A stretch of DNA of 64,000 nt from Bacilli bacterium. Lineage in GTDB: Bacteria > Bacillota_I > Bacilli_A > ML615J-28 > CAG-313. The notes below the pieces were generated by a model. That model was given only the letters and a program-made list of their open reading frames with translations. It was not told the origin of the DNA and ran no database searches. This document shows positions 1 to 64,000 of this stretch, piece by piece. The stretch is taken from the NCBI GenBank assembly GCA_045119035.1, contig JBGVCU010000037.1:3301-67300 (forward strand), given 5' to 3'. Made by a program: the position numbers and the translations under genes. Every line of letters starts with the position of its first letter. The stretch's first letter is position 1.

Positions 1-1103
1 TTAAAGAATTAACATTTGAAAATAGAGGAATGCGTTATTATGTACATTTAAATGGTATAAATCCAACTGATGTAATTCCTTATTTAGAAAAAATTCCTGG
101 AATCTTTTCTTTTTCCGTTGTAGCAAGAACTGCTTCAAATATGGATGATATAAAAGAACTTGCTAAAAAAATTATCTTAGAAGAGGATTATTTAGGTAAA
201 ACATTTAAAGTAGAGACAAATCGTGGAGATAAAACATTCCCACATTCTTCAATTGAAATTTCTAAAATGGTAAGTGGATTTTTATTTAAAAATATTGAAG
301 GATTAAAAGCAGATGTACATAATCCAGATTTTACAGTTAACATTGATGTTAGAGATGAAGGGACATTTATTTTTACAAAAGTAATATATGGTATGGGTGG
401 TTTACCTTATGGATCACTTGGTAAGGGACTTCTAATGATTAGTGGCGGAATTGATTCTGTTGTTGCTGGATACTTAAGTATAAAAAAGGGTCTAGAAATT
501 GAAACTGTCCATTATGCATCTCCTCCATATACATCTGATAATGCTTTACAAAAAGTTGTAGATTTACTAGAAACTTTAGCTCCATATGTTAATGGTGGAA
601 AGATTAAATTATATGTAGTTCCATTTACTGAAATTCAAGACAATATATATAAACATTGTAGAAATGATTATTGTATTACAATAATGCGTAGAATGATGTA
701 TCGTATTGGAGAAAAACTAGCAAGAAGAAGAAAATGTTTAACAATTTTAAATGGAGAAAGTGTTGGACAAGTTGCATCACAAACATTAGAAAGTATTAGT
801 GTAATTGAAAATGTTGCTTCTATTCCTGTTATTAGACCACTTGCAATGTATGATAAAAAAGATATTATTGATATCGCTGTTAAAATTAAAAGTTTCGATA
901 TTTCAATAAGACCATATGAAGATTGTTGTACAGTTTTTGTTCCTAAACATCCTCAAATTAAACCTAAATTAGATGTTTCTATTGAAGAAGAAAATCATTT
1001 TAATTATGAAGAAATGATTGAAACAGCTGTAAATAATGTTCAAGTAATCGAAATAGATATGAATAAACATTACTCTGTATTTGAAGAAAGTGACATTCTA
1101 TAA
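1..1103 (+). CDS. thiI: tRNA 4-thiouridine synthase ThiI, 5'-partial (reading frame is open from nt 3 to the window edge; the Met at nt 30 is internal)
   Basis: PP-loop motif SGGIDS; the N-terminal part aligns with the interior of B. subtilis ThiI (…MYIQLNGEDHEAII… vs MRYYVHLNGINPTDVI), so the gene starts upstream of the window. Confidence 0.85.
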   Translation, partial: KELTFENRGMRYYVHLNGINPTDVIPYLEKIPGIFSFSVVARTASNMDDIKELAKKIILEEDYLGKTFKVETNRGDKTFPHSSIEISKMVSGFLFKNIEGLKADVHNPDFTVNIDVRDEGTFIFTKVIYGMGGLPYGSLGKGLLMISGGIDSVVAGYLSIKKGLEIETVHYASPPYTSDNALQKVVDLLETLAPYVNGGKIKLYVVPFTEIQDNIYKHCRNDYCITIMRRMMYRIGEKLARRRKCLTILNGESVGQVASQTLESISVIENVASIPVIRPLAMYDKKDIIDIAVKIKSFDISIRPYEDCCTVFVPKHPQIKPKLDVSIEEENHFNYEEMIETAVNNVQVIEIDMNKHYSVFEESDIL

Positions 1104-1180
1104 TACCAAAAATTGTTAATAAAATATTTAAATAATTTTATCTAAATTGTTAATACTAATTTTGACAAGGAGGTGAAATT

Positions 1181-1381
1181 ATGAATAATTCATCTTATAA
1201 CAAAAGTAAACTTGTGGTTCCAGGTTCACAAAATGCTGTATCACAAATGAAGTATGAAATTGCTAATGAATTAGGTGTTAACCTAGGACCAGATGCAAGT
1301 GCTAGACAAAATGGTTCAGTTGGTGGAGAAATCACTAGACGTTTAGTAGCAATGGCACAAAATCAATTATCAGGTAAATAA
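1181..1381 (+). CDS. small acid-soluble spore protein, alpha/beta type
   Basis: 66 aa; the conserved SASP germination-protease-site region ([10 protein letters not shown]) and C-terminal …GGEITRRLV; strong RBS AAGGAGGTG; terminator immediately downstream. Confidence 0.85.
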
Positions 1382-1396
1382 GACTGATTAGATTTT

Positions 1397-1425
1397 AAAA
1401 GGAGCTAAATAATAGCTCCTTTTTA
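1397..1425 (+). terminator. rho-independent terminator after the SASP gene
   Basis: AAAAGGAGCT-aaataat-AGCTCCTTTT. Confidence 0.8.
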
Positions 1426-1511
1426 TATATATCGCTTATTAAGCTATTTCTATATTCTTGCAAAATCGATAAAAAAATGTTATTATATATATAGTTTAAG
1501 TGGAGGTTAGT

Positions 1512-2144
1512 ATGAGTAAAATAATTATTCCTGAAAATTATGAAGAAGCATTAAAACGAAAAGAAGAAGTATTAAATATAATTAATGAATATAGTATAGC
1601 TCTATTAAATGAGACAGAACTTCCTTGTTCAGAAGAAGAAATAGAATTATTACAACAAGAATATGCTTTGCTTGATGAATATGTTGAACTTACATCAACT
1701 GAAAAAGAAGCAATAAAGAAGAATGATAAAACAAAATATAATGAAGAAGTATTAGAAGATGGAACAATCAATAAAGTAGAAGTTGTTTCATTTTGGGACA
1801 AAGTAAATCCATTTATTTTTGTTTATGGAATTGTTGCAGTAATTGGTTCATTATGGTTTGCTATCCAAGGTATTGGTATTCAATTTATTAATATTTTCAC
1901 TGATATGGCAGTAAAACATCAGTGGGATTTATCAACTTGGACTGATAGCCAAATCAATTGGCTTTTAGCTAGTATGGTTGTAATTTATCCAATTTTATTT
2001 GTAATTGTTTCATTTTTTGTTGCTAGATTTGCATGTAGAAATAAAGAAACAAGAAAAGTTGGTTATATTACATTACTTGTTCATTTTGTTGTAGCTGCAA
2101 TTAACACTACAATTATCGTTGTTAGAATTTTAGGTTTAAATTAA
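1512..2144 (+). CDS. hypothetical membrane protein (acidic coiled-coil N-terminus, about 4 C-terminal TM helices)
   Basis: ATG at 1512 follows RBS GTGGAGG (the track start at 1500 is a GTG inside the RBS); hydrophobic C-terminal half; stop overlaps the next start (TAATG). Confidence 0.45.
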   Translation: MSKIIIPENYEEALKRKEEVLNIINEYSIALLNETELPCSEEEIELLQQEYALLDEYVELTSTEKEAIKKNDKTKYNEEVLEDGTINKVEVVSFWDKVNPFIFVYGIVAVIGSLWFAIQGIGIQFINIFTDMAVKHQWDLSTWTDSQINWLLASMVVIYPILFVIVSFFVARFACRNKETRKVGYITLLVHFVVAAINTTIIVVRILGLN

Positions 2145-2881
2145 TGCAAGTAATTGAATCTGTAAATAATCCAAAAATAGTTGAACTAAAAAAACTTCAA
2201 GATAAAAAAACGAGACTAATTCAAAAACAGTTTTTAGTTGAAGGTTATCATTTAGTTACTGAATCTTGTAAACACAAACGATTAGATTATATTCTTTCTA
2301 CTAATAAAGAAGATTTTGATAAATTTAAAACTGATGGATTTTTAGTTAACCAAAAAATAATTGATAAACTTAGTACTACAACTTCCTCTCAAGGTATTAT
2401 TGGTGTTGTCAAAATTTTAGATACAACATATGATATATCAAAATATAAAAAAATTGTATTACTGGATAATATTAATGATCCAGGTAATCTTGGAACAATT
2501 ATTAGAACATCTGCTGCACTTGGAATTGATGCTATTTTTACAAGTTTAGATACTGTAGATATATATAATGAAAAAGTTATAAGAGCAACTCAAGGAAGTA
2601 TTTTTAAAATTCCTGTAGTAAGATGTGATTTATTAGAAATAATAAATGAATTAAAAGCAAATAATATTAAAGTATTAGCAACTTCATTAAATACAAGTAA
2701 TGAAATAAAAGATATTAATAATCTAAATAAGTTTGCTATTGTTTTTGGAAATGAAGCAAATGGAGTAAGAGATGAAGTATTTAATTTAGTTGATGAAAAA
2801 TTTAAAATTAAAATGTATAATGATGTCGAATCTTTAAATGTAGCAATTGCATGTGCAATCTGCATTTATCATTTATCTTAA
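2144..2881 (+). CDS. TrmH/SpoU-family RNA 2'-O-methyltransferase (RlmB/YsgA-like)
   Basis: N-terminal substrate-binding-like region (NPKIVELKKL) plus SPOUT domain motifs (DNINDPGNLGTIIRTSAA, FGNEANGV, SLNVAIACAI). Confidence 0.7.
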   Translation: MQVIESVNNPKIVELKKLQDKKTRLIQKQFLVEGYHLVTESCKHKRLDYILSTNKEDFDKFKTDGFLVNQKIIDKLSTTTSSQGIIGVVKILDTTYDISKYKKIVLLDNINDPGNLGTIIRTSAALGIDAIFTSLDTVDIYNEKVIRATQGSIFKIPVVRCDLLEIINELKANNIKVLATSLNTSNEIKDINNLNKFAIVFGNEANGVRDEVFNLVDEKFKIKMYNDVESLNVAIACAICIYHLS

Positions 2882-2897
2882 GTAAAGGAGGATCAAC

Positions 2898-4187
2898 ATG
2901 TCTTCAAAATGGTATAAAATAGATAATGCTGGAAAGATTTTTCCAACTGTATGGAGTAAAGAAGAACGTAGCAGTTTTAGACTTAGTGCTGTTTTGAAGG
3001 ATGAAGTTGATGAAAGTTTACTTAAAATAGCAGTAACTAAAGCCCTACAAAGATTTCCTACGTTTAACGTAAAACTTCGTAGAGGCTTTTTTTGGTATTA
3101 TTTAGAAGCAAATAATAAAGAACCAATTATTGAAGTTGATAAAAATATCTTTAGTAAGATTACATTAAAAACCCTAGATGGATATTTATTTAAAGTAACA
3201 TATTATGGAAGACGTGTTGCTATAGATATATTCCATGCTATTACAGATGGTAAAGGTGGAATGGAGTTTTTTAAATGTATTCTATATTATTATTTTGAAC
3301 TTCTTGGTGGAATATTTGAAAATAAAGGCGAAATACTAACACACGAATTAGAACAGTTTTATGATGAAAAAGAAGATAGTTTCATTAGAAATTATAATAA
3401 AAAAGATATTATTAAATTCAATGAACCAAAAGTACATAAGATAAAAAATGTCAGAATGTATGGTAAAGGACGTTTTGGAGTATACCATACAATACTATCA
3501 GTTAGTCAAATTAAAGAGGTATGTAGAAAATACGATTGTACAGTAACTGAATATATATCTAGCTGTATGTTACAATCAATTTATCAAAATGAATACAATG
3601 ATTTAACCAAAGATGAGATATATACTTTATTTGTTACAGTTAACGCTAGGAAATATTTCAATAGTAAGACGCTTAGAAACTTTGCTTTATTTATTAGAAG
3701 TTCATCAAAATTTAAAGATAATATGGAATTTGCTGATTTTATCGATGAATCAAAAACATTCTTTAAACGTGAACTTACCAAAGAAAGATTACAATCAAGA
3801 ATTGTTCAAAATGTGAATATAGAAAAAAACTTCTTTGTTAGAGCACTACCACTATTTTTAAAAATATTAGTGATGAAAATAGGATATAAATTTCTTGCTG
3901 ATGATTTGGATACAATGAATTTCTCAAATCTAGGTGTAGTAAATTGTCCGGTTGGTTTTGAAAAATATATTGAAAGATTTGAATTTATTTTAGGAGCATC
4001 GAAGTCACTTCCAATGGGAGCTACTTGTATTTCATATAATGATACCTTAGTTTATACAGCATCTTTAGCATGTTTAGAAAAAAATCTTCTTAAAAAAGTA
4101 TTAGATCAATTTGTAAAAGATGGATTAGAATGTGTAATTGAAATGAATAACTTGGAGGTAGAAGATGAAAAAATGTCCGAACTGTAA
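2898..4187 (+). CDS. HxxxD-motif acyltransferase-like protein (condensation/CAT/WS-DGAT superfamily)
   Basis: 429 aa; FHAITDGKGG matches the HHxxxDG catalytic motif at the expected position (about residue 125) of a roughly 430-aa condensation-like domain; RBS AAGGAGG. Confidence 0.45.
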   Translation: MSSKWYKIDNAGKIFPTVWSKEERSSFRLSAVLKDEVDESLLKIAVTKALQRFPTFNVKLRRGFFWYYLEANNKEPIIEVDKNIFSKITLKTLDGYLFKVTYYGRRVAIDIFHAITDGKGGMEFFKCILYYYFELLGGIFENKGEILTHELEQFYDEKEDSFIRNYNKKDIIKFNEPKVHKIKNVRMYGKGRFGVYHTILSVSQIKEVCRKYDCTVTEYISSCMLQSIYQNEYNDLTKDEIYTLFVTVNARKYFNSKTLRNFALFIRSSSKFKDNMEFADFIDESKTFFKRELTKERLQSRIVQNVNIEKNFFVRALPLFLKILVMKIGYKFLADDLDTMNFSNLGVVNCPVGFEKYIERFEFILGASKSLPMGATCISYNDTLVYTASLACLEKNLLKKVLDQFVKDGLECVIEMNNLEVEDEKMSEL

Positions 4188-4845
4188 AGTGTTTTTTAAA
4201 TCAGAAAGAAAATCTTGTCCTTTTTGTCATAATGTATTAGATAAAATTAACGAGGATAATTCATATCAAGAATATCCAAAATATGAAATAGAAAATCCTC
4301 CTAAAAGAACTTTTTTAAAGATTTGTATTTTAGTTACTTTAATGATTATTGTTTCGACAATAACAATAAATTTACTTACAATTAATAAAGAAAATCCTGT
4401 TTATTGGTTTACTATCGTGCTAGGTGGATTGTTTTTTACTTGGATTTTAGTAGGTGTAACAATTATTTCAAAAAACAATATTGTACTTAAAATAATATTA
4501 CAAGCCATTACTGTTGAACTAATTTTACATTCAATAGAAATGAATACTGAACTTCCAACAACATTTAGTTTAGTATATGTAATTCCATTTATTTTTGTTG
4601 CAATTATTTTAACATCTTCAATACTAATGTTATCAATGCCAAAAAGAGCACATAGTTATATATTATATTTAATAATAATGAGTGTATTAGGAATTATTCC
4701 ATTTATTATTATTTTGGTTAAGGATTATAAACCTCTTTGGCCAAGCTTATGTTCATTATGTGTTTCAAGTGTAACAATAATAGGTATATTCTTTTTTGGA
4801 TTTAGAACTTTAATTGAAGAATTAAGAAAAAAACTACATATGTAA
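4165..4845 (+). CDS. zinc-ribbon (CPNC…CPFC) polytopic membrane protein
   Basis: N-terminal CxxC-x11-CxxC ribbon followed by about 5-6 hydrophobic helices; overlaps the upstream gene by 23 nt (translational coupling). Confidence 0.5.
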   Translation: MKKCPNCKVFFKSERKSCPFCHNVLDKINEDNSYQEYPKYEIENPPKRTFLKICILVTLMIIVSTITINLLTINKENPVYWFTIVLGGLFFTWILVGVTIISKNNIVLKIILQAITVELILHSIEMNTELPTTFSLVYVIPFIFVAIILTSSILMLSMPKRAHSYILYLIIMSVLGIIPFIIILVKDYKPLWPSLCSLCVSSVTIIGIFFFGFRTLIEELRKKLHM

Positions 4846-4872
4846 AAAACTCCTCAAAAATGAGGAGTTTTA
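4844..4872. terminator. bidirectional terminator between convergent genes
   Basis: AAAAAACTCCTCA-aaaa-TGAGGAGTTTT. Confidence 0.8.
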
Positions 4873-6528
4873 TTATACCTTAAAGCAACTTCCACCAATA
4901 AATTCTCTAATTAAAGAATTACATGGAATACATGATTCATCATCAATTGTTTTAAAATATTTCAAATATTTAATTAATCTATTTGCTGTTAAATATTCTG
5001 GAGCAGTAACAGGTATTTCTTGAAGTGAAGCTAAAGCGTATTTTTTAAGCACACACATTTCATAAGATAGTTCAGAATTGAAGACAAAATCCGCATCTTC
5101 TTGGAATGGATAAATCCATCTAAATTCTCCATTTCTCACACTGTTCCACATAGCGATTGTTTCAGCAGCGGGACAATTTCTAAATTGTTTATCTCTTACA
5201 ATTCTTCTAATTAATCTTAAGTCTGTTGTACTCATTGGTGAATGATCATCTAAATTAATTTGTGCTTGAGGAGAAATAAAGATTTTAAATTTTTGATATT
5301 TTGGAATTGAAGACGTTAATTTTTCATTTAATGCGTGGATTCCTTCAATAATAATCGGACAATTTTTATCTACACGAATACTTTTTCCATCAATTCTTTT
5401 TCCTGTATTGAAATCAAATTTAGGTAAATGAATTTCTTCACCATTAATTAATGCGAATAAATGTTCATTAAATAATTCTGTATCAAGTGTATTTATATGT
5501 TCTAGGTCAACTTCCTCTTTAGGAACACCTTGAATTTTAGATATTTCTGCTCTTGTAAAGTAGTAATCATCCATAGAAATTGTAACAGGATGAATTCCGT
5601 AGCTTTCAAGTTCAAGTTTTAATTTAGTTGAAAATGTTGTTTTTCCTGAACTAGATGGTCCCGCTATTGCAATTAGTCTGATATTTTCTATATCATCTTT
5701 TATTTTAAGAGCTAAATCATGTAACATATTATTATGTTTAATTTCACATATATTTACAAAATCAACAATTTTTTGTTCTTCAATTTTTTTATTAATTTTT
5801 GATACAGTATCACAATTAACAGTAGTAGCCCATTTATATGCTTTTTTAAGAGTTCTACCGTATGTTGATTCTTCATGAAAATGAGGAATTTCTGCATTTA
5901 ATTCATATCTTGGATATTGAATTATAATACCTGGACTAAATGGTCTTATGATATAATTTTTTAAGTACCCTGTAGATGGACACATATAGCTATGTAAGTA
6001 GTTATAATATGTACCACATTGATATAAATGAACACTAGATTCAGGACGATATGCTATCATATCTAATTTATCTAACATATTTTGTTTATGATATATATCA
6101 CGTGCATCTTGTAGAGGGATATTAATTCTTTCAATTGGTAAATCAGCATCAATTATTCTTTTGATTTCATGATCAATTTCTTTGTATATTGAGCTAAGAG
6201 AAACACCTTGATTTAAAACTTCACAAAAAATTGAACGTGATACGAAATAACTAAAACGAAGTTTAAGATCAGGATATAGGTTATAAAAAGCCATTGCAAT
6301 AACATATCTAAGAGTAGCTTCGTAAGCTTTACCAGATTCTAGTAATTCTAATCCAAAAAATTCTAATTCGGCGTTATTGTCTTTTTCACTTAATCTTCTA
6401 TTTAATTCATATATTCTTCCATTAATTTTACATACAATATATTGTTTTTTATCACCTTCAATTAAATCTAAACAACGTGTTCCTTCAATAACATTTATTA
6501 ATTTATTATTTACTTTAATAGTTAACAT
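4873..6528 (-). CDS. udk: uridine kinase fused to an N-terminal ThrRS-N-terminal-like (TGS-type) region
   Basis: C-terminal PRK/uridine-kinase P-loop IAIAGPSSSGKTTF; about 300-aa N-terminal extension resembling the ThrRS N-terminal TGS region. Confidence 0.65.
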   Translation of the reverse strand: MLTIKVNNKLINVIEGTRCLDLIEGDKKQYIVCKINGRIYELNRRLSEKDNNAELEFFGLELLESGKAYEATLRYVIAMAFYNLYPDLKLRFSYFVSRSIFCEVLNQGVSLSSIYKEIDHEIKRIIDADLPIERINIPLQDARDIYHKQNMLDKLDMIAYRPESSVHLYQCGTYYNYLHSYMCPSTGYLKNYIIRPFSPGIIIQYPRYELNAEIPHFHEESTYGRTLKKAYKWATTVNCDTVSKINKKIEEQKIVDFVNICEIKHNNMLHDLALKIKDDIENIRLIAIAGPSSSGKTTFSTKLKLELESYGIHPVTISMDDYYFTRAEISKIQGVPKEEVDLEHINTLDTELFNEHLFALINGEEIHLPKFDFNTGKRIDGKSIRVDKNCPIIIEGIHALNEKLTSSIPKYQKFKIFISPQAQINLDDHSPMSTTDLRLIRRIVRDKQFRNCPAAETIAMWNSVRNGEFRWIYPFQEDADFVFNSELSYEMCVLKKYALASLQEIPVTAPEYLTANRLIKYLKYFKTIDDESCIPCNSLIREFIGGSCFKV

Positions 6529-6682
6529 TATGATTCTCCTTTCTTAATATTTTTATATTTGGTATTATATTATATCATTTCAAATCAAATAACGCAAGCG
6601 TTTTTATAAATTTTATATAATTATATTTTAATTAAATAAATTATCAAGAAAAATTATAGCTTAATATATATTCCCTATTTAC

Positions 6683-6711
6683 TTGACTTTTTATTCAAAG
6701 TATGATAATAT
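6683..6711 (+). promoter_or_regulatory. sigma-A-type promoter of the rimP-nusA-infB operon (TTGACT-17-TGaTAATAT)
   Basis: -35 TTGACT 6683-6688; extended -10 with TG at 6703-6704 and TAATAT at 6706-6711. Confidence 0.5.
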
Positions 6712-6725
6712 ATATGTAACAGATG

Positions 6726-6756
6726 AGGTGAGCATGTAATGTGCTCACCTTTTATA
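6726..6756 (+). promoter_or_regulatory. leader hairpin + short U-tract upstream of rimP (candidate attenuator)
   Basis: AGGTGAGCAT-gtaat-GTGCTCACCT followed by TTTTAT, 22 nt before the rimP ATG. Confidence 0.35.
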
Positions 6757-6777
6757 CGAATTTAAAGGAAGTAAGCT

Positions 6778-7254
6778 ATGAAAAATTTAAATCATTTAGA
6801 ACAAACAATTCATGATGTGGTAAAACCTATTTGTGAAAAAGAAAATTTAATTTTATTTTCTGTTGAAGAAGTAAAAGAAGATGGACTTAAAATTATTCGT
6901 GTATTAGTAGATGCTTTACACACTGTAGATTTAGAAGAAGTTACAAAAGTAATTGAACCACTACAAGAAATAGTAGAAAGAGATGATCTTATTCCTGATG
7001 AGTATTATTTAGAAGTATCAAGTGTTGGGGTTGAAAAACCTTTAAGAAATATTGATGAATTACAGAATTCTACAAATAAATATATATATGTTGAGTTAAA
7101 ATCTATTATAGAAAATGATTCATCATGGTATGGTACACTTGTTAATGTAGAAGATAACATTGTTAGTTTAGAAATAAATAAGAAGGGACGAATTAAAACA
7201 ATTAAGTTCCCATATGAAGAAATTAAATTTGCAAGAATTGCAATAAAATTTTAG
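6778..7254 (+). CDS. rimP: ribosome maturation factor RimP
   Basis: 158 aa; RimP N-terminal pattern; first gene of the conserved rimP-nusA-infB operon. Confidence 0.8.
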   Translation: MKNLNHLEQTIHDVVKPICEKENLILFSVEEVKEDGLKIIRVLVDALHTVDLEEVTKVIEPLQEIVERDDLIPDEYYLEVSSVGVEKPLRNIDELQNSTNKYIYVELKSIIENDSSWYGTLVNVEDNIVSLEINKKGRIKTIKFPYEEIKFARIAIKF

Positions 7255-7263
7255 GAGGTCAAA

Positions 7264-8340
7264 ATGACAAGTAAAAGTTTTTATAATGAATTAGAAATTA
7301 TCGCTCAAGAACGTTCTTTAGAAATTGAAGATGTATTAAGTGTTGTTGAAACAGCTTTAATTAAAGCATGTGGTAGTATGGGATATACTGGAGATATTAA
7401 AGTTGAATTTGTTCCTGAACAATTTAAATTAAGAATTTTTGAATTTAAATATGTTGTTGCAGAAATTTATCCAGAAGGTCCTCAAGGTCAAATTTTATTA
7501 GAAGAAGCTTTAACTATTAAAGCTAAAGTTAAAGTAGGTTCAACTATTAAACAAGAAATTCACTTTAATGAAATTTCAAGAAAAGGTGCAGCGAGATTTA
7601 AAAACATCTTTAATCAAGGTTTAAAAGAAATTGGAAATAAACGTGCATTTGAATTCTTTAAAGATAAAGAAGGAGAAATGGTTACAGGACGTATTTTACA
7701 TGTTTCTAATGGTTACGCTACACTTGATATTGGTAAAGGTGTAAGAGTAAGCTTAAGTGTAAATGAAGCACTTCCAAGTGAAAGATTAGATGTAGGTACT
7801 CCACTTAAAGTATATATTACTCAAGTTGAAGAAACAACAAGAGGACCTAAAATCCATGTTTCTCGTGCTCATAAAAATATTATTAAAAGATTATTTGAAC
7901 AAGTTATTCCTGAAGTTAGTGATGGAACAATCGAAGTAATGTTTGTTGCACGTGACCCAGGTAATAGAACTAAAGTTGCAATTTATAGCAACAATCCAAA
8001 TGTTGACGCAAAAGGTACATGTATTGGACCTAATGGAAATAGAATTAAACAAATTAATGATGCTTTAAATGGTGAAAAAATTGATATCTTTACATGGAGT
8101 GAAGATCCAATTAAATTAATTGCTGAAGCATTAACACCTGCAAAAGTTATTTCAGTACTTGCAGACCCTGAAACTAAAAAATCAACTGTTATCGTACCAG
8201 ATGAACAATTCACACTTGCAATTGGTAAAGGTGGACAAAATGTTCGTTTAGCATGTATGGCAACAGGATGGAAAATCGATATCAAAGATGAAACAACTGC
8301 ATATCGTGAGGAAATTAAATTTAGACCAAACGTAAGATAG
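7264..8340 (+). CDS. nusA: transcription termination/antitermination factor NusA
   Basis: 358 aa; S1 + KH domains (…LAIGKGGQNVRLA…); conserved position. Confidence 0.9.
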   Translation: MTSKSFYNELEIIAQERSLEIEDVLSVVETALIKACGSMGYTGDIKVEFVPEQFKLRIFEFKYVVAEIYPEGPQGQILLEEALTIKAKVKVGSTIKQEIHFNEISRKGAARFKNIFNQGLKEIGNKRAFEFFKDKEGEMVTGRILHVSNGYATLDIGKGVRVSLSVNEALPSERLDVGTPLKVYITQVEETTRGPKIHVSRAHKNIIKRLFEQVIPEVSDGTIEVMFVARDPGNRTKVAIYSNNPNVDAKGTCIGPNGNRIKQINDALNGEKIDIFTWSEDPIKLIAEALTPAKVISVLADPETKKSTVIVPDEQFTLAIGKGGQNVRLACMATGWKIDIKDETTAYREEIKFRPNVR

Positions 8341-8348
8341 GTGATAAA

Positions 8349-8606
8349 ATGAAAAAAGTTCCTTTAAGAAAATGTACAGTTACAAATGAACAATATCCTA
8401 AAATGGATATGTTTAGAGTAGTAAGAACAAATGAAGGAATTGTATGTGTTGACCAAACTGGGAAAGTTAGAGGTCATGGTGCATATGTTTCAAAAAACAA
8501 AGATGTAATCTTACTAGCAAAAAAGAAAAAAGTATTAGATCGTCATTTAGAAGTTCAAGTTCCAGACACTATCTATGACGAATTATTAAAATTATTAAAT
8601 GAATAA
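8349..8606 (+). CDS. rnpM: YlxR/RnpM (DUF448) RNA-binding protein
   Basis: 85 aa; PLRKC…R motif; conserved position between nusA and infB. Confidence 0.75.
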   Translation: MKKVPLRKCTVTNEQYPKMDMFRVVRTNEGIVCVDQTGKVRGHGAYVSKNKDVILLAKKKKVLDRHLEVQVPDTIYDELLKLLNE

Positions 8607-8913
8607 AACACTTAATTACTTAGGCCTTGCAAGAAGAGCTGGATTTTTAGTTACTGGAACCGATGCTGTAATTGCTAGTTTAGAAAACAAAGCACGTCTT
8701 GTAATTGTGGCAACTGATGCATCAAGTGCTACAAAGGATAAACTAAGTAGAAAATGTTATTATTATAATGTACCCATGTTAGATATATTTGATACTGATC
8801 AAATAGCAAATGCAATTGGACAAAAAAATCCTAAAGTAATTGCTATTACTGATAATGGGTTTGCACAACAAATATTGAAGATTAATGAAAGAGGTGGACA
8901 TATATGCGAGTAA
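8599..8913 (+). CDS. L7Ae-family ribosomal-protein-like protein YlxQ
   Basis: 104 aa; GLARRAG…LVIVA pattern; conserved position upstream of infB. Confidence 0.7.
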   Translation: MNKTLNYLGLARRAGFLVTGTDAVIASLENKARLVIVATDASSATKDKLSRKCYYYNVPMLDIFDTDQIANAIGQKNPKVIAITDNGFAQQILKINERGGHICE

Positions 8914-11321
8914 AAGAATTAGCAGAGATTTTTAAAGTCTCAGTTGAAGAACTTATGGGTCTTCTTGAAAATGTTGGTTTAAGTCTTACAGAAAAAGAAA
9001 ACTCAATGGTGGATAGCAATACTGAAAAGAAATTGGCTAAGAAATTTAATGTTCCTTATCCATTTAAATCTGCAAAACCAAAAGCTCCAAAAGTAGCTCC
9101 AACAACACCAGCAAGTGCTCCAGCAAAAGCTGTTGAAAAGAAAGAAGCACCTGTTGAAAAGAAAGTAGCTCCTAAAACTACTAAGGTAGAGAAAGAATCT
9201 AAACCTAATCTTGATAAACAAAATAAACAACAACCTAAACAAGAAGTAAAAGTTGAAAAGAAACAACCAGTTAAACCTGAGGTTAAATCTCAAGTTAAAG
9301 AAGTTGCTGAAACACCTGTAAAACAAGTAGAACCAAAAGTTGTTTATGATGAAATTATTAAACCAAGAGTGGATGAAGATATCTTAAATAAATATGGTGA
9401 TTATTTAGAAAATGACGAATATAATGTACGTCATGAATCTAAAGGTGGAAAGAAAACTAATAATCAAAAAGAAGAACGTTCTAGAGACAAGAAAAAGAAA
9501 ATTAACAAACAAAAGAACGTTAATAAAGAAAGTAGACAAAGTAATATTCCTGCTAAAAATAATGAAGAAAATGTGTTATATTATGAAGCAAACATGACAA
9601 CTCAAGAAATTGCAGAAGCTTTAAATATTTCAACTACTGAACTTGTTAAAAAATTATTTATGACAATGGGAATTATGGCTACTGCTACACAAGCAATTGA
9701 TAGAGATACTGCTGAACTTATTGCTATGGAATATGGTTATGAGTTAAAAGATAAACAAATTACAGATATGACTCGTTTTGATGAAATGGAAATTGTTGAT
9801 GATGAAGCATCTTTAGTATCTCGTCCTGCTATTGTTACAATTATGGGACATGTTGACCATGGTAAAACTACATTACTTGATACAATCAGAAGTAGCCATG
9901 TTGTAAAAGGTGAAGCTGGTGGAATTACTCAACATATTGGGGCATATCAAGTAAGTGTTAATGGACAATTAATTACATTTATTGATACTCCAGGACATGC
10001 TGCATTTACTGAAATGCGTGCACGTGGAGCTCAAATTACAGATATCGTTATTTTAGTTGTTGCAGCTGATGACGGTGTAATGCCACAAACAAAAGAAGCT
10101 ATTGAACATGCTCAAGCAGCAGGAGTACCTATCATTGTTGCAATCAATAAAATGGATAGACAAGGTGCAAATCCTGATAGAATTAAACAAGAATTAACTA
10201 ATTATAACCTACTTGCTGAAGAATGGGGAGGAGATACAATCTTTGTTCCAATTTCTGCACTTCAAGGTAAAGGTGTTGATGAACTACTTGAAATGGTAGT
10301 ATTAGTTAGCGAAATGAAAGGATACAAAGCTAATCCTAATCGTTTAGGTGTAGGTACTGTAGTTGAGGCAAAACTTGACAAAGGTCGTGGACCAGTTGCT
10401 ACATTACTTGTACAAAACGGTACAATTAGAGTAGGAGATATTGTTGTTGTAGGTAATACTTATGGTAAAATCCGTTCAATGACAGACGAACTTAAAAATA
10501 ATGTTAAACAAGCAGGACCTTCTAAACCAGTTGAAATCACAGGTATTAATGATGTACCATTTGCTGGTGAAAAATTCATGGTTCTAAATGATGAAAAGAA
10601 AGCAAGAGAAATTTCTGAAGCAAGAACTCTTAATAAATTCAATGAAGAAAAAGGTGTTGGAAAAACTGTTTCACTTAATGATTTATTTAAAAATCAAACA
10701 AATGAAGAAGTTAAAAACCTTAACCTTATTATTAAATGTGACGTTCAAGGTTCAATTGAAGCAATTAAAGGATTACTTGACAAAATTGAAATTGAAGGGA
10801 CAAAAATCAATGTTATTGCATCACGTGTAGGTGGAGTTAATGAAACTGATATTAACTTAGCTATAGCATCAAATGCAATTATCATTGGATTTAATATTAG
10901 ACCTACATCTCAAATTACAGATCTTGCAAAAGAAAAAGGTATTGAAATTAGATTATACAATATTATCTATAAACTTCAAGAAGATATCGAAGCAGCCGTA
11001 AAAGGAATGCTTGACCCTGTTTATGAAGAAAAAATCACAGGTCAAGCAGAAGTTAGAGAAGTTTACAAAATTAGTAAAGTTGGTACTGTTGCAGGAAGCT
11101 ACGTTACAAGTGGATCAATTGTAAGAAGCGGTGGTGTAAGATTAATCCGTGATAGTATTGTGATTTATACAGGTAAACTTGCTGGTCTTAAACGTTTTAA
11201 AGATGATGCTAAAGAAGTTAAATCTGGTTACGAATGTGGTATCACAATTGAAAATTACAACGATATTAAAGTTGGAGATATCATTGAATGTTTCGTAATG
11301 GAAGAAACAGAAAGAGAATAG
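8904..11321 (+). CDS. infB: translation initiation factor IF-2
   Basis: 805 aa; GTPase motifs GHVDHGKTTLLD, DTPGH, NKMD; K/P/E-rich N-terminal linker. Confidence 0.95.
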   Translation: MRVKELAEIFKVSVEELMGLLENVGLSLTEKENSMVDSNTEKKLAKKFNVPYPFKSAKPKAPKVAPTTPASAPAKAVEKKEAPVEKKVAPKTTKVEKESKPNLDKQNKQQPKQEVKVEKKQPVKPEVKSQVKEVAETPVKQVEPKVVYDEIIKPRVDEDILNKYGDYLENDEYNVRHESKGGKKTNNQKEERSRDKKKKINKQKNVNKESRQSNIPAKNNEENVLYYEANMTTQEIAEALNISTTELVKKLFMTMGIMATATQAIDRDTAELIAMEYGYELKDKQITDMTRFDEMEIVDDEASLVSRPAIVTIMGHVDHGKTTLLDTIRSSHVVKGEAGGITQHIGAYQVSVNGQLITFIDTPGHAAFTEMRARGAQITDIVILVVAADDGVMPQTKEAIEHAQAAGVPIIVAINKMDRQGANPDRIKQELTNYNLLAEEWGGDTIFVPISALQGKGVDELLEMVVLVSEMKGYKANPNRLGVGTVVEAKLDKGRGPVATLLVQNGTIRVGDIVVVGNTYGKIRSMTDELKNNVKQAGPSKPVEITGINDVPFAGEKFMVLNDEKKAREISEARTLNKFNEEKGVGKTVSLNDLFKNQTNEEVKNLNLIIKCDVQGSIEAIKGLLDKIEIEGTKINVIASRVGGVNETDINLAIASNAIIIGFNIRPTSQITDLAKEKGIEIRLYNIIYKLQEDIEAAVKGMLDPVYEEKITGQAEVREVYKISKVGTVAGSYVTSGSIVRSGGVRLIRDSIVIYTGKLAGLKRFKDDAKEVKSGYECGITIENYNDIKVGDIIECFVMEETERE

Positions 11322-11322
11322 T

Positions 11323-11664
11323 ATGGCATTTCATCAAGAAAGATTAGAAAAACTTTGTCAAAGAGAACTTGCTGACATTTTAAGAAATGAATCAAAAAAT
11401 CCTCTACTTCAATATGTATCAATTACAAAAGTTTCTATAACAAGAGATTTAGGAATTGCTACAATTTATTACACAGTAATGGGTGATAAAGATGAAATTG
11501 AAGCAACTAAAAAAGCACTAGAAAGTGCTAAAGGATTTTTAAGATCTGAACTTGCAAGAGGTGTAAATATGCGAAAAGCACCTGAACTTAAATTTAAATA
11601 TGATGAATCATTAGCATATGGTAATCGTATTGATGAACTTCTTGCAAAAATAAACAACAAATAA
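11323..11664 (+). CDS. rbfA: ribosome-binding factor A
   Basis: 113 aa; RbfA KH-like fold sequence; follows infB. Confidence 0.85.
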   Translation: MAFHQERLEKLCQRELADILRNESKNPLLQYVSITKVSITRDLGIATIYYTVMGDKDEIEATKKALESAKGFLRSELARGVNMRKAPELKFKYDESLAYGNRIDELLAKINNK

Positions 11665-11665
11665 A

Positions 11666-11693
11666 AGGTGCTTTATAAGCATCTTTTATTTTA
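11666..11693 (+). terminator. terminator/attenuator between rbfA and uvrC
   Basis: AGGTGCTT-tata-AGCATCT + TTTTATTTT (one G-U pair). Confidence 0.5.
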
Positions 11694-11703
11694 AAGGTGA
11701 ACT

Positions 11704-13479
11704 ATGTTAAAACTTGAAAGAATAAAAGAAGAATTAAAACTTGTACCAAAAAAACCTGGTAGTTATCAAATGTATGATAAAAACAACCAAATCATTTATG
11801 TTGGTAAAGCTAAGAATCTTGCGAATCGATTAAAGAGTTATTTTACTGGTTCACATGATGCCAAAACAACAAGGATGGTTCAAGATGTTGAGTATTTTAA
11901 ATACATTATAACTTCCTCAGAACTAGAAGCACTATTATTAGAACTTAACCTAATAAAAGAAAATAGACCTAAATATAATATCATGTTAATGGATGATAAA
12001 ACATATCCATATATTATGATAACAAATGAAACCCATCCTCGAATTATATCTACACGAGATGTTAAAAAAAGAACAAAAAAAGATTTAATATTTGGACCAT
12101 ATCCAAATGCAAAAGCATGTAAAGATACTGTTGAAATATTAAATAAAGTATTTCCTTTTAGAAAATGTAAAACAATTCCTAAAAAATCTTGTTTATATTA
12201 TGATATGGGACAATGTCTTGCTCCATGTATTAAAAAAGTAGATAAAGATGAATATAAAGAATATATCTTACAAGTATCAAAATTTTTAAATGGAAATAAT
12301 AAAGAATTACTTGATCTATTAAAAAATAAAATGGAACAATATTCAATGAATCTTCAATTCGAAAAAGCTTTAGAATATCGTGACATTATTAATAATATCG
12401 AATCATCAATTCTAAAATCACAAAAAATGAAACTAAGTGACGGAATTGATAGAGATATATTTGGTTATTCAATTAAAAATGATATTATGAATATTCAAGT
12501 ATTCCATATGCGTAATGGTTCTATCATTGAAAGAAATGGTGAAGTATTTGATTTAGTTGATAGTGTAGATGAAATGTTAGTTTCATATATATGTCAATTT
12601 TATCAAAATCTTGAAGTAATACCTCCAAAGGAAATCTTAATTCCATATATTGAAGATACATCACTTATCGAACAAGTAATTAATAAGAAAGTAATTATTC
12701 CTATTAAAGGGCTTAAAAAACAATTAGTAGATTTAGTTTGTGAAAATGCATCTAATAATTTAGAAAATCTTCACAAGAAAAAACTATCACAAATAAGTAA
12801 AACTACAGAACCTTTAGTAGAACTTAGTAAATTACTTGATATTGAGTATCCTAAAGTAATAGAAACATTTGATAACTCAAATATTCAAGGAACTTCAAGC
12901 GTATCAGCAATGGTTACATATATAGATGGAGTTAAATCGCCAAAAGATTACAGAAAATATAAAATCAAAACAGTAATTGGTGCAGATGATTATCATACTA
13001 TGAATGAAGTAATCACTCGTAGATATAAAAGACTTAAACAAGAAAATTTACCACTACCAAATTTATTAATTGTTGATGGTGGAATTCCACAAGTAAAAGC
13101 AGCGCTAAATGCACTTAAAGATATTGATGTAAAATTAAATGTTATGGGACTTGCTAAAGACGATAAACATCGAACAAGAGCAATTATAACAAGCGATCTA
13201 AAAGAAATTAATATTGATAAAAGATCGATGCTATTTTTACTACTTGAATCAATTCAAGATGAAGTACATCGATTTGCTATTACATTCTTTAGAAATACTC
13301 ATACAAAAAATACTTTTGCATCAAGCTTAGATGAAATAGAAGGTATTGGAAAAAATAGAAAAAAAGTTTTACTAGAAAACTTTGATTCAATAGAAGACAT
13401 TAAAAATGCAACAGTTGATAAATTAAAATCACTAGGAATGCCAACTGATGTAATAAATAATATCAAAGAAAAACTTTAA
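11704..13479 (+). CDS. uvrC: excinuclease ABC subunit C
   Basis: 591 aa; N-terminal GIY-YIG (YQMYDKNNQIIYVGKAKNL), UvrBC-interaction region, C-terminal HhH. Confidence 0.8.
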   Translation: MLKLERIKEELKLVPKKPGSYQMYDKNNQIIYVGKAKNLANRLKSYFTGSHDAKTTRMVQDVEYFKYIITSSELEALLLELNLIKENRPKYNIMLMDDKTYPYIMITNETHPRIISTRDVKKRTKKDLIFGPYPNAKACKDTVEILNKVFPFRKCKTIPKKSCLYYDMGQCLAPCIKKVDKDEYKEYILQVSKFLNGNNKELLDLLKNKMEQYSMNLQFEKALEYRDIINNIESSILKSQKMKLSDGIDRDIFGYSIKNDIMNIQVFHMRNGSIIERNGEVFDLVDSVDEMLVSYICQFYQNLEVIPPKEILIPYIEDTSLIEQVINKKVIIPIKGLKKQLVDLVCENASNNLENLHKKKLSQISKTTEPLVELSKLLDIEYPKVIETFDNSNIQGTSSVSAMVTYIDGVKSPKDYRKYKIKTVIGADDYHTMNEVITRRYKRLKQENLPLPNLLIVDGGIPQVKAALNALKDIDVKLNVMGLAKDDKHRTRAIITSDLKEINIDKRSMLFLLLESIQDEVHRFAITFFRNTHTKNTFASSLDEIEGIGKNRKKVLLENFDSIEDIKNATVDKLKSLGMPTDVINNIKEKL

Positions 13480-13488
13480 TATATATTT

Positions 13489-13516
13489 CACTTATACTCA
13501 CTTTATGCATAATATA
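13489..13516 (+). promoter_or_regulatory. sigma-K-type promoter upstream of gerE (AC-16-CATAATATA)
   Basis: AC at 13490-13491, 16-nt spacer, CATAnnnTA match at 13508-13516. Confidence 0.35.
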
Positions 13517-13536
13517 AAACGAGGAGTGAAAGATTA

Positions 13537-13746
13537 GTGAAAAGTAATAGGTTTTTAACCTCAAGAGAACTTGAAATCTTTGAACTTTTAGTTAAAAAAT
13601 ATGATACAGATATGATTGCTGAAAAACTTCATATAAGTAGTAAAACAGTAAGAAATCATATATCTAATGTTATACAAAAACTAGATGTAAAAGGAAGAAG
13701 CCAAGCTATCTTAGAACTTATAAAAATGAATGAACTAAAATTATAG
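13537..13746 (+). CDS. gerE: sporulation transcription regulator GerE (LuxR-type HTH only)
   Basis: 69 aa; close match along its length to B. subtilis GerE (…SKTVRNHISNVIQKLDVKGRSQAILEL…); GTG start 10 nt after RBS GAGGAG. Confidence 0.75.
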   Translation: MKSNRFLTSRELEIFELLVKKYDTDMIAEKLHISSKTVRNHISNVIQKLDVKGRSQAILELIKMNELKL

Positions 13747-13760
13747 AAAGGAGATAAAAT

Positions 13761-14672
13761 ATGCAGGTTATATACGGTAAAATCAGAACAGTAGATGAAG
13801 ATCAAAGAATTATTAGTTTACTAAGAAATAATAAAATAGAATACTTTTATTTAAGCAGAAACCAAATGAAGCGTTATAGCCCATATTTATCTGCCGGTCT
13901 ATATGTTTATTTTAGATGTACAGATAATAAGAAAAAACATCATCATATATATTCTTATGATGTAATTTCATTTATTAAAATGGCAAGAAGAACAAGAAGA
14001 AAACTTCTTGTATATTATGATATTGATACTATTAAAGAAGGGGTAGTAAATTTACTAAACAAAGAACATAATAGAATGTTTTTAGATTTAGAATTTACAA
14101 TGCCACCATTTAACTATACAAAACAAAGTGGAAAAGAATTTATTCCTGAAATTATTCAATATGGAATATATATTGAAAACAAAGATGGAGAACTTCTTGA
14201 TTGTGATTCTCATTTAGTAAAACCACTCGATCAAAGTGGAATCAATTCAAGAACATTACAATTCTTACATATCGGACCTACTCAAATGAGAAAAGCGGTA
14301 AGTTTTAGAGAATTCTATCATAATTTAAAATACTTTATGGATTTATATAATTCAGTTATATATGTATGGGGAAAAAATGATATGAGTGTACTTGATAAAT
14401 CATATCAAATGCATAACTTAAAACCAATAACAAAAAGAAAAGATTTTATTAATTTAATGCAAGTAATTAAAAATTATTACAGTATTAAAGATGATATCGG
14501 ACTTTTTAAAACAGTAGAATGGTTTGAAGAAAGAAAAATCAAAGAACCACAAGAACATGATGCACTTGATGATGCATATATGACAATGAAAGTATTCCAT
14601 TTATTTAAAAATGAAATAACAAATAATCATTTTAAATTAACAAAACCTAATAAGAAAAATAAGCTAGATTAA
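13761..14672 (+). CDS. DEDDh 3'-5' exonuclease (KapD/DnaQ-like) with an uncharacterised N-terminal domain of about 110 aa
   Basis: Exo I motif FLDLEFT, Exo III motif HDALDDAY; 14 nt after gerE, with a strong RBS AAGGAGA; its own terminator downstream. Confidence 0.6.
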   Translation: MQVIYGKIRTVDEDQRIISLLRNNKIEYFYLSRNQMKRYSPYLSAGLYVYFRCTDNKKKHHHIYSYDVISFIKMARRTRRKLLVYYDIDTIKEGVVNLLNKEHNRMFLDLEFTMPPFNYTKQSGKEFIPEIIQYGIYIENKDGELLDCDSHLVKPLDQSGINSRTLQFLHIGPTQMRKAVSFREFYHNLKYFMDLYNSVIYVWGKNDMSVLDKSYQMHNLKPITKRKDFINLMQVIKNYYSIKDDIGLFKTVEWFEERKIKEPQEHDALDDAYMTMKVFHLFKNEITNNHFKLTKPNKKNKLD

Positions 14673-14686
14673 TTTCTAGCTTTTTA
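14660..14686 (+). terminator. terminator at the 3' end of the exonuclease gene
   Basis: AAGCTAGA-ttaatt-TCTAGCTT + TTTT. Confidence 0.7.
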
Positions 14687-14768
14687 AATTAAATAAGTAT
14701 ATTAAATTATCATTATTAGAATATTGTATATAAAATTTGAAATAATATATGTATAAAATAGAAAAGTA

Positions 14769-14880
14769 TTAGAAAACCCTTGAATAATTAAAGCAAAAAC
14801 ATTGGAAAACCCGATATTTTATGTTATAATATTATTGGAAAACCCGATATTTTATATCAAAAAATTATTGGAAAAACCGA
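14769..14880 (+). repeat. four phased direct repeats (TTrGAAAACCCGATATTTTAT core), 33-bp period
   Basis: Copies begin at 14769, 14802, 14835, 14868; copies 2 and 3 are identical over 22 nt; they overlap the -35, the +1 region and the 5'UTR of the ATPase gene. Confidence 0.8.
14802..14830 (+). promoter_or_regulatory. sigma-A-type promoter of the AAA+ ATPase gene (TTGGAA-17-TGtTATAAT), embedded in the direct-repeat array
   Basis: -35 lies inside repeat 2; extended -10 at 14822-14830. Confidence 0.45.
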
Positions 14881-14892
14881 AAGGAAAAAAAC

Positions 14893-16209
14893 ATGTATTA
14901 TAGAAAAATTGAAAAAAAATTATATGATTACTATAATAATCAAGATTCTAAGATTTTCATCATAAATGGAGCTAGACAAATTGGGAAAAGTTTTATAATT
15001 AGAGAAACAGCTTCAAAATATTTTAAAAATTATATTGAAATAAATTTAATGGATGATTATAATTCAAATCAGTATTTTAAAAACATTAAAACTACTAAAG
15101 AATTTTATTTACAATTAAGTGCTTTGCATGGTGATAAAATTAATAACATTGAAGACACAATCATTTTTTTAGATGAAATACAAATATATCCGCATCTTAT
15201 TTCACTTTTAAAATCACTTAAAATAGAAAATAAATATCGTTATATTGCAAGTGGATCTTTACTTGGTATAACTTTAAAACATATTTTCATTCCAATGGGA
15301 AGTATTGAAGAAATTAAAATGTATCCAATGGATTTTGAAGAGTTTTTATATGCTAACAATATTGGTAAAGACATCATAGAATATTTAAAAAATTGCTTTG
15401 ATAATCAAGAAAAAGTAAGTGACAATATTCATATGTTTATGTTAAGTAAGTTTAAAGAATATTTAATATGTGGAGGATTACCTGACTCTGTCAAAGAATT
15501 TGTAACAAATAAAAATGTTTTTCGTACAAGAGATAATCAAAATATTACATTTGAATATTATAAAGATGATGCTGCACAATATGATGCTCTTCATAGATTA
15601 AAAATTCGTAGATTATTTGAATTAATGCCTTCATATATGGAAAATAAAGTCAAAAGAGTAAAGTTTAAAGATATTGAAAACATTGAGGATTCTAATTTAA
15701 AAAAATATCAAGATGAATTTGATTATTTAATATATTCAGGATGTGCTTTAGGAGTTAAAGCTATATCAAACCCTAAATTTCCTTTATTGGAATCCAGCAG
15801 CAAAAACTTAATTAAATTATATTATAATGATGTTGGTATTTTAACAAATATTTTATATAGAAATAATATTAATGCCATATTAAATGTGGAAAAATCAGTT
15901 AACTTAGGTTCTGTATATGAAACAGCAGTTGCAATGGAGTTAATTGCTCATGGACATGAATTGTATTATTTTGATAGTAAAAAGGTTGGAGAAGTAGATT
16001 TTTTAATTAATGATTATGATAATTTATCTGTTATTCCGGTAGAAATCAAATCTGGAAAAGATAAATATGAATTTAGAGCCATCCCTAAACTTATAGATAA
16101 AGAAGGAAATTATAAACTAAACCATGGATATATATTTTCAAATAATAATATATGCAATTTTGAAAATGACTTATATTCATATCCAATTTATATGATTATG
16201 TTTATTTAA
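14893..16209 (+). CDS. AAA+ ATPase (AAA_14/COG1373) with C-terminal DUF4143 PD-(D/E)xK nuclease-like domain
   Basis: Walker A GARQIGKSF, Walker B IIFLDEIQ; C-terminal VGEVDFLI…PVEIKSGK fits a D…E-x-K nuclease signature. Confidence 0.65.
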   Translation: MYYRKIEKKLYDYYNNQDSKIFIINGARQIGKSFIIRETASKYFKNYIEINLMDDYNSNQYFKNIKTTKEFYLQLSALHGDKINNIEDTIIFLDEIQIYPHLISLLKSLKIENKYRYIASGSLLGITLKHIFIPMGSIEEIKMYPMDFEEFLYANNIGKDIIEYLKNCFDNQEKVSDNIHMFMLSKFKEYLICGGLPDSVKEFVTNKNVFRTRDNQNITFEYYKDDAAQYDALHRLKIRRLFELMPSYMENKVKRVKFKDIENIEDSNLKKYQDEFDYLIYSGCALGVKAISNPKFPLLESSSKNLIKLYYNDVGILTNILYRNNINAILNVEKSVNLGSVYETAVAMELIAHGHELYYFDSKKVGEVDFLINDYDNLSVIPVEIKSGKDKYEFRAIPKLIDKEGNYKLNHGYIFSNNNICNFENDLYSYPIYMIMFI

Positions 16210-16218
16210 TAATATATT

Positions 16219-16251
16219 AAAATACCATCCGTATTAAACGGATGGTATTTG
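16219..16251. terminator. bidirectional terminator (ATPase / rnj convergent)
   Basis: AATACCATCCGT-attaa-ACGGATGGTATT. Confidence 0.85.
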
Positions 16252-16252
16252 T

Positions 16253-17944
16253 TTATTCAATTACATTAATAATAGGAAGTATTACAGGGTATTTTTCTGT
16301 AACTTCATATATATATGGTTTTAATGTTTGGATTAATGTATTTTTTAGTCCATTAATATTTAATGTTTTTTGTTTCATTAAAGCATTTTTAAAGTTTGTA
16401 TTTGCTCTATCTAATATTAAATTAATGATTTGTTTTGTTTCTTCAACTTGAGTATCTGCAAATCCTTTAGTAATAATTTGAGTATCAGCTCTTGTTTCTT
16501 TTTTCTTATTAATTGTAAAAATTAAAGAAACAAAACCTTCATCAGCAAGAATTTTTCTTTCTTTTAATATTGATGAATCAACATCTGATAAAGAGTTATC
16601 TAGATATATATCATTAGCATATACACCTTTTTTAATTACTCTTGGACCATTTTCATTAAATGCTAGAACATCTCCTGCATTAAGCGCAAAACAATTTTCA
16701 CGTGGAACATCCATTTGTACAGCAACATTGATATGAGACTTTAACATTGCGTATTCACCATGTACTGGCATAAAGTATTTTGGTCTTATTAATGAGAACA
16801 TTAATTTAATTTCTTCTACAGAAGCATGTCCTGTAGTATGAGTACCTGTTAATACGTTATTACTAATTACACGTGCACCACTTTTGATAAGTTGGTTAAC
16901 ATTTCTATTAACAAATTGTTCATTACCAGGAATTGGTTTACTCGAATATATAATAGTATCATTAGGCATTAATTTAATTTGTTTATGGGTACCATTTGCA
17001 ATTCTAGAAAGTGCAGCAAGCGGTTCACCTTGAGAACCTGTACATAAAATTGTTACATTTTCTAAATTCTTGTGTTTATTATATTCTCTTGCTGTAATGA
17101 TTGTTCCTTGTGGAACATTAATATATTTTAATTTAGACGCAACATCAATTGTTTTTTCCATGCTATGACCAAATACAATTACTTTTCTATTAGTTGCGTG
17201 ACTTGCTTGAATAATTTGTTGTACACGATATACGTTAGATGCGAATGTTGCAACAATTATTCTTCCTTTTGTAGTTTGGAATAAATCCATTAAATTATGT
17301 CCAATTTTCTTTTCTGATAAAGAAAAATTAGTAATCATTGCATTAGTACTATCAGCAAGTAAACATAGAACACCTTCATGACCAAGTTTTGCCATCTTGT
17401 AGTAATCAGCTCTATCTCCAATTGGTGTAAAGTCAAATTTAAAGTCACCAGTATTTACAATATATCCAAGTCTTGTTTTAATAGCAAGTCCAAATGAATC
17501 AGGAATTGAGTGATTTGTTCTAAAGAATGATACTTGGAAGTTACGATATTTATAAATTGTATCATCATTGAATTCTTCTAAATTATACTCTATATCAGGA
17601 TATTCAGCTAATTTGTTTTTAATTAAACCAACTGCAATACCTGATGCATAGATAACAGGAATTTTAACATCTCTTAATAAGAATGGAATACTACCAATAT
17701 GATCTTCATGACCATGGGTAATAAATAAACCAACAATTTTACGTTCGTTTTCTTTTAAATACTTAAAATCAGGAATGATATAGTTAACACCGTGTTCATC
17801 TCCACCAGCAAATAGAATTCCAGAATCCATTATTAAAAGTTCATTTCCAACTTCAACTACATATATATTCATCCCAACAACACCAAGTCCACCAAGGGAA
17901 AAGATTTTTATATCTGGTAGTTTATATTTTTTCTTTTTATCCAT
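16253..17944 (-). CDS. rnj: ribonuclease J
   Basis: Metallo-beta-lactamase HGHEDH motif plus beta-CASP/RNase J C-terminal domain; likely starts at the second Met (MDKKKK, preceded by AAAGGAGGA) rather than the track start at 17959. Confidence 0.85.
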   Translation of the reverse strand: MDKKKKYKLPDIKIFSLGGLGVVGMNIYVVEVGNELLIMDSGILFAGGDEHGVNYIIPDFKYLKENERKIVGLFITHGHEDHIGSIPFLLRDVKIPVIYASGIAVGLIKNKLAEYPDIEYNLEEFNDDTIYKYRNFQVSFFRTNHSIPDSFGLAIKTRLGYIVNTGDFKFDFTPIGDRADYYKMAKLGHEGVLCLLADSTNAMITNFSLSEKKIGHNLMDLFQTTKGRIIVATFASNVYRVQQIIQASHATNRKVIVFGHSMEKTIDVASKLKYINVPQGTIITAREYNKHKNLENVTILCTGSQGEPLAALSRIANGTHKQIKLMPNDTIIYSSKPIPGNEQFVNRNVNQLIKSGARVISNNVLTGTHTTGHASVEEIKLMFSLIRPKYFMPVHGEYAMLKSHINVAVQMDVPRENCFALNAGDVLAFNENGPRVIKKGVYANDIYLDNSLSDVDSSILKERKILADEGFVSLIFTINKKKETRADTQIITKGFADTQVEETKQIINLILDRANTNFKNALMKQKTLNINGLKNTLIQTLKPYIYEVTEKYPVILPIINVIE

Positions 17945-18095
17945 AAATCCTCCTTTCATATAATTTTTTTCTATTATTCTTATTATATCAAAAAATACAA
18001 AAATTATAAAGTAATATGAAAATAAAGAGTAACTTATAAAAACAAAATATTAGACAAAAATAAAAATATAAGTATAATATTTTAAGGTGATATAT

Positions 18096-18884
18096 ATGAA
18101 TAGTAGAAAAGTAGTATTTGTTGATGTTGATCAAACGTTATATGATAATAGACATCAAATTTTATACCCATCTACAAAAAAAGCTATGCAGCTTCTAAAA
18201 GAAAATAATGTAGATGTTTTTTTAGCAACAGGAAGAAGTGTAAATACTATTGGTCATTTAAAAGAAGTTTTACCATATTTTAAAGGATTAATTACAAATA
18301 ATGGACAAACAGTTTTTGTAAATGATGAAATTATATATGAAAGACCAATTGATATAAGTATTGTAAAAGAATTTGAATCATTTGCAAATGAAAATAATAT
18401 ACCTATTGCTTATGTAGGGGATTTTAATACTTCTGCAAACTTTATTACTGTTGTTAGTAATATTGCTTTTACAAACTTTCAAATACATAATGTTGAAGTT
18501 TTAAATAAAAATCCATTTCATCATAAATATAATGTAAAGCAGTTTTGGGTTTTTGAAGAAAATAGCATAATAGATACATTTAAAGATAAATTCTCAGATT
18601 TAGAATTTATTAATTGGCCTGGTAAATATGGAGCTGATGGTGTGCTTATAGGTGCATCTAAAATTGATGGTATTAAAGAAGTAATAAAATATTATAATTA
18701 TAAACAAGAAAATACTTTTGCCATTGGTGATGGAGATAATGATTTATCAATGTTAAAAGAAGTAGAACATAGTTATTGTATGGGTAATGGAACTCCACTT
18801 GCAAAAGAAGCAGCAAAATATGTAACTGATCCGATTGATCAAGATGGTTTTTATAATGCTGTTTTAGATATATTAGAAAAATAA
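18096..18884 (+). CDS. Cof-type HAD-IIB family hydrolase
   Basis: Motif I VFVDVDQTL, C-terminal GDGDNDLSM; ATG at 18096 follows RBS AAGGTGA (the track start is a GTG inside the RBS). Confidence 0.65.
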   Translation: MNSRKVVFVDVDQTLYDNRHQILYPSTKKAMQLLKENNVDVFLATGRSVNTIGHLKEVLPYFKGLITNNGQTVFVNDEIIYERPIDISIVKEFESFANENNIPIAYVGDFNTSANFITVVSNIAFTNFQIHNVEVLNKNPFHHKYNVKQFWVFEENSIIDTFKDKFSDLEFINWPGKYGADGVLIGASKIDGIKEVIKYYNYKQENTFAIGDGDNDLSMLKEVEHSYCMGNGTPLAKEAAKYVTDPIDQDGFYNAVLDILEK

Positions 18885-18915
18885 AACTCGTTCAAAATTG
18901 AACGAGTTATTTTTT
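18883..18915. terminator. bidirectional terminator (HAD / def convergent)
   Basis: AAAACTCGTTCAA-aa-TTGAACGAGTT + T-run. Confidence 0.8.
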
Positions 18916-19486
18916 AATTAAATTTAATTGGTTTTGAATTTTCAGGAACAAAGAATGGATTATCTTTATTAATTCTATCAACAAATAAAGTTCCATTTAG
19001 ATGATCAAATTCATGACCAAATACAACTGCTAAGTATCCTTTTAGAGTAAATGTTTGTAAAAATGCATCATTTTTATCAAAATCATAAACATAGCCTTGA
19101 ACTCTAATTTTATATGGACGATGAATTAAACCAGTTACTTCTCTATCTACAGATAAACATCCTTCACCACCTGGTAAATATGTTAATTCATCAGAATAAC
19201 TAATAATCTTAGGATTAATTATAGCAAGTTCAAAAAATTGTCCTTTTTCGTTTGGTGCTGCAATAACAAACATTCTTTTTGATACACCAATTTGTGGAGC
19301 AGCAAGTCCTACACCAGGACGTAAATCATATTCCTTACATGTTTCTTCATCGCATGAATCATATAAATAATTCATCATTTCACAAATAGTTTCTTTATCT
19401 TCTAGACTTAAAGGAAGTTCTACTTCTTTAGCTACTTGTTTTAATACAACATTTCCTTCGCGTACAATATCTTTCATTAAAATCAT
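18914..19486 (-). CDS. def: peptide deformylase
   Basis: Motifs GVGLAAPQIG, EGCLS, HEFDHLNG. Confidence 0.9.
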   Translation of the reverse strand: MILMKDIVREGNVVLKQVAKEVELPLSLEDKETICEMMNYLYDSCDEETCKEYDLRPGVGLAAPQIGVSKRMFVIAAPNEKGQFFELAIINPKIISYSDELTYLPGGEGCLSVDREVTGLIHRPYKIRVQGYVYDFDKNDAFLQTFTLKGYLAVVFGHEFDHLNGTLFVDRINKDNPFFVPENSKPIKFN

Positions 19487-19547
19487 AATAGTAATCTCCT
19501 ATATAGATTAATTATACACTAAAACGTCTTTTTTTACAAGTAAATAA

Positions 19548-19682
19548 CTACCATCTTGCAGTACCAATAATTACTAAAAGAATAAATAATACTAAAATTA
19601 AAGCATAACCATAACCACCAAATGTAGAGTTTGTTCCACATCCACAGCTATAACCATAATTATAATTTGGTTGACAACACAT
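19548..19682 (-). CDS. YjcZ-family (tiny Gly/Cys/Tyr-rich TM) sporulation protein, 44 aa; not in the ORF track
   Basis: MCCQPNYNYGYSCGCGTNSTFGGYGYALILVLFILLVIIGTARW; strong RBS AAGGAGGTGA 4 nt upstream; a CATACTA forespore-type -10-like element upstream. Confidence 0.5.
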   Translation of the reverse strand: MCCQPNYNYGYSCGCGTNSTFGGYGYALILVLFILLVIIGTARW

Positions 19683-19805
19683 AACGTCACCTCCTTACTA
19701 TAAAATATGTAGAAAATTATAATTAGTATGGATTTTAACCTAATATGTATTAATCTTGAATAGATTCTTTATTTTTGATATAATACTATTAGATGAGGTA
19801 TATAT

Positions 19806-20072
19806 ATGAAAAAAGAAAAAGATTACGAATCTCAATACGATTTTGAAATAGATTATGATTTATTTAATACAGATGAAATTGTAAAAATATTTAATTTCTT
19901 TGGGTTAATTTTAAAAAATGCAAAACATCCAGTTAATAAAGAATTATTACTTAATGAATATAAAGAATATCGTAAAATATTAAATAATAAATCTTTAGAA
20001 AAACAATACGATAAGAATTTTGAAAAGAAAACAGGTATTTCAATTTATAGAACTATTTCTAAAATAAGCTAG
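19806..20072 (+). CDS. UPF0223 (YktA-like) family protein
   Basis: 88 aa; pattern DYDxxNxDEIVKIFNFF……GISIYRTI resembles B. subtilis YktA. Confidence 0.5.
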   Translation: MKKEKDYESQYDFEIDYDLFNTDEIVKIFNFFGLILKNAKHPVNKELLLNEYKEYRKILNNKSLEKQYDKNFEKKTGISIYRTISKIS

Positions 20073-20286
20073 AATTTAATTCTCCTTTAATACCTAAATA
20101 ACTTTCTAATCTACTTATTCGGTTTAATAATTCATTTTGTGTTCTTTTTAGTTCATTAATTTCAGTTTGTAACATTGATATATCATAACTATTAGGAACA
20201 CTAAATTCATTATAATTTTTAACATAATTAGGATATGGCATACCTTGTGTCATATTTCTTTTTTTATTTAAAAACATCTTTATCAT
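20059..20286 (-). CDS. hypothetical small protein (possibly spore-associated)
   Basis: 75 aa; RBS AAAGGATG; convergent 14-nt overlap with the upstream gene; no family recognised. Confidence 0.3.
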   Translation of the reverse strand: MIKMFLNKKRNMTQGMPYPNYVKNYNEFSVPNSYDISMLQTEINELKRTQNELLNRISRLESYLGIKGELNSSLF

Positions 20287-20368
20287 CCTTTCAATTTATT
20301 CTATGAAATATATATTACTTTGTCACAATTTCTTTATTTTTTAATAATATATAATGAGGTGAAAAGTA

Positions 20369-20740
20369 TTGCAAAGCAGAATGGATGAATTTAGAATATT
20401 TATTGCTAAAAACCCATTAATTAAAGAAGATGTATTAAACGGAAAAAAGACATGGCAACAGATATATGAAAACTGGGTATTATTAGGTGAAAATGATCCT
20501 ATTTGGAATACTTACCGTACAAATGTTAATCCAGAAAATACTACTTCAAACATAAATATTAATAATTTATTTAAATCTGAAAATATGAAACAAGTATGGA
20601 ATTATGTTAAAAAAATAAATCCAGATAATGTTTCTAAAACTTTAGGTACTGTTCAAAAAGTATTACAAATTACTCAAAGTTTTGGATCAAAACCAGGAAG
20701 TGGACTATATAATGCAAATTATAATAGTTGGTGGGAATAA
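20369..20740 (+). CDS. YlbD-like putative spore coat protein
   Basis: N-terminus (FRIFIAKNPLIKEDVLNGKKTWQQIYENWVLLGENDPIW) resembles B. subtilis YlbD. Confidence 0.45.
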   Translation: MQSRMDEFRIFIAKNPLIKEDVLNGKKTWQQIYENWVLLGENDPIWNTYRTNVNPENTTSNININNLFKSENMKQVWNYVKKINPDNVSKTLGTVQKVLQITQSFGSKPGSGLYNANYNSWWE

Positions 20741-20964
20741 TGGATATAAATATATTAAATAAGATATATCAAAACGAATTATACTTAGATTATTTAAGAT
20801 ATCATCCAAAGTGGTATGTAATTTTAAATGATAATTCAAATTTATATTCTGAATTTGAAAAAATTGTAAAAAAAGAATATAAAATTACCACATACGATAA
20901 AATAGAAAATTTTAAAAAACAAATAGATTTTATTAATGGAATGATTAAGTATCTAAATACATAG
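20728..20964 (+). CDS. YlbE-like protein
   Basis: 78 aa; HPKWY…N…EFE pattern resembles B. subtilis YlbE; overlaps the ylbD-like gene as in the Bacillus ylbD-ylbE arrangement. Confidence 0.4.
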   Translation: MVGIMDINILNKIYQNELYLDYLRYHPKWYVILNDNSNLYSEFEKIVKKEYKITTYDKIENFKKQIDFINGMIKYLNT

Positions 20965-21043
20965 TGTTAAGTTATTTTACTTGACAGACTTATAAAAATT
21001 TGCTATAATATTATAGGAAAAATTAAAACGGAGGCAAATTAAA

Positions 21044-21307
21044 ATGGTAAAAATTAGATCACAAAGATTTGGTGCACATAAAAAACCTTACTATCGTATT
21101 GTAGCAACTGATTCACGTAATCCTCGTGATGGTCGTTTCATTGAAATCGTTGGAACATATAATCCTTTAACTAATCCTGAAACTGTAACAATCGATGTTG
21201 AAAAATTAGAAAAATGGGTTAACAACGGTGCAAAATTAACTGATACAGTTAAATCATTATTAGTAAGACAAGGTATTAAACTAGGTTCTTCTAAAAAAGC
21301 TGAATAA
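21044..21307 (+). CDS. rpsP: 30S ribosomal protein S16
   Basis: 87 aa; [20 protein letters not shown]. Confidence 0.95.
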
Positions 21308-21308
21308 G

Positions 21309-21566
21309 GTGAACTTTATGGTAGAAATTAATTACGAACAATTAGTATCGGAATTAATCAAGCCGCTAACAACACATCCTGAAGATGTTAAAGTAACTGA
21401 TACTGCTGATGGACACCTTCATCACGTAGTTGTAGAAGTTCATCAAGATGACTTAGGTCGTGTTATTGGAAGAAAAGGACGTGTTGCAAATGCAATTAGA
21501 ACAATTGCTTATGCGGCAGCGATGAGAAACAAAGAAAACCTTGAAGTTGAGTTTATTTCAAAATAA
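21309..21566 (+). CDS. KH-domain RNA-binding protein (YlqC-like)
   Basis: 85 aa; GRVIGRKGRVANAIRT KH motif; conserved position after rpsP. Confidence 0.8.
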   Translation: MNFMVEINYEQLVSELIKPLTTHPEDVKVTDTADGHLHHVVVEVHQDDLGRVIGRKGRVANAIRTIAYAAAMRNKENLEVEFISK

Positions 21567-21606
21567 AAAACAAACAAACTTAAGAAATTAAGTTTGTTTT
21601 TTTTAT
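21565..21606 (+). terminator. terminator after the rpsP-KH genes
   Basis: AAAAAACAAACAAACTTAA-gaaa-TTAAGTTTGTTTTTTTT. Confidence 0.8.
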
Positions 21607-21645
21607 TAAAACTATATTATATTAACATATGTATGTAATATTTTT

Positions 21646-21674
21646 TTGACAAAATAATTAAAATGTAGTATAAT
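21646..21674 (+). promoter_or_regulatory. consensus sigma-A promoter (TTGACA-17-TATAAT) for the P-type ATPase-rimM-trmD transcript
   Basis: Exact consensus hexamers with a 17-nt spacer, just downstream of the rpsP/KH terminator. Confidence 0.6.
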
Positions 21675-21704
21675 AGAGAAATAAAAAAAAGAGGAGGTGC
21701 TTTT

Positions 21705-24143
21705 ATGTCTCATAATATTTTAATTTATAAAATATTAAATATGAACAATAGAAAGAATTATCGCCGAATTGAAAATGAAATTAATAAAATTGACAATATA
21801 GAAACATTTCATATAGATAAAGAAAAAGACTTAATATATGTTTCTTTTACAAACGATGATAAAGCTAATTTAGATAATCTTACAAAATGTATTACAAAAT
21901 ATGAAAGAAATGTTAAATTAGAAAAACAAGAAAATAAAGAAAAATATCGTAAAGTTCTATATCTTAAAGGATTAGATTGTGGTCATTGTGCAATGAAAAT
22001 TGAAACAATTGCTAAAAAATCTATGCAACATGATCAACTACTTGTTGATTTTGCTACTACTCGATTCATTATTGAAACATCTGATAAAGATTTAGTAGAT
22101 AATATTATTGAAAGAGTAGAAGAAGTAGCACATAAAATTGATCCAAAAATTATTGTATTAGACTCTCAAAAAGATAAAAAAGAACGTGTAGCAGAATCAT
22201 ATAAAGTTGATAAGAAAAAAGTTGCAATACTTGCAATCGGTGTTGCGATTTTCTTAATCGGATTAATGGTTAGATATATTTTACCAGGTATGGCTGAAGG
22301 TCATATTGATGGAGTATTACATAATGTAGCCAATGCAATGTTTATTGTTACATATGTATTAATTGGTCATGAAGTAATAATTGCTTTCTTTAAAAATTTA
22401 GTTAATAGACGTATTTTTGATGAAAATTTCTTAATGACACTTGCAACAATTGGTGCTATTTTTACAGGTCACTATGTTGAAGCTGTAATGGTTATGGTTT
22501 TATATCAAATTGGAGAACATTTACAAGAATCTGCTGTTAATAAGTCTCGTAAATCAATTTCTGAATTACTTACTTTAGAAGCAAAAACAGCTAGAATTAA
22601 AATTGGTACTGAAGTTACTGAAGTTGATGTAGATACTATTTTACCTGGAGATACAATTGTTGTTCAAGTAGGAGAAATGATTCCTTTAGATGGGGTTATT
22701 TCTAATGGTAAATCTGTTTTAGATACTAAATCAATTACTGGTGAATCACGACCTATTAGTTGTAAAGTAAAAGATGAAGTAATTAGTGGATCTATTAATA
22801 TAGGTTCTGTTATTGAAATTAAAGTTACTAGAGCTTATAGTGATTCTATGATTACAAAAATTTTAGACTTAGTTGAAAATGCTAGTACTAAAAAAGCTCA
22901 AGCAGAACACTTTATTACTAAATTTGCTAGAGTATATACTCCAATAGTTGTATTACTTGCAGTGATTTTTGCTGTTGGAATGCCACTAGGAATTCATTTA
23001 TTCAATCCTGAATTAGAACTTTGGCCTTTGTTTAAGGACTATATTTATAGAGCAATGTTTTTCTTAGTTGTGTCATGTCCATGTGCAGTTGTAATTTCTG
23101 TTCCACTTGCATTTTTTGCAGGAATTGGTCTTTCAAGTAAACGTGGTATTTTAGTTAAAGGAAGTAACTACTTAGAAGCTTTAGCTCATGTTAATGATAT
23201 GGTTTTTGATAAAACTGGTACTCTTACAAAAGGTACATTTACAATTCGTGAATTATGTCCTGAAAATGGTGTAAAACCAGAAGATTTATTAAAAACTATC
23301 GCATATGTTGAATATTTTTCAAATCACCCAATCGGTATATCTGTTGTAGATTATTATGGAAGAGATAAAATTTTCCCAGAAATAATTTCTGATTTTGCAA
23401 TGATAGAAGGAAAAGGTGTTAAAGCTGAAATCAATGGTTCTATTACTTATGCTGGAAATAGAAAAATGATTAAAGAGATGTTCCCACAAGTTCCAATTTT
23501 AGATAAAAATGGAGCGATTATATATGTAATTAAAGAAAAGAAATACTTAGGTGCTGTTGTTATCGGCGATGTTTTAAAAGATGAAGCTCACGATACAATG
23601 GAATATTTAAGAGCTAATAATATCACTACATCAATGTTAACTGGTGACTATAAGACTGCTGGTGAATATACTGCAAATATGTTGGAAATGGATAACGTTT
23701 ATACAGATTTATTACCTGATAAAAAAGTTGATATTTTAACTGAAATTATGTCAAATAAAGAAAAGGGTACAACAGTATATGTTGGTGATGGTATTAATGA
23801 TGCCCCAGTAATTGCTACAGCAGATGTTGGTATTGCAATGGGATCTACTGGAAGTGATGCTACAATTGAAGTTGCTGACGTTGTAATTATGAGTGATAAT
23901 TTAGAAAAAATTGAAGAATCTATTATTATTGCAAAAGCAACAAGAAAAAAAGTACTTCAAAATATCATAATGGCATTAGGTATCAAAGTTTTAGTTTTAA
24001 TATTAAGTGCATTTGGAGATATTCCACTTTGGCTTGCAATTTTCTCTGATGTTGGTGTTTCACTTCTTGCTATTTTAAATTCTATGTCATTAACTTCATT
24101 ATTTAAAAATAAACAACAGGAAATAGAAGAAGAAGATGAATAG
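21705..24143 (+). CDS. heavy-metal translocating P1B-type ATPase (Zn/Cd/Co-type)
   Basis: HMA domain with CGHC, TM CPC, DKTGTLT, GDGINDAP, C-terminal SDVGVSLLAILNS (Zn/Cd-type); a degenerate Cys-less HMA-like fold at the extreme N-terminus. Confidence 0.85.
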   Translation: MSHNILIYKILNMNNRKNYRRIENEINKIDNIETFHIDKEKDLIYVSFTNDDKANLDNLTKCITKYERNVKLEKQENKEKYRKVLYLKGLDCGHCAMKIETIAKKSMQHDQLLVDFATTRFIIETSDKDLVDNIIERVEEVAHKIDPKIIVLDSQKDKKERVAESYKVDKKKVAILAIGVAIFLIGLMVRYILPGMAEGHIDGVLHNVANAMFIVTYVLIGHEVIIAFFKNLVNRRIFDENFLMTLATIGAIFTGHYVEAVMVMVLYQIGEHLQESAVNKSRKSISELLTLEAKTARIKIGTEVTEVDVDTILPGDTIVVQVGEMIPLDGVISNGKSVLDTKSITGESRPISCKVKDEVISGSINIGSVIEIKVTRAYSDSMITKILDLVENASTKKAQAEHFITKFARVYTPIVVLLAVIFAVGMPLGIHLFNPELELWPLFKDYIYRAMFFLVVSCPCAVVISVPLAFFAGIGLSSKRGILVKGSNYLEALAHVNDMVFDKTGTLTKGTFTIRELCPENGVKPEDLLKTIAYVEYFSNHPIGISVVDYYGRDKIFPEIISDFAMIEGKGVKAEINGSITYAGNRKMIKEMFPQVPILDKNGAIIYVIKEKKYLGAVVIGDVLKDEAHDTMEYLRANNITTSMLTGDYKTAGEYTANMLEMDNVYTDLLPDKKVDILTEIMSNKEKGTTVYVGDGINDAPVIATADVGIAMGSTGSDATIEVADVVIMSDNLEKIEESIIIAKATRKKVLQNIIMALGIKVLVLILSAFGDIPLWLAIFSDVGVSLLAILNSMSLTSLFKNKQQEIEEEDE

Positions 24144-24621
24144 AACATATATTGGTAAAATAATTGGAACATTTGGTATTAAAGGAGAACTTAAAGTTTT
24201 TTCAGAAAGTGATTTTATTGATCAAAGATTTAAAAAAGGAAATGAATTAATCTTAAAGTCAAATAAATCAGAATTAACTGTTAAAATTTCTTCATTTAGA
24301 ATTCATAAAAATAATGTTTTAATTACAATTAATAACTTATTAAATATAAATGATGTTGAAAAATATATTAACTATGATATATATACTATCCAAGAATTAG
24401 AACTTGATGAAGATGATTATTATATTGATGATTTAATTGGTCTTGAAGTATATAATGAACAAAATATTTTAATTGGTAAAGTAGTAGATGTAATATCTAT
24501 TCCAAGTAATGATATTTTAGAAGTTGAAACTAAAGATAAAAAAATTTTAATACCTTTTATTAACGATTATATTATTGAAATAAATGATAAAATCATCATT
24601 AAAGAAATGGAATTAATGTAA
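24136..24621 (+). CDS. rimM: 16S rRNA processing protein RimM
   Basis: 161 aa; GKIIGTFGIKGELKV N-terminus plus PRC barrel; overlaps the ATPase stop. Confidence 0.85.
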   Translation: MNRTYIGKIIGTFGIKGELKVFSESDFIDQRFKKGNELILKSNKSELTVKISSFRIHKNNVLITINNLLNINDVEKYINYDIYTIQELELDEDDYYIDDLIGLEVYNEQNILIGKVVDVISIPSNDILEVETKDKKILIPFINDYIIEINDKIIIKEMELM

Positions 24622-25355
24622 TGAGATTTGATATTATTACAATTTTTCCAGAATTTATTGAAGGTATTAAAAGTCATTCAATAATCAAAAGAGCAATTGA
24701 AAAAGGTATTATTGAAATTAATACAATCGATTTTAGGGATTATGCACTTGATAAACATAAACATGTTGATGATTATGCATATGGTGGTGGAGCAGGAATG
24801 TTAATTAGTGTTCAGCCAGTTCATCAAGCAATGCAGCAAGTTCCTAATTTGGATAAAGCTTATAAAATAATTACTTCTCCAAGCGGAACTACTTTTAATC
24901 AAAAAGTTGCGGAGCGTTTATCTAAACTTGATCATATTGTAATTGTATGTGGACATTATGAAGGAATTGATTCAAGAATAAATGATTACATTGATGAAGA
25001 AGTTTCATTAGGTGATTATATTCTAACAGGTGGAGAACTTCCTGCACTAACTATCATTGATTCTGTAAGTAGATTAATTTCTGGTGTTATTACAGATGAA
25101 TCTATTAAAGAAGAATCATTTACAACAGGCTTACTTGAATATCCACAATATACAAGACCATATGAATATGATGGTAAAAAAGTACCAGATGTATTAATAT
25201 CTGGACATCATGCTAATATAAAAAAATGGCAAAGATTTGAATCACTTAAAAAAACCTATTTTAATCGTCCTGATTTACTTAATAATATTGAACTTTCTAA
25301 AGAAGATTTAAAGTATCTAGAAATGATTAAAAATAGTGAAGAATTGAAATTTTAA
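24621..25355 (+). CDS. trmD: tRNA (guanine37-N1)-methyltransferase
   Basis: 244 aa; MRFDIITIFPE, GGGAGM, LTGGELPAL motifs. Confidence 0.9.
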   Translation: MRFDIITIFPEFIEGIKSHSIIKRAIEKGIIEINTIDFRDYALDKHKHVDDYAYGGGAGMLISVQPVHQAMQQVPNLDKAYKIITSPSGTTFNQKVAERLSKLDHIVIVCGHYEGIDSRINDYIDEEVSLGDYILTGGELPALTIIDSVSRLISGVITDESIKEESFTTGLLEYPQYTRPYEYDGKKVPDVLISGHHANIKKWQRFESLKKTYFNRPDLLNNIELSKEDLKYLEMIKNSEELKF

Positions 25356-25359
25356 AATT

Positions 25360-25391
25360 AAAAGGAGTTGATAAATATCAACTCCTTTTTA
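25360..25391 (+). terminator. terminator after trmD
   Basis: AAAAGGAGTTGAT-aaat-ATCAACTCCTTTTT. Confidence 0.85.
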
Positions 25392-25492
25392 ATCATATTA
25401 ATATAGATAAATAGTAGTGTATATATATCAATATATTTTATGATTTATGCTATAATTATAAAAATCAATATAAAATATAAAGGTAAGATCAT

Positions 25493-27412
25493 ATGAAGAA
25501 AAGAGACATTTATTTATTTATTATTTTAATTATTGCTATTTTTGGGATACATATTACTAATAATAACTATTATGAATTTAATAATAAAACAGAGCAATAT
25601 ACGAGTAAAGTTATATCTAAATTAAGTTATGAAAGTTATATTCAGCCAATTTTAACAAAAAATAACATTGATATTTTCTTATCTGAATTTAGTGATGATA
25701 TTGAAGAAATAAATATAAATATAGAACAATTAAAGAGTGACTTAAATAGAGCAAAAACTGAATTAACTACTGCTATATCAAATAATGAGGCAGAAATTGA
25801 TGCAAAAATTGCTGCCTTAAACACAGCTATAGAGAATGCTGAAGAAGCTGCCAATTACTATTCTGATGAACAAGATGCTGCGTTAAAAGCAGAATTATTA
25901 GATTTAATAAATACTACTAAAACAGATATTATTAAATATATTGATTCCGAACTTGCAAAAGCAAAAACATCATTTGAAAGCAAATTAGCAATGAAAGCAA
26001 ACAAACCTGAAATTGCTGCAGAAATAGCGAGATTAGATTCACTTATCTCAGCAGCTGAGTCTGTTTCTAAAAGTTATACAAATGAACAAGATGCTGCGTT
26101 AAAAGAAGAATTGAAAAATTTAATTACTACAACTAAAACAGATATAATTAAATATATAGATGAAGAGTTATCAAAGGTTAATGAGAAATTGGATAATATA
26201 TTTAATTTTGTATATAATGAAAGTGAAGTTGATGCAAAACTTGCCGAATTAAGAAGTAATATTGAAAATGCAGAGAAAGTAACAAAATTATATTCTGATG
26301 AACAAGATGCTGCGTTAAAAGAAGAATTAAAAAATTTAGTTACTACAACTAAAACAGATATAATTAAGTATATAGATGAAGAGTTATCAAAGGTTAACGA
26401 GGAATTGGATAATATATTTAAATTTGTTTATAATAAAGCTGAAATTGATGCAAAACTTGCCGCATTAAGAAGTAATATTGAAAATGCAGAGAAAGCAACA
26501 AAATTATATTCTGATGAACAAGATGCTGCGTTAAAAGAAGAATTAAAAAATTTAATTACTACAATTAAAACAGATATAATTAAATATATAGATGACGAAC
26601 TTGCAAAAGCCAAAACATCATTTGAAAGCAAATTAGCAATAAAAGCAAATAAACCTGAAATTGATGCAGAAATAGCGAGATTAGATGCACTTATCTCAGC
26701 AGCAGAATCTGTTTCTAAAACTTATACAGATGAACAAGATGCTGCGTTAAAAGAAGAATTAAAAAATTTAATTACTACTACTAAAACAGATATTATTAAA
26801 TATATAGATGAAGAGTTATCAAAGGTTAATGATGAATTGGATAATATATTTAATTTAGTTTATAATGAAAGTGAAGTTGATGCAAAACTCGCCGAACTAA
26901 GAACTTTTATCAATAGTGCAGATAATGCAACAAAATTATATTCTGATGAACAAGATGCTGCGTTAAAAGAAGAATTAGAAGATTTAATAAATACTACTAA
27001 AACAGATATTATTAAATATATAGATGAAGAGTTATCAAAGGTTAATGAGGATTTAGATAATATATTTAATTCAGTTTATAATGAAAATGAAGTTGATGCA
27101 AAGCTTGCCGAATTAAGAACTATTATTGATAATGCAGATAAAGCAACAAAATTATATTCAGATGAACAAGATATTGCTATAAAAAAAGATCTTGAAGCAA
27201 AAATTTTATCTGTAAAAAATGAATTATTAGAAACAATTAATTTAATTAATCAAAGAATTAGTAAATTTGATCATGATTTATTAAATTTAAAAAAGAAAAT
27301 TCAAATATTAACAATTTCATTTTCATGTTGTATTGGAGTATTATTTATATTATTTGGATTTTTATTTGTATATTTTTATAAAAAAAATAAAAAATTTATT
27401 AAAAAACTTTAA
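25493..27412 (+). CDS. repetitive coiled-coil surface protein (N-terminal signal/TM, C-terminal TM anchor + basic tail)
   Basis: 639 aa; about 8 near-identical ~72-aa units (YSDEQDAALKEELKNLITTTKTDIIKYIDEELSKVN…) with two alternating linker types; C-terminal hydrophobic segment + KKNKKFIKKL. Confidence 0.6.
   Translation: MKKRDIYLFIILIIAIFGIHITNNNYYEFNNKTEQYTSKVISKLSYESYIQPILTKNNIDIFLSEFSDDIEEININIEQLKSDLNRAKTELTTAISNNEAEIDAKIAALNTAIENAEEAANYYSDEQDAALKAELLDLINTTKTDIIKYIDSELAKAKTSFESKLAMKANKPEIAAEIARLDSLISAAESVSKSYTNEQDAALKEELKNLITTTKTDIIKYIDEELSKVNEKLDNIFNFVYNESEVDAKLAELRSNIENAEKVTKLYSDEQDAALKEELKNLVTTTKTDIIKYIDEELSKVNEELDNIFKFVYNKAEIDAKLAALRSNIENAEKATKLYSDEQDAALKEELKNLITTIKTDIIKYIDDELAKAKTSFESKLAIKANKPEIDAEIARLDALISAAESVSKTYTDEQDAALKEELKNLITTTKTDIIKYIDEELSKVNDELDNIFNLVYNESEVDAKLAELRTFINSADNATKLYSDEQDAALKEELEDLINTTKTDIIKYIDEELSKVNEDLDNIFNSVYNENEVDAKLAELRTIIDNADKATKLYSDEQDIAIKKDLEAKILSVKNELLETINLINQRISKFDHDLLNLKKKIQILTISFSCCIGVLFILFGFLFVYFYKKNKKFIKKL
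25858..27190 (+). repeat. intragenic tandem repeat array (about 8 units, ~216-222 bp period, high nucleotide identity)
   Basis: 'gaacaagatgctgcgttaaaagaagaattaaaaaattta…' recurs at about 25867, 26085, 26300, 26518, 26729, 26949, 27160. Confidence 0.85.
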
Positions 27413-27502
27413 TTAGAAAATATGTGTATTATTAATGAAATTATACATATTTAGAAATTATATATGTTATTATACAGATAATATCAAAACATCTATAAGT
27501 AA

Positions 27503-27541
27503 AAATAAAAAAGGAGCTTATAATTAAGCTCCTTATTTTTC
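27503..27541. terminator. bidirectional terminator (repeat protein / cvfB convergent)
   Basis: AAGGAGCTTA-taat-TAAGCTCCTT flanked by A- and T-runs. Confidence 0.8.
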
Positions 27542-28387
27542 ATTTAAAGTTATTAAATTTTCTTTAATTGTAATTAATTTTTGTTTATATAAATTTCCAA
27601 TTGCTCTTTTAAAAGCACTTTTACTAAATGGGAAGTATCTAGCAATTTCTTCTGGACTAGATTTGTCTCCAAGTGGAAGTGAACCACCTTGTGTTTTTAA
27701 GTGCTGTAAAATAATTTCACTATCATCAAGTCTACTTAATTCTTTATTAGGAATAAGTGTTCCGTTATAAGTAATTCTTTCTGTTTCGTGAATTACTTTT
27801 ACATTAATTCTTTGACCTAGGCGATATTTGCTTCTTAATAAACTTTTATGAACAAAGATTAAATTAAAGTTATCTGTACAAAGTGTAATACCTTCTGGAG
27901 AAATTCTATAAATTGTAGCTTCAACAGTTGAACCTATTTCAATTTTTTCAAGAGGTAATACATCTGTATTTCCAATCATTTTTGCTACTAATTGGTCTCT
28001 TTTAATTTTTATAATACAAGGCACAACATCCCCAACTTGTGGCCAAAGATCTGGGTTACTTGGCAAAAAGTCAGAAGAAAGTAAAATGTCTTTAGCAATA
28101 CCTATGTTTAAGAATACACCCATTGAATTATGTTTTGCTATTACTTCACAAAAAGCTGCTTTTGTAGTAGTAATAAGTGGAGTTTCAGTTGTTGCGCAAA
28201 GACGTTTCTTTTGATCATAATATAAAAATGCTTCAACATGTTGACCAATATTTAATCTATTTTTTGTTTGGTTAAAATGTAAGAAGATATCTGTAGTTTC
28301 ATTTTCATCAAGTGAATGTAATGTATATGCGATATCTGTTTCTTTAACCACTTCATATGTATCAATATTTCCAATTCTAAGTGACAT
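27533..28387 (-). CDS. cvfB: CvfB/YitL-family S1-like RNA-binding protein
   Basis: Tandem S1-like domains + C-terminal winged helix; probable start MSLRIGNID (the track start is 7 codons earlier and lacks an RBS). Confidence 0.6.
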   Translation of the reverse strand: MSLRIGNIDTYEVVKETDIAYTLHSLDENETTDIFLHFNQTKNRLNIGQHVEAFLYYDQKKRLCATTETPLITTTKAAFCEVIAKHNSMGVFLNIGIAKDILLSSDFLPSNPDLWPQVGDVVPCIIKIKRDQLVAKMIGNTDVLPLEKIEIGSTVEATIYRISPEGITLCTDNFNLIFVHKSLLRSKYRLGQRINVKVIHETERITYNGTLIPNKELSRLDDSEIILQHLKTQGGSLPLGDKSSPEEIARYFPFSKSAFKRAIGNLYKQKLITIKENLITLNEK

Positions 28388-28482
28388 AATATATATATTT
28401 CCTTTCATATAGATTTTACGTTAAAAAGTAATTTTTGTCAAGGAATAAGGTTATATAAATATGTCATATAAAATCAAACTAC

Positions 28483-28511
28483 TTGAAATATTTATTAAAA
28501 TATGTTATAAT
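28483..28511 (+). promoter_or_regulatory. sigma-A-type promoter of rplS (TTGAAA-17-TGtTATAAT), followed by a ~95-nt leader
   Basis: -35 at 28483-28488; TG at 28503-28504; -10 at 28506-28511. Confidence 0.5.
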
Positions 28512-28609
28512 ATATAAGCTGTATGTTATACAGTAAAGCACATTATTCCGCTGACATAAAATTTGGTTATATATGTTAAGAATTATGGAAGATAAGGAGA
28601 GTATATATT

Positions 28610-28957
28610 ATGAGTCAACAATTAATTAATGCTGTTACTAAAGAATATCTTAGAAATGATATTCCTGAGTTCCGTGCAGGTGACAACGTAAGAGTATACG
28701 TACGTATCAAAGAAGGAGACAAAGAAAGAATCCAAGTATTCGAAGGATTAGTTATTGGTCGCCATGGTGGTGGAATTTCTGCTACTTATACTGTTCGTAA
28801 AATCTCTAATGGTGTTGGGGTTGAAAGAATTTTCCCTCTTCATTCACCAATGGTTGAAAAAATTCAAGTTGTACGTTTAGGTAGAGTACGTCGTGCTAAA
28901 CTTAACTACATCAGAAATTTATCTGCTAAAGCTGCTCGTATTAAAGAACGTAGATAG
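28610..28957 (+). CDS. rplS: 50S ribosomal protein L19
   Basis: 115 aa; [26 protein letters not shown]. Confidence 0.95.
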
Positions 28958-28973
28958 TTATGGAATTATTAAA

Positions 28974-29003
28974 GATGTTACATTTAATGTAGCATCTTTT
29001 TTT
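28974..29003 (+). terminator. terminator after rplS
   Basis: GATGTTACAT…ATGTAGCATC + TTTTTTT. Confidence 0.7.
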
Positions 29004-29053
29004 GTTATTTAATAGTTTTATGATAAAATACATATGCAAATAAGGAGGTTAAG

Positions 29054-29827
29054 ATGGAAAATATATTAGTAATTAATAATATTAAAAAGACATTTAAATT
29101 AAGTAAAAAACAACAAAAAATTGAAAAAACAAATGCAACTCATAAAGTAGCTGTAAATGGTCTTTCATTTAGTTGTAACAAAGGTGAAATATATGGATTA
29201 TTGGGTCCAAATGGTGCAGGTAAAACAACAACACTTAGAATCATATCTACATTAATTAAAGCTGATGAAGGAGAAGTTTTAGTTGATGGATATAATATTT
29301 TAAAAGATTCTGATATTGTAAGAAGTAAAATAGGATTTTTAACAAGTGAATTGAAATTAGAAGATTTCTTTACTCCTGAATATTTATTTGATTTCTTTTC
29401 AAAACTACATAATGTTGATGATAAAACAATTAATGAAAGAAAAGAAAGACTATTTAAAAAATTTGGTATTGATCAATTCAGAGAAGTAAAAGTAAAAGAC
29501 TTATCAACTGGTATGAAACAAAAAGTTTCTTTAGTTATAGCTATTGCTCATGATCCTGAAATTATTATTTTTGATGAACCAACTAATGGTCTAGACGTAA
29601 TAACTGCAAAAACTGTAACAGATTTTTTACTTGAACTTAAAAAAGATGGTAAAACAATTTTACTTTCTACACATATTTTCTCTCTTGTAGAAAAATTATG
29701 TGACAGAGTAGGAATCATTATGGATGGTAAAATGATTAAAGAAGATACTTTAGTAAATCTAACTAAAGATAAGTGTTTAGAAGAAGTATTCTTTGATATA
29801 TATGATGAAGTAGGAGGATCTAGATAA
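29054..29827 (+). CDS. ABC transporter ATP-binding protein (ABC-2 type)
   Basis: Walker A GPNGAGKTT, signature LSTGMKQKV, Walker B IIIFDEPT. Confidence 0.8.
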   Translation: MENILVINNIKKTFKLSKKQQKIEKTNATHKVAVNGLSFSCNKGEIYGLLGPNGAGKTTTLRIISTLIKADEGEVLVDGYNILKDSDIVRSKIGFLTSELKLEDFFTPEYLFDFFSKLHNVDDKTINERKERLFKKFGIDQFREVKVKDLSTGMKQKVSLVIAIAHDPEIIIFDEPTNGLDVITAKTVTDFLLELKKDGKTILLSTHIFSLVEKLCDRVGIIMDGKMIKEDTLVNLTKDKCLEEVFFDIYDEVGGSR

Positions 29828-30969
29828 TGAGAACAATCTTTACTATTGTTAAAAAAGAATTAAAAAGATTCTTTAGCGATCCTCGTATGTTAGTTTCTTT
29901 ATTTTTACCAGGAATTTTAATTTATGGTATTTACTCTGTAATGGGTGGTTTTATAACAGAAAGTATGACTACTGATGAATATAATATTTATATTGAAAAT
30001 TTACCTGATAGTATGAAACCATATTTTGATGGACTACCATTAAATGTTTATGAAGAAGAACTTACTAAAGAAGAAATTAATACTTATATTAAAGATAATA
30101 CACTTGACTTATATATATCATTTGAAGATGATTTTGATAAGTTAGTTAATGATTATATATATAATTCAAATGTTCAAGCTCCTAATATTGATATTATATA
30201 TAATACTGCAAGTATCTCATCTTCAACATTACAACAAATCTTAGTAAGTTTGTTTGATCAATATGAAGCTACTTTAACAAATAAATTTAATGTAAACTCT
30301 GTATCACTTGCAACAGATGAAGATACAACAATGCAAACTATCACAATGATGCTACCATTCTTACTTATTGTCTTCTTATTTACTGGAGCAATGAGTATCT
30401 GTGCGGATTCTATTGCTGGAGAAAAAGAAAGAGGTACAATTGCAACTTTACTTATTACACCTACTAAAAGAAGTCATATTGTATTAGGAAAAGTTGTTTC
30501 ACTTGGAATTACAGCGTTAGCTAGTGCGATTGTAAGTGCACTTGGTTTATTTATGTCCCTTCCTAAACTATTAGGTACTGAATTTAGTTTTAGTATGTAT
30601 GGTGTAGGTACTTTAGCTCTTGCATTAATAATTATTATTTTAACAGTTTTATTATTTACTACTGTTCTTACAATGGTATCAACATATGCAAGAACAATCA
30701 AAGAAGCAACATCACTTTCTACTCCGCTTATGATCATTATCATGTTAATAAGTATGAGTAATTTAATGAACACAACTGCTTCAACATCTTTAGGTACTTA
30801 CTTTGTTCCAGTACTTAATGTATCACAATGCTTAGTACAATTATTTAGTTTAAGTGTAAATCCAATTACATTTATAATATGTATTTTATCTAATACAATA
30901 TACATTGCTATTGGAGTATATATTATAACTAAAATATTTAATAATGAACATATAATTTTTAATAATTAA
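29827..30969 (+). CDS. ABC-2 family permease
   Basis: 380 aa; N-terminal TM helix + extracytoplasmic loop + 5 TM helices; start overlaps the ATPase stop. Confidence 0.6.
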   Translation: MRTIFTIVKKELKRFFSDPRMLVSLFLPGILIYGIYSVMGGFITESMTTDEYNIYIENLPDSMKPYFDGLPLNVYEEELTKEEINTYIKDNTLDLYISFEDDFDKLVNDYIYNSNVQAPNIDIIYNTASISSSTLQQILVSLFDQYEATLTNKFNVNSVSLATDEDTTMQTITMMLPFLLIVFLFTGAMSICADSIAGEKERGTIATLLITPTKRSHIVLGKVVSLGITALASAIVSALGLFMSLPKLLGTEFSFSMYGVGTLALALIIIILTVLLFTTVLTMVSTYARTIKEATSLSTPLMIIIMLISMSNLMNTTASTSLGTYFVPVLNVSQCLVQLFSLSVNPITFIICILSNTIYIAIGVYIITKIFNNEHIIFNN

Positions 30970-31004
30970 AAAAGAAGGATTACAGATACCTGTAATCCTT
31001 TTGT
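30969..31004. terminator. bidirectional terminator (ABC-2 permease / CofE-like convergent)
   Basis: AAGGATTACAG-atac-CTGTAATCCTT. Confidence 0.85.
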
Positions 31005-31006
31005 TA

Positions 31007-32197
31007 TTAATTTGTATAGTTATCAAAATATCCTTGTACTAAAATAATAGGTGTTCCTTTATCTCCTGATCCACTTGTTAAATCACATAATGATCCTATT
31101 AAATCAGTAAGTTGTCTAGGAGTTGTACCTTGAGATGCCATATTTCCTACTAGATTATTTGTTTTAGCTTTAATACTATTTTTAATAGCTTCTTTTAAAG
31201 CTTCTCCTGATAAATCTTTATAATCATTATCTGCAAGATATTTTAATTTTAATTCATTTGGTGTACCAATTAATCCGCTTGTATATGCTGGGCTTACAAC
31301 TGGATCTGCAAGTTCCCAAATTTTTCCTTGTGGATCTTTGAATGCACCATCTCCATAAACCATTACTTCAATGTGTTTATTTGTTCTATTATAGAATTCT
31401 TTTTGGATAGCTTCAACTAAATCAAAACATTCTTTAGGGAATAATTTAATTTTATCTTCAGTAGATTTATTTGATCCTAGTAAACCATATCTAGTATTAT
31501 ATCCACTTCCATTAACACTTTCTGTTAATAAATCATCAAGACCTAGTACAGTTTTAGCACCATTTTCTTTTAAAATACGTTTTGTTCTTGCTCTTGTATG
31601 AATATCACAAGTAATAACAGTATCTGTATATTTCAAAATAGTTTTTGGATTATTTGCAAAAACTATTTCAACTTCGCATCCAGCTTCTTTAATAATATTA
31701 GAATAGTATTCAACATAATCTACTCCAGTAAATTCATGAACACCATATCCAAATAATTCACGATATCTTTCTAAAGAAAGTACATCACTATATGGATTTA
31801 CACCTGCTTCATCAAGTTGATCTAGTGTAATTAAAGCATTACCAACTTCATCACTTGGATAGCTTAACATTAATACAATTTTTTTAACACCTTTTGCAAT
31901 ACCTCTTAGACAAATTGCAAAACGGTTTCTTGATAAAATAGGAAAAATTACTCCAATTGTATCAGAATTAACTTTATTTCTAACATCAGTTGCAATATCA
32001 TCAACACTTGCATAATTTCCTTGAGAACGAGCAACAATTGACTCAGTTAAAGCAACAACATCTTTATCTCTTAGAGAAAATCCTTCAGATTCAGCTGCTT
32101 CTAAAACACTATCAACAGCAATCTTAACTAGATCATCATTTTCACGAATAATAGGACATCTAATTCCTCTTGAAATTGTACCAACTTTTCTTTCCAT
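31007..32197 (-). CDS. CofE-like (F420-0:gamma-glutamyl ligase family) protein
   Basis: N-terminal GIRCPIIRENDDL and C-terminal G-rich region (YGLLGSN…VYGDGAF) resemble the CofE fold; probable start at the second Met (RBS AGAAGG); the track start is 32215. Confidence 0.4.
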   Translation of the reverse strand: MERKVGTISRGIRCPIIRENDDLVKIAVDSVLEAAESEGFSLRDKDVVALTESIVARSQGNYASVDDIATDVRNKVNSDTIGVIFPILSRNRFAICLRGIAKGVKKIVLMLSYPSDEVGNALITLDQLDEAGVNPYSDVLSLERYRELFGYGVHEFTGVDYVEYYSNIIKEAGCEVEIVFANNPKTILKYTDTVITCDIHTRARTKRILKENGAKTVLGLDDLLTESVNGSGYNTRYGLLGSNKSTEDKIKLFPKECFDLVEAIQKEFYNRTNKHIEVMVYGDGAFKDPQGKIWELADPVVSPAYTSGLIGTPNELKLKYLADNDYKDLSGEALKEAIKNSIKAKTNNLVGNMASQGTTPRQLTDLIGSLCDLTSGSGDKGTPIILVQGYFDNYTN

Positions 32198-32357
32198 AAA
32201 AGTACCTTCTTTCATAATTTAATTTAAATACTATATTATTATATAATATTTATATATTTTTTTCAACTAAGAAAAAAATATTTTTTCATTATGCAAAATA
32301 ATATATAATTTATTTGAAATATGATAAAATATATTAAAATTATTTATAGGTGATTAT

Positions 32358-33170
32358 ATGAAAGTATTAAGTATTCAAGATATCTCATGTTATGGGCAAT
32401 GTTCATTAACTGTAGCACTTCCTATTCTTTCTAGTTATGGAATTGAAACTGTAATTTTACCATCTGCTGTTTTAAGCACTCATACTTCTGGTTTTAAAGA
32501 CTTTACAGTACTTGATTTAACAAGTGAAATGCCAAAAATTATTAACCATTGGATTAGTGAAGGAATTAAATTTGATGCAATTTATACCGGATATATTGGT
32601 GACATTAAACAATTTGATTATATCTTAAAATGTAAAAATGAATTACTAAAAGAAGATGGATTATTTATTGTTGATCCAGCTATGGCTGATTATGGTAAAA
32701 TGTATCCAGCATTAAGTATTGATACAATTGAAGGAATGAAAAGAATTTGTAGTGTTGCTGATTATGTTATTCCTAATATTACAGAAGCTTCTTTTTTGAC
32801 AAACAATGAATATAAAGAAGTATATGACCATGATTATATATATAAGCTTTCTAATGATTTACTTAAACTAGGATCTAAAAATGTAATTTTAACAGGTATT
32901 GGTTATTCAGCAAATCAAATTGGTGCTGTATATCAAAATAAAGATGAACTAATTGAATACTACGGAATTAAACAACCTATTTCATATCATGGTACAGGAG
33001 ATATATTTTCCTCTGTAATTGTTGGTAATATAATGAATAAAGTAGATATGTTAGATAATTTAAAAGATGCTGTTGAGTTTATTATTGATTGTATTAAAGA
33101 AACATCAACAGACCCATTACATTCTTATGGTGTAAAGTTTGAAAAAGTATTAAAATCAAGAAAATATTAA
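32358..33170 (+). CDS. pdxK: pyridoxal/pyridoxine/pyridoxamine kinase (ribokinase superfamily)
   Basis: 270 aa; SIQDISCYGQCSLTVALPIL N-terminus, GTGDIFSS anion-hole motif. Confidence 0.65.
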   Translation: MKVLSIQDISCYGQCSLTVALPILSSYGIETVILPSAVLSTHTSGFKDFTVLDLTSEMPKIINHWISEGIKFDAIYTGYIGDIKQFDYILKCKNELLKEDGLFIVDPAMADYGKMYPALSIDTIEGMKRICSVADYVIPNITEASFLTNNEYKEVYDHDYIYKLSNDLLKLGSKNVILTGIGYSANQIGAVYQNKDELIEYYGIKQPISYHGTGDIFSSVIVGNIMNKVDMLDNLKDAVEFIIDCIKETSTDPLHSYGVKFEKVLKSRKY

Positions 33171-33430
33171 GCCAAGCATATTGTATGATGGTACTAAGAA
33201 ATACTATTGTTTCTTGTCAACGTTTTCAAATTATATTGATTGAATATATGTTAAAAATTTGATATAATATATATATCTAAATAAACTTGTAAAGATAGGA
33301 TTTATTCCTTGATTATAATTATGCGATCAGCTAATTCACATAATTATAAGCTGATGGCATAAGTAAAATACTTATGACGTTTTGTTGGGAAGTCTTATTG
33401 GCTTTCCAATTTTTATTTTTGGAGGAAAAT

Positions 33431-34969
33431 ATGAGAAAATGTATATTGTTCATATTCGTAATATTATTTTCATTATCTCTATCATCATGTAAAACAGATG
33501 TTTTAACTGTTTATACTGAGGCTGGATTTGCTCCTTTTGAATATATTCAAGATGGAAAAATCGTTGGTGTTGATGTAGATATAATGGAAAAAGTAGGAGA
33601 AAAATTAAATAAAAAAGTTGTTTTTGAAAATGTTGCTTTTGATACTATTATTGATGCAGTTAAAGATGGAAAATTAACTAATGTCGGAAGTGCTGGTTTA
33701 AGTATTACTGAAGAAAGACTTGAAAAAGTTGATTTTTCAAAAGTTTATTATGAAGCAAATTTATATGTAATATATAAAACAAGTAATGAAAACAAAATTA
33801 TTCATCAAATGACTGATGGAAATAATGGTGTATATTGGTCAAGTTTAACAACAACAAAAGGAATTGGAGTTCAAACAGGAACTACCGCTGATTTATTCCT
33901 AAGTGATGAAATTTCTGCAGGTGGACTTCTTGAAGGAATTAAAAAAACAGATTTTGACTCCCTTGATACTGCTATTAGTGATTTAGGTATTAATATTGAT
34001 TATTTAATTATTGATGAATTACCTGCAAAAACATTATGTAATAGTTATAGTAATATATCTACATTACCTCTTTACTATGCGTTAGATGAAGATGTGAAGG
34101 CAACTGATAAATATGCTATTTGTGTAACAAAAAATCATCCTGAATTATTAACAGCAATTAATGAAGTAATTGATGAATTATTAGTTGTTGACGAAAATAA
34201 TGAAACAGGTATTGATAAATTAATAGCAAAACATTTAGGATTAAAACTTGAACAAAAAGATGATGGTAATTTATTTACTGACATTTATACAATAATTTCA
34301 ACACCTTCATATAGAAATTATTTATTACAAGGTTTCTTAAATACATTAATTGTTACGATTATTGCTGCATTAATTGGACTTGTTATTGGATTTATTGTAG
34401 CTATTGTAAAAATACTTGCTGTTGATAATAAATATTTAAAAATTCCTAATATTATTTGTAACTTATATACAACAGTAATAAGAGGTACTCCAGTTGCTTT
34501 ACAACTTTTTGTAATGGTGTTTGCTTTACTTGCAATTCCTGGTTTTAAAGTTACAGCGGTAATTTTAACATTTGGAATTAATTCTGGTGCATATGTATCT
34601 GAAAGTATTAGAGCTGGTATAATGAGTGTTGATAAAGGGCAAATGGAAGCAGGAAGATCACTTGGTTTATCAAAACTTACAACAATGAGAAAAATAATTA
34701 TTCCTCAAGCAATTAAAAATGTAATTCCTGCAATTGGTAATGAACTTATTGCTTTAGTAAAAGAAACTGCTATTGTATCAATGGTTGGTTCAACAATCGG
34801 AACATTAACTTTTGATTTAAATCAAGCAACATCTACAATAAATAAATCCCTTGCTAATTATTTAGCTCCAGCAATTTTAGCAGGTTTATTGTATTTATTA
34901 ATTGTATATGGTATTACTCTAATAATTAAATTAATTGAAAGGAGATTTAGTGTCAGTGATAAATATTAA
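33431..34969 (+). CDS. polar amino-acid ABC transporter, fused lipoprotein substrate-binding (family 3) + permease
   Basis: ATG at 33431 follows RBS GGAGG; lipobox LSLSSC; SBP_bac_3-like N-terminal half; C-terminal His/Gln-permease-type TMD. Confidence 0.75.
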
Positions 34970-35870
34970 TAATATATATAAAACATTTGAAGATGGAATT
35001 ACTGTACTAAAAGGAGTTTCATTAAATATTAAAAAAGGAGAAAAAGTTGTAATTATCGGTGCAAGTGGAAGTGGTAAATCAACTTTACTAAGATGTATAA
35101 ATCAAATGGAAAAACCAACATATGGTGAAATTTGGTTTAAAGACAAATTAGTTACACCTGTTGATCCTTATCTTCATAAAGAAGTAATATTAAAAAGTAA
35201 AACATTTAAAAAACTATTAAGTAATGAAAAAGAAGTAAATGATGAAGTAATTAATAAAATTATCAAAGAAATTAAAGAAAAAGATTTACTTAATGAAAAA
35301 CACGAAGGAAAAGAATATAATAACGAGATTAAAAAAATTTTAAAAGAAAATTATTTACATATTGATATTGCTAGACAAAAAATCGGGATGTGTTTTCAAC
35401 ACTTTAATTTATTTAATAATTTAACTATTATTGAAAATTTAACATTAGCACCTGTATCATTAAATTTACTTTCAAAAGAAGAAGCAGAGAAAAAAGCTCT
35501 AACATATTTAGAAAGAATTGGTCTATTAGATAAAAAAGATGTATATCCAGCTAAGCTTTCTGGTGGTCAAAAACAAAGAATTGCTATTATTCGTTCATTA
35601 TGTATGAATCCTGATGTAATGTTATTTGATGAACCAACAAGTGCATTAGATCCAGAAATGGTTGGTGAAGTATTACAACTTATGAAAGAACTTGCAAACC
35701 AAGGAATGACAATGGTTGTAGTAACTCATGAAATGGGATTTGCAAAAGAAATAAGTGATCGTATTGTATTTATGGAACAAGGTCAAATTATTGAAGAAGG
35801 TACTCCAAAAGAAATTTTTGAACAACCTAAAAATGAAAGAACTAAAGCTTTTTTAAGTAAAATATTGTAA
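34935..35870 (+). CDS. amino-acid ABC transporter ATP-binding protein (GlnQ-like) with an ~60-aa Lys/Glu-rich insertion
   Basis: Walker [11 protein letters not shown]-loop CFQHFNLF, signature LSGGQKQR, Walker [12 protein letters not shown]; the start may instead be the GTG at 34950 (RBS AAAGGAG). Confidence 0.8.
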
Positions 35871-35872
35871 TA

Positions 35873-35901
35873 AACAGAACCAATTGGTTCTGTTTTTTTA
35901 T
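35873..35901 (+). terminator. terminator after the amino-acid ABC ATPase
   Basis: AACAGAACC-aatt-GGTTCTGTT + TTTTTT. Confidence 0.85.
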
Positions 35902-35997
35902 GAATATTTGAAAAAATAGGTAAAATATGATATAATATATGTATAAAATAATAAAATATGGTCGTAATCTCGACTATATTTAAAAGGAGAATTGAAT

Positions 35998-38733
35998 ATG
36001 AAAAGAATACTAATGTCAATTACACTTGTATTAATTTTATTACTTACTTCATGTGGTAATTTAATTAAACCAGGTCCAGGAAATGAACCTGAAAATCCAA
36101 ATCCTGAATGTGAACATTTAACTGAAACATTAGCTGAATATGATGAAACAGGACATTGGATAAAGTGTCTTAGTTGTAACGAAAAATTAGAATTTTCGGA
36201 ACATAAATATAATGCATGGATTACTGTTTTAGAACCTTCATTAGGAGTTGAAGGTAAAAAAGTGAAAAACTGTACTGAATGCGAATTTAGTGTAGAAGAA
36301 ATTATTCCTGCATTAACTGATTGTGTTCATCCAAATGTTTCTAATAATTGGGTGGTTGATGAAACTGGTCATTGGCATATTTGTAATGATTGCCCAATAA
36401 CATTAGATTATTCTGTGCACTCATATAGTGATTGGGTTGTAACTATTACTCCGCAAGTAGGAGTTGCAGGTAAAAAGGTTAAGACTTGTGATATATGTAA
36501 CTATAGTGTAGAAGAAGTTCTTCCTGCACTTCCACAACCTGATCCAGAACCTACTGATGGTCAAGTTAATGTTACTAAAATTGGTACTGGATTTGAAACT
36601 ATTTACTTAGAATGGACTCCTTATAATAATGCTACAAAATATCATGTATATTGTGATAATAAATTAATTGATGCTGAACTTATCAGATTTTATGGTACAT
36701 ATTTTAGAGCAGATATAATTGGTATTACTGCAAATGACCATATTGTAAAAGTTGTTCCAGTTGTAGGTGGAAAAGAAGTTACAGCAGCTAAAGTAGAATA
36801 TACTCGTAGACCTGAAGCCTATGTAAGAGAAGGATACTCATTTACTGGTGAATGTACTGGTGCATATAATATGGATGGTACATTAAAACAAAATGCTCAA
36901 GTAATATATGTTACAGCAAAAACTGCAAAAACTGTTACAGCAACTGTAAATGGTGCAACACAAACAGGTTTACAAGCAATTCTAGATGCTAAACAAAAAG
37001 CAAATACTTCAAATGATATTTTATGTATTCGTGTTATAGGAATGATTTCTGCAAATGATATGGATTCATTTTCTAGTTCTGCACAAGGCCTACAAATTAA
37101 AGGTCGTAGTGCTGAAACAAATATGAATATTACTTTTGAAGGTGTAGGAAACGATGCTACTATTAATGGTTTTGGTTTCTTAATCAGAAATTGCTCAAAC
37201 GTTGAAATTAGAAATATCGGAATTATGAATTTTATGGATGACGGAATTAGTGTTGATACAGATAATTCACATCTATGGCTACATAATATTGACTTTTATT
37301 ATGGACAAGCTGGTGGAGATGCTGACCAAGATAAAGGTGATGGTTCATTAGATATTAAAAAATCTCATTATATAACTGTTTCATATAATCATTTCTATGA
37401 ATCTGGTAAATGTGCTTTACTTGATGCCGGAACTGGTGAAGGAAGTGACTATATTACATATCACCACAATTGGTTTGACCATTCAGACTCAAGACATCCA
37501 AGAGTAAGAAACGCTGAACATGTTCATGTATATAATAACTACTATGATGGTGTTGCAAAATATGGTATTGGTGCTGCTGGTGGTGGAAGTAATGTCTTTA
37601 GTGAAGCAAATTATTTTAGAAATACAAAATATCCAATTTTAACTTCACAACAAGGAAGTGATATTGCAACAGATAGTAAAGGTACTTTCTCAGGTGAAGA
37701 TGGTGGTGTAGTTAAGAGTTTTGGTGATTTAATGATTGGTGGTACATTTGTTCCATATAGTGAAAATAATGTTCAATATGACGCATATGTTGCAGCAACA
37801 AGAAATGAGCTTGTTCCATCAACTGTTAAATCTTTAAAAGGTGGATTTACATATAATAATTTTGATACAGCAAGTGATATGTACAGCTATAATCCACATA
37901 CTGCTGAAGCTGCAAAAGATAATGTAACACAATATGCAGGTAGATTACAAGGTGGAGATTTAAAATGGACATTTACTGAAGAAGATGATGCATCTTATGC
38001 AATAAATTCTGGACTTAAACAAGCTGTAAATAATTACAAACCAACTGTTGTTTTAGGTGAAGTTATCATGTCTAATTCTTTAGTTGAAATGATTGATTCA
38101 ATTCCTGAAAATGTTACTTTGGAAGATAGTTCATATATATATGATTGTTATAATCAATATATTAAATTAACTGATTCACAAAAAGAAGAAATAACAAACT
38201 CTCATAAATTACTTGCTGCGTATAATACAATTTTTAAATTAGAAATTGAAAGAGTTATTCAACTAATTGATAACATGGACGTAGATAATCAAGAAGAAGT
38301 ACAAAGTGTTTATCTTGAATATAGTAAACTTACTGCTGATCAAAAGAAAGACGTAACTAATATAGATATTCTTACAAATGCAATGGGTTCAATTCCAGTT
38401 GATAAAATTGAACATAATTTTGATAATGGATTAAGTTCAGATTTCTTTAATATTTCTGGTAACTTATCTAAATCTAAAGGTGTTGCTACATATAATGGTT
38501 TAACAATTTCTCAATGTTTAAAAATTGAATCAAGTACAAATATTTCATTTACAATTACAACAAAGATGACTCTTACAATTGTATTTGGAGATGAAGATAC
38601 AAAGACAAATATTAAAATTGATGGTGTAAAACAAACAACATCAACAAAAGTATTAACAATAGAACTTGAAGCTGGATCTCATACAATAACTAAAGCAGAT
38701 TCAACAAATGTTTTCTATTTATCTTTAGAATAA
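35998..38733 (+). CDS. lipoprotein with PL1-family pectate lyase domain
   Basis: Lipobox LLTSCGN; duplicated Cys-containing ~40-aa N-terminal modules; PL1 signature NWFDHSDSRHPRVRNAEHVHVYNNYYD; C-terminal short repeats; ATG at 35998 follows AAGGAGA (the track start is a TTG). Confidence 0.65.
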   Translation: MKRILMSITLVLILLLTSCGNLIKPGPGNEPENPNPECEHLTETLAEYDETGHWIKCLSCNEKLEFSEHKYNAWITVLEPSLGVEGKKVKNCTECEFSVEEIIPALTDCVHPNVSNNWVVDETGHWHICNDCPITLDYSVHSYSDWVVTITPQVGVAGKKVKTCDICNYSVEEVLPALPQPDPEPTDGQVNVTKIGTGFETIYLEWTPYNNATKYHVYCDNKLIDAELIRFYGTYFRADIIGITANDHIVKVVPVVGGKEVTAAKVEYTRRPEAYVREGYSFTGECTGAYNMDGTLKQNAQVIYVTAKTAKTVTATVNGATQTGLQAILDAKQKANTSNDILCIRVIGMISANDMDSFSSSAQGLQIKGRSAETNMNITFEGVGNDATINGFGFLIRNCSNVEIRNIGIMNFMDDGISVDTDNSHLWLHNIDFYYGQAGGDADQDKGDGSLDIKKSHYITVSYNHFYESGKCALLDAGTGEGSDYITYHHNWFDHSDSRHPRVRNAEHVHVYNNYYDGVAKYGIGAAGGGSNVFSEANYFRNTKYPILTSQQGSDIATDSKGTFSGEDGGVVKSFGDLMIGGTFVPYSENNVQYDAYVAATRNELVPSTVKSLKGGFTYNNFDTASDMYSYNPHTAEAAKDNVTQYAGRLQGGDLKWTFTEEDDASYAINSGLKQAVNNYKPTVVLGEVIMSNSLVEMIDSIPENVTLEDSSYIYDCYNQYIKLTDSQKEEITNSHKLLAAYNTIFKLEIERVIQLIDNMDVDNQEEVQSVYLEYSKLTADQKKDVTNIDILTNAMGSIPVDKIEHNFDNGLSSDFFNISGNLSKSKGVATYNGLTISQCLKIESSTNISFTITTKMTLTIVFGDEDTKTNIKIDGVKQTTSTKVLTIELEAGSHTITKADSTNVFYLSLE

Positions 38734-38736
38734 TCT

Positions 38737-38764
38737 AAAAGGCTACATATGTAGCCTTTTATTT
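38737..38764 (+). terminator. terminator after the pectate-lyase lipoprotein
   Basis: AAAAGGCTACAT-ATGTAGCCTTTT palindrome. Confidence 0.85.
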
Positions 38765-38832
38765 ATTATTGTTCTAAATTTGATTTTTCAAAAGAAAATA
38801 TGGTATAATATCATATAAGATAGGTGATTTAT

Positions 38833-39861
38833 ATGATTAATTTAATGAACGACTATAATGTTATTGCACATAATAAAATTTTAAAAGATTTACAAAAATA
38901 TCAAACAGAACTTTATGTCGGATACGGAATGGATGAGGTTTGTAAGGAAGCAAAAGAATTAATAAAAAAAGAACTTAATAATGATGAAGTTGATATTCAT
39001 TTTTTAGTTGGTGGAACTATTACAAATAAAATAGCACTTAATCATATTCTAAAACCATATGAAGCAATTATTGCAGCAGATTCATCTCATATTTATGTTC
39101 ATGAAACAGGAGCAATTGAAAGTAATGGACATAAAATTATTACTGTAAAAAATGTAGATGGTAAAATTACTGTTGATGAAATACATAAAGTAATAAAAAG
39201 TCACTCTGACTGTCATATGGTTAAACCAAAAGTTGTATATATATCAAATTCTACTGAATTTGGTACAATTTATACTAAAAGTGAATTATTTGACTTATCA
39301 AACTATTGTAAACATCATGGATTATATCTATATTTAGATGGAGCTAGATTAGGATGTGCACTTACTTCTTTATATAATGATTTAACTTTAAGTGATATAT
39401 GTAAATATGTTGATATTTTCTATATTGGTGGAACAAAAAATGGCTTAATGTTTGGTGAAGCATTAGTAGTTAAAAATGAAAAAATTAAAGAAGATTTTAG
39501 ATATTCTATCAAACAAAACGGTGGAATGTTATCAAAGGGATTCTTATTAGGAATTCAGTTTAAATCATTATTTAGTGATAATTTATTTTATGAAATAGCA
39601 AAGCAACAAAATGAACTTGCTACATATTTTGATAATCGTTTAAATGAATTATATATTAGACATTCACTAAAAACTGTAACTAACCAAATATTTATTATCC
39701 TTGAAAGTCATGTAGTTGAAAAATTAAAAGAAGAATTACTGTTTGAAATATGGGAAGATTTAGGTGATGAAGTAGTTATTAGATTTGTAACGCATATATC
39801 ACTTTCAAAAGAAGATATTGATAAAGCTATAAATATTATTAAGGCAGCATTAGATGAATAA
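38833..39861 (+). CDS. PLP-dependent threonine-aldolase-family (beta-eliminating lyase fold) protein
   Basis: About 343 aa; GGTKNG putative PLP-lysine region; ATG at 38833 follows RBS AGGTGA. Confidence 0.55.
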   Translation: MINLMNDYNVIAHNKILKDLQKYQTELYVGYGMDEVCKEAKELIKKELNNDEVDIHFLVGGTITNKIALNHILKPYEAIIAADSSHIYVHETGAIESNGHKIITVKNVDGKITVDEIHKVIKSHSDCHMVKPKVVYISNSTEFGTIYTKSELFDLSNYCKHHGLYLYLDGARLGCALTSLYNDLTLSDICKYVDIFYIGGTKNGLMFGEALVVKNEKIKEDFRYSIKQNGGMLSKGFLLGIQFKSLFSDNLFYEIAKQQNELATYFDNRLNELYIRHSLKTVTNQIFIILESHVVEKLKEELLFEIWEDLGDEVVIRFVTHISLSKEDIDKAINIIKAALDE

Positions 39862-40375
39862 TTTAAAACTTATAAAACCAAATGAAACATATATAGATCA
39901 AATTATTAAATACAAAGAAGAATTCTTACTAGATAATTCTCATTTACATGGAACAGCAGGTCTTTCTCATTATCCTGATATATCTGAATGGCTTCAACAC
40001 GTAAAAGATTTAGAAAATAAAGAAACTTTACCTGCGTGTAATGTTCCATCTACATTATTTTTAACAATTGATACAAAAAATAATGAACTAATTGGTATGA
40101 TTGATATTAGACACTATTTAAATCAAAACTTAATGAGTTGTGGTGGTCATATTGGATATTCAATAAAACCGTCAAAAAGAAGATTAGGTTATGGAACTAA
40201 ACAACTAAGTCTAGCTTTAGAAGAATGTAAGAAAATGAATATTAATGAAGTATTAATTACTTGTGATGAATTTAATATTGGATCTAAAAAAATTATTTTA
40301 AATAATAACGGTATCTTCCACAGTAAGATAAAAAACAAAGATGAAGACATAGAAAGATATTGGATAAAATTATGA
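39854..40375 (+). CDS. GNAT-family N-acetyltransferase
   Basis: 173 aa; acetyl-CoA-binding-like RRLGYGTKQL; overlaps neighbours. Confidence 0.5.
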   Translation: MNNLKLIKPNETYIDQIIKYKEEFLLDNSHLHGTAGLSHYPDISEWLQHVKDLENKETLPACNVPSTLFLTIDTKNNELIGMIDIRHYLNQNLMSCGGHIGYSIKPSKRRLGYGTKQLSLALEECKKMNINEVLITCDEFNIGSKKIILNNNGIFHSKIKNKDEDIERYWIKL

Positions 40376-41460
40376 AAAAAGAATTAGTAAAAAGTATTAC
40401 ACTAGATATATCTAACAAGCGCGTTTTTTGTGTTAGCGATATTCATGGTGAATACCTTGTATTAAAAGAACTATTAGAAAAAAATAGCTATAATATAAAA
40501 AGTGATTACTTATTTATTTTAGGAGATCTTACTCGCAAAGGGACATATCCACTTAAAACTATTAGATATTTAATGGATTTATCTTTAAATCAAAATGTCT
40601 ATATTTTAATGGGAAATTGTGATGAAAGAGATTATTTAGATGTTTTTGATAATGACTTCGAAAAATTCATGTATTCAGTTAATACAAAAACATTAATTAG
40701 AGATTTATTAATTGATATCTATAATGAAATTCCTAATATTAATAAGGAAAATTATATAAGTTATCAAGAAATATTGGCTTCAACAAAAGAAATTGATTTT
40801 ATTAAAAATTTACCTCATTTAATTGTAACTAGCGAATATATATTTTCACATGCTAAAGTACCACAAGTAATTAATTTAGAAACTGATTTATATACAAGTT
40901 ATATTAGAGGACGTGACTTTTTACAAAAAGGTCATAATAATAAACAAACAGTAATTGTTGGACATATGCCAAGTACAATATATTCTAGTAATTGTTATAA
41001 TAATAAAGTTCATTATGAAAATAATATTATTTTTATAGATGGTGGAATGGCTATTTATCATAGTGGACAAATAAATTTATTAATTATTGAAAATAATAAT
41101 ATTATTAAAGAAGCATCAAATGATGCATTAGAAGAAGTAATTTGCTTAGCTAGCCAACAAGGAGAACCTTACGCAAAAGGTACATGTTGGCCGAATTATG
41201 AAATAACTATACTTGAAAGAGGTAAATATTTTTCAAAATGTATAGTTAATGCTACAAATGAACTATGTATAATTAAAAACGAAATGATCTGTAAAGACAG
41301 TAATACTACTCTTGATGATTGTCCTGGAATGATGATTAACATCAGTAAAAACGATCATGTTAAACTTGTTAAAACATTAAGTGGCTATTCTTTAGTAAAA
41401 AAGGATGGTATTGTTGGATGGATCAAAAATAGCTATTTAGGAGGAATAAATGAAATTTAG
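40360..41460 (+). CDS. calcineurin-like metallophosphoesterase with C-terminal SH3b-like domain
   Basis: Motifs VSDIHGE, GDLTRKG, GNCD, GHMP; C-terminal GIVGWIKNSYLG. Confidence 0.6.
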   Translation: MDKIMKKELVKSITLDISNKRVFCVSDIHGEYLVLKELLEKNSYNIKSDYLFILGDLTRKGTYPLKTIRYLMDLSLNQNVYILMGNCDERDYLDVFDNDFEKFMYSVNTKTLIRDLLIDIYNEIPNINKENYISYQEILASTKEIDFIKNLPHLIVTSEYIFSHAKVPQVINLETDLYTSYIRGRDFLQKGHNNKQTVIVGHMPSTIYSSNCYNNKVHYENNIIFIDGGMAIYHSGQINLLIIENNNIIKEASNDALEEVICLASQQGEPYAKGTCWPNYEITILERGKYFSKCIVNATNELCIIKNEMICKDSNTTLDDCPGMMINISKNDHVKLVKTLSGYSLVKKDGIVGWIKNSYLGGINEI

Positions 41461-42364
41461 TCCAGAAGTAAAAAGTGCCCTAGAACTTGGGCTTCCTATT
41501 GTTGCGCTTGAATCTACAATTATTTCACATGGTATGCCTTATCCTGAAAATGTTCATACTGCTCTTCAATGTGAAAAAATTATTCGTGATGCGGGAGCTG
41601 TTCCTGCAACAATTGCAATCATAAAAGGTGAAATCTGCATAGGTCTTACAAAAGATGAAATTCATTATTTAGGTAAAGAAGGTTTAAGTGTTTATAAAAC
41701 ATCTCGTAGAGATATAGCATATGTAGTAAGTAAAAAACTTAACGGTGCTACGACTGTTTCTGCAACAATGATTGCTGCTCAAATGGCGGGAATTAAATTT
41801 TTTGCAACAGGTGGTATTGGCGGAGTTCATAGAAATGCTGAAATTACAATGGATATTTCAGCTGATTTAGAAGAACTTGCTCAAACAAATGTTTGTGTTA
41901 TATGTGCTGGAGCAAAAGCAATTCTTGATTTAGAAAAAACACTTGAATATTTAGAAACAAAAGGTGTTCCTGTTATTGGATATCAAACAGAATCGCTTCC
42001 TGCTTTCTATACAAGAACATCACAATATAATGTAAACTTTAAGCTTGATACACCTTTAGAAATTGCAGAGTTTTGCAAAACGAAATGGGATTTAAATTTA
42101 AATGGTGGTGTACTTGTTACTAATCCGATTCCTGTTGAATATTCACTAGATGAAAATGTAATGAATGAAGCAATTAATAAAGCAATCATTGAACAAGATA
42201 AACTTGGTATTAAAGGAAAAGAATCAACTCCATTCTTACTTGCTAAAATAAAAGAAATTACTGAAGGAGCTTCTCTTGATTCTAATATTAAATTAGTTTT
42301 TAACAATTGTTTACTTGCTTCTTTAATTGCTAAAAAATATTGGGATTTAAATAATGTTAAGTAA
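41450..42364 (+). CDS. psuG: pseudouridine-5'-phosphate glycosidase
   Basis: 304 aa; LPIVALESTIISHGMPYPEN N-terminus; PsuG/YeiN family. Confidence 0.8.
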   Translation: MKFSPEVKSALELGLPIVALESTIISHGMPYPENVHTALQCEKIIRDAGAVPATIAIIKGEICIGLTKDEIHYLGKEGLSVYKTSRRDIAYVVSKKLNGATTVSATMIAAQMAGIKFFATGGIGGVHRNAEITMDISADLEELAQTNVCVICAGAKAILDLEKTLEYLETKGVPVIGYQTESLPAFYTRTSQYNVNFKLDTPLEIAEFCKTKWDLNLNGGVLVTNPIPVEYSLDENVMNEAINKAIIEQDKLGIKGKESTPFLLAKIKEITEGASLDSNIKLVFNNCLLASLIAKKYWDLNNVK

Positions 42365-43061
42365 TAATAAGTTTTTAGTTAGAGTATCTAAATATCGTTC
42401 AATATTAATATTAATATATGAAATAATTCTTTTTACAATTTTTTATTTATATAACAAATTTATATTTGAGAACAATAGTTCTATATTATTTATCAGTTTA
42501 GTTTTTATTTTTCCTATTATTCTTTCAATATTAAAAGCCATAATAAAAAATGAAAATTTAAAAAAGTATCATAATTTGAAAACAAACTATAATACTTTAA
42601 TTATTACTGATATAAAAAAAGGTAAATATTTTAATAAATTTATTGAGGAATTAAAAAGTTTAACGAATAATGTTGTTATTAAAACTTCAGATGTTAATCA
42701 ACTTATTACACTTGGAAAATATAACAATATTAATATTTTAATTGATTCTAATAATACATTTATATCTATAGATAATACATATATTAAATATCAATATATA
42801 TATGGATATATTGGTGATAATACTACTAAATATGATTTTAAAGCAATATCAAATAAAACGCTTGATCGCTTTTATAACTTATTACTTAAAAGAATTAAAG
42901 TTTTAATTAATAATGAGTTTAATTATACAGAGTATTATTTTGGAAAAACTTATAATGGTTGTATACTTAAGAATCATAAAGAAACACTTTATCAGATTAA
43001 AATAAAAGAAAAAGCTTTTCTTCGAAAAGAAAAGGAAATCCACAAAATTATAAATACATAA
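42354..43061 (+). CDS. hypothetical membrane protein (2 N-terminal TM helices)
   Basis: 235 aa; overlaps the psuG stop; Asn/Ile-rich; no family recognised. Confidence 0.35.
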   Translation: MLSNNKFLVRVSKYRSILILIYEIILFTIFYLYNKFIFENNSSILFISLVFIFPIILSILKAIIKNENLKKYHNLKTNYNTLIITDIKKGKYFNKFIEELKSLTNNVVIKTSDVNQLITLGKYNNINILIDSNNTFISIDNTYIKYQYIYGYIGDNTTKYDFKAISNKTLDRFYNLLLKRIKVLINNEFNYTEYYFGKTYNGCILKNHKETLYQIKIKEKAFLRKEKEIHKIINT

Positions 43062-43090
43062 GAACCAGGCAAAAACCTGGTTCTTTTATT
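43059..43090. terminator. bidirectional terminator (convergent pair)
   Basis: AGAACCAGG-caaaaa-CCTGGTTCT + TTTTATT. Confidence 0.85.
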
Positions 43091-43781
43091 CTAAATGATT
43101 AGTAAATAAAATATCAACTTTGTTATCAATTAAGATAGATGCATCAATTGGATTATTAATATTATATACTCCAAATTTAATATTATTTTCCTTAGCTAGC
43201 TTTAAATATTTTAAAGTATTATTGTTTAAGCTAGTAACAAGACCATAGTTATTGTTTTTACAAATATCGATGATATCTTCATCAATAAAATCTGTTATAT
43301 ATAATAAGGAAATACTTCGTTCTAGATTTTTAAATTCATGAAGAATATTATAATCATTAACAATAATTGATATATTAACATAGTTTACTTTATTTAATAA
43401 TTTTATTAATTGTTCAATTTCTAAACATCCTATTGGTTGACATAACTTAATATATAAATGTTGATGATATCTAAGGCTTAATTCAATTAATTCTTCAAGT
43501 TTTGTTAAAAAACTATATTTATTTGGATATTCATAGTTCATTAATTCACTGAATTTATGTTGACTAATATGGATTTTTCTTTTAATTATTTTATATAAGG
43601 ATCTATTTCTTGAACAAACAATTTCTCTATCTTTTGTGAATCTAATATGAGCAAGTATTCCATCATAATCTTTATTACAAGCAGCAAGAAAAGCAGAATA
43701 TGTGTGGTCTATCTCGTTAATAATATTACCGCCATCACTTACTAATAAAGTATTATTTCTATTAATCTTTATTGATCCCAT
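43086..43781 (-). CDS. glycerophosphodiester-phosphodiesterase-like protein with substituted catalytic residues
   Basis: GDPD-like layout (…EIDHTYSAF…DGILAHIRFTKDREIV…; C-terminal …DILFTNH), but the HRG and HD catalytic positions read SDG and SR. Confidence 0.35.
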   Translation of the reverse strand: MGSIKINRNNTLLVSDGGNIINEIDHTYSAFLAACNKDYDGILAHIRFTKDREIVCSRNRSLYKIIKRKIHISQHKFSELMNYEYPNKYSFLTKLEELIELSLRYHQHLYIKLCQPIGCLEIEQLIKLLNKVNYVNISIIVNDYNILHEFKNLERSISLLYITDFIDEDIIDICKNNNYGLVTSLNNNTLKYLKLAKENNIKFGVYNINNPIDASILIDNKVDILFTNHLE

Positions 43782-44037
43782 TCTCTAGTTCCTGCTTTCG
43801 TTCTTTTTTCTCTTTTCTTGTCAGTGGTACTGGATCATATACTTTTTTTGTTAAAGGATTACATCTTAAAATACGCCATCCAACTAGAAAACTAGCTTTG
43901 AAAAAATTAAATTTTTCATAACAACCTATAGCATAATTTGAACAACTAGGATAGTGTTTACATCTTCCAGACCCGATTATTTGTTTATTTTTTTGATAAT
44001 TTTTTATTAATTTAATAGCCCATTTATTTCTTGCCAT
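43762..44037 (-). CDS. yidD: membrane protein insertion efficiency factor YidD
   Basis: CKHYPSCSNYA…RILRCNP…YDPVP hallmark; ATG (MARNKW) follows RBS AGGTGA (the track start is a GTG inside the RBS). Confidence 0.8.
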   Translation of the reverse strand: MARNKWAIKLIKNYQKNKQIIGSGRCKHYPSCSNYAIGCYEKFNFFKASFLVGWRILRCNPLTKKVYDPVPLTRKEKKERKQELENGINKD

Positions 44038-44124
44038 ATTATTCACCTACTATAATTATATCTTATTTTAATCTTTTTTTCAAGATAGGAGTATATATAT
44101 TTATTTGTTGTAGATAATATATAT

Positions 44125-44667
44125 ATGAATTATATTTTATTTCTGTTGTTTTTCCTTGTTTTACTTATAGTATTTCCTATTAGAATTAGTATAATAAATA
44201 ATAATAAATGTCTTTTCATTAAGATTATTTTTTTAAAATATCTTATAATTAAAATTAAAAAAAGACTAAAAGAAATTGATGTTGGCTATTCATATAGGAA
44301 ATATTTGATAAACAAAGAAAAAGAAAAATATAAATTTAATAAGCGTTTATATTTATTTACTAGTGTTTTAGATACTTTTATTATTCATGATTTTGTTATA
44401 AATATCAACACAGAAAATGAATATATATATTTTACTTTTTTAATGATAGATAGTTATGTAAGAAATAATTTACTGGTAAATTGTAAAAAAGTTAATAACT
44501 ATAAATTGATTTATAATTATAGTCAAAATACAAGCTATTTAATTGAAACAGATTTTAGTTTTACTGTTTTTAATTTAATATATGTATTACTGACTAAAAA
44601 GAATATAAATAGAGGTGTGTTAAATGGAAAACCAAGTCAGCGAAATAATGAGGCTATCCTTAGATAA
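44125..44667 (+). CDS. YtfI-like (DUF2953-type) sporulation membrane protein
   Basis: 180 aa; N-terminal TM helix; immediately upstream of and overlapping ytfJ, as in the Bacillus ytfI-ytfJ pair. Confidence 0.35.
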   Translation: MNYILFLLFFLVLLIVFPIRISIINNNKCLFIKIIFLKYLIIKIKKRLKEIDVGYSYRKYLINKEKEKYKFNKRLYLFTSVLDTFIIHDFVININTENEYIYFTFLMIDSYVRNNLLVNCKKVNNYKLIYNYSQNTSYLIETDFSFTVFNLIYVLLTKKNINRGVLNGKPSQRNNEAILR

Positions 44668-44977
44668 TTTAAGAGAATTGATTGATGTTAATGTAATAGT
44701 GGGGAAAGAAATACAAACAGATAAGGGAACAATTATTCCTGTTTCTAAAGTGAAATGTAGTTTTGTTGGTGGAGGAATGGATCAAAAAAAATATCCAAAT
44801 GATTTAAACCCGGTTACAGCTGCTACTTTAGCAAATCTTACTCTTACTCCAGTTGCTTTTATTGTAGCAAGTGATGAAATAAATTTACTTCATATTGACG
44901 AATCAAGTCATAATGTTGAAAAAGTTATTGATTTAATTAGCGAAACGATAAAAAGACTTACAAAAAAAGATAAATAA
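44624..44977 (+). CDS. ytfJ: sporulation/germination protein YtfJ (GerW family)
   Basis: 117 aa; L(D/E)NLRELIDVN…IIPVSKV…GGG…TPVAFIV matches the YtfJ family; RBS AGAGGTG. Confidence 0.7.
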   Translation: MENQVSEIMRLSLDNLRELIDVNVIVGKEIQTDKGTIIPVSKVKCSFVGGGMDQKKYPNDLNPVTAATLANLTLTPVAFIVASDEINLLHIDESSHNVEKVIDLISETIKRLTKKDK

Positions 44978-45006
44978 TGTGGATAAAAAAAACCACATTT
45001 TTTTAT
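44976..45006 (+). terminator. terminator after ytfJ
   Basis: AATGTGG-ataaaaaaaa-CCACATT + TTTTTTT. Confidence 0.7.
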
Positions 45007-45085
45007 TTTTATAAAATAAAATCGTATTAGTTTATTTTTTTTATAATTTTTGGTATAATTAAAGTTGGTAGAGAGGAGGGATTTT

Positions 45086-46345
45086 ATGAATGATGTTGCT
45101 ATCATTGGTGGCGGAGCATCTGGATTATTTTGTGCAATCTATATTAAACATCTACTAAATAAATTAGATATTAATAATACAAATATCACAATCTATGAAA
45201 GATTAGAAAAAACTGGTAAGAAATTACTTGCTACTGGTAATGGAAAATGTAATTTTTCAAATAAACATACATCTAAAGAAAAATATAATAATCCCGAATT
45301 TGTAGAACCTCTACTTAAGAAATTTAACTATAAACACTTAAAAGAATTTCTTGAAGAGTTAGGATTATATACAGTTATTGATTCTGAAGGAAGAGCTTAT
45401 CCACAAAGTGAAACAGCTAATTCTGTTCTTGATATTTTAAGAACAAAAATTAAAATTGAAGGTATTACAGAAAGTTGTAATACAGATATTAAAAAAATAA
45501 CTTATTTAAATGGTAAATATATTTTAGAAACAAACCGCAATCAAAAGATGCAAGCCGACTATTTAGTTATGGCAACTGGTGGTAAAGCATGTCCAATTCA
45601 TGGTTCAAATGGTTCAGGTTATGTTTTATTAAAACCATTCAAACATAAAATAGTTGATCCTCGTCCTGGACTTGTCAGTATTAAAACAGATCCTAATCAA
45701 GTAAAAAGTCTTGCTGGAATTCGTGTAAAAGCTAATGTATTAGTTTATGATAAAAAGAAAAAATCAGTTGTTTGGCAAGAAGCTGGTGAAGTTTTATTTA
45801 AACCTGATGGTTTAAGTGGAATTGTTATGATGCAGGCTTCTACTTTTATGCAAAGAAACAACGGTTCATATAAAATCTATTTAGACTTATGTCCAAATTA
45901 TACAGAAGAAGCTATTGTTTTAGATTTAACGAAAAGATTTGAAATGTTTAAAGGTTTTGAAATTTCACAATTACTTACTGGTATGTTTAATAAAATGTTA
46001 AATTTAGCAATACTTAAAAAAGCAAAAATTGATTTATCAGGACATGTTTCAAAATTAACAAAAAAAGATATATTAAAAATTGCTAAAGTAATTAAAGAAT
46101 TTGAATTTGATTATGATGGTACTTTTGATTTTGATAAAGCTCAAGTAACAATTGGTGGAGTTGATTTAACTGAAGTAAATCGTTTAACTCTTGAAAGTAA
46201 AAAATCAGATAATTTATATATTATAGGTGAGTTATTAGATATTGATGGAGAATGCGGTGGTTTTAATTTACAGTGGGCATTTACATCAGGAGTTATTGCT
46301 GCTTTAAATATTGCTGAAAAAATAAAGAGTTTTGAAAATGATTAA
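45086..46345 (+). CDS. HI0933/YtfP-family FAD-dependent flavoprotein
   Basis: Dinucleotide-binding VAIIGGGASGLFCA; TGNGKCNFSN motif; ATG at 45086 follows RBS GAGGAGGG. Confidence 0.65.
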   Translation: MNDVAIIGGGASGLFCAIYIKHLLNKLDINNTNITIYERLEKTGKKLLATGNGKCNFSNKHTSKEKYNNPEFVEPLLKKFNYKHLKEFLEELGLYTVIDSEGRAYPQSETANSVLDILRTKIKIEGITESCNTDIKKITYLNGKYILETNRNQKMQADYLVMATGGKACPIHGSNGSGYVLLKPFKHKIVDPRPGLVSIKTDPNQVKSLAGIRVKANVLVYDKKKKSVVWQEAGEVLFKPDGLSGIVMMQASTFMQRNNGSYKIYLDLCPNYTEEAIVLDLTKRFEMFKGFEISQLLTGMFNKMLNLAILKKAKIDLSGHVSKLTKKDILKIAKVIKEFEFDYDGTFDFDKAQVTIGGVDLTEVNRLTLESKKSDNLYIIGELLDIDGECGGFNLQWAFTSGVIAALNIAEKIKSFEND

Positions 46346-47900
46346 AATCGGTAATATTCAAATTAAAGTAAGTAAAAAATTTTCAAATAATGAACTTTTA
46401 GATCTTGGTGTAAAAAAAATTTCTAAAAGATATCATATAAAGCCTCAAGATATAAAACAACCTCAGATAATAAGAAAAAGCATTGATGCTAGATTTGATG
46501 TATGCTATTCTTTAACTCTTGCGTTTAATACTATAAATGAAGATAAACTTCTTAAAAAATATTCTGAGTTTAGTAAGTACAAAAAAGAAGAAATTATTAT
46601 AAATAAAACAAATACACCTCAAGATATTATTATAATTGGTGCTGGTCCAAGTGGTTTATTTAGTGCATTAGTACTTGCAGAAGCAGGACATAATGTAACC
46701 ATTATTGAACAAGGTGAACCAGTAGAAGAAAGATCGATTACAGTTAATAATTTCTTTAAAACAGGTAATTTAAATCCTTATTCAAATATTCAATTTGGAG
46801 AAGGAGGAGCTGGAACATTTTCTGATGGTAAATTAAACACTAATGTTAACACAATTTATAACCAATATGTCTTAGAAAAGTTTGTATCATTTGGTGCATC
46901 AAGCGAGATTTTAATTGATACAAAACCACATATTGGAACAGATGTTTTAAAAGAATGTTTAAAGAATCTAAGAAAACATTTAGAAAGCTTAAATGTAAAG
47001 ATATTTTTTAATCATAAATTCATTGATTATTCTACAGATAAACTGGTACATATAAAAGTACTTAATGTAATAAATAATGATATACTTGAATTTACAAGTA
47101 ATAAATTAATATTAGCAATCGGACATTCTGCTAAAGATACATATTGTTTATTAAATAAGTCTTTAATACTTGAACCTAAACCATTTTCAATGGGAGTAAG
47201 AATTGAACATTTACAAGAAGTATTAAATGAAAGTTTACATAAAGAAGCAAAAGATTATTTACCTGCTGCAAGCTATAAACTTGTAGAACATTTAGATAAT
47301 GGAAGAACAATATATAGTTTCTGTATGTGCCCTGGAGGAGAAGTGGTAAATGCTTCTTCAGAACCAAATCACTTAGTGGTTAATGGGATGAGTTATTCTA
47401 GTCGCAGTGGTAAATACGCAAATTCAGCAATGCTTGTAAATATTGAGGTAAATGATTATTTTAAAGATAGTCCACTTGATGGATTATATTTCCAGGAAAA
47501 ATATGAAAAATTAGCATATAATTTGCTTAATGGTAAAGTTCCTGTTCAACATTATGATGATTTTTGTAATAACGAAAAATCAACAAAATTATTGAATGGA
47601 ACGTCATTAAATTGCCAATATGATTTTGCAAATATTAAAGATTGCTTACCTGAATATGTTAGTTTATCATTAATTGAAGGAATAAAAAGTTTTGAAAAGA
47701 AAATAAAGAATTTCAGTAATAACCCATTATTAATTGGTTTAGAATCAAGAAGTTCTTCCCCAATCAGAATTAAAAGAAATGATGATTTTAAATCATCAAA
47801 TCCATTAATATATCCAATCGGAGAAGGGGCTGGATATAGTGGTGGAATTATTACATCTTGTATAGATGGAATTAAATGTGCTTTAAAAATTAATGAATAA
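46332..47900 (+). CDS. FAD-dependent protein (COG2509-like)
   Basis: Internal Rossmann IIIIGAGPSGLFSAL; 522 aa; overlaps the upstream gene. Confidence 0.55.
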   Translation: MKMIKIGNIQIKVSKKFSNNELLDLGVKKISKRYHIKPQDIKQPQIIRKSIDARFDVCYSLTLAFNTINEDKLLKKYSEFSKYKKEEIIINKTNTPQDIIIIGAGPSGLFSALVLAEAGHNVTIIEQGEPVEERSITVNNFFKTGNLNPYSNIQFGEGGAGTFSDGKLNTNVNTIYNQYVLEKFVSFGASSEILIDTKPHIGTDVLKECLKNLRKHLESLNVKIFFNHKFIDYSTDKLVHIKVLNVINNDILEFTSNKLILAIGHSAKDTYCLLNKSLILEPKPFSMGVRIEHLQEVLNESLHKEAKDYLPAASYKLVEHLDNGRTIYSFCMCPGGEVVNASSEPNHLVVNGMSYSSRSGKYANSAMLVNIEVNDYFKDSPLDGLYFQEKYEKLAYNLLNGKVPVQHYDDFCNNEKSTKLLNGTSLNCQYDFANIKDCLPEYVSLSLIEGIKSFEKKIKNFSNNPLLIGLESRSSSPIRIKRNDDFKSSNPLIYPIGEGAGYSGGIITSCIDGIKCALKINE

Positions 47901-47911
47901 AGGTAATGTTT

Positions 47912-48931
47912 ATGCAAATTAATAAAGAGACAGTTAATTTTATAACAGACTCATTTGATGAACTTACTACGTTATATTATAATTATTATAATAATTTAAA
48001 TTTAGAAAACGTAAGTGAATCAAAAGATAATGTTATAAGAGTATCATATTTAGAAGCATTAACAAACGTACTTAACTTATATATGGATTCAGAAGAAATA
48101 GAAGTAGATGATAAGAATCAACAAAGAGTAAACGAATTAGTTGATGAAATTGATAACTTATTTTCTACATATACAGTAAATTCTGAAGAAATCAGAAAAG
48201 CAATGTTATTACTTAATATCAAAGGATTTAAACATGTTAATTTCTCTTTAGATATTATTACACCTGATGCTGTTTGTATGGTTTTAGTACATTTAGTAAA
48301 TGCAATATTTGATCAAACTAAACAATTAAATATTATAGATCCAAACTGTGGTACAGGTAATTTAATAGCAATGTTAAATAACTTTTTACCAAATGAAGTG
48401 AATTTCGTAGGAATTGATAGTCATCAAATTTTAACTAATTTATTCTCTACACAAGCAAACTTTATGGAAATGGCTGTACAAGTATATTATCAGGATGCAC
48501 TTCAAGATTCTTTTGAAGATTTTGATATATTAGTTACTGATGTTGCTACATACGAATATGATATTAAAAATTATAAATCTCATCTTGCTAATAAAGGTAT
48601 TAAATATTTCCCATATTTATTAATTGAAAAATATTTGTCATCACCAAATCCTATTCAAAAACAAATTTATCTAATTGATAATGATTTCTTTGAACAAGAT
48701 GGAAGTAATGAATTTAAAAATTTTATAAAAGATAAAGCAATTATTAAACAATTAATAGCTTTACCAAATACAATGTTTCAAGAAGAAAATTTTACAAGAG
48801 GAATTCTAGTATTAGAATTATTAAATGATGAAAATATTCATCAAAAGACTGGTATTTATATGTTACCAAGTTTCACTGAAACTGATAAATTAAATCAAGT
48901 CTTACAAGAAATAAAAAAAGATTTAAAATAG
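47912..48931 (+). CDS. class I SAM-dependent methyltransferase (YtxK-like, N6-adenine MTase fold)
   Basis: SAM-binding IIDPNCGTGNLIAML; sits upstream of ackA as ytxK does in B. subtilis; probable start at the second ATG (spacing to AAAGG). Confidence 0.5.
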   Translation: MQINKETVNFITDSFDELTTLYYNYYNNLNLENVSESKDNVIRVSYLEALTNVLNLYMDSEEIEVDDKNQQRVNELVDEIDNLFSTYTVNSEEIRKAMLLLNIKGFKHVNFSLDIITPDAVCMVLVHLVNAIFDQTKQLNIIDPNCGTGNLIAMLNNFLPNEVNFVGIDSHQILTNLFSTQANFMEMAVQVYYQDALQDSFEDFDILVTDVATYEYDIKNYKSHLANKGIKYFPYLLIEKYLSSPNPIQKQIYLIDNDFFEQDGSNEFKNFIKDKAIIKQLIALPNTMFQEENFTRGILVLELLNDENIHQKTGIYMLPSFTETDKLNQVLQEIKKDLK

Positions 48932-48952
48932 AATAAAAGGAGAAAAAGAATT

Positions 48953-50152
48953 ATGGAAAAAATTATGGCAGTAAATGCAGGTAGTTCATCATTAAAATTT
49001 CAAATTTTAGAAATGCCAGCAGAAACAGTATTAACAGAAGGACTTGTTGAAAAAATTGGTTTAAGTGATCCAGGTATGGTAATTAAATACTATGTTGATG
49101 GAAAACTAGTAAAAGAAGCAATTAGTTTAGATATTCAAAATCACGCTGATGCTGTTAAAGTTGTATTAGATACTTTACTTGCAAAAAATATATTAAAAAG
49201 CTTAGATGAATTAACAGGTGTTGGTCACCGTGTACTTCATGGTGGTATGAAATTTATTGACTCTGTTTTAATTGATGAAAAGAACTTAGAAGATATTATT
49301 TCTTTATTCCCTTTAGGTCCTTTACATATGCCAGCAAACGTAACTGGAATTAAAGCATGTCAAAAAGTACTTCCAAACGTACCTCAAGTTGCTGTATTTG
49401 ATACATCATTCCACCAAACAATGCCAGCAGAATCATATATGTATGCTGTACCTTGGGAATGGTATGAAAAATATCAAGTACGTCGTTATGGATTCCACGG
49501 AACATCTCATAAATACGTATCAATGGAAGCTGCAAAATACTTAGGTAAAAAACCTGAAGAATTACGTTTAGTAACAGTTCATATTGGAAATGGTGCTTCA
49601 CTTGCTGCAGTTAAATATGGTAAATGTGTTGATACTTCAATGGGTCTTACACCTCTTGCAGGAATTCCTATGGGAACAAGAAGTGGAGATATTGATCCAG
49701 CTGTTGTAGAATTTATCTGTGAACAAACTGGAATGAATGTTAAAGAAGTTACAAATGCATTAAATAAAAAATCTGGATATACTGGTGTATATGGCGGATC
49801 AAGTGATGCAAGAGATTTAAGAGATGCTCAAGAAGCTGGAGATGCAAGAGCTGATTTAGTTATTCAAATGCAAAATAAAGGTATTTGTGATTACATTTCT
49901 CGTTACTATGGATACATGGGAGGAATTGATGCAATTATCTTTACAGCAGGTATTGGAGAAAAATCACCTCAAACAAGAGAAGAAGTTTGTGATAGATTAG
50001 CTGAACCATTTGGTGTAGCAATTGATAAAGAAAAGAATTTAATTAAAGGTGAATTCTTAGATTTAACAGCTCCTGGATCAAAAATTAAAGTCTTAGTTGT
50101 TCCAACAAACGAAGAATTAATGATCGCAAGAGATGTAATGAGATTAAAATAA
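48953..50152 (+). CDS. ackA: acetate kinase
   Basis: 399 aa; AVNAGSSSLKFQ, HLGNG-type and VHIGNGAS motifs. Confidence 0.95.
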   Translation: MEKIMAVNAGSSSLKFQILEMPAETVLTEGLVEKIGLSDPGMVIKYYVDGKLVKEAISLDIQNHADAVKVVLDTLLAKNILKSLDELTGVGHRVLHGGMKFIDSVLIDEKNLEDIISLFPLGPLHMPANVTGIKACQKVLPNVPQVAVFDTSFHQTMPAESYMYAVPWEWYEKYQVRRYGFHGTSHKYVSMEAAKYLGKKPEELRLVTVHIGNGASLAAVKYGKCVDTSMGLTPLAGIPMGTRSGDIDPAVVEFICEQTGMNVKEVTNALNKKSGYTGVYGGSSDARDLRDAQEAGDARADLVIQMQNKGICDYISRYYGYMGGIDAIIFTAGIGEKSPQTREEVCDRLAEPFGVAIDKEKNLIKGEFLDLTAPGSKIKVLVVPTNEELMIARDVMRLK

Positions 50153-50168
50153 TTTAAATTGAAAAAAA

Positions 50169-50215
50169 TAAACTTAACTAGTTAATTTTAGTGATTAATT
50201 AGTTAAGTTTTTTTA
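50169..50215 (+). terminator. terminator after ackA (long hairpin)
   Basis: AAACTTAACTAGTTAAT…ATTAATTAGTTAAGTTT + T-run, one mismatch. Confidence 0.75.
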
Positions 50216-50274
50216 TTTATTTGGAAAAACAAATTTTTTCATTTTACTCGTAGTATTAGGCAAGAGGTGATGAA

Positions 50275-52215
50275 ATGAAAAAATTAATTAATTTATTTTA
50301 TTTAGTAACATTATTATTTACAAATAATGTTACAGAAAATGTAACTGATAAGTCTATACTTACAAAACCATTAATCTGTATAGAAGGAACTAACTATGAA
50401 AATTATTTATTTTATGAGGGGTATGAAATAATTGAAAATAACGTAAATTTCAATATGCCAGGTAAATATCATGTTACATATCAATCAAAAGATGATCAAA
50501 AATTTGTAAAAAATGTTGATGTGATTTCCAAAGACAATTTAAATAACTTATCATATTATCAAATAACAAAACAAAACTATGATAATAATAATGATTACTA
50601 TGATGAAGGTTTAATGACAAAACTAATAGATAATGAATATTCATACTATGTTATTAGCTATTTTGATAGAGATAATGAAGCTAGTACAGAATATTTAGAT
50701 ATTTATTATAATAATACATTAATTAAACAAACAACTATTTCAACTGATCAAGAATTAAAAATTACAAAGATTCTTAAAACAAATACTAACTTATATTTAG
50801 TAGGTACAAAAAAGCATAACAATTCTTCTTATGATATATATGTTTCAGAATATAGTTTAATTGGTGAATTTGTAAGAGATTTCTATATTCATGGTAATAA
50901 TTACGATGAAGTAAAAGATGCAATCATTGTAGATGATTATATGTATATTACTGGAGTATCTTCATCAAATGATGGTTATTTTCATGGTGGAATTGATAAT
51001 GATGTATTTTTATTTAAAGTAGATTTTAAATTAGGAATAATTAGAAAATCATATAATTCTAATACAATAGGTTCTGAAACAGTAACAAATTTGGTTTATT
51101 TTGAAGACGCATTATATTATGGCTATTCATATCTTAAAAATGGCTATAAAAATTGTGTGGTAAGAAAAATCAATTTAAATCTTGAAACAATTCAAGAACT
51201 AGATTATGGTTATAGAATAGGTATTGATATTAGTAAACTTGCAACTGATGATTATAACTTATATATTTTAATGTCATATCATGATTATGATTTGAAAAGA
51301 AATATATCTGTTTTAAATGTTGTAAGTAGCAATTTAACATATGTAAACCAATTTATATATAAATTTATCGATTATTCATTTGTTAAACCAATTGATTTAG
51401 TTATTAACAAAGACAATATTATAAGTTTATTATTTCAAGTAAATACTGTAAATTATATTCCTGGATATTCTCTTATTAAACTTAAAGATAACAAGGAAAT
51501 TTTAAATGTTATCAAGTGTGAAAACAACTATCCAGTTAAATTTAAAGATAATAATGGGAATACTATATATACAAAAGTGAAAAATAAACTTATTGAAGAA
51601 AAAGTAAATAGTGTTTTAGTATTTGATTTTGGTCCAGATATTATTGACAATGAAAGTAGTGTAAATGATTATTTGATATATATTAATTCAAAAAAAGTCG
51701 TACATGATAATAAATTATCAAAAATATCATATGACTTAGATAATTTCGGATCATATAATTTATTATATTATTTTAAAACACAAGATGTTGATTTTATTTA
51801 TACAAAAAATTATTACATTAAAGAAAATACTAATATAGTAAACAATGAAACATATGATAAAGACTTTAGACTTTATTTTAATGGTACAGCCTATTTAAAT
51901 GGAGAACTAATTGATAATGGCTTTAAGGTAACTGAAGTGGGTAAATACACTTTAGATTTAATTGGTAAAGATGGTATTCAGAAAAAATATAGTTTTTTTA
52001 TTGAAGATAATTCACTTAAAAATAAAGATATTACAGATAATAAAACAGTTAGTATAAAAGAAAACAATATTAATACTCAAGAAACAGATATTAATATAGG
52101 TGTTAACCAAATACCATACGAACAAAAAGAAGATTTTATTAATAAAGATTATTTAATGTTAATTCCTGTTATCATCTTTACAGCCACACTTCTTTGTTTA
52201 TTTAAAATAAAATAG
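50275..52215 (+). CDS. hypothetical type-I membrane/surface protein (signal peptide + C-terminal TM anchor)
   Basis: 646 aa; Asn/Tyr-rich; shares a C-terminal ~50-aa module (FNG.AYLNGE.I.NG…G.Y.L.L) and TM anchor with the downstream paralog. Confidence 0.4.
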   Translation: MKKLINLFYLVTLLFTNNVTENVTDKSILTKPLICIEGTNYENYLFYEGYEIIENNVNFNMPGKYHVTYQSKDDQKFVKNVDVISKDNLNNLSYYQITKQNYDNNNDYYDEGLMTKLIDNEYSYYVISYFDRDNEASTEYLDIYYNNTLIKQTTISTDQELKITKILKTNTNLYLVGTKKHNNSSYDIYVSEYSLIGEFVRDFYIHGNNYDEVKDAIIVDDYMYITGVSSSNDGYFHGGIDNDVFLFKVDFKLGIIRKSYNSNTIGSETVTNLVYFEDALYYGYSYLKNGYKNCVVRKINLNLETIQELDYGYRIGIDISKLATDDYNLYILMSYHDYDLKRNISVLNVVSSNLTYVNQFIYKFIDYSFVKPIDLVINKDNIISLLFQVNTVNYIPGYSLIKLKDNKEILNVIKCENNYPVKFKDNNGNTIYTKVKNKLIEEKVNSVLVFDFGPDIIDNESSVNDYLIYINSKKVVHDNKLSKISYDLDNFGSYNLLYYFKTQDVDFIYTKNYYIKENTNIVNNETYDKDFRLYFNGTAYLNGELIDNGFKVTEVGKYTLDLIGKDGIQKKYSFFIEDNSLKNKDITDNKTVSIKENNINTQETDINIGVNQIPYEQKEDFINKDYLMLIPVIIFTATLLCLFKIK

Positions 52216-52223
52216 GTGATGAT

Positions 52224-54434
52224 ATGAGTATTTATTTTAAATGTCTTAAACTACTAATTTTAATTTCATTAATATGGGCCCTTGGAATATTTACAATTAA
52301 ACTTCAACTAAAAGCAAATAATGAAAATAACTTCAATGTTACAATAGATGATGAAGTAGAGTATGTCTTAGAAGAAAAAGTAAATAAAATCTTAACGAAT
52401 AAAAATTATACAATATACATAACTAACAAAAATTCATATCTATATGAAGAAGAATATATAAATTCTTTTAATGACTTGATTGTAGATTTTGAAGTTAGTG
52501 AATGTGTATATTTAATCACTGAAAATAAATTACTTAAATATAACTATAAATCAGTTAAAGAAATAACTTTTGAAAATGTTACTTTAAACGATATATTTAT
52601 AGATAATAAATATATCTACTTATGTGGATCAAAAAATAATGATTCAGTTTTTTATAAGTTAAATCAAAATTTAGATATACTTGATGAAATAGTGCTTGGA
52701 GGAGATAAATTTGAAACATTTATTAATATATATGTTTATAATAATGTTTACTACTTAGTTGGTCAAAAAGACAGTATTTCTAATAATAGTCCATTTAAAA
52801 ATGTAGGTAAACCTGATACTTCTAAAATTTTTATGATAATGTATTATGAAGATATTATTAATGAAGTTTATTTTAATACAACTACGTTATCTGAAAATCT
52901 AATAGATGTAATATTTAAAGACTATATTTATTTGTTACTAGATTCAAAAGAGATATTTAAATTAGATTATAATTTTAATGTTATACCTACTAAACAACTT
53001 GAATATGATTTTGATCATATTTTCGTGGATATAAATTGCGATGTAGCTACTTATAAAATAAATAACAATAGTTTATTTATAAATAATTTATTAGTGAAAG
53101 AATTTGATTCATCTATTTTATATTTTGATACAGCTATTAGTCCTATAGTTTATTGTATTGAAAATAGCAAAATATCTAAATATAATTTATTTATATATCA
53201 AATAATTAAAAACGAAGAACTTGTTTTAACAAAAGATAATTTTGACTATAATACATTAAATAACTTAGAAATATATTCTCCATTTGAAAAACTTGAAAAA
53301 AGACTTCTAGAAAGTTCTATTTTAAATAAACAAGTTCACGGTACATATAATGTTTCTTATCAAATTAGAAGATCTAATAATAAATCATTTAATCTTGATG
53401 GAAAATTAACAATAAAGCCTTATATTAATATCATTAATAATGGTATATATAAAATTGGGAAAACATTATCTTTTTTTGGAAAAGCATATCTTAATGAAGT
53501 AGAAATCTTTAATGGACATGTATTAAGTGAAGAAGGAAATTATAAGTTAAAACTTTTTGATAATAATTTAAATCAAACAACTTACGAATTTAGTGTTATT
53601 GATAACTATTATAAAGATTGTGAAATAGTAGAATATAAAACAGATTATGAAATCTTTCAAAATGATGTTGTTAGAATCTCACTTTTTATAAATAATTTTT
53701 CTAGTGAACAAATTAAAGAAATTATTGTTAATGATAATATTTATACAAATTATGAAGTAATTGAAAACGAAATAATCATTTATTTATATCCAAAAAATTA
53801 TTATGATATATCTAATTATTATTTAGATAAGATAATTTTAGAAAATAATGAAGAAGTTCTAATTAATAAAAATATTACAATTAAAACATTAAAAACAAAT
53901 CCAATTGTAACACTAAATCAATCAATGGATAATAATAACATAATATTAGACTATGAAATTAGTGATTCTGATAAATCGATTATGTATTTAGAAACAAATA
54001 TTTATTATAATGAAGAAAAATTTCAAACTATTGTTAACTATTTTAATAATGATGAAAATTTTATTTTAAACAATCTACCAAAAGAAAATTTAAAAATAGA
54101 ACATTTATTAATATATCACACCGGAAAAAACAAAAAAACACTAAAACTAGCTGAATATAATATCGAGAAATTAAGAAAAGAAAATTTATTTGAGTTAACA
54201 TATTTAGTTGATTCAAATTTAAATAAGGTAACTTTTAAATTAAATTATAAAAACTTAAAATTGACAAATTTACTTATTAATAATCAAAATATCCTAAATA
54301 ATATAAATATTCCAAATATTTTAAATAATTTATCAATTAATCATCTTGTTATTATTGGAAGTTTTATTGTGTTTAGTTTCAGTTTAATTATTCTTAAAAT
54401 TAAACGTAAAAGAAAAACAAAACAAACTGACTAA
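52224..54434 (+). CDS. hypothetical type-I membrane/surface protein, paralogous to the upstream gene
   Basis: 736 aa; N-terminal TM/signal; C-terminal TM anchor + KRKRKTK tail; same C-terminal module. Confidence 0.4.
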   Translation: MSIYFKCLKLLILISLIWALGIFTIKLQLKANNENNFNVTIDDEVEYVLEEKVNKILTNKNYTIYITNKNSYLYEEEYINSFNDLIVDFEVSECVYLITENKLLKYNYKSVKEITFENVTLNDIFIDNKYIYLCGSKNNDSVFYKLNQNLDILDEIVLGGDKFETFINIYVYNNVYYLVGQKDSISNNSPFKNVGKPDTSKIFMIMYYEDIINEVYFNTTTLSENLIDVIFKDYIYLLLDSKEIFKLDYNFNVIPTKQLEYDFDHIFVDINCDVATYKINNNSLFINNLLVKEFDSSILYFDTAISPIVYCIENSKISKYNLFIYQIIKNEELVLTKDNFDYNTLNNLEIYSPFEKLEKRLLESSILNKQVHGTYNVSYQIRRSNNKSFNLDGKLTIKPYINIINNGIYKIGKTLSFFGKAYLNEVEIFNGHVLSEEGNYKLKLFDNNLNQTTYEFSVIDNYYKDCEIVEYKTDYEIFQNDVVRISLFINNFSSEQIKEIIVNDNIYTNYEVIENEIIIYLYPKNYYDISNYYLDKIILENNEEVLINKNITIKTLKTNPIVTLNQSMDNNNIILDYEISDSDKSIMYLETNIYYNEEKFQTIVNYFNNDENFILNNLPKENLKIEHLLIYHTGKNKKTLKLAEYNIEKLRKENLFELTYLVDSNLNKVTFKLNYKNLKLTNLLINNQNILNNINIPNILNNLSINHLVIIGSFIVFSFSLIILKIKRKRKTKQTD

Positions 54435-54505
54435 ATTCATTGAAAAATAAGGGCATATATGATATAATAGTTAAAAGGTTTTTGGGTTAAAAAGTTGGTG
54501 ATATT

Positions 54506-57484
54506 TTGAAATATATAAATCTATATTTACAAAGTGAATATTCTTTTTTACAAAGCACTATAAAAATAAAGAATCTTATTAAATTCGGTAAAGAAAATAA
54601 TGTTAAGGCACTTGCAATTACTGATGATAATATGTATGGTGTTTGTAAATTTTACAGTGAATGTATTAAAAATGATATAAAGCCTATTATTGGTTTAAAG
54701 ATCAAATGTCATTATCAAAATACATATTTTGATGTTTTAGTTTACGCTAAAAATAACTATGGGTACAATGAGTTATTAGTACTTTCATCAACTTTAAAAA
54801 TAAAAAACTTTATAACACTTGATGTTTTAAAAAAATATTCAACTAACTTAATAATTGTATTACCAATAAATGATTACAATAATTTATACTTATATAATCA
54901 AGTGTCTTTTAATAATGATACATATATTGGTTTACTTAAACAAAATTTTTTAAATAATGAAGAATACCTAAAAACTATTAATTATATAAATCAAAATAAT
55001 TTAAAAGCTTTACCACTTAGTAAAGTAAATTGTATTATTAGTAGTGAAACAAAAGCAATTAATTTTTTAAATAAGTTAAATAAAAGTGAATTAACAAACA
55101 TTCCAAACCCTTTATTTAAAGATGAAGACTTTGTTAATTTATTTAAAGATTATCCAAATCTTTTACTTAATAATGAAAAAATAATAAATGATTGTAATGT
55201 TACATTATCATTTGATAAATATTATTTCCCTAAGTATAAAACAATTGATGACTCTTTTGTAGATTCTTTAGAATATTTAAGATCTCTTAGTTTAAAAGGA
55301 TTACAAAAAAGATTATTAAATACTAATAAAAATGCTCATGCTTATCTTGATAGATTAAATTATGAACTTGATGTTATTAATAAAATGGGATTTAATGATT
55401 ATTTTTTAATCATTTGGGATTTAATTAAATTTGCGAAAAAAGAAAAAATAATGGTAGGACCAGGACGTGGTAGTGCTGTAGCTAGTTTAGTTTCTTATTC
55501 ACTTGGAATTACAGATATTGACCCACTAGAATATGGTTTAATTTTTGAAAGATTTTTGAACTTAGAAAGGGTTTCAATGCCTGATATAGATATTGATTTT
55601 CAAGATGATAGAAGAGAAGAAGTAATTAAATATTGTCAATCTCGTTATAAAGATGATCATGTTGCGCAAATTATTACCTTTTCTTCATATGGAGCAAAAC
55701 AAGCGCTAAATGATGTTTCAAATGCTTTACAATTATCAGAGGTTAGAGCAAATCAAATTAATAAATATTTATTACCACTTATTGAAAATGATTATTCAAT
55801 AAAAGAAGCAATTGATTCTTCAAATGAATTAAAAGCCTTAATGAATTATCAAGATATTAAAGATGTATTAGAAATTTCATCAGTTATTGAAGGCCTTCCA
55901 AAAAATAAATCAACACATGCCTCAGGTGTTGTTGTTGCCCCAGATAAGCTTGTTAAATATGTTCCAGTTGAAAAAGGATTACAAGATTTATTACAAACAC
56001 AATATAGTGGAACAGATTTAGAAAAATTAGGATTATTAAAAATAGATTTTTTAGGTCTACATAATTTAAGTGTCTTATCTAAATGTATTAATTTAATTAA
56101 AGAAAATAATCCTGATTTTGCCTTACCAAAAGAATTTAATGATAAAGCTACATATGAACTATTATCAAATGGATTAACTCAAGGTATCTTTCAACTTGAA
56201 AAAACAAGTATGAAAAATACTCTTAAGAAAATTTCAATTAATTCTTTTAACGATCTAATTCAAGCTCTTGCTTTAAATAGACCAGGAACAATGGATTTAA
56301 TACCGTTATATGCAGATAGAAAATTTGGAAAAGAAAAGATTACATATCTAAATAAAGATTTAGAACCAATTTTAAAAGAAACATTAGGTATTATTTTATA
56401 TCAAGAACAAATATTACAAATTGCTGTAAAATTTGCTGGTTTTAGTTATGGTAGAGCTGATATTTTAAGACGCGCTGTATCTAAAAAGAATAAAGAATTA
56501 ATGGAATCAATGAAAGAAGAATTTATTAATGGTTCTATTAAAAATGGCTATTTAGAAACAGAAGCTACTAAAATATTTAATTATATTGAAGAATTTGCAA
56601 ATTATGGATTTAATAAATGTCACTCTGTTGCTTATTCTTATGTTGCATATATTCAAGCATTTCTAAAAACTAATTATCCTGCTGAGTTTTATGCTACAAT
56701 GTTTGATGATGCAACTGGTGATGATGAAAAAATAAGTTTCTTTTATAAAGAGGCATTAAGTAGAAATATAATTATTCATATGCCTCATTTAAAATATTCA
56801 AAAGATATTTGTCGTGTTAAAAACGGTCAAATTTTATTAGGTTTAAATTTTATTAAAGGAATTAATTCTAATATTATTAAATCATTATTAAATCTAACTG
56901 ATGTTAATAGTTATTCTGATTTTGTTATTAAAACAAAAGATTTTATTACATTAAAAGAAATCGAAAAACTAATCTATTCATCTTGTTTAGATTGCTTTGA
57001 TTTAACAAAAAAAGCAATGATTGAAAGTTATCAAGCTCTTTTATCAAGAGAAAAATACTTACATATCAAATCATTAAAACCACTTGAATATACTAATGAA
57101 GAATATAGTTATGATATATTACTTGAAAAAGAAAAGAGTGTGTTTGGATTTAATATTAAATATAACTTCTTTAATCAATATGCTTACTTATATCCAAAAT
57201 ATAATTTAAAGAAAATTAAAGATCTTACATTTATTCCAGGTAGAAATAATTTTGTATCTACAATGGGAATTATAGAACAAATAAGAGAAATAAAAACAAA
57301 GAAAGATGAAACTATGGCTTTTGGAACAATTAGTGATGATTTAAATGAAATGGAAATTGTTTTATTCCCAAGAGTATATGATTCATTAAATTTAGAAATT
57401 AATAAAATATATATATTAAATGGAGAAATCCAAAATCAAAATAACATTCTACAATTAGTTGTAAATAGAATAGAAAAAATCTAG
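54506..57484 (+). CDS. dnaE: DNA polymerase III alpha subunit (DnaE-type)
   Basis: 992 aa; PHP domain N-terminus INLYLQSEYSFL, polymerase core GFNKCHSVAYS; TTG start after RBS GGTGA. Confidence 0.9.
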   Translation: MKYINLYLQSEYSFLQSTIKIKNLIKFGKENNVKALAITDDNMYGVCKFYSECIKNDIKPIIGLKIKCHYQNTYFDVLVYAKNNYGYNELLVLSSTLKIKNFITLDVLKKYSTNLIIVLPINDYNNLYLYNQVSFNNDTYIGLLKQNFLNNEEYLKTINYINQNNLKALPLSKVNCIISSETKAINFLNKLNKSELTNIPNPLFKDEDFVNLFKDYPNLLLNNEKIINDCNVTLSFDKYYFPKYKTIDDSFVDSLEYLRSLSLKGLQKRLLNTNKNAHAYLDRLNYELDVINKMGFNDYFLIIWDLIKFAKKEKIMVGPGRGSAVASLVSYSLGITDIDPLEYGLIFERFLNLERVSMPDIDIDFQDDRREEVIKYCQSRYKDDHVAQIITFSSYGAKQALNDVSNALQLSEVRANQINKYLLPLIENDYSIKEAIDSSNELKALMNYQDIKDVLEISSVIEGLPKNKSTHASGVVVAPDKLVKYVPVEKGLQDLLQTQYSGTDLEKLGLLKIDFLGLHNLSVLSKCINLIKENNPDFALPKEFNDKATYELLSNGLTQGIFQLEKTSMKNTLKKISINSFNDLIQALALNRPGTMDLIPLYADRKFGKEKITYLNKDLEPILKETLGIILYQEQILQIAVKFAGFSYGRADILRRAVSKKNKELMESMKEEFINGSIKNGYLETEATKIFNYIEEFANYGFNKCHSVAYSYVAYIQAFLKTNYPAEFYATMFDDATGDDEKISFFYKEALSRNIIIHMPHLKYSKDICRVKNGQILLGLNFIKGINSNIIKSLLNLTDVNSYSDFVIKTKDFITLKEIEKLIYSSCLDCFDLTKKAMIESYQALLSREKYLHIKSLKPLEYTNEEYSYDILLEKEKSVFGFNIKYNFFNQYAYLYPKYNLKKIKDLTFIPGRNNFVSTMGIIEQIREIKTKKDETMAFGTISDDLNEMEIVLFPRVYDSLNLEINKIYILNGEIQNQNNILQLVVNRIEKI

Positions 57485-57493
57485 GAGGAAGTT

Positions 57494-58357
57494 ATGCCAA
57501 TTTTATGTTTTGATATCGGTGGAACTGATATTAAGTACGGAATAGTAGAAAATGAAGTAATTTTAGAAAAAGGATCAATGCCAACAAATCCTTATCTAGG
57601 ACAAGAAAATGTTTCTAATAGATTATTAGAAGTTACAAAAGAATTTCAAAAGAAATATGAAATTGAAGGTGTTGGAATTAGTGTTGCTGGATGCGTAGAC
57701 TTTAATTATGCAAAAGTTATTGCAGGACCTGAAAGTATTCCTGAATTTAATAACTGGGATTTTAGAGAAGTTTTTGGAAAGCTTGGATTAAAAGCAGTTG
57801 CTGATAATGATGTTAACTGTTTTGGTGTTGCAGAAGGTAAAAGTGGTGCTGCAGTTAAATTTAATAATTTCTTAACAATGACAGTTGGTACTGGTATTGG
57901 TGGTGCAATTGTTTTAAATGGTGAAATGTGGCGAGGATTAAATTTCCAAGCTGCAGAATTTGGGCGTATGTTAATTGAAGGTGGAAAATATGAAGCACAA
58001 GCTGCTACAAGTGCCTTAGTAAGAAGTGCTCGTATTGCAGGTCTTACTGCTGGTAACGGTCTTGATGTATTTGCTTTATATGATGAAAAAAATCCAATTG
58101 CTGTTAAAGTTGTTACAGAATTTTATCATAAACTTGCTCTAGGAATTGCTAATTTAGTATATATCTTTAATCCTGAGGCTATTATTATTGGTGGTGGAAT
58201 TTCTAATAGAAAAACATTCGCTACTGAACTTAAAAAGGAATTAAAGAAAATTATGGTTCCAGCTTTCTATGATACAGTTAAAATCTATAATGCTGCATAT
58301 AAAAATGATGGTGGTATTATGGGTGCATATTACAACTATTTAGATGTATATAAATAG
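57494..58357 (+). CDS. ROK-family sugar kinase (glucokinase-like)
   Basis: ILCFDIGGTDIKYGIV ATPase motif; ROK signature region; 287 aa. Confidence 0.6.
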   Translation: MPILCFDIGGTDIKYGIVENEVILEKGSMPTNPYLGQENVSNRLLEVTKEFQKKYEIEGVGISVAGCVDFNYAKVIAGPESIPEFNNWDFREVFGKLGLKAVADNDVNCFGVAEGKSGAAVKFNNFLTMTVGTGIGGAIVLNGEMWRGLNFQAAEFGRMLIEGGKYEAQAATSALVRSARIAGLTAGNGLDVFALYDEKNPIAVKVVTEFYHKLALGIANLVYIFNPEAIIIGGGISNRKTFATELKKELKKIMVPAFYDTVKIYNAAYKNDGGIMGAYYNYLDVYK

Positions 58358-58369
58358 AAGGATATATAT

Positions 58370-60079
58370 ATGAATCAAGAAATATTAACAAAAATAAATT
58401 TATGGAAAAATGAACCATCTTTAGATGATGAGCTAAGATGCGAACTTGATAGTTTAGATGATGCTTCTTTATATGATGCATTTTATAAAGATATTGAGTT
58501 TGGTACTGGTGGTCTTCGTGGTATTCTTGGAGTTGGTTCAAACAGAATGAATAAATATATTATTGCTAAAGCTACAAAAGGATTTGTTGATTACTTATTA
58601 TCAAGATATCCTAATTGCCAAAATCAAGGTGTTGTTATTTCTTATGATTGTCGTCATAAATCACAAGATTTTGCAAAAATGGCTTCAAGTATTATTGCTG
58701 CAACTGGTACAAAAGTATATATGTTTAGTGCCTTACGTCCTACTCCAGAGTTAAGTTTTGCTGTAAGACATTTAAATTGTTGTGGTGGTATTATGATTAC
58801 TGCAAGTCATAATCCTTCTGTATATAATGGTTACAAAGTGTATGATCACTTAGGATGTCAATTAATTCCTGAAGAAGCTGATAAAGTAATTAATTTAATC
58901 AATAATATTGAAGATATATTCTCAATTAAAGGAATTGATTTTGAAGAAGGAGTTAAAAAAGGTTTAATTAATGTAATTGATAATGAAGTAGATGAAGCTT
59001 TCCTAAATGCATGCAGAAAAGTACAAGTACAAAAATTATCAAATGAAGTAAAACAAGATTTAAAAATTGTATTAACTCCACTTCATGGAACTGCATCAGT
59101 TTCACTTCCTACTTTATTAAAAACTGAAGGATACAATATCGAAGTTGTTGAAGAACAAATGGTAGCTGATCCTAACTTCTCAACAGTACCTTCTCCAAAT
59201 CCGGAAAATAAATCAGCTTTTGAATATGCTGAAAAATTAGGTCATAAAGTAAATGCAGATTTATTAATTGCAACTGACCCAGATGCAGATAGAATGGGAA
59301 TAGCTGTCTTATTAAAAGATGGTACTTATAAATATTTAACTGGTAACCAAACAGGTGCTATTCTTATTGATTACTTAGCTAAATATCGTAATATTAATAA
59401 AAAAGGTGTTGTATTAAACACTATTGTTACATCAAATTCTGGTAAAGCTATTTGTGATTATCATAATTTAGAATTAGTTCAAACTTTAACTGGTTTTAAA
59501 TTTATTGGTGAGCAAATGAGTTATTTAGAAAATAGTGATGAAAAAGAATTTTTCTTTGGTTATGAAGAAAGTTATGGATATGTTGCTATTGATACTGTAA
59601 GAGATAAAGATTCACTTCAATCAACATTGCTTCTTTCTGAAGTTGCAGCATATTATAAGAGTGTTGGAAAAACACTTGTAGATGTATTAAACGATATCTA
59701 TTCAGAAATCGGATATTATGAAGAAGATTTAATGAACATTTATATGGAAGGTGAATCAGGTTCTAAAAAAATTGAACAAATTGTTAGATACTTCCAAAAG
59801 AATCATTTAGAAGAGATTGCGAATAAAAAAGTTTCTATTATTGAAGACTATGATTTAAGTTTAAGATATACTTCTAGTAAAAAAGAAGCTATTTCTTTAC
59901 CTAAATCATTAGTAATTAAATATATCTTTGATGATGGTGGATGGTTTGTATTTAGACCATCAGGAACTGAACCTAAATTAAAAATATATATTTCACTAAA
60001 AGGAAATACTAAAGAGGATGCAAGAAACGCTGTACAAGAATTAAAAGCAGCATTAAACAAAATTATTGAAATTATTTAG
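58370..60079 (+). CDS. phosphoglucomutase/phosphomannomutase (alpha-D-phosphohexomutase)
   Basis: Active-site TASHNP; metal-binding DPDADR; 569 aa, PgcA-like. Confidence 0.8.
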
Positions 60080-60087
60080 AGGTCAAC

Positions 60088-62561
<2,474 letters not shown>

Positions 62562-62571
62562 AATAAAAGTT

Positions 62572-62596
62572 AAAGACTGCAATTGCAGTCTTTTTA
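62572..62596 (+). terminator. terminator after tgt
   Basis: AAGACTGC-aatt-GCAGTCTT + TTTT. Confidence 0.85.
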
Positions 62597-62643
62597 TTAT
62601 GTATTTTATAAAATAAATTTCATATAATTATTTAGGTGAATAT

Positions 62644-63732
62644 ATGACTAGAACAACGAAGGTGTTAATAACTACTCTAATAACTCTTTTATTATTTGGT
62701 TTATTAATGATTTATTCAGCAAGTAATGTTGTTGCAAAATTTACATTTAATAATGAATATTATTATGTGTATAAACAAGTCGTATATATATTAATTAGCA
62801 TTTTTGTAGGTTATTTTATTTATAATATAGATTTAATTTATTTTAAAAAATACGCAAATATAATTTTTATTTCATGTACCATTTTACTAGTTATTGTTTT
62901 AATACCTGGTATTGGGATTGTTAGAGGTGGAGCAAGAAGTTGGATTGGATTTGGTAATTTTACTATTCAACCATCAGAAATAATGAAACTAGGTATGATT
63001 ATTTTTTTATCAAAAGTATTTACAAATATTGATAATGAATTGTTAAAATTTAAAAATCTATTAATATTATTATTATTTATATTATCTATTTTTGTATTGA
63101 TTATGTTTCAGCCTGATTTTGGTACAGGAATAGTTATTGTAATGTCAAGTATATTTTTATTATTTACAATAAATACAAAGATAAAACATTTTATATATAT
63201 AGGTGTTGTTGGAATCATAGGTATTGTAATATTAATTATTATAGCACCTTACAGAATGGAAAGAATAACAGCTTTTTTAGATCCTTGGAATGATCCATTA
63301 GGAAGTGGATTTCAAAGTATTCAAAGTTTATATGCAATAGCTCCAAGTGGAATTTTTGGACTTGGTTTTAATAAATCAATTCAAAAACATTTCTTTTTAC
63401 CCGAACCTCAAAATGATTTTATATTCGCAATTATATGTGAAGAATTAGGATTAATTGGTGGTCTATTTACAATTGGTCTATTTTTAATTATTTTAATTTA
63501 TGGTGTAAGGGTAAGTTTATATCAAAAAGATTTATTTAAAAAGTATCTTTGTTTAGGCATGGTTTATACTTTATTTACTCAAGTATTTATTAATATTGGT
63601 GTAGTAATTGGATTACTTCCTGTTACCGGAATTACATTACCTTTTATTAGTGTTGGAGGTACTAGTTTAATTATTTCTGTTATTCAAGTTGCAATTATTA
63701 TTAATTTAAGTAAAAAGGAGAATATATCATGA
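62644..63732 (+). CDS. ftsW: SEDS-family peptidoglycan glycosyltransferase FtsW/RodA/SpoVE
   Basis: 362 aa; 10-TM SEDS layout; GFQSIQSLYAI motif; followed by murG. Confidence 0.75.
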   Translation: MTRTTKVLITTLITLLLFGLLMIYSASNVVAKFTFNNEYYYVYKQVVYILISIFVGYFIYNIDLIYFKKYANIIFISCTILLVIVLIPGIGIVRGGARSWIGFGNFTIQPSEIMKLGMIIFLSKVFTNIDNELLKFKNLLILLLFILSIFVLIMFQPDFGTGIVIVMSSIFLLFTINTKIKHFIYIGVVGIIGIVILIIIAPYRMERITAFLDPWNDPLGSGFQSIQSLYAIAPSGIFGLGFNKSIQKHFFLPEPQNDFIFAIICEELGLIGGLFTIGLFLIILIYGVRVSLYQKDLFKKYLCLGMVYTLFTQVFINIGVVIGLLPVTGITLPFISVGGTSLIISVIQVAIIINLSKKENIS

Positions 63733-64000
63733 ATATTATTGTAGCAAGTGGCGGAACCTTAGGACATTTGACACCAATACTTCCTGTTGTTAATAAATTA
63801 TCTAACATTCATAATATATATTTATTAACATCCAAAGATTTAGAATTTGATCATTCTTTTAAAAAAATATATAAAATAAACGCGATTGGAAGAACGAAGA
63901 ATATTGTTAAATTTGTTTCTGTAAATATAAAAGCAAGTAAGTTTATAAAACAAATAATAAATAATATTAAACCAGATTTAGTTATTGGAATGGGTGGCTA
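63730..64000 (+). CDS. murG: UDP-GlcNAc:lipid I N-acetylglucosaminyltransferase MurG (3'-partial, runs off the window)
   Basis: N-terminus MNIIVASGGTLGHLTPILPVV (MurG G-loop); start overlaps the ftsW stop. Confidence 0.7.

Follow-up and report, generated by a model that had tools for sequence, protein, structure and literature searches.

The question raised by this locus is why four direct repeats, phased at 33 bp, lie across the promoter of a gene encoding an ATPase fused to a nuclease-like domain, and which protein reads them. The window analyzed is a stretch of 64,000 nucleotides from a Bacilli bacterium (GCA_045119035.1, JBGVCU010000037.1:3301-67300), with a G+C content of 26%. When both of its strands were searched with the pattern TTrGAAAAmCC, matches were found only at 14769, 14802, 14835, and 14868, spaced by exactly 33 bp. 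The chance expectation was 0.25 matches, and four matches were reached in none of 100 shuffled sequences. The 21-mer TTGGAAAACCCGATATTTTAT occurred twice (14802 and 14835) against an expectation of 0, and Tandem Repeats Finder reported a period of 33 across 14801 to 14880. The pattern search and the repeat finder therefore bear out the four phased copies and the start positions described in an earlier note on this DNA. Sequence comparison likewise confirmed that copies 2 and 3 are identical over 22 nt (ATTGGAAAACCCGATATTTTAT); over the full 33 nt their identity is 88%. Copy 3 looks like a recent 33-bp duplicate of copy 2 in which the -10 box has decayed. Metagenome data contained the four-copy array unchanged on four other contigs of this species. 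The features of the locus are listed in Table 1.

Table 1. Coordinates of features at the ATPase-nuclease locus, counted from the first letter of the window
Feature	Position	Strand	Remarks
Gene for GerE/LuxR-type protein, 69 aa	13537-13746		Two genes upstream of the ATPase gene; GerE-family helix-turn-helix
Terminator-like hairpin	14661-14682	+	Ends the KapD-like exonuclease gene upstream; left edge of the transcription unit
Putative operator copy 1 (tATTAGAAAACCCtt)	14767-14781	+	Upstream of the promoter; core position 1 is A, not G
Putative operator copy 2 (cATTGGAAAACCCGA)	14800-14814	+	Includes the -35 hexamer TTGGAA (14802-14807)
Extended -10, TGtTATAAT	14822-14830	+	17 bp past the -35; placement of the -10 conserved among loci
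Putative operator copy 3 (tATTGGAAAACCCGA)	14833-14847	+	Spans the putative transcript start
Putative operator copy 4 (tATTGGAAAAACCGA)	14866-14880	+	In the 5' UTR; adjoins the ribosome-binding site AAAGGAA (14880-14886)
AAA_14 + DUF4143 ATPase-nuclease (predicted), 438 aa, member of PADLOC PDC-S01	14893-16209	+	Pfam and PADLOC profiles
Walker A, GARQIGKS (residues 26-33)	14968-14991	+	G26, G31, and K32 invariant in 41 diverse homologues
Walker B, IIFLDEIQ (residues 90-97)	15160-15183	+	D94 invariant; E95 in 40 of 41 homologues
Basic loop and N terminus of helix 269-281 (residues 252-271)	15646-15705	+	Putative DNA-reading element
PD-(D/E)xK-type core (residues 339-416)	15907-16140	+	E343, D369, E384, K386; helix-strand-strand-strand-helix-strand
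Terminator-like hairpin, 13 pairs	16220-16250	+	Ends the ATPase-nuclease gene; lies between it and the convergent RNase J gene

To the right of the array, the domain order predicted from sequence motifs was recovered with both Pfam cutoffs exceeded: AAA_14 matched residues 19 to 152 with 80.1 bits (cutoff 27; E value 1.9e-22) and DUF4143 matched residues 225 to 388 with 79.2 bits (cutoff 28.1; E value 3.6e-22). The motifs GARQIGKS, IIFLDEIQ, VGEVDFLI, and PVEIKSGK were all found in the translation of the open reading frame. Against the PADLOC profiles, the protein matched PDC-S01 (PDLC04792; AAA_14 plus DUF4143, COG1373) from end to end, with residues 1 to 438 aligned to profile positions 1 to 433 of 452 at an E value of 1.3e-148. 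No NCBIfam model matched the ATPase, and no Rep-family match was present among its Pfam results. The D...E-x-K pattern that had suggested a nuclease-like C terminus proved to be part of a conserved E...D...ExK motif: among the 41 diverse homologues, E343 was present in 41, D369 in 39, E384 in 41, and K386 in 40, a pattern consistent with a PD-(D/E)xK-type nuclease. K254 and R255 were nearly invariant in the same set.

A full-length AlphaFold2 model, built with 35 homologues as input, reached a mean pLDDT of 84. It contains an ATPase domain (residues 1 to 155), a helical domain (159 to 250), and a helix-and-hairpin unit (269 to 330), and the nucleotide-binding and helical domains have the fold of the P-loop AAA+ and STAND-ORC-like ATPases. 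In the C-terminal part, E343 lies on helix 339-352, D369 on strand 366-374, and E384-x-K386 on strand 379-385. Because the model of the C-terminal domain alone was poor (pLDDT 49), the predicted nuclease fold was assigned from the motif, its topology, and classification in Pfam and the literature, in which DUF4143 is listed as a member of the PD-(D/E)XK superfamily (PMC3424549). Foldseek comparison of the full-length model with the PDB returned only generic AAA+, STAND, ORC, and RFC matches, those to the ATPase dominating. Searches of PDB sequences with the single protein and with a profile gave nothing meaningful, and when the two protein halves were scanned against Pfam at E values up to 10, DUF4143 was the sole match. 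Confidence in the model is lowest (pLDDT below 50) in the segment of residues 251 to 270, which includes residue 266. Residues 266 to 271 form the N terminus of helix 269-281, which is followed by a beta-hairpin, and they would thus be placed where a helix-turn-helix reads bases. Judged only by the order of its secondary-structure elements, the segment might be described as part of a winged helix.

To the left of the gene, a TTGGAA-17 bp-TATAAT promoter match with TG ahead of TATAAT spans 14802 to 14830, and the transcript would start near 14837. Taking the start to lie there, the array covers the -35 hexamer, the extended -10, the transcript start, and the 5' UTR, as the earlier note had proposed. 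The ATPase gene is flanked by terminator-like hairpins on both sides and therefore forms its own independent transcription unit. Its neighbors are housekeeping genes (infB, rbfA, uvrC, rnj, and def), with no defense island. The same promoter geometry was found in other loci of the family. In 23 of 33 loci, the first G of GGAAAA (G1) precedes the start of the -10 box by 21 nt, which identifies TTGGAA as the -35 hexamer with a spacer of 17 bp. In 25 of 33, exactly one copy lies beyond the promoter copy, spanning the region from the start site as far as the ribosome-binding site; in the window there are two, apparently because of the recent duplication of copy 2 into copy 3. One locus (L029) retains two -10-like boxes. 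In some Bacteroidota loci, the array is placed differently relative to the promoter.

The array is not restricted to this contig. Homologues with 75 to 77% identity were located in unrelated contexts (after rpiB, after metK, and next to pckA), and each was preceded by TTrGAAAAACCG in two to four copies spaced by 33 bp. Scanning a single genome for each species yielded 66 loci, 63 of them with a full-length gene. For these, the self-repeat distance was scored over the 240 bp upstream of the gene, with random segments of the same locus as controls. The best distance was 33 bp in 46 loci, 32 bp in 11, and 64 to 66 bp in 3, so that 60 of 63 loci, at 30 to 77% protein identity and with unrelated neighbors in several phyla, repeat at 32 to 33 bp or at double that distance. 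The median upstream score was ∼17, compared with a control mean of 1.4, and the copy number ranged from two to five per locus. The 32- to 33-bp layout was also kept upstream of six plasmid homologues of 26 to 50% identity from five other phyla (Acinetobacter, Vibrio, Collinsella, Fusobacterium, Segatella, and Criblamydia) and upstream of the homologue from Agathobacter rectalis. Among distant loci from IMG/VR, an array was found in 38 of 66, while among 231 controls a repeat was called in one, at 35 bp; roughly one in three of the very distant IMG/VR homologues lacked a clear array, as did one Segatella copri paralogue. A metagenome scan added little, as nearly all of its loci were at least 94% identical to loci already in the set. 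Array and ATPase thus travel as a unit through varied genomic contexts, as had been conjectured, and the array is a hallmark of the gene family rather than a local oddity. Within a species the position of the locus is fixed. No empty site was found; wherever the KapD-like neighbor was present on a contig of this species, the ATPase gene was present as well.

A search for further copies, covering ∼300 kb of flanking DNA, found the motif nowhere but in the upstream array when both strands were read, both in 30 loci (∼4 kb around each) and in the 64-kb window; the motif is confined to the array and not scattered. An Rfam scan of positions 13400 to 16600 at E values up to 1 returned only a chance plastid match and no relevant family. 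A CRISPR-like array and a structured RNA were rejected on this basis and because the upstream copies precede the promoter; for a CRISPR-like array, there are also merely two to five units, each made up of a 15-bp core and an 18-bp spacer.

Within the repeat unit, conservation is unevenly distributed. In a logo of 54 copies of the motif class found in the window, positions -4 to +11 were conserved (tATTGGAAAAaCCGa), while the next ∼17 to 18 bp of the unit, the spacer, were unconserved. Such a division into conserved block and free spacer is the mark of a (putative) binding site rather than of duplicated DNA in decay. Many clades share the 5' half of the unit (TTGGAAAA), and the 3' half varies by clade, reading CCG, CAC/CCA, TCC, GTGT, CGGACAAAA, CGGGTCA, or GTTGCAAAAA. 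Proteobacteria, Fusobacterium, Prevotella, and Criblamydia have wholly different operator words. Two paralogues on one contig, 38% identical to each other, were preceded by GCAC and CCGGACAAAA arrays, respectively, and the pair was found again in a second genome. The motifs of two paralogues on one replicon of Segatella copri DSM 18205 also differed, while members of one clade in different hosts shared a motif. To judge from these arrays, the motif follows the protein and not the host.

Which part of the protein the motif follows was indicated by covariation. When 36 proteins of >50% identity were scored for the mutual information between alignment columns and motif class, the peak fell at residues 251 to 280, with column 266 at the top, and this column was the best predictor of operator class among the 438 alignment columns. 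Asp at position 266 was paired with CCG in 20/20 loci, Asn with CA in 9/9, and Lys with TCC in 3/3. Arrays reading GTGT were paired with His, Glu, or Gly at 266, usually together with a basic residue at 267 to 269 (Arg in L029, L048, L046, L085, L051, L083, and L113; Lys in P0067). After collapse at 85% identity, residue and class matched in 26 of 26 clusters, a result reached by none of 100,000 permutations. On a tree built without residues 248 to 275, the motif class switches at least 9 times and residue 266 switches 9 times, and the mapping of residue to class stays perfect. In the window, the codon for D266 occupies 15688 to 15690, and the residue tracks operator bases 8 to 10.

Operator classes were also predicted for four proteins, the predictions being fixed before the DNA was retrieved, and three of the four held. 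For P0054 (residue N; nearest known class CCG), the array GGAAAACCAC was read as CCAC, and for P0114 (residue N; nearest known class TCC), the array GGAAAAACAC was read as ACAC; both belong to the CA class, as predicted. For P0082 (residue D; nearest known class CCG), the array GGAAAAACCGG was read as ACCGG, matching the predicted CCG class. The fourth, P0080 (residue N; nearest known class CCG), had copies reading CCAG, CCTT, and ACTG, which are not CCG; here agreement was partial. Two other proteins, each of a new class and without a prediction, had arrays reading GTGTA (P0067, residue Q) and GTGCA (P0074, residue R). All six loci had three to four copies, 32 to 33 bp apart.

We consider it probable, on balance, that the repeats are putative operators of the downstream gene's own product and serve negative autoregulation of its promoter. 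In our reading, the array would be bound by the protein encoded next to it, with the gene's own promoter most likely being repressed. Each site would consist of a conserved block of ∼15 bp (tATTGGAAAAmCCGa) and a free spacer of ∼18 bp, with a multimer of the AAA_14-DUF4143 protein binding one block per 33 bp. Reading would be carried out by the basic loop and helix N terminus (residues ∼252 to 271), with residue 266 contacting operator bases 8 to 10. With the -35 hexamer inside one site and the putative transcript start and 5' UTR spanned by the one or two sites that follow, a bound protein should silence the promoter of its own gene and could hold a predicted ATP-dependent PD-(D/E)xK nuclease at a fixed, low level. 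The overlap with the -35 hexamer argues for repression and would also be compatible with activation or with a nontranscriptional role. In their fixed register with the promoter across loci, the repeats appear to behave as the phased operators around a promoter that had been suggested for this locus. The fast divergence of the operator words fits an insulation of co-resident paralogues from one another.

Four other explanations were weighed; one retains some weight, and the other three conflict with the data. The first, which is unlikely but deserves to be taken seriously, accepts that the protein reads its own array and assigns the array a different main purpose, either as a platform for assembly or parking, at which the nuclease would be licensed or restrained, or as the site of a self-mobilizing single-gene cassette, in a homing-like or transposon-end-like manner. 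It would account for the fusion of a nuclease domain to the reader, for operator specificity that diversifies fast, as for iterons under incompatibility, and for the finding that gene and array stand alone as an insertion in many contexts that are unrelated to each other and often of a housekeeping kind. In five loci, moreover, flanking host sequence is directly duplicated around the cassette (97 bp plus further rpiB fragments in L005; 88 bp in L074; 22 to 30 bp in L009, L031, and L015). These duplications, however, vary in length and were seen in just 5 of ∼57 loci, the position of the locus is fixed within species, and in 30 loci neither the 3' end of the gene nor any other place within ∼4 kb yielded a further copy of the motif on either strand. 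A transcriptional operator requires just such a constant register with the -35, the -10, and the ribosome-binding site. A two-ended transposon of the Tn7 or Mu type was rejected, as no distal or inverted copies of the motif were present in the 30 loci or in the 64-kb window.

A bolder proposal, which we regard as speculative, is that PDC-S01 genes are self-recognizing single-gene cassettes and that the array is a self-mark with a role beyond setting expression. The array would be identified through the fast-evolving readout (D266, CG; N266, CA; K266, TCC). Such a mark could separate the cassette's own DNA from foreign DNA or direct its insertion and maintenance, and the latter would explain the scatter in housekeeping loci with duplicated flanks.

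That the repeats are operators of another regulator, such as the GerE/LuxR-type neighbor or a general host factor, is very improbable. The presence of a gene for a GerE-family helix-turn-helix protein close by had made this neighbor a candidate in the earlier note, and many transcription factors typically target phased direct repeats. Across six phyla and dozens of contexts, arrays are nevertheless kept beside the ATPase gene where no GerE gene adjoins it, two paralogues within a single genome differ in motif, and the motif covaries with a residue of the ATPase; the upstream GerE-like protein was accordingly set aside as the regulator. A comparison by eye of the GerE consensus with the repeat gave no fit.

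Just as hard to sustain is the view that the array is a functionless by-product of slippage or unequal crossing-over, in which a promoter unit of 33 bp was duplicated and its copies are decaying. Copies 2 and 3 do look recently duplicated (22 nt identical, with the -10 of copy 3 decayed), the copy number varies from two to five among loci, and L029 has two -10-like boxes. Yet the pitch is kept from 77% down to 26% protein identity although the sequence has been replaced, conservation is blockwise, distinguishing core from spacer, and the core covaries with the protein. Duplication accounts for changes in copy number and not for the retention of the cores. Least probable of all is an iteron function, in which the repeats would serve a replication or partition element and the ORC/Cdc6-like ATPase would be its initiator. 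Most loci are chromosomal, single, and set among housekeeping genes and terminators, and no Rep, Par, or mobilization genes accompany them. The resemblance to initiators is of the general kind that the ATPase fold brings with it, and the domain fused to it is a predicted nuclease and not a helicase loader.

The preferred reading, an enzyme that represses its own promoter through a phased array, has partial parallels. Among AAA+ initiators, autoregulation occurs in archaeal Orc1/Cdc6, with its origin recognition boxes, and in DnaA, with boxes in its own promoter. The locus in the window differs from both in having no origin or replication context, in its effector, a predicted nuclease, and in its boxes, which are strictly direct repeats at a pitch of 32 to 33 bp wrapped around the promoter. 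Plasmid iterons typically have a pitch of ∼22 bp and form part of the origin. The iteron/Rep systems are similar in that direct repeats at fixed helical phase lie next to the gene of the (putative) binding protein, in self-regulation, as proposed here, and in a fast divergence of specificity that limits cross talk between co-resident copies; they differ in that the loci described here are mostly chromosomal, have a pitch of 33 bp, and lack a Rep fold or an origin. Of the STAND-type ATPases compared (MalT and the archaeal ATPases PABY2304 [2qen] and SSO1545 [2fna]), MalT is an activator of other operons through a C-terminal LuxR-type helix-turn-helix, whereas the proposed target of the protein in the window is its own promoter and its C terminus is nuclease-like. 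The C proteins of restriction-modification systems, BrxR, and CapW hold potentially toxic defense genes under operator control at their own promoters. The regulator RptR is reported to act likewise (PMC12255303). All of these regulators are separate small helix-turn-helix or WYL proteins, while here the enzyme itself seems to be the regulator and the operator is a multicopy phased array.

The PDC-S01 family, an ATPase fused to a PD-(D/E)xK domain, ranks among the most frequent defense candidates in PADLOC-based surveys, as the fourth commonest across prokaryotes, still unvalidated, and in another survey it was the most frequent single locus in rumen genomes (PMC12988326, PMC13356809). The papers found use PDC-S01 as an annotation label only and give no function, validation, cis element, or 33-bp array, and our literature search returned no functional study of the PDC-S01/DUF4143 family and no mention of the repeats; this agrees with the view that the family is widespread yet functionally uncharacterized. 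What appears to be new is a cis element that recurs across an abundant uncharacterized family and comes with an apparent, readable rule linking protein and DNA.

For PDC-S01, these results provide the first concrete handles: a conserved cis element, a putative DNA-reading residue with an apparent recognition rule, and the design of a probably autoregulatory promoter. If the protein is indeed a sequence-specific DNA binder, the possible modes of control of the predicted nuclease are narrowed, and a D266N swap should reprogram its operator specificity. Paralogues appear to be insulated from each other through their diverging operators. The gene may defend against phages, and its repression may be tight owing to the toxicity of the nuclease. 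The native upstream region probably shuts the gene off, which matters when that region is used in defense tests. Should the cassettes prove to be self-recognizing, they would represent a novel type of element, selfish or immune, and a naturally occurring collection of protein-operator pairs orthogonal to one another.

The putative operators upstream of the family's ATPase genes differed in their internal architecture. In loci from Acinetobacter and Vibrio (L081, L082 and L138) and Fusobacterium (L084), every 32-bp unit contained a palindromic core, either TTTTATGCGCATAAAA or ATGTGAsTATAmTCACAT, whereas the Firmicute units were asymmetric. The palindromic cores suggest that some branches of the family bind one dimer per unit. 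Within the CCG class, defined by operator bases CCG as in the window, the copy adjoining the ribosome-binding site was often TTAGAAAA and not TTGGAAAA (window locus, L005, L009, L013, L014, L026 and L030), and last copies accounted for six of the eight A-for-G variants found in these arrays. The A-for-G change in the last copy could weaken a spurious -35 element or tune affinity.

Some genomes carried several family members. The 167-kb replicon of Segatella copri DSM 18205 (L220 to L223), which is rich in defense-type genes (Qat, NACHT, WYL, DUF262, and toxin-antitoxin), encoded three intact members and a fourth, 5'-truncated copy that was unannotated. Different 33-bp arrays were found upstream of two members on this replicon, while the member at 144505-145854 had no 33-bp array and was preceded by other short repeats of the GGAGTTAAG type. 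A single Prevotella metagenome-assembled genome contained two paralogues that were 97% identical (L072 and L073) and had in common the unusual operator word TTAATCGTGGATTTGTG at a 33-bp spacing. L072 and L073 are recent duplicates whose putative specificity has not yet diverged.

The window's copy of the ATPase gene had housekeeping genes as neighbors. The gene pair listed below lies immediately 3' of uvrC and was present in all contigs of the window's species; its exonuclease has an N-terminal extension of approximately 100 aa. The small open reading frame at 16242-16451 is almost certainly not a real gene.

Features neighboring the ATPase gene in the window
Feature	Position	Strand	Length (aa)	Description
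GerE/LuxR-type helix-turn-helix gene	13537-14672 (pair)		69	First of the pair
KapD-like DEDDh 3'-5' exonuclease	13537-14672 (pair)		303	Second of the pair, 15 bp after the GerE/LuxR-type gene
Open reading frame	16242-16451	+	69	Runs antisense to the RNase J gene at its 3' end; hydrophobic, low-complexity

Elsewhere, defense or mobile genes adjoined some homologues (L083, L082, L136 and L132), with an AbiE toxin-antitoxin beside the Collinsella homologue, CyaB/MazG and an integrase fragment beside the Vibrio homologue, and an SLFN-like helicase and a transposase helix-turn-helix gene among the other neighbors. Relatives of the protein were encoded by 144 stretches in predicted viral contigs (IMG/VR; L140 to L219) and also in several human-fecal GenBank records titled "Bacteriophage sp." (H26 to H38). 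Bacilli- or Lachnospiraceae-like copies occurred on contigs titled Escherichia coli, Bacteroidaceae, and Prevotella sp. (L024, L042 and L074; G+C content of 36% for L024 and 31% for L042), and these three bins probably hold misassigned contigs.

In five loci, the ATPase cassette (gene plus array) was flanked on both sides by duplicates of host sequence in direct orientation. In L005, the duplicate was a 97-bp stretch from the 3' end of rpiB (upstream, -257 to -161; downstream, +282 to +378 relative to the gene), with two additional rpiB fragments on the downstream side. The duplicate was 88 bp in L074 and 22 to 30 bp in L009, L031 and L015, where it spanned terminator hairpins. These flanking duplications hint at how the cassette may have been inserted.

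Follow-up and report, generated by a model that had tools for sequence, protein, structure and literature searches.

The repeat gene and the trmD-cvfB-rplS slot

The window, the whole 64,000-nt stretch of DNA analysed here, comes from an uncultured low-GC gut bacterium whose genome carries genes for FtsW/RodA and for a pectate lyase. An intact open reading frame on its plus strand (25493-27412; 639 aa plus stop, no frameshift) encodes a repeat protein, and an identical 639-aa protein is on record in NCBI. No paralogues of the gene were found within the window. Upstream lies trmD (24621-25355, plus strand; Pfam tRNA_m1G_MT, E = 8.6e-63), the final gene of an rpsP-KH-(P-type ATPase)-rimM-trmD block. 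A terminator-like hairpin 3' of trmD (25360-25389, plus strand; 13-bp stem, 4-nt loop, U-run; dG -16 kcal/mol, z = -6.8 vs shuffles) is predicted to set the repeat gene apart from this ribosomal operon. The repeat gene has a putative promoter and putative terminators of its own. An extended -10 promoter-like element, TGCTATAAT (25448-25456, plus strand; a consensus match only), lies 37 nt 5' of the ATG, and a Shine-Dalgarno-like AAGGT (25480-25484, plus strand) stands 8 nt before it. Downstream, a candidate bidirectional terminator hairpin at 27511-27534 (terminator scan match on both strands; dG -14.6 kcal/mol, z = -4.8) is common to the repeat gene and the convergent cvfB. The latter gene (27533-28408, minus strand) encodes S1 domains and a winged helix (Pfam S1_2, CvfB_WH, CvfB_1st, CvfB_2nd), and is followed by rplS for ribosomal protein L19 (28610-28957, plus strand; Pfam Ribosomal_L19, E = 5.6e-49).

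An earlier, sequence-only reading of this DNA had named the same neighbours and had taken the trmD-rplS junction as ancestral. Pfam bore out the former, and trmD-rplS adjacency proved to be the common state, with a gap of at most 300 bp in 38 of 80 loci. Its proposal that the repeat gene was inserted together with cvfB had to be dropped, as the loci of both nearest genomes (L003 and L004) have a minus-strand cvfB between trmD and rplS without the repeat gene. In these two genomes the trmD-cvfB slot is filled by other surface-protein (lipoprotein) genes. Because cvfB is already present there without the repeat gene, it must have reached this site before the repeat gene, which is therefore a separate occupant of a variable slot. 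Judged from these loci, cvfB has long resided between trmD and rplS in this lineage, with its position and strand kept. A moved copy or remnant of the rhodanese-like lipoprotein, a slot filler in relatives, was sought in the window and not found. For the source genome, the trmD-cvfB gap is marked as a slot of surface-protein gene exchange.

Repeat units, protein ends and unit-number alleles

The coding sequence contains a tandem array far beyond chance (TRF score 1442, period 216), with six in-register copies spaced exactly 216 nt. These six full 72-aa (216-nt) units (25859-27154, plus strand; aa 123-554) were delimited by repeat finding, HMM and AF2 models, and their linkers follow the order A-B-B-A-B-B. 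They are preceded by a partial unit (second half, B-like; 25694-25858, plus strand; aa 68-122, local HMM match aa 68-120) and followed by a degenerate last unit (27155-27280, plus strand; aa 555-596, matched by the HMM over the same residues) that runs into a membrane-proximal helix. In the AF2 model, each unit has a helix of ~40 aa and one of ~24 aa, with one break falling at YSDEQD and the other at KANKPE in type A units or VYNESE in type B units.

The array had been described as about eight near-identical units, recurring every 216-222 bp and joined by two alternating linker types. The 216-bp period stands, but the range does not, the spacing being exactly 216 nt (72 aa). Similarly, the recurring string is genuine (a 39-mer found three times exactly and five times at <=3 mismatches, with 0 expected by chance), but it too always recurs at 216 nt. 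Only six units are full, and eight are reached only if the partial N-terminal (aa 68-120) and degenerate C-terminal (aa 555-596) ones are counted. Two linker types do exist, but without alternation. Nor are the units near-identical: nucleotide identity is 88-93% within a linker type and 62-70% between types. At the protein level, units of the same linker type share 79-86% identity. The first 99 nt of the unit are 80-96% alike across all units, and the last 117 nt are 44-51% alike between linker types. Pairs of the same type gave dS of 0.13-0.25 and dN/dS of 0.36-0.50; the copies are thus old and under purifying selection, and this dS indicates an array without recent change. The dN/dS comparison gave no sign of positive selection between units. 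A higher-order duplication of 648 nt (A-B-B) was considered and rejected, as corresponding units are 89-91% identical, not above B units generally (88-93%). Exact inter-unit stretches of 39-58 nt are present and usable for recombination.

The sequence-only reading of the ends, with a signal or transmembrane segment at the N-terminus, a hydrophobic C-terminal anchor with a basic tail and no LPXTG, was confirmed by hydropathy and motif checks. At the N-terminus, MKKRD precedes a hydrophobic segment (aa 7-24 in a Kyte-Doolittle scan), and the whole (aa 1-24; 25493-25564, plus strand), with an n-region and an h-region, would act either as a signal peptide of the Sec type or as a signal anchor. The segment has no AxA cleavage site, and no lipobox [LVI][ASTVI][GAS]C occurs in the first 40 residues; cleavage is uncertain because an AxA-type site is lacking. 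The following non-repeat tip (aa 25-67; 25565-25693, plus strand) is rich in N, Y and S, with pLDDT <50 for aa 1-69, and is absent from the closest homologue, P0002, which aligns only from query aa 284. At the other end, a predicted transmembrane helix, IQILTISFSCCIGVLFILFGFLFVYFY (aa 603-629; 27299-27379, plus strand; hydropathy up to 2.6 over 19 residues), is followed by the basic tail KKNKKFIKKL (aa 630-639; 27380-27409, plus strand). This tail would be cytoplasmic by the stop-transfer and positive-inside rules, and K/R tails are found family-wide. Both hydrophobic ends are thus flanked by positive charges. No LPXTG-type motif ([LIVS]PX[TSA][GANS]) occurs anywhere in the protein, which has 3 prolines in all. 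These features support a predicted topology in which a helical repeat protein is exported and held in the membrane by its C-terminus.

The expectation that such arrays expand and contract was upheld in two related lineages, in which whole-unit alleles exist. One orthologue group has alleles of 738, 810 and 882 aa that are 95-97% identical and differ by exact 72-aa units. The two members of the nearest homologue pair (274 and 421 aa) are 2 x 73 aa apart in length, and their flanks share 96.6-97.1% identity. For the window gene, no second strain was found in NCBI, JGI metagenome contigs or IMG/VR, and the latter two yielded no close relatives. Whole units could be gained or lost when their conserved first halves recombine or slip against one another, and the number of units would set the length of the stalk.

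The 72-residue family and its proposed fibre

A search of 1.84 billion representative proteins returned 73 relatives (phmmer E 1e-67 to 1e-10). They are representatives of unnamed metagenomic proteins, and family-level inferences are drawn from their sequences alone. They are built alike: behind the signal peptide come a variable head and then helical repeats of 72-aa period, and the chain ends in a transmembrane helix and a K/R tail. The heads vary (Flg_new, beta-helix-like, Cys-rich and others), and head-bearing relatives have canonical cleavable signal peptides (e.g. ...ALTASA before AE and ...SISASA before ET). Almost every complete relative has the C-terminal helix with its K/R tail in the corresponding place, and some relatives carry collagen repeats between stalk and anchor. 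Motif spacing in the family was 72 aa in 35 of 57 cases. The consensus of 228 distinct units contains YADxxD and IxxKADxxxL, the latter with exact 9-residue spacing.

A local unit HMM detected 412 units in the family and eight in the window protein, of which six are full-length and spaced by exactly 72 aa. In the window protein the motifs take the forms YSDEQD/YTNEQD, and KAN (A units) or VYN (B units) in place of KAD, and the hydrophobic spacing is kept. It has no large head, only ~43 non-repeat residues after the signal. As P0002, P0014 and P0037 are also head-less, a head is common but not universal in the family. No family match was obtained for the window protein in Pfam, NCBIfam or PHROG, with relatives scanned too; only sub-threshold coiled-coil noise appeared (Spectrin_SYNE1, FAM195, SMC etc.). 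The PDB searched by sequence gave a single match, to an engineered T4 lysozyme (E = 0.3). An alignment profile of the 72-aa unit returned no match from a 5.8-billion-protein set, a result that carries no weight. Matches of the unit profile to AcrIIC4 (E ~0.004, 31 residues) were judged chance helical similarity. A phage tail-fibre origin was also rejected, since tail-fibre PHROGs match only collagen-bearing relatives, not the window protein, whose own PHROG matches are negligible. On sequence grounds, we assign the window protein as a head-less member of an uncurated, unnamed Firmicutes surface-protein family.

Each unit has two junction motifs, YADxxD and [I/L]xxKADxxx[L/V], and two helices, one of ~40 residues with a hydrophobic period of ~3.75 and one of ~24 residues with a period of ~3.45. 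The stretch from I43 to L52 of the family profile covers 9 residues around a central K46-A47-D48, and the window units keep this spacing; by motif and spacing alone, this is the nonad of beta-layer fibres, in which 2 or 6 residues inserted into the heptad frame give a nonad or a hexad. Set against KAD-type beta-layers, the window protein has VYN in B units and KAN in A units. Comparison of the unit profile with 5APQ, a crystallised trimeric GCN4-IENKAD-GCN4 fusion, placed KAD in register at E = 0.03, which is weak and not significant alone. Pfam matches to DUF16 and CCDC90-like models on relatives (E = 0.16 and 0.002) were both below cut-offs. Both AF2 monomer models were all-helical with breaks exactly at the two motifs. 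Their confidence was low (pLDDT 65.6 and 61.5), which is what a fibre that exists only as an oligomer would be expected to give. When the AF2 model was compared with the PDB by Foldseek, only designed helical repeats and Exo70 came back, at TM-scores <=0.3, an outcome that is uninformative because model confidence is low.

Taken together, these data point to an exported fibrous surface protein, which is probably a parallel trimeric alpha/beta coiled-coil rod of ~70-80 nm, with a length set by unit number. The N-terminal Sec signal would direct the chain across the membrane, and the C-terminal hydrophobic helix with its lysine-rich tail would stop transfer and anchor the protein, which would therefore hold ~530 residues of helical repeats outside the cell. 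Three parallel chains could then assemble into an alpha/beta coiled-coil rod with the junctions as beta-layers, and the resulting fibre would span the wall and project the short N-terminal tip. We favour a trimeric fibre of this length because the junction breaks resemble beta-layer motifs and because relatives contain collagen repeats. Such a fibre may serve as a surface coat, a spacer or an adhesin, and its signal may be cleaved.

The sequence-only reading saw such arrays as typical of variable surface proteins of host-interaction or phage-receptor type. In an account of this kind the function would lie in the array itself, which would serve as a variable adhesin or for contact with host or phage. 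The protein would resemble phytoplasma VmpA or streptococcal M protein, and copy number would tune avidity, not reach. The Vmp architecture is indeed alike, with a signal, tandem repeats of ~78 aa, a C-terminal transmembrane helix and strain-variable repeat number (PMC4392738, PMC7135369). In addition, the head-less protein would expose only a 40-100 aa tip beyond the array, the inter-unit dN/dS is fairly relaxed, and the chromosomal slot is filled by different surface proteins in related genomes. We nevertheless regard this explanation as somewhat unlikely. The same repeat is plainly a stalk under large heads in most relatives, no binding domain or ligand is indicated, IMG/VR and PHROG gave no phage association, and positive selection left no sign between units.

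A monomeric rod, in which each 72-aa unit doubles back on itself within a series of tandem helical-hairpin or three-helix bundles, would give a transmembrane-anchored stalk of ~15-25 nm. FIVAR/DUF1542-type or spectrin-type repeats, which are found in giant surface proteins of Gram-positive bacteria, would be the model. AF2 monomer models loop at both junctions with long and short helices alternating, the two helices differ in hydrophobic period, the many Ala residues at core positions also fit antiparallel packing, and Foldseek matched only alpha/alpha solenoid-like designed repeat proteins. However, the models from which this picture derives are of low confidence (pLDDT 61-66, pTM ~0.4; four of five fragment models scored 40-49), and the Foldseek TM-scores did not exceed 0.3. 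Collagen repeats in relatives require trimers, and the junction motifs with their 9-residue spacing fit beta-layer nonads. We therefore consider a monomeric stalk of back-folded units unlikely.

If the N-terminal segment were an uncleaved signal anchor, both ends would lie in the membrane, and the helical region would run through the wall zone as a long antiparallel hairpin or loop, acting as a membrane-proximal scaffold or spacer and not as a projecting fibre. No small-x-small site follows the h-region and no lipobox is present, an AxA site is likewise missing from P0002 and P0014, the closest homologues, and the A-B-B-A-B-B order would let two similar halves pair. The VmpA and VmpB repeats have been described as bounded by N- and C-terminal hydrophobic helices (PMC7135369), yet the VmpA signal peptide is cleaved in phytoplasma (PMC4392738). 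Head-bearing relatives have canonical cleavable signal peptides, and two membrane-embedded ends are incompatible with a parallel trimer, so we judge this arrangement distinctly unlikely. It is very improbable that misassembly of an uncultured MAG-type contig produced the array or its copy number: tandem repeats can collapse in short-read assemblies, but a check for frameshifts inside the repeats found the frame unbroken through all units, the units differ by at least 7-12% with a longest exact inter-unit match of 58 nt, below usual reads and final k-mers, and the 72-aa period is kept exactly family-wide.

Comparison with known surface fibres

Repeat-built, membrane-anchored surface fibrils are already known, whereas for this 72-residue repeat neither a Pfam or NCBIfam model nor a solved structure exists, and its period is strictly kept under very different heads in uncultured gut Firmicutes. 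Most of the beta-layer fibres known are those of autotransporters in Gram-negative bacteria, with a few other families besides. If the trimeric alpha/beta coiled coil is correct, they would extend to a Gram-positive head-stalk-anchor system, and the family would be a naturally modular, length-quantised fibre. We tentatively suggest, as a possibility that may well not hold, that the 72-residue module represents an undescribed class of Gram-positive head-stalk-anchor fibres, a counterpart of trimeric autotransporter adhesins anchored in the cytoplasmic membrane, with a trimeric alpha/beta coiled-coil stalk, two beta-layers per unit of fixed length, and an overall length tuned one unit at a time. 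The window protein would then be a stalk-only spacer or ruler, or a minimal adhesin. For annotation, a unit profile would flag large hypothetical or 'leucine-rich repeat' proteins as surface stalk proteins.

M and M-like proteins of Gram-positive cocci, which are LPXTG proteins, likewise form helical repeat fibrils on a Gram-positive-type surface and vary in repeat number. The M proteins themselves are heptad-repeat dimers. In the window protein there is neither an LPXTG motif nor a sortase signal, the anchor consists only of a transmembrane helix with a basic tail, and Pfam and PDB showed no sequence similarity to M proteins. Gram-negative trimeric autotransporter adhesins resemble the wider family in their variable head, long repetitive coiled-coil stalk, C-terminal membrane anchor and repeat-set stalk length. 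They are an analogue, and membership is excluded: the window anchor is a single transmembrane helix in the cytoplasmic membrane and no YadA-type beta-barrel (no Pfam match), the hosts of the family are Firmicutes, and the window protein is head-less.

Alpha/beta coiled coils with beta-layers have been described in the Actinobacillus OMP100 stalk, Thermosinus Tcar0761/DUF3782, DUF1640/CCDC90 and M. pneumoniae DUF16 (Hartmann et al. 2016, PMC4786415). In that work the motif reads IENKADKADV in OMP100 and MATKDDIAN in Tcar0761, each within a trimer. IENKADKADV agrees with the family junction [I/L]xxKADxxx[L/V] in motif and in 9-residue spacing, and the family YADxxDAAL resembles MATKDDIAN (consensus [aliphatic]-A-T-K-polar-[DE]). 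In the window protein, the B-type FVYNESE resembles the VYT/FVT beta-layers of PMC4786415. As in the window family, heptads are mixed with longer periodicities. The likeness comes from motif and spacing, with no significant sequence relationship, and PMC4786415 describes no 72-aa composite module in which each unit has two junctions.

By architecture, the closest known analogues are the phytoplasma Vmp adhesins. Phytoplasma Vmp1, VmpA and VmpB and Spiroplasma citri ScARP share with the window protein the order of signal or hydrophobic segment, tandem repeats, C-terminal transmembrane helix and short basic tail. The VmpA/B repeat unit is 78 aa (234 nt) and strain-variable in number (PMC4392738, PMC7135369), whereas the window unit is 72 aa. 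The window source is gut-type with FtsW/RodA, not a wall-less plant pathogen, and none of the 73 HMMER relatives bears the name Vmp1, VmpA or VmpB. The C-terminal ends are alike (VmpA ...GYYFYEKNNKKID, window protein ...VYFYKKNKKFIKKL), a low-complexity likeness that is no evidence of homology and comes from comparing VmpA at the termini only. The hosts of Vmp and ScARP and the source of the window both have low-GC genomes of the Bacilli/Mollicutes type.

The 72-residue repeat array

As the sequence-only reading had claimed, the open reading frame at 25493-27412 (+) encodes a 639-aa protein, and it contains no frameshift. Tandem Repeats Finder gave the array a period of 216 nt (score 1442), and a gapless repeat finder located six in-register copies at 25859-27154, spaced by exactly 216 nt. 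Of a 39-mer quoted in that reading there are three exact copies, and five when ≤3 mismatches are allowed; their spacing is always 216 nt, and chance would produce none. Six full 72-aa units occupy aa 123-554, and a local HMM built from them added a partial unit (aa 68-120) and a degenerate one (aa 555-596); the proposed count of about eight therefore holds with these two included, and is six full units otherwise.

The units had been described as near-identical, with alternating linkers. Units sharing a linker type (A or B, in the second part of the unit) were 88-93% identical in nucleotides and 79-86% in amino acids, but units of different types only 62-70% in nucleotides, and the linker order was A-B-B-A-B-B. 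The first 99 nt were 80-96% identical across all units, and the last 117 nt 44-51% between types. Same-type pairs gave dS of 0.13-0.25 and dN/dS of 0.36-0.50; together with the identities, these figures mark the copies as old and as subject to purifying selection. At 39-58 nt, the longest exact inter-unit stretches are sufficient for homologous recombination. They are also short enough for short-read assembly to resolve the array, so collapse in assembly is unlikely. GC content was 24% in the gene and 26% in the window. The earlier observation was largely right, with repeat identity overstated and the linker order wrong.

An uncurated family of repeat-stalk proteins

No Pfam, NCBIfam or PHROG model reached threshold for the protein, nothing among PDB sequences matched it, and Pfam at E values up to 10 still returned no model for the 72-aa repeat. 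A word-indexed set of 5.8 billion proteins yielded 12 matches (the identical NCBI entry, the homologue P0002 at 43% identity, and weak ones), and a HMMER pass over 1.84 billion representatives yielded 73 proteins at E ≤1e-3, 29 at ≤1e-10 and 4 at ≤1e-30. The relatives share a recurring architecture of canonical signal peptide, head, helical repeats, C-terminal TM helix and K/R tail. Their heads are large and very variable, with Listeria-Bacteroides repeats, beta-helix-like regions and Cys-rich modules, and the sole source name given to any member, 'leucine-rich repeat protein [Clostridia bacterium]', reflects the head. In 35 of 57 cases successive motifs lay 72 aa apart, a spacing kept by proteins that differ greatly in composition. 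By homology, the window protein is a head-less member of this undescribed and uncurated family, and the kind of protein proposed earlier was right; the homologues P0002, P0014 and P0037 are likewise head-less. Some relatives (P0008-P0012, P0034, P0052, P0053, P0068, P0079 and P0081) carry collagen-like Gly-X-Y repeats after the helical stalk and before the TM anchor, together with a conserved GxNGNWWIGDTDTG motif. These parts, not the stalk, account for weak matches to phage tail-fibre PHROGs.

No second strain of the repeat gene was found in the protein sets, JGI metagenome contigs or IMG/VR. Copy-number change is clear in relatives of the protein, and the predicted proneness to expansion and contraction was borne out as a family tendency. 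Three alleles of 738, 810 and 882 aa (P0041, P0004 and P0088), 95-97% identical, have nearly invariant heads and differ in the stalk by exact 72-aa units. P0014 (274 aa) and P0002 (421 aa), which come closest to the window protein among its homologues, differ by 438 nt (2 x 73 aa) between flanks that are 96.6-97.1% identical, and the longest exact inter-unit repeat at these loci, 62 nt, is below the assembly k of 141. This homologue has a TrkH-like gene and an aldo/keto reductase gene as its neighbours and does not lie at trmD.

The consensus of 228 distinct full-length units from 76 proteins was YADxxDAALKxELExxIxxAKxxAIxAAxxxLxxAKxELxxAIxxKADxxxLNxxIxxLNxAIxxAExxAK. AlphaFold2 monomer models of the full protein (pLDDT 65.6) and of a three-unit fragment with the family alignment (pLDDT 61.5) were both all-helical, with helices of ~40 and ~24 residues and with breaks that coincide exactly with YSDEQD and with KANKPE or VYNESE. 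Hydrophobicity recurs with a period of 3.74-3.76 along the long helix and of 3.42-3.44 along the short one. For the low-confidence monomer model, Foldseek returned generic matches (TM-scores ≤0.3), and a match of unit-profile positions 38-68 to the anti-CRISPR AcrIIC4 (7xvo, 8hns, 7msl, 7f7p; E ~0.004 over 31 residues) was judged a chance helical similarity.

The conserved I43-x-x-K-A-D-x-x-x-L52 of the unit matches, in sequence and nine-residue spacing, IENKADKADV of the Actinobacillus OMP100 stalk, and YADxxDAAL is similar to the MATKDDIAN nonad of Tcar0761 (consensus [aliphatic]-A-T-K-polar-[DE]); both of these known motifs are beta-layers of parallel trimers (Hartmann et al. 2016, PMC4786415). 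The A units of the window retain L-x-x-K-A-N-x-x-x-I, and the B units carry F-x-x-V-Y-N-x-x-x-V, which is reminiscent of VYT and FVT beta-layers (PMC4786415). Aligned with 5APQ, a crystallised GCN4-IENKAD-GCN4 construct, the unit profile placed KAD in register, with an E value of only 0.03. From the junction motifs, the 5APQ register and the collagen repeats of the relatives, which need three chains, we infer that a parallel trimeric alpha/beta coiled coil is the most likely stalk form.

The trmD-cvfB slot and neighbouring genes

Pfam identified the neighbours as trmD and cvfB. A strong hairpin 3' of trmD (25360-25389; dG -16 kcal/mol, z = -6.8), an extended -10 element TGCTATAAT upstream of the repeat gene (25448-25456), AAGGT 8 nt 5' of its ATG, and a bidirectional terminator common to it and the convergent cvfB (27511-27534; dG -14.6 kcal/mol, z = -4.8) together suggest that the gene is its own transcription unit. 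Rfam gave no family at gathering threshold across the whole window.

When one genome per species was scanned with the TrmD protein, none proved conspecific; the genomes nearest by TrmD were two MAGs, L003 ('uncultured Mollicutes', 68% identity) and L004 ('uncultured Bacilli', 64%). Across 80 loci, rplS lay ≤300 bp downstream of trmD in 38, and minus-strand cvfB separated the two only in L003 and L004. The repeat gene is absent from the slot in both, which contradicts the proposal that it was inserted with cvfB. Slot contents differ in each genome: L004 holds a 146-aa rhodanese-like lipoprotein, which in L003 is accompanied by a HExxH lipoprotein of 1096 aa. Thus cvfB is an older resident of the trmD-rplS junction in this lineage, and the repeat gene a separate occupant of a slot holding different surface-protein genes in different genomes. 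Neither lipoprotein gene is present anywhere in the window, so the trmD-cvfB gap acts as an exchange point for genes of surface proteins. The rhodanese-like protein is small, has a C-terminal C-x-C and directly follows trmD (L003, region 8713-12474; L004, 4827-5267); the HExxH motif reads HETGHLLGL.

A heavy-metal-type P-type ATPase gene (812 aa, 21705-24143 (+)) sits within the otherwise conserved rpsP-KH-rimM-trmD block. L004 and another locus, L013, share this insertion, so it is another lineage-level change to the operon. Two adjacent N/K/Y-rich ORFs without Pfam matches, of 646 aa (50275-52215 (+)) and 736 aa (52224-54434 (+)), each have an N-terminal hydrophobic segment, a C-terminal TM helix and a basic tail; since the repeat protein is anchored in this style too, they are probably further surface proteins. 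A lifestyle of plant-fibre degradation in gut or rumen is indicated by a 913-aa lipoprotein (35992-38733 (+)) that has an LLLTSC lipobox, a pectate lyase domain and, at its C-terminus, a CBM77. The AAA_14/DUF4143 ATPase gene (14893-16209 (+)) and the N6-DNA-methylase-domain gene (47906-48931 (+)), both amid housekeeping genes, may be mobile or defence-related singletons.

Predicted surface display and known parallels

In agreement with the ends first described, the protein begins with MKKRD and a hydrophobic segment (aa 7-24), its C-terminus consists of a TM helix (aa 603-629) and the tail KKNKKFIKKL, and LPXTG is absent; motif checks found no lipobox either. An LPXTG protein, a lipoprotein and an autotransporter were each considered, and the defining feature of each was missing. 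The N-terminal hydrophobic segment would direct Sec export; signal cleavage, suggested by the relatives, is uncertain because no AxA site follows the segment. By sequence and the positive-inside rule, the C-terminal helix and basic tail serve as stop-transfer and anchor. The ~530-residue repeat region would assemble into a fibre, roughly 70-80 nm long for a parallel coiled coil at ~0.15 nm per residue, that would span the cell wall. A wall is likely, since the window encodes an FtsW/RodA/SpoVE family protein (62644-63732 (+), E = 1e-104), and peptidoglycan synthesis is probable despite the label 'Mollicutes' on the nearest public relative. With the head absent, the exposed parts would be the rod and, at the N-terminus, a short tip that the homologues do not share. 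Our best guess is that the protein serves as a surface coat, a spacer or a low-complexity adhesin.

In architecture, the phytoplasma Vmp adhesins and S. citri ScARPs come closest among described proteins; these have a signal, ~78-aa tandem repeats, a TM helix at the C-terminus and a repeat number that varies by strain (PMC4392738, PMC7135369). By stalk motif, the closest are beta-layer coiled coils. In design logic, the trimeric autotransporter adhesins are a parallel to the wider repeat-stalk family, in which a single TM helix serves as the anchor.
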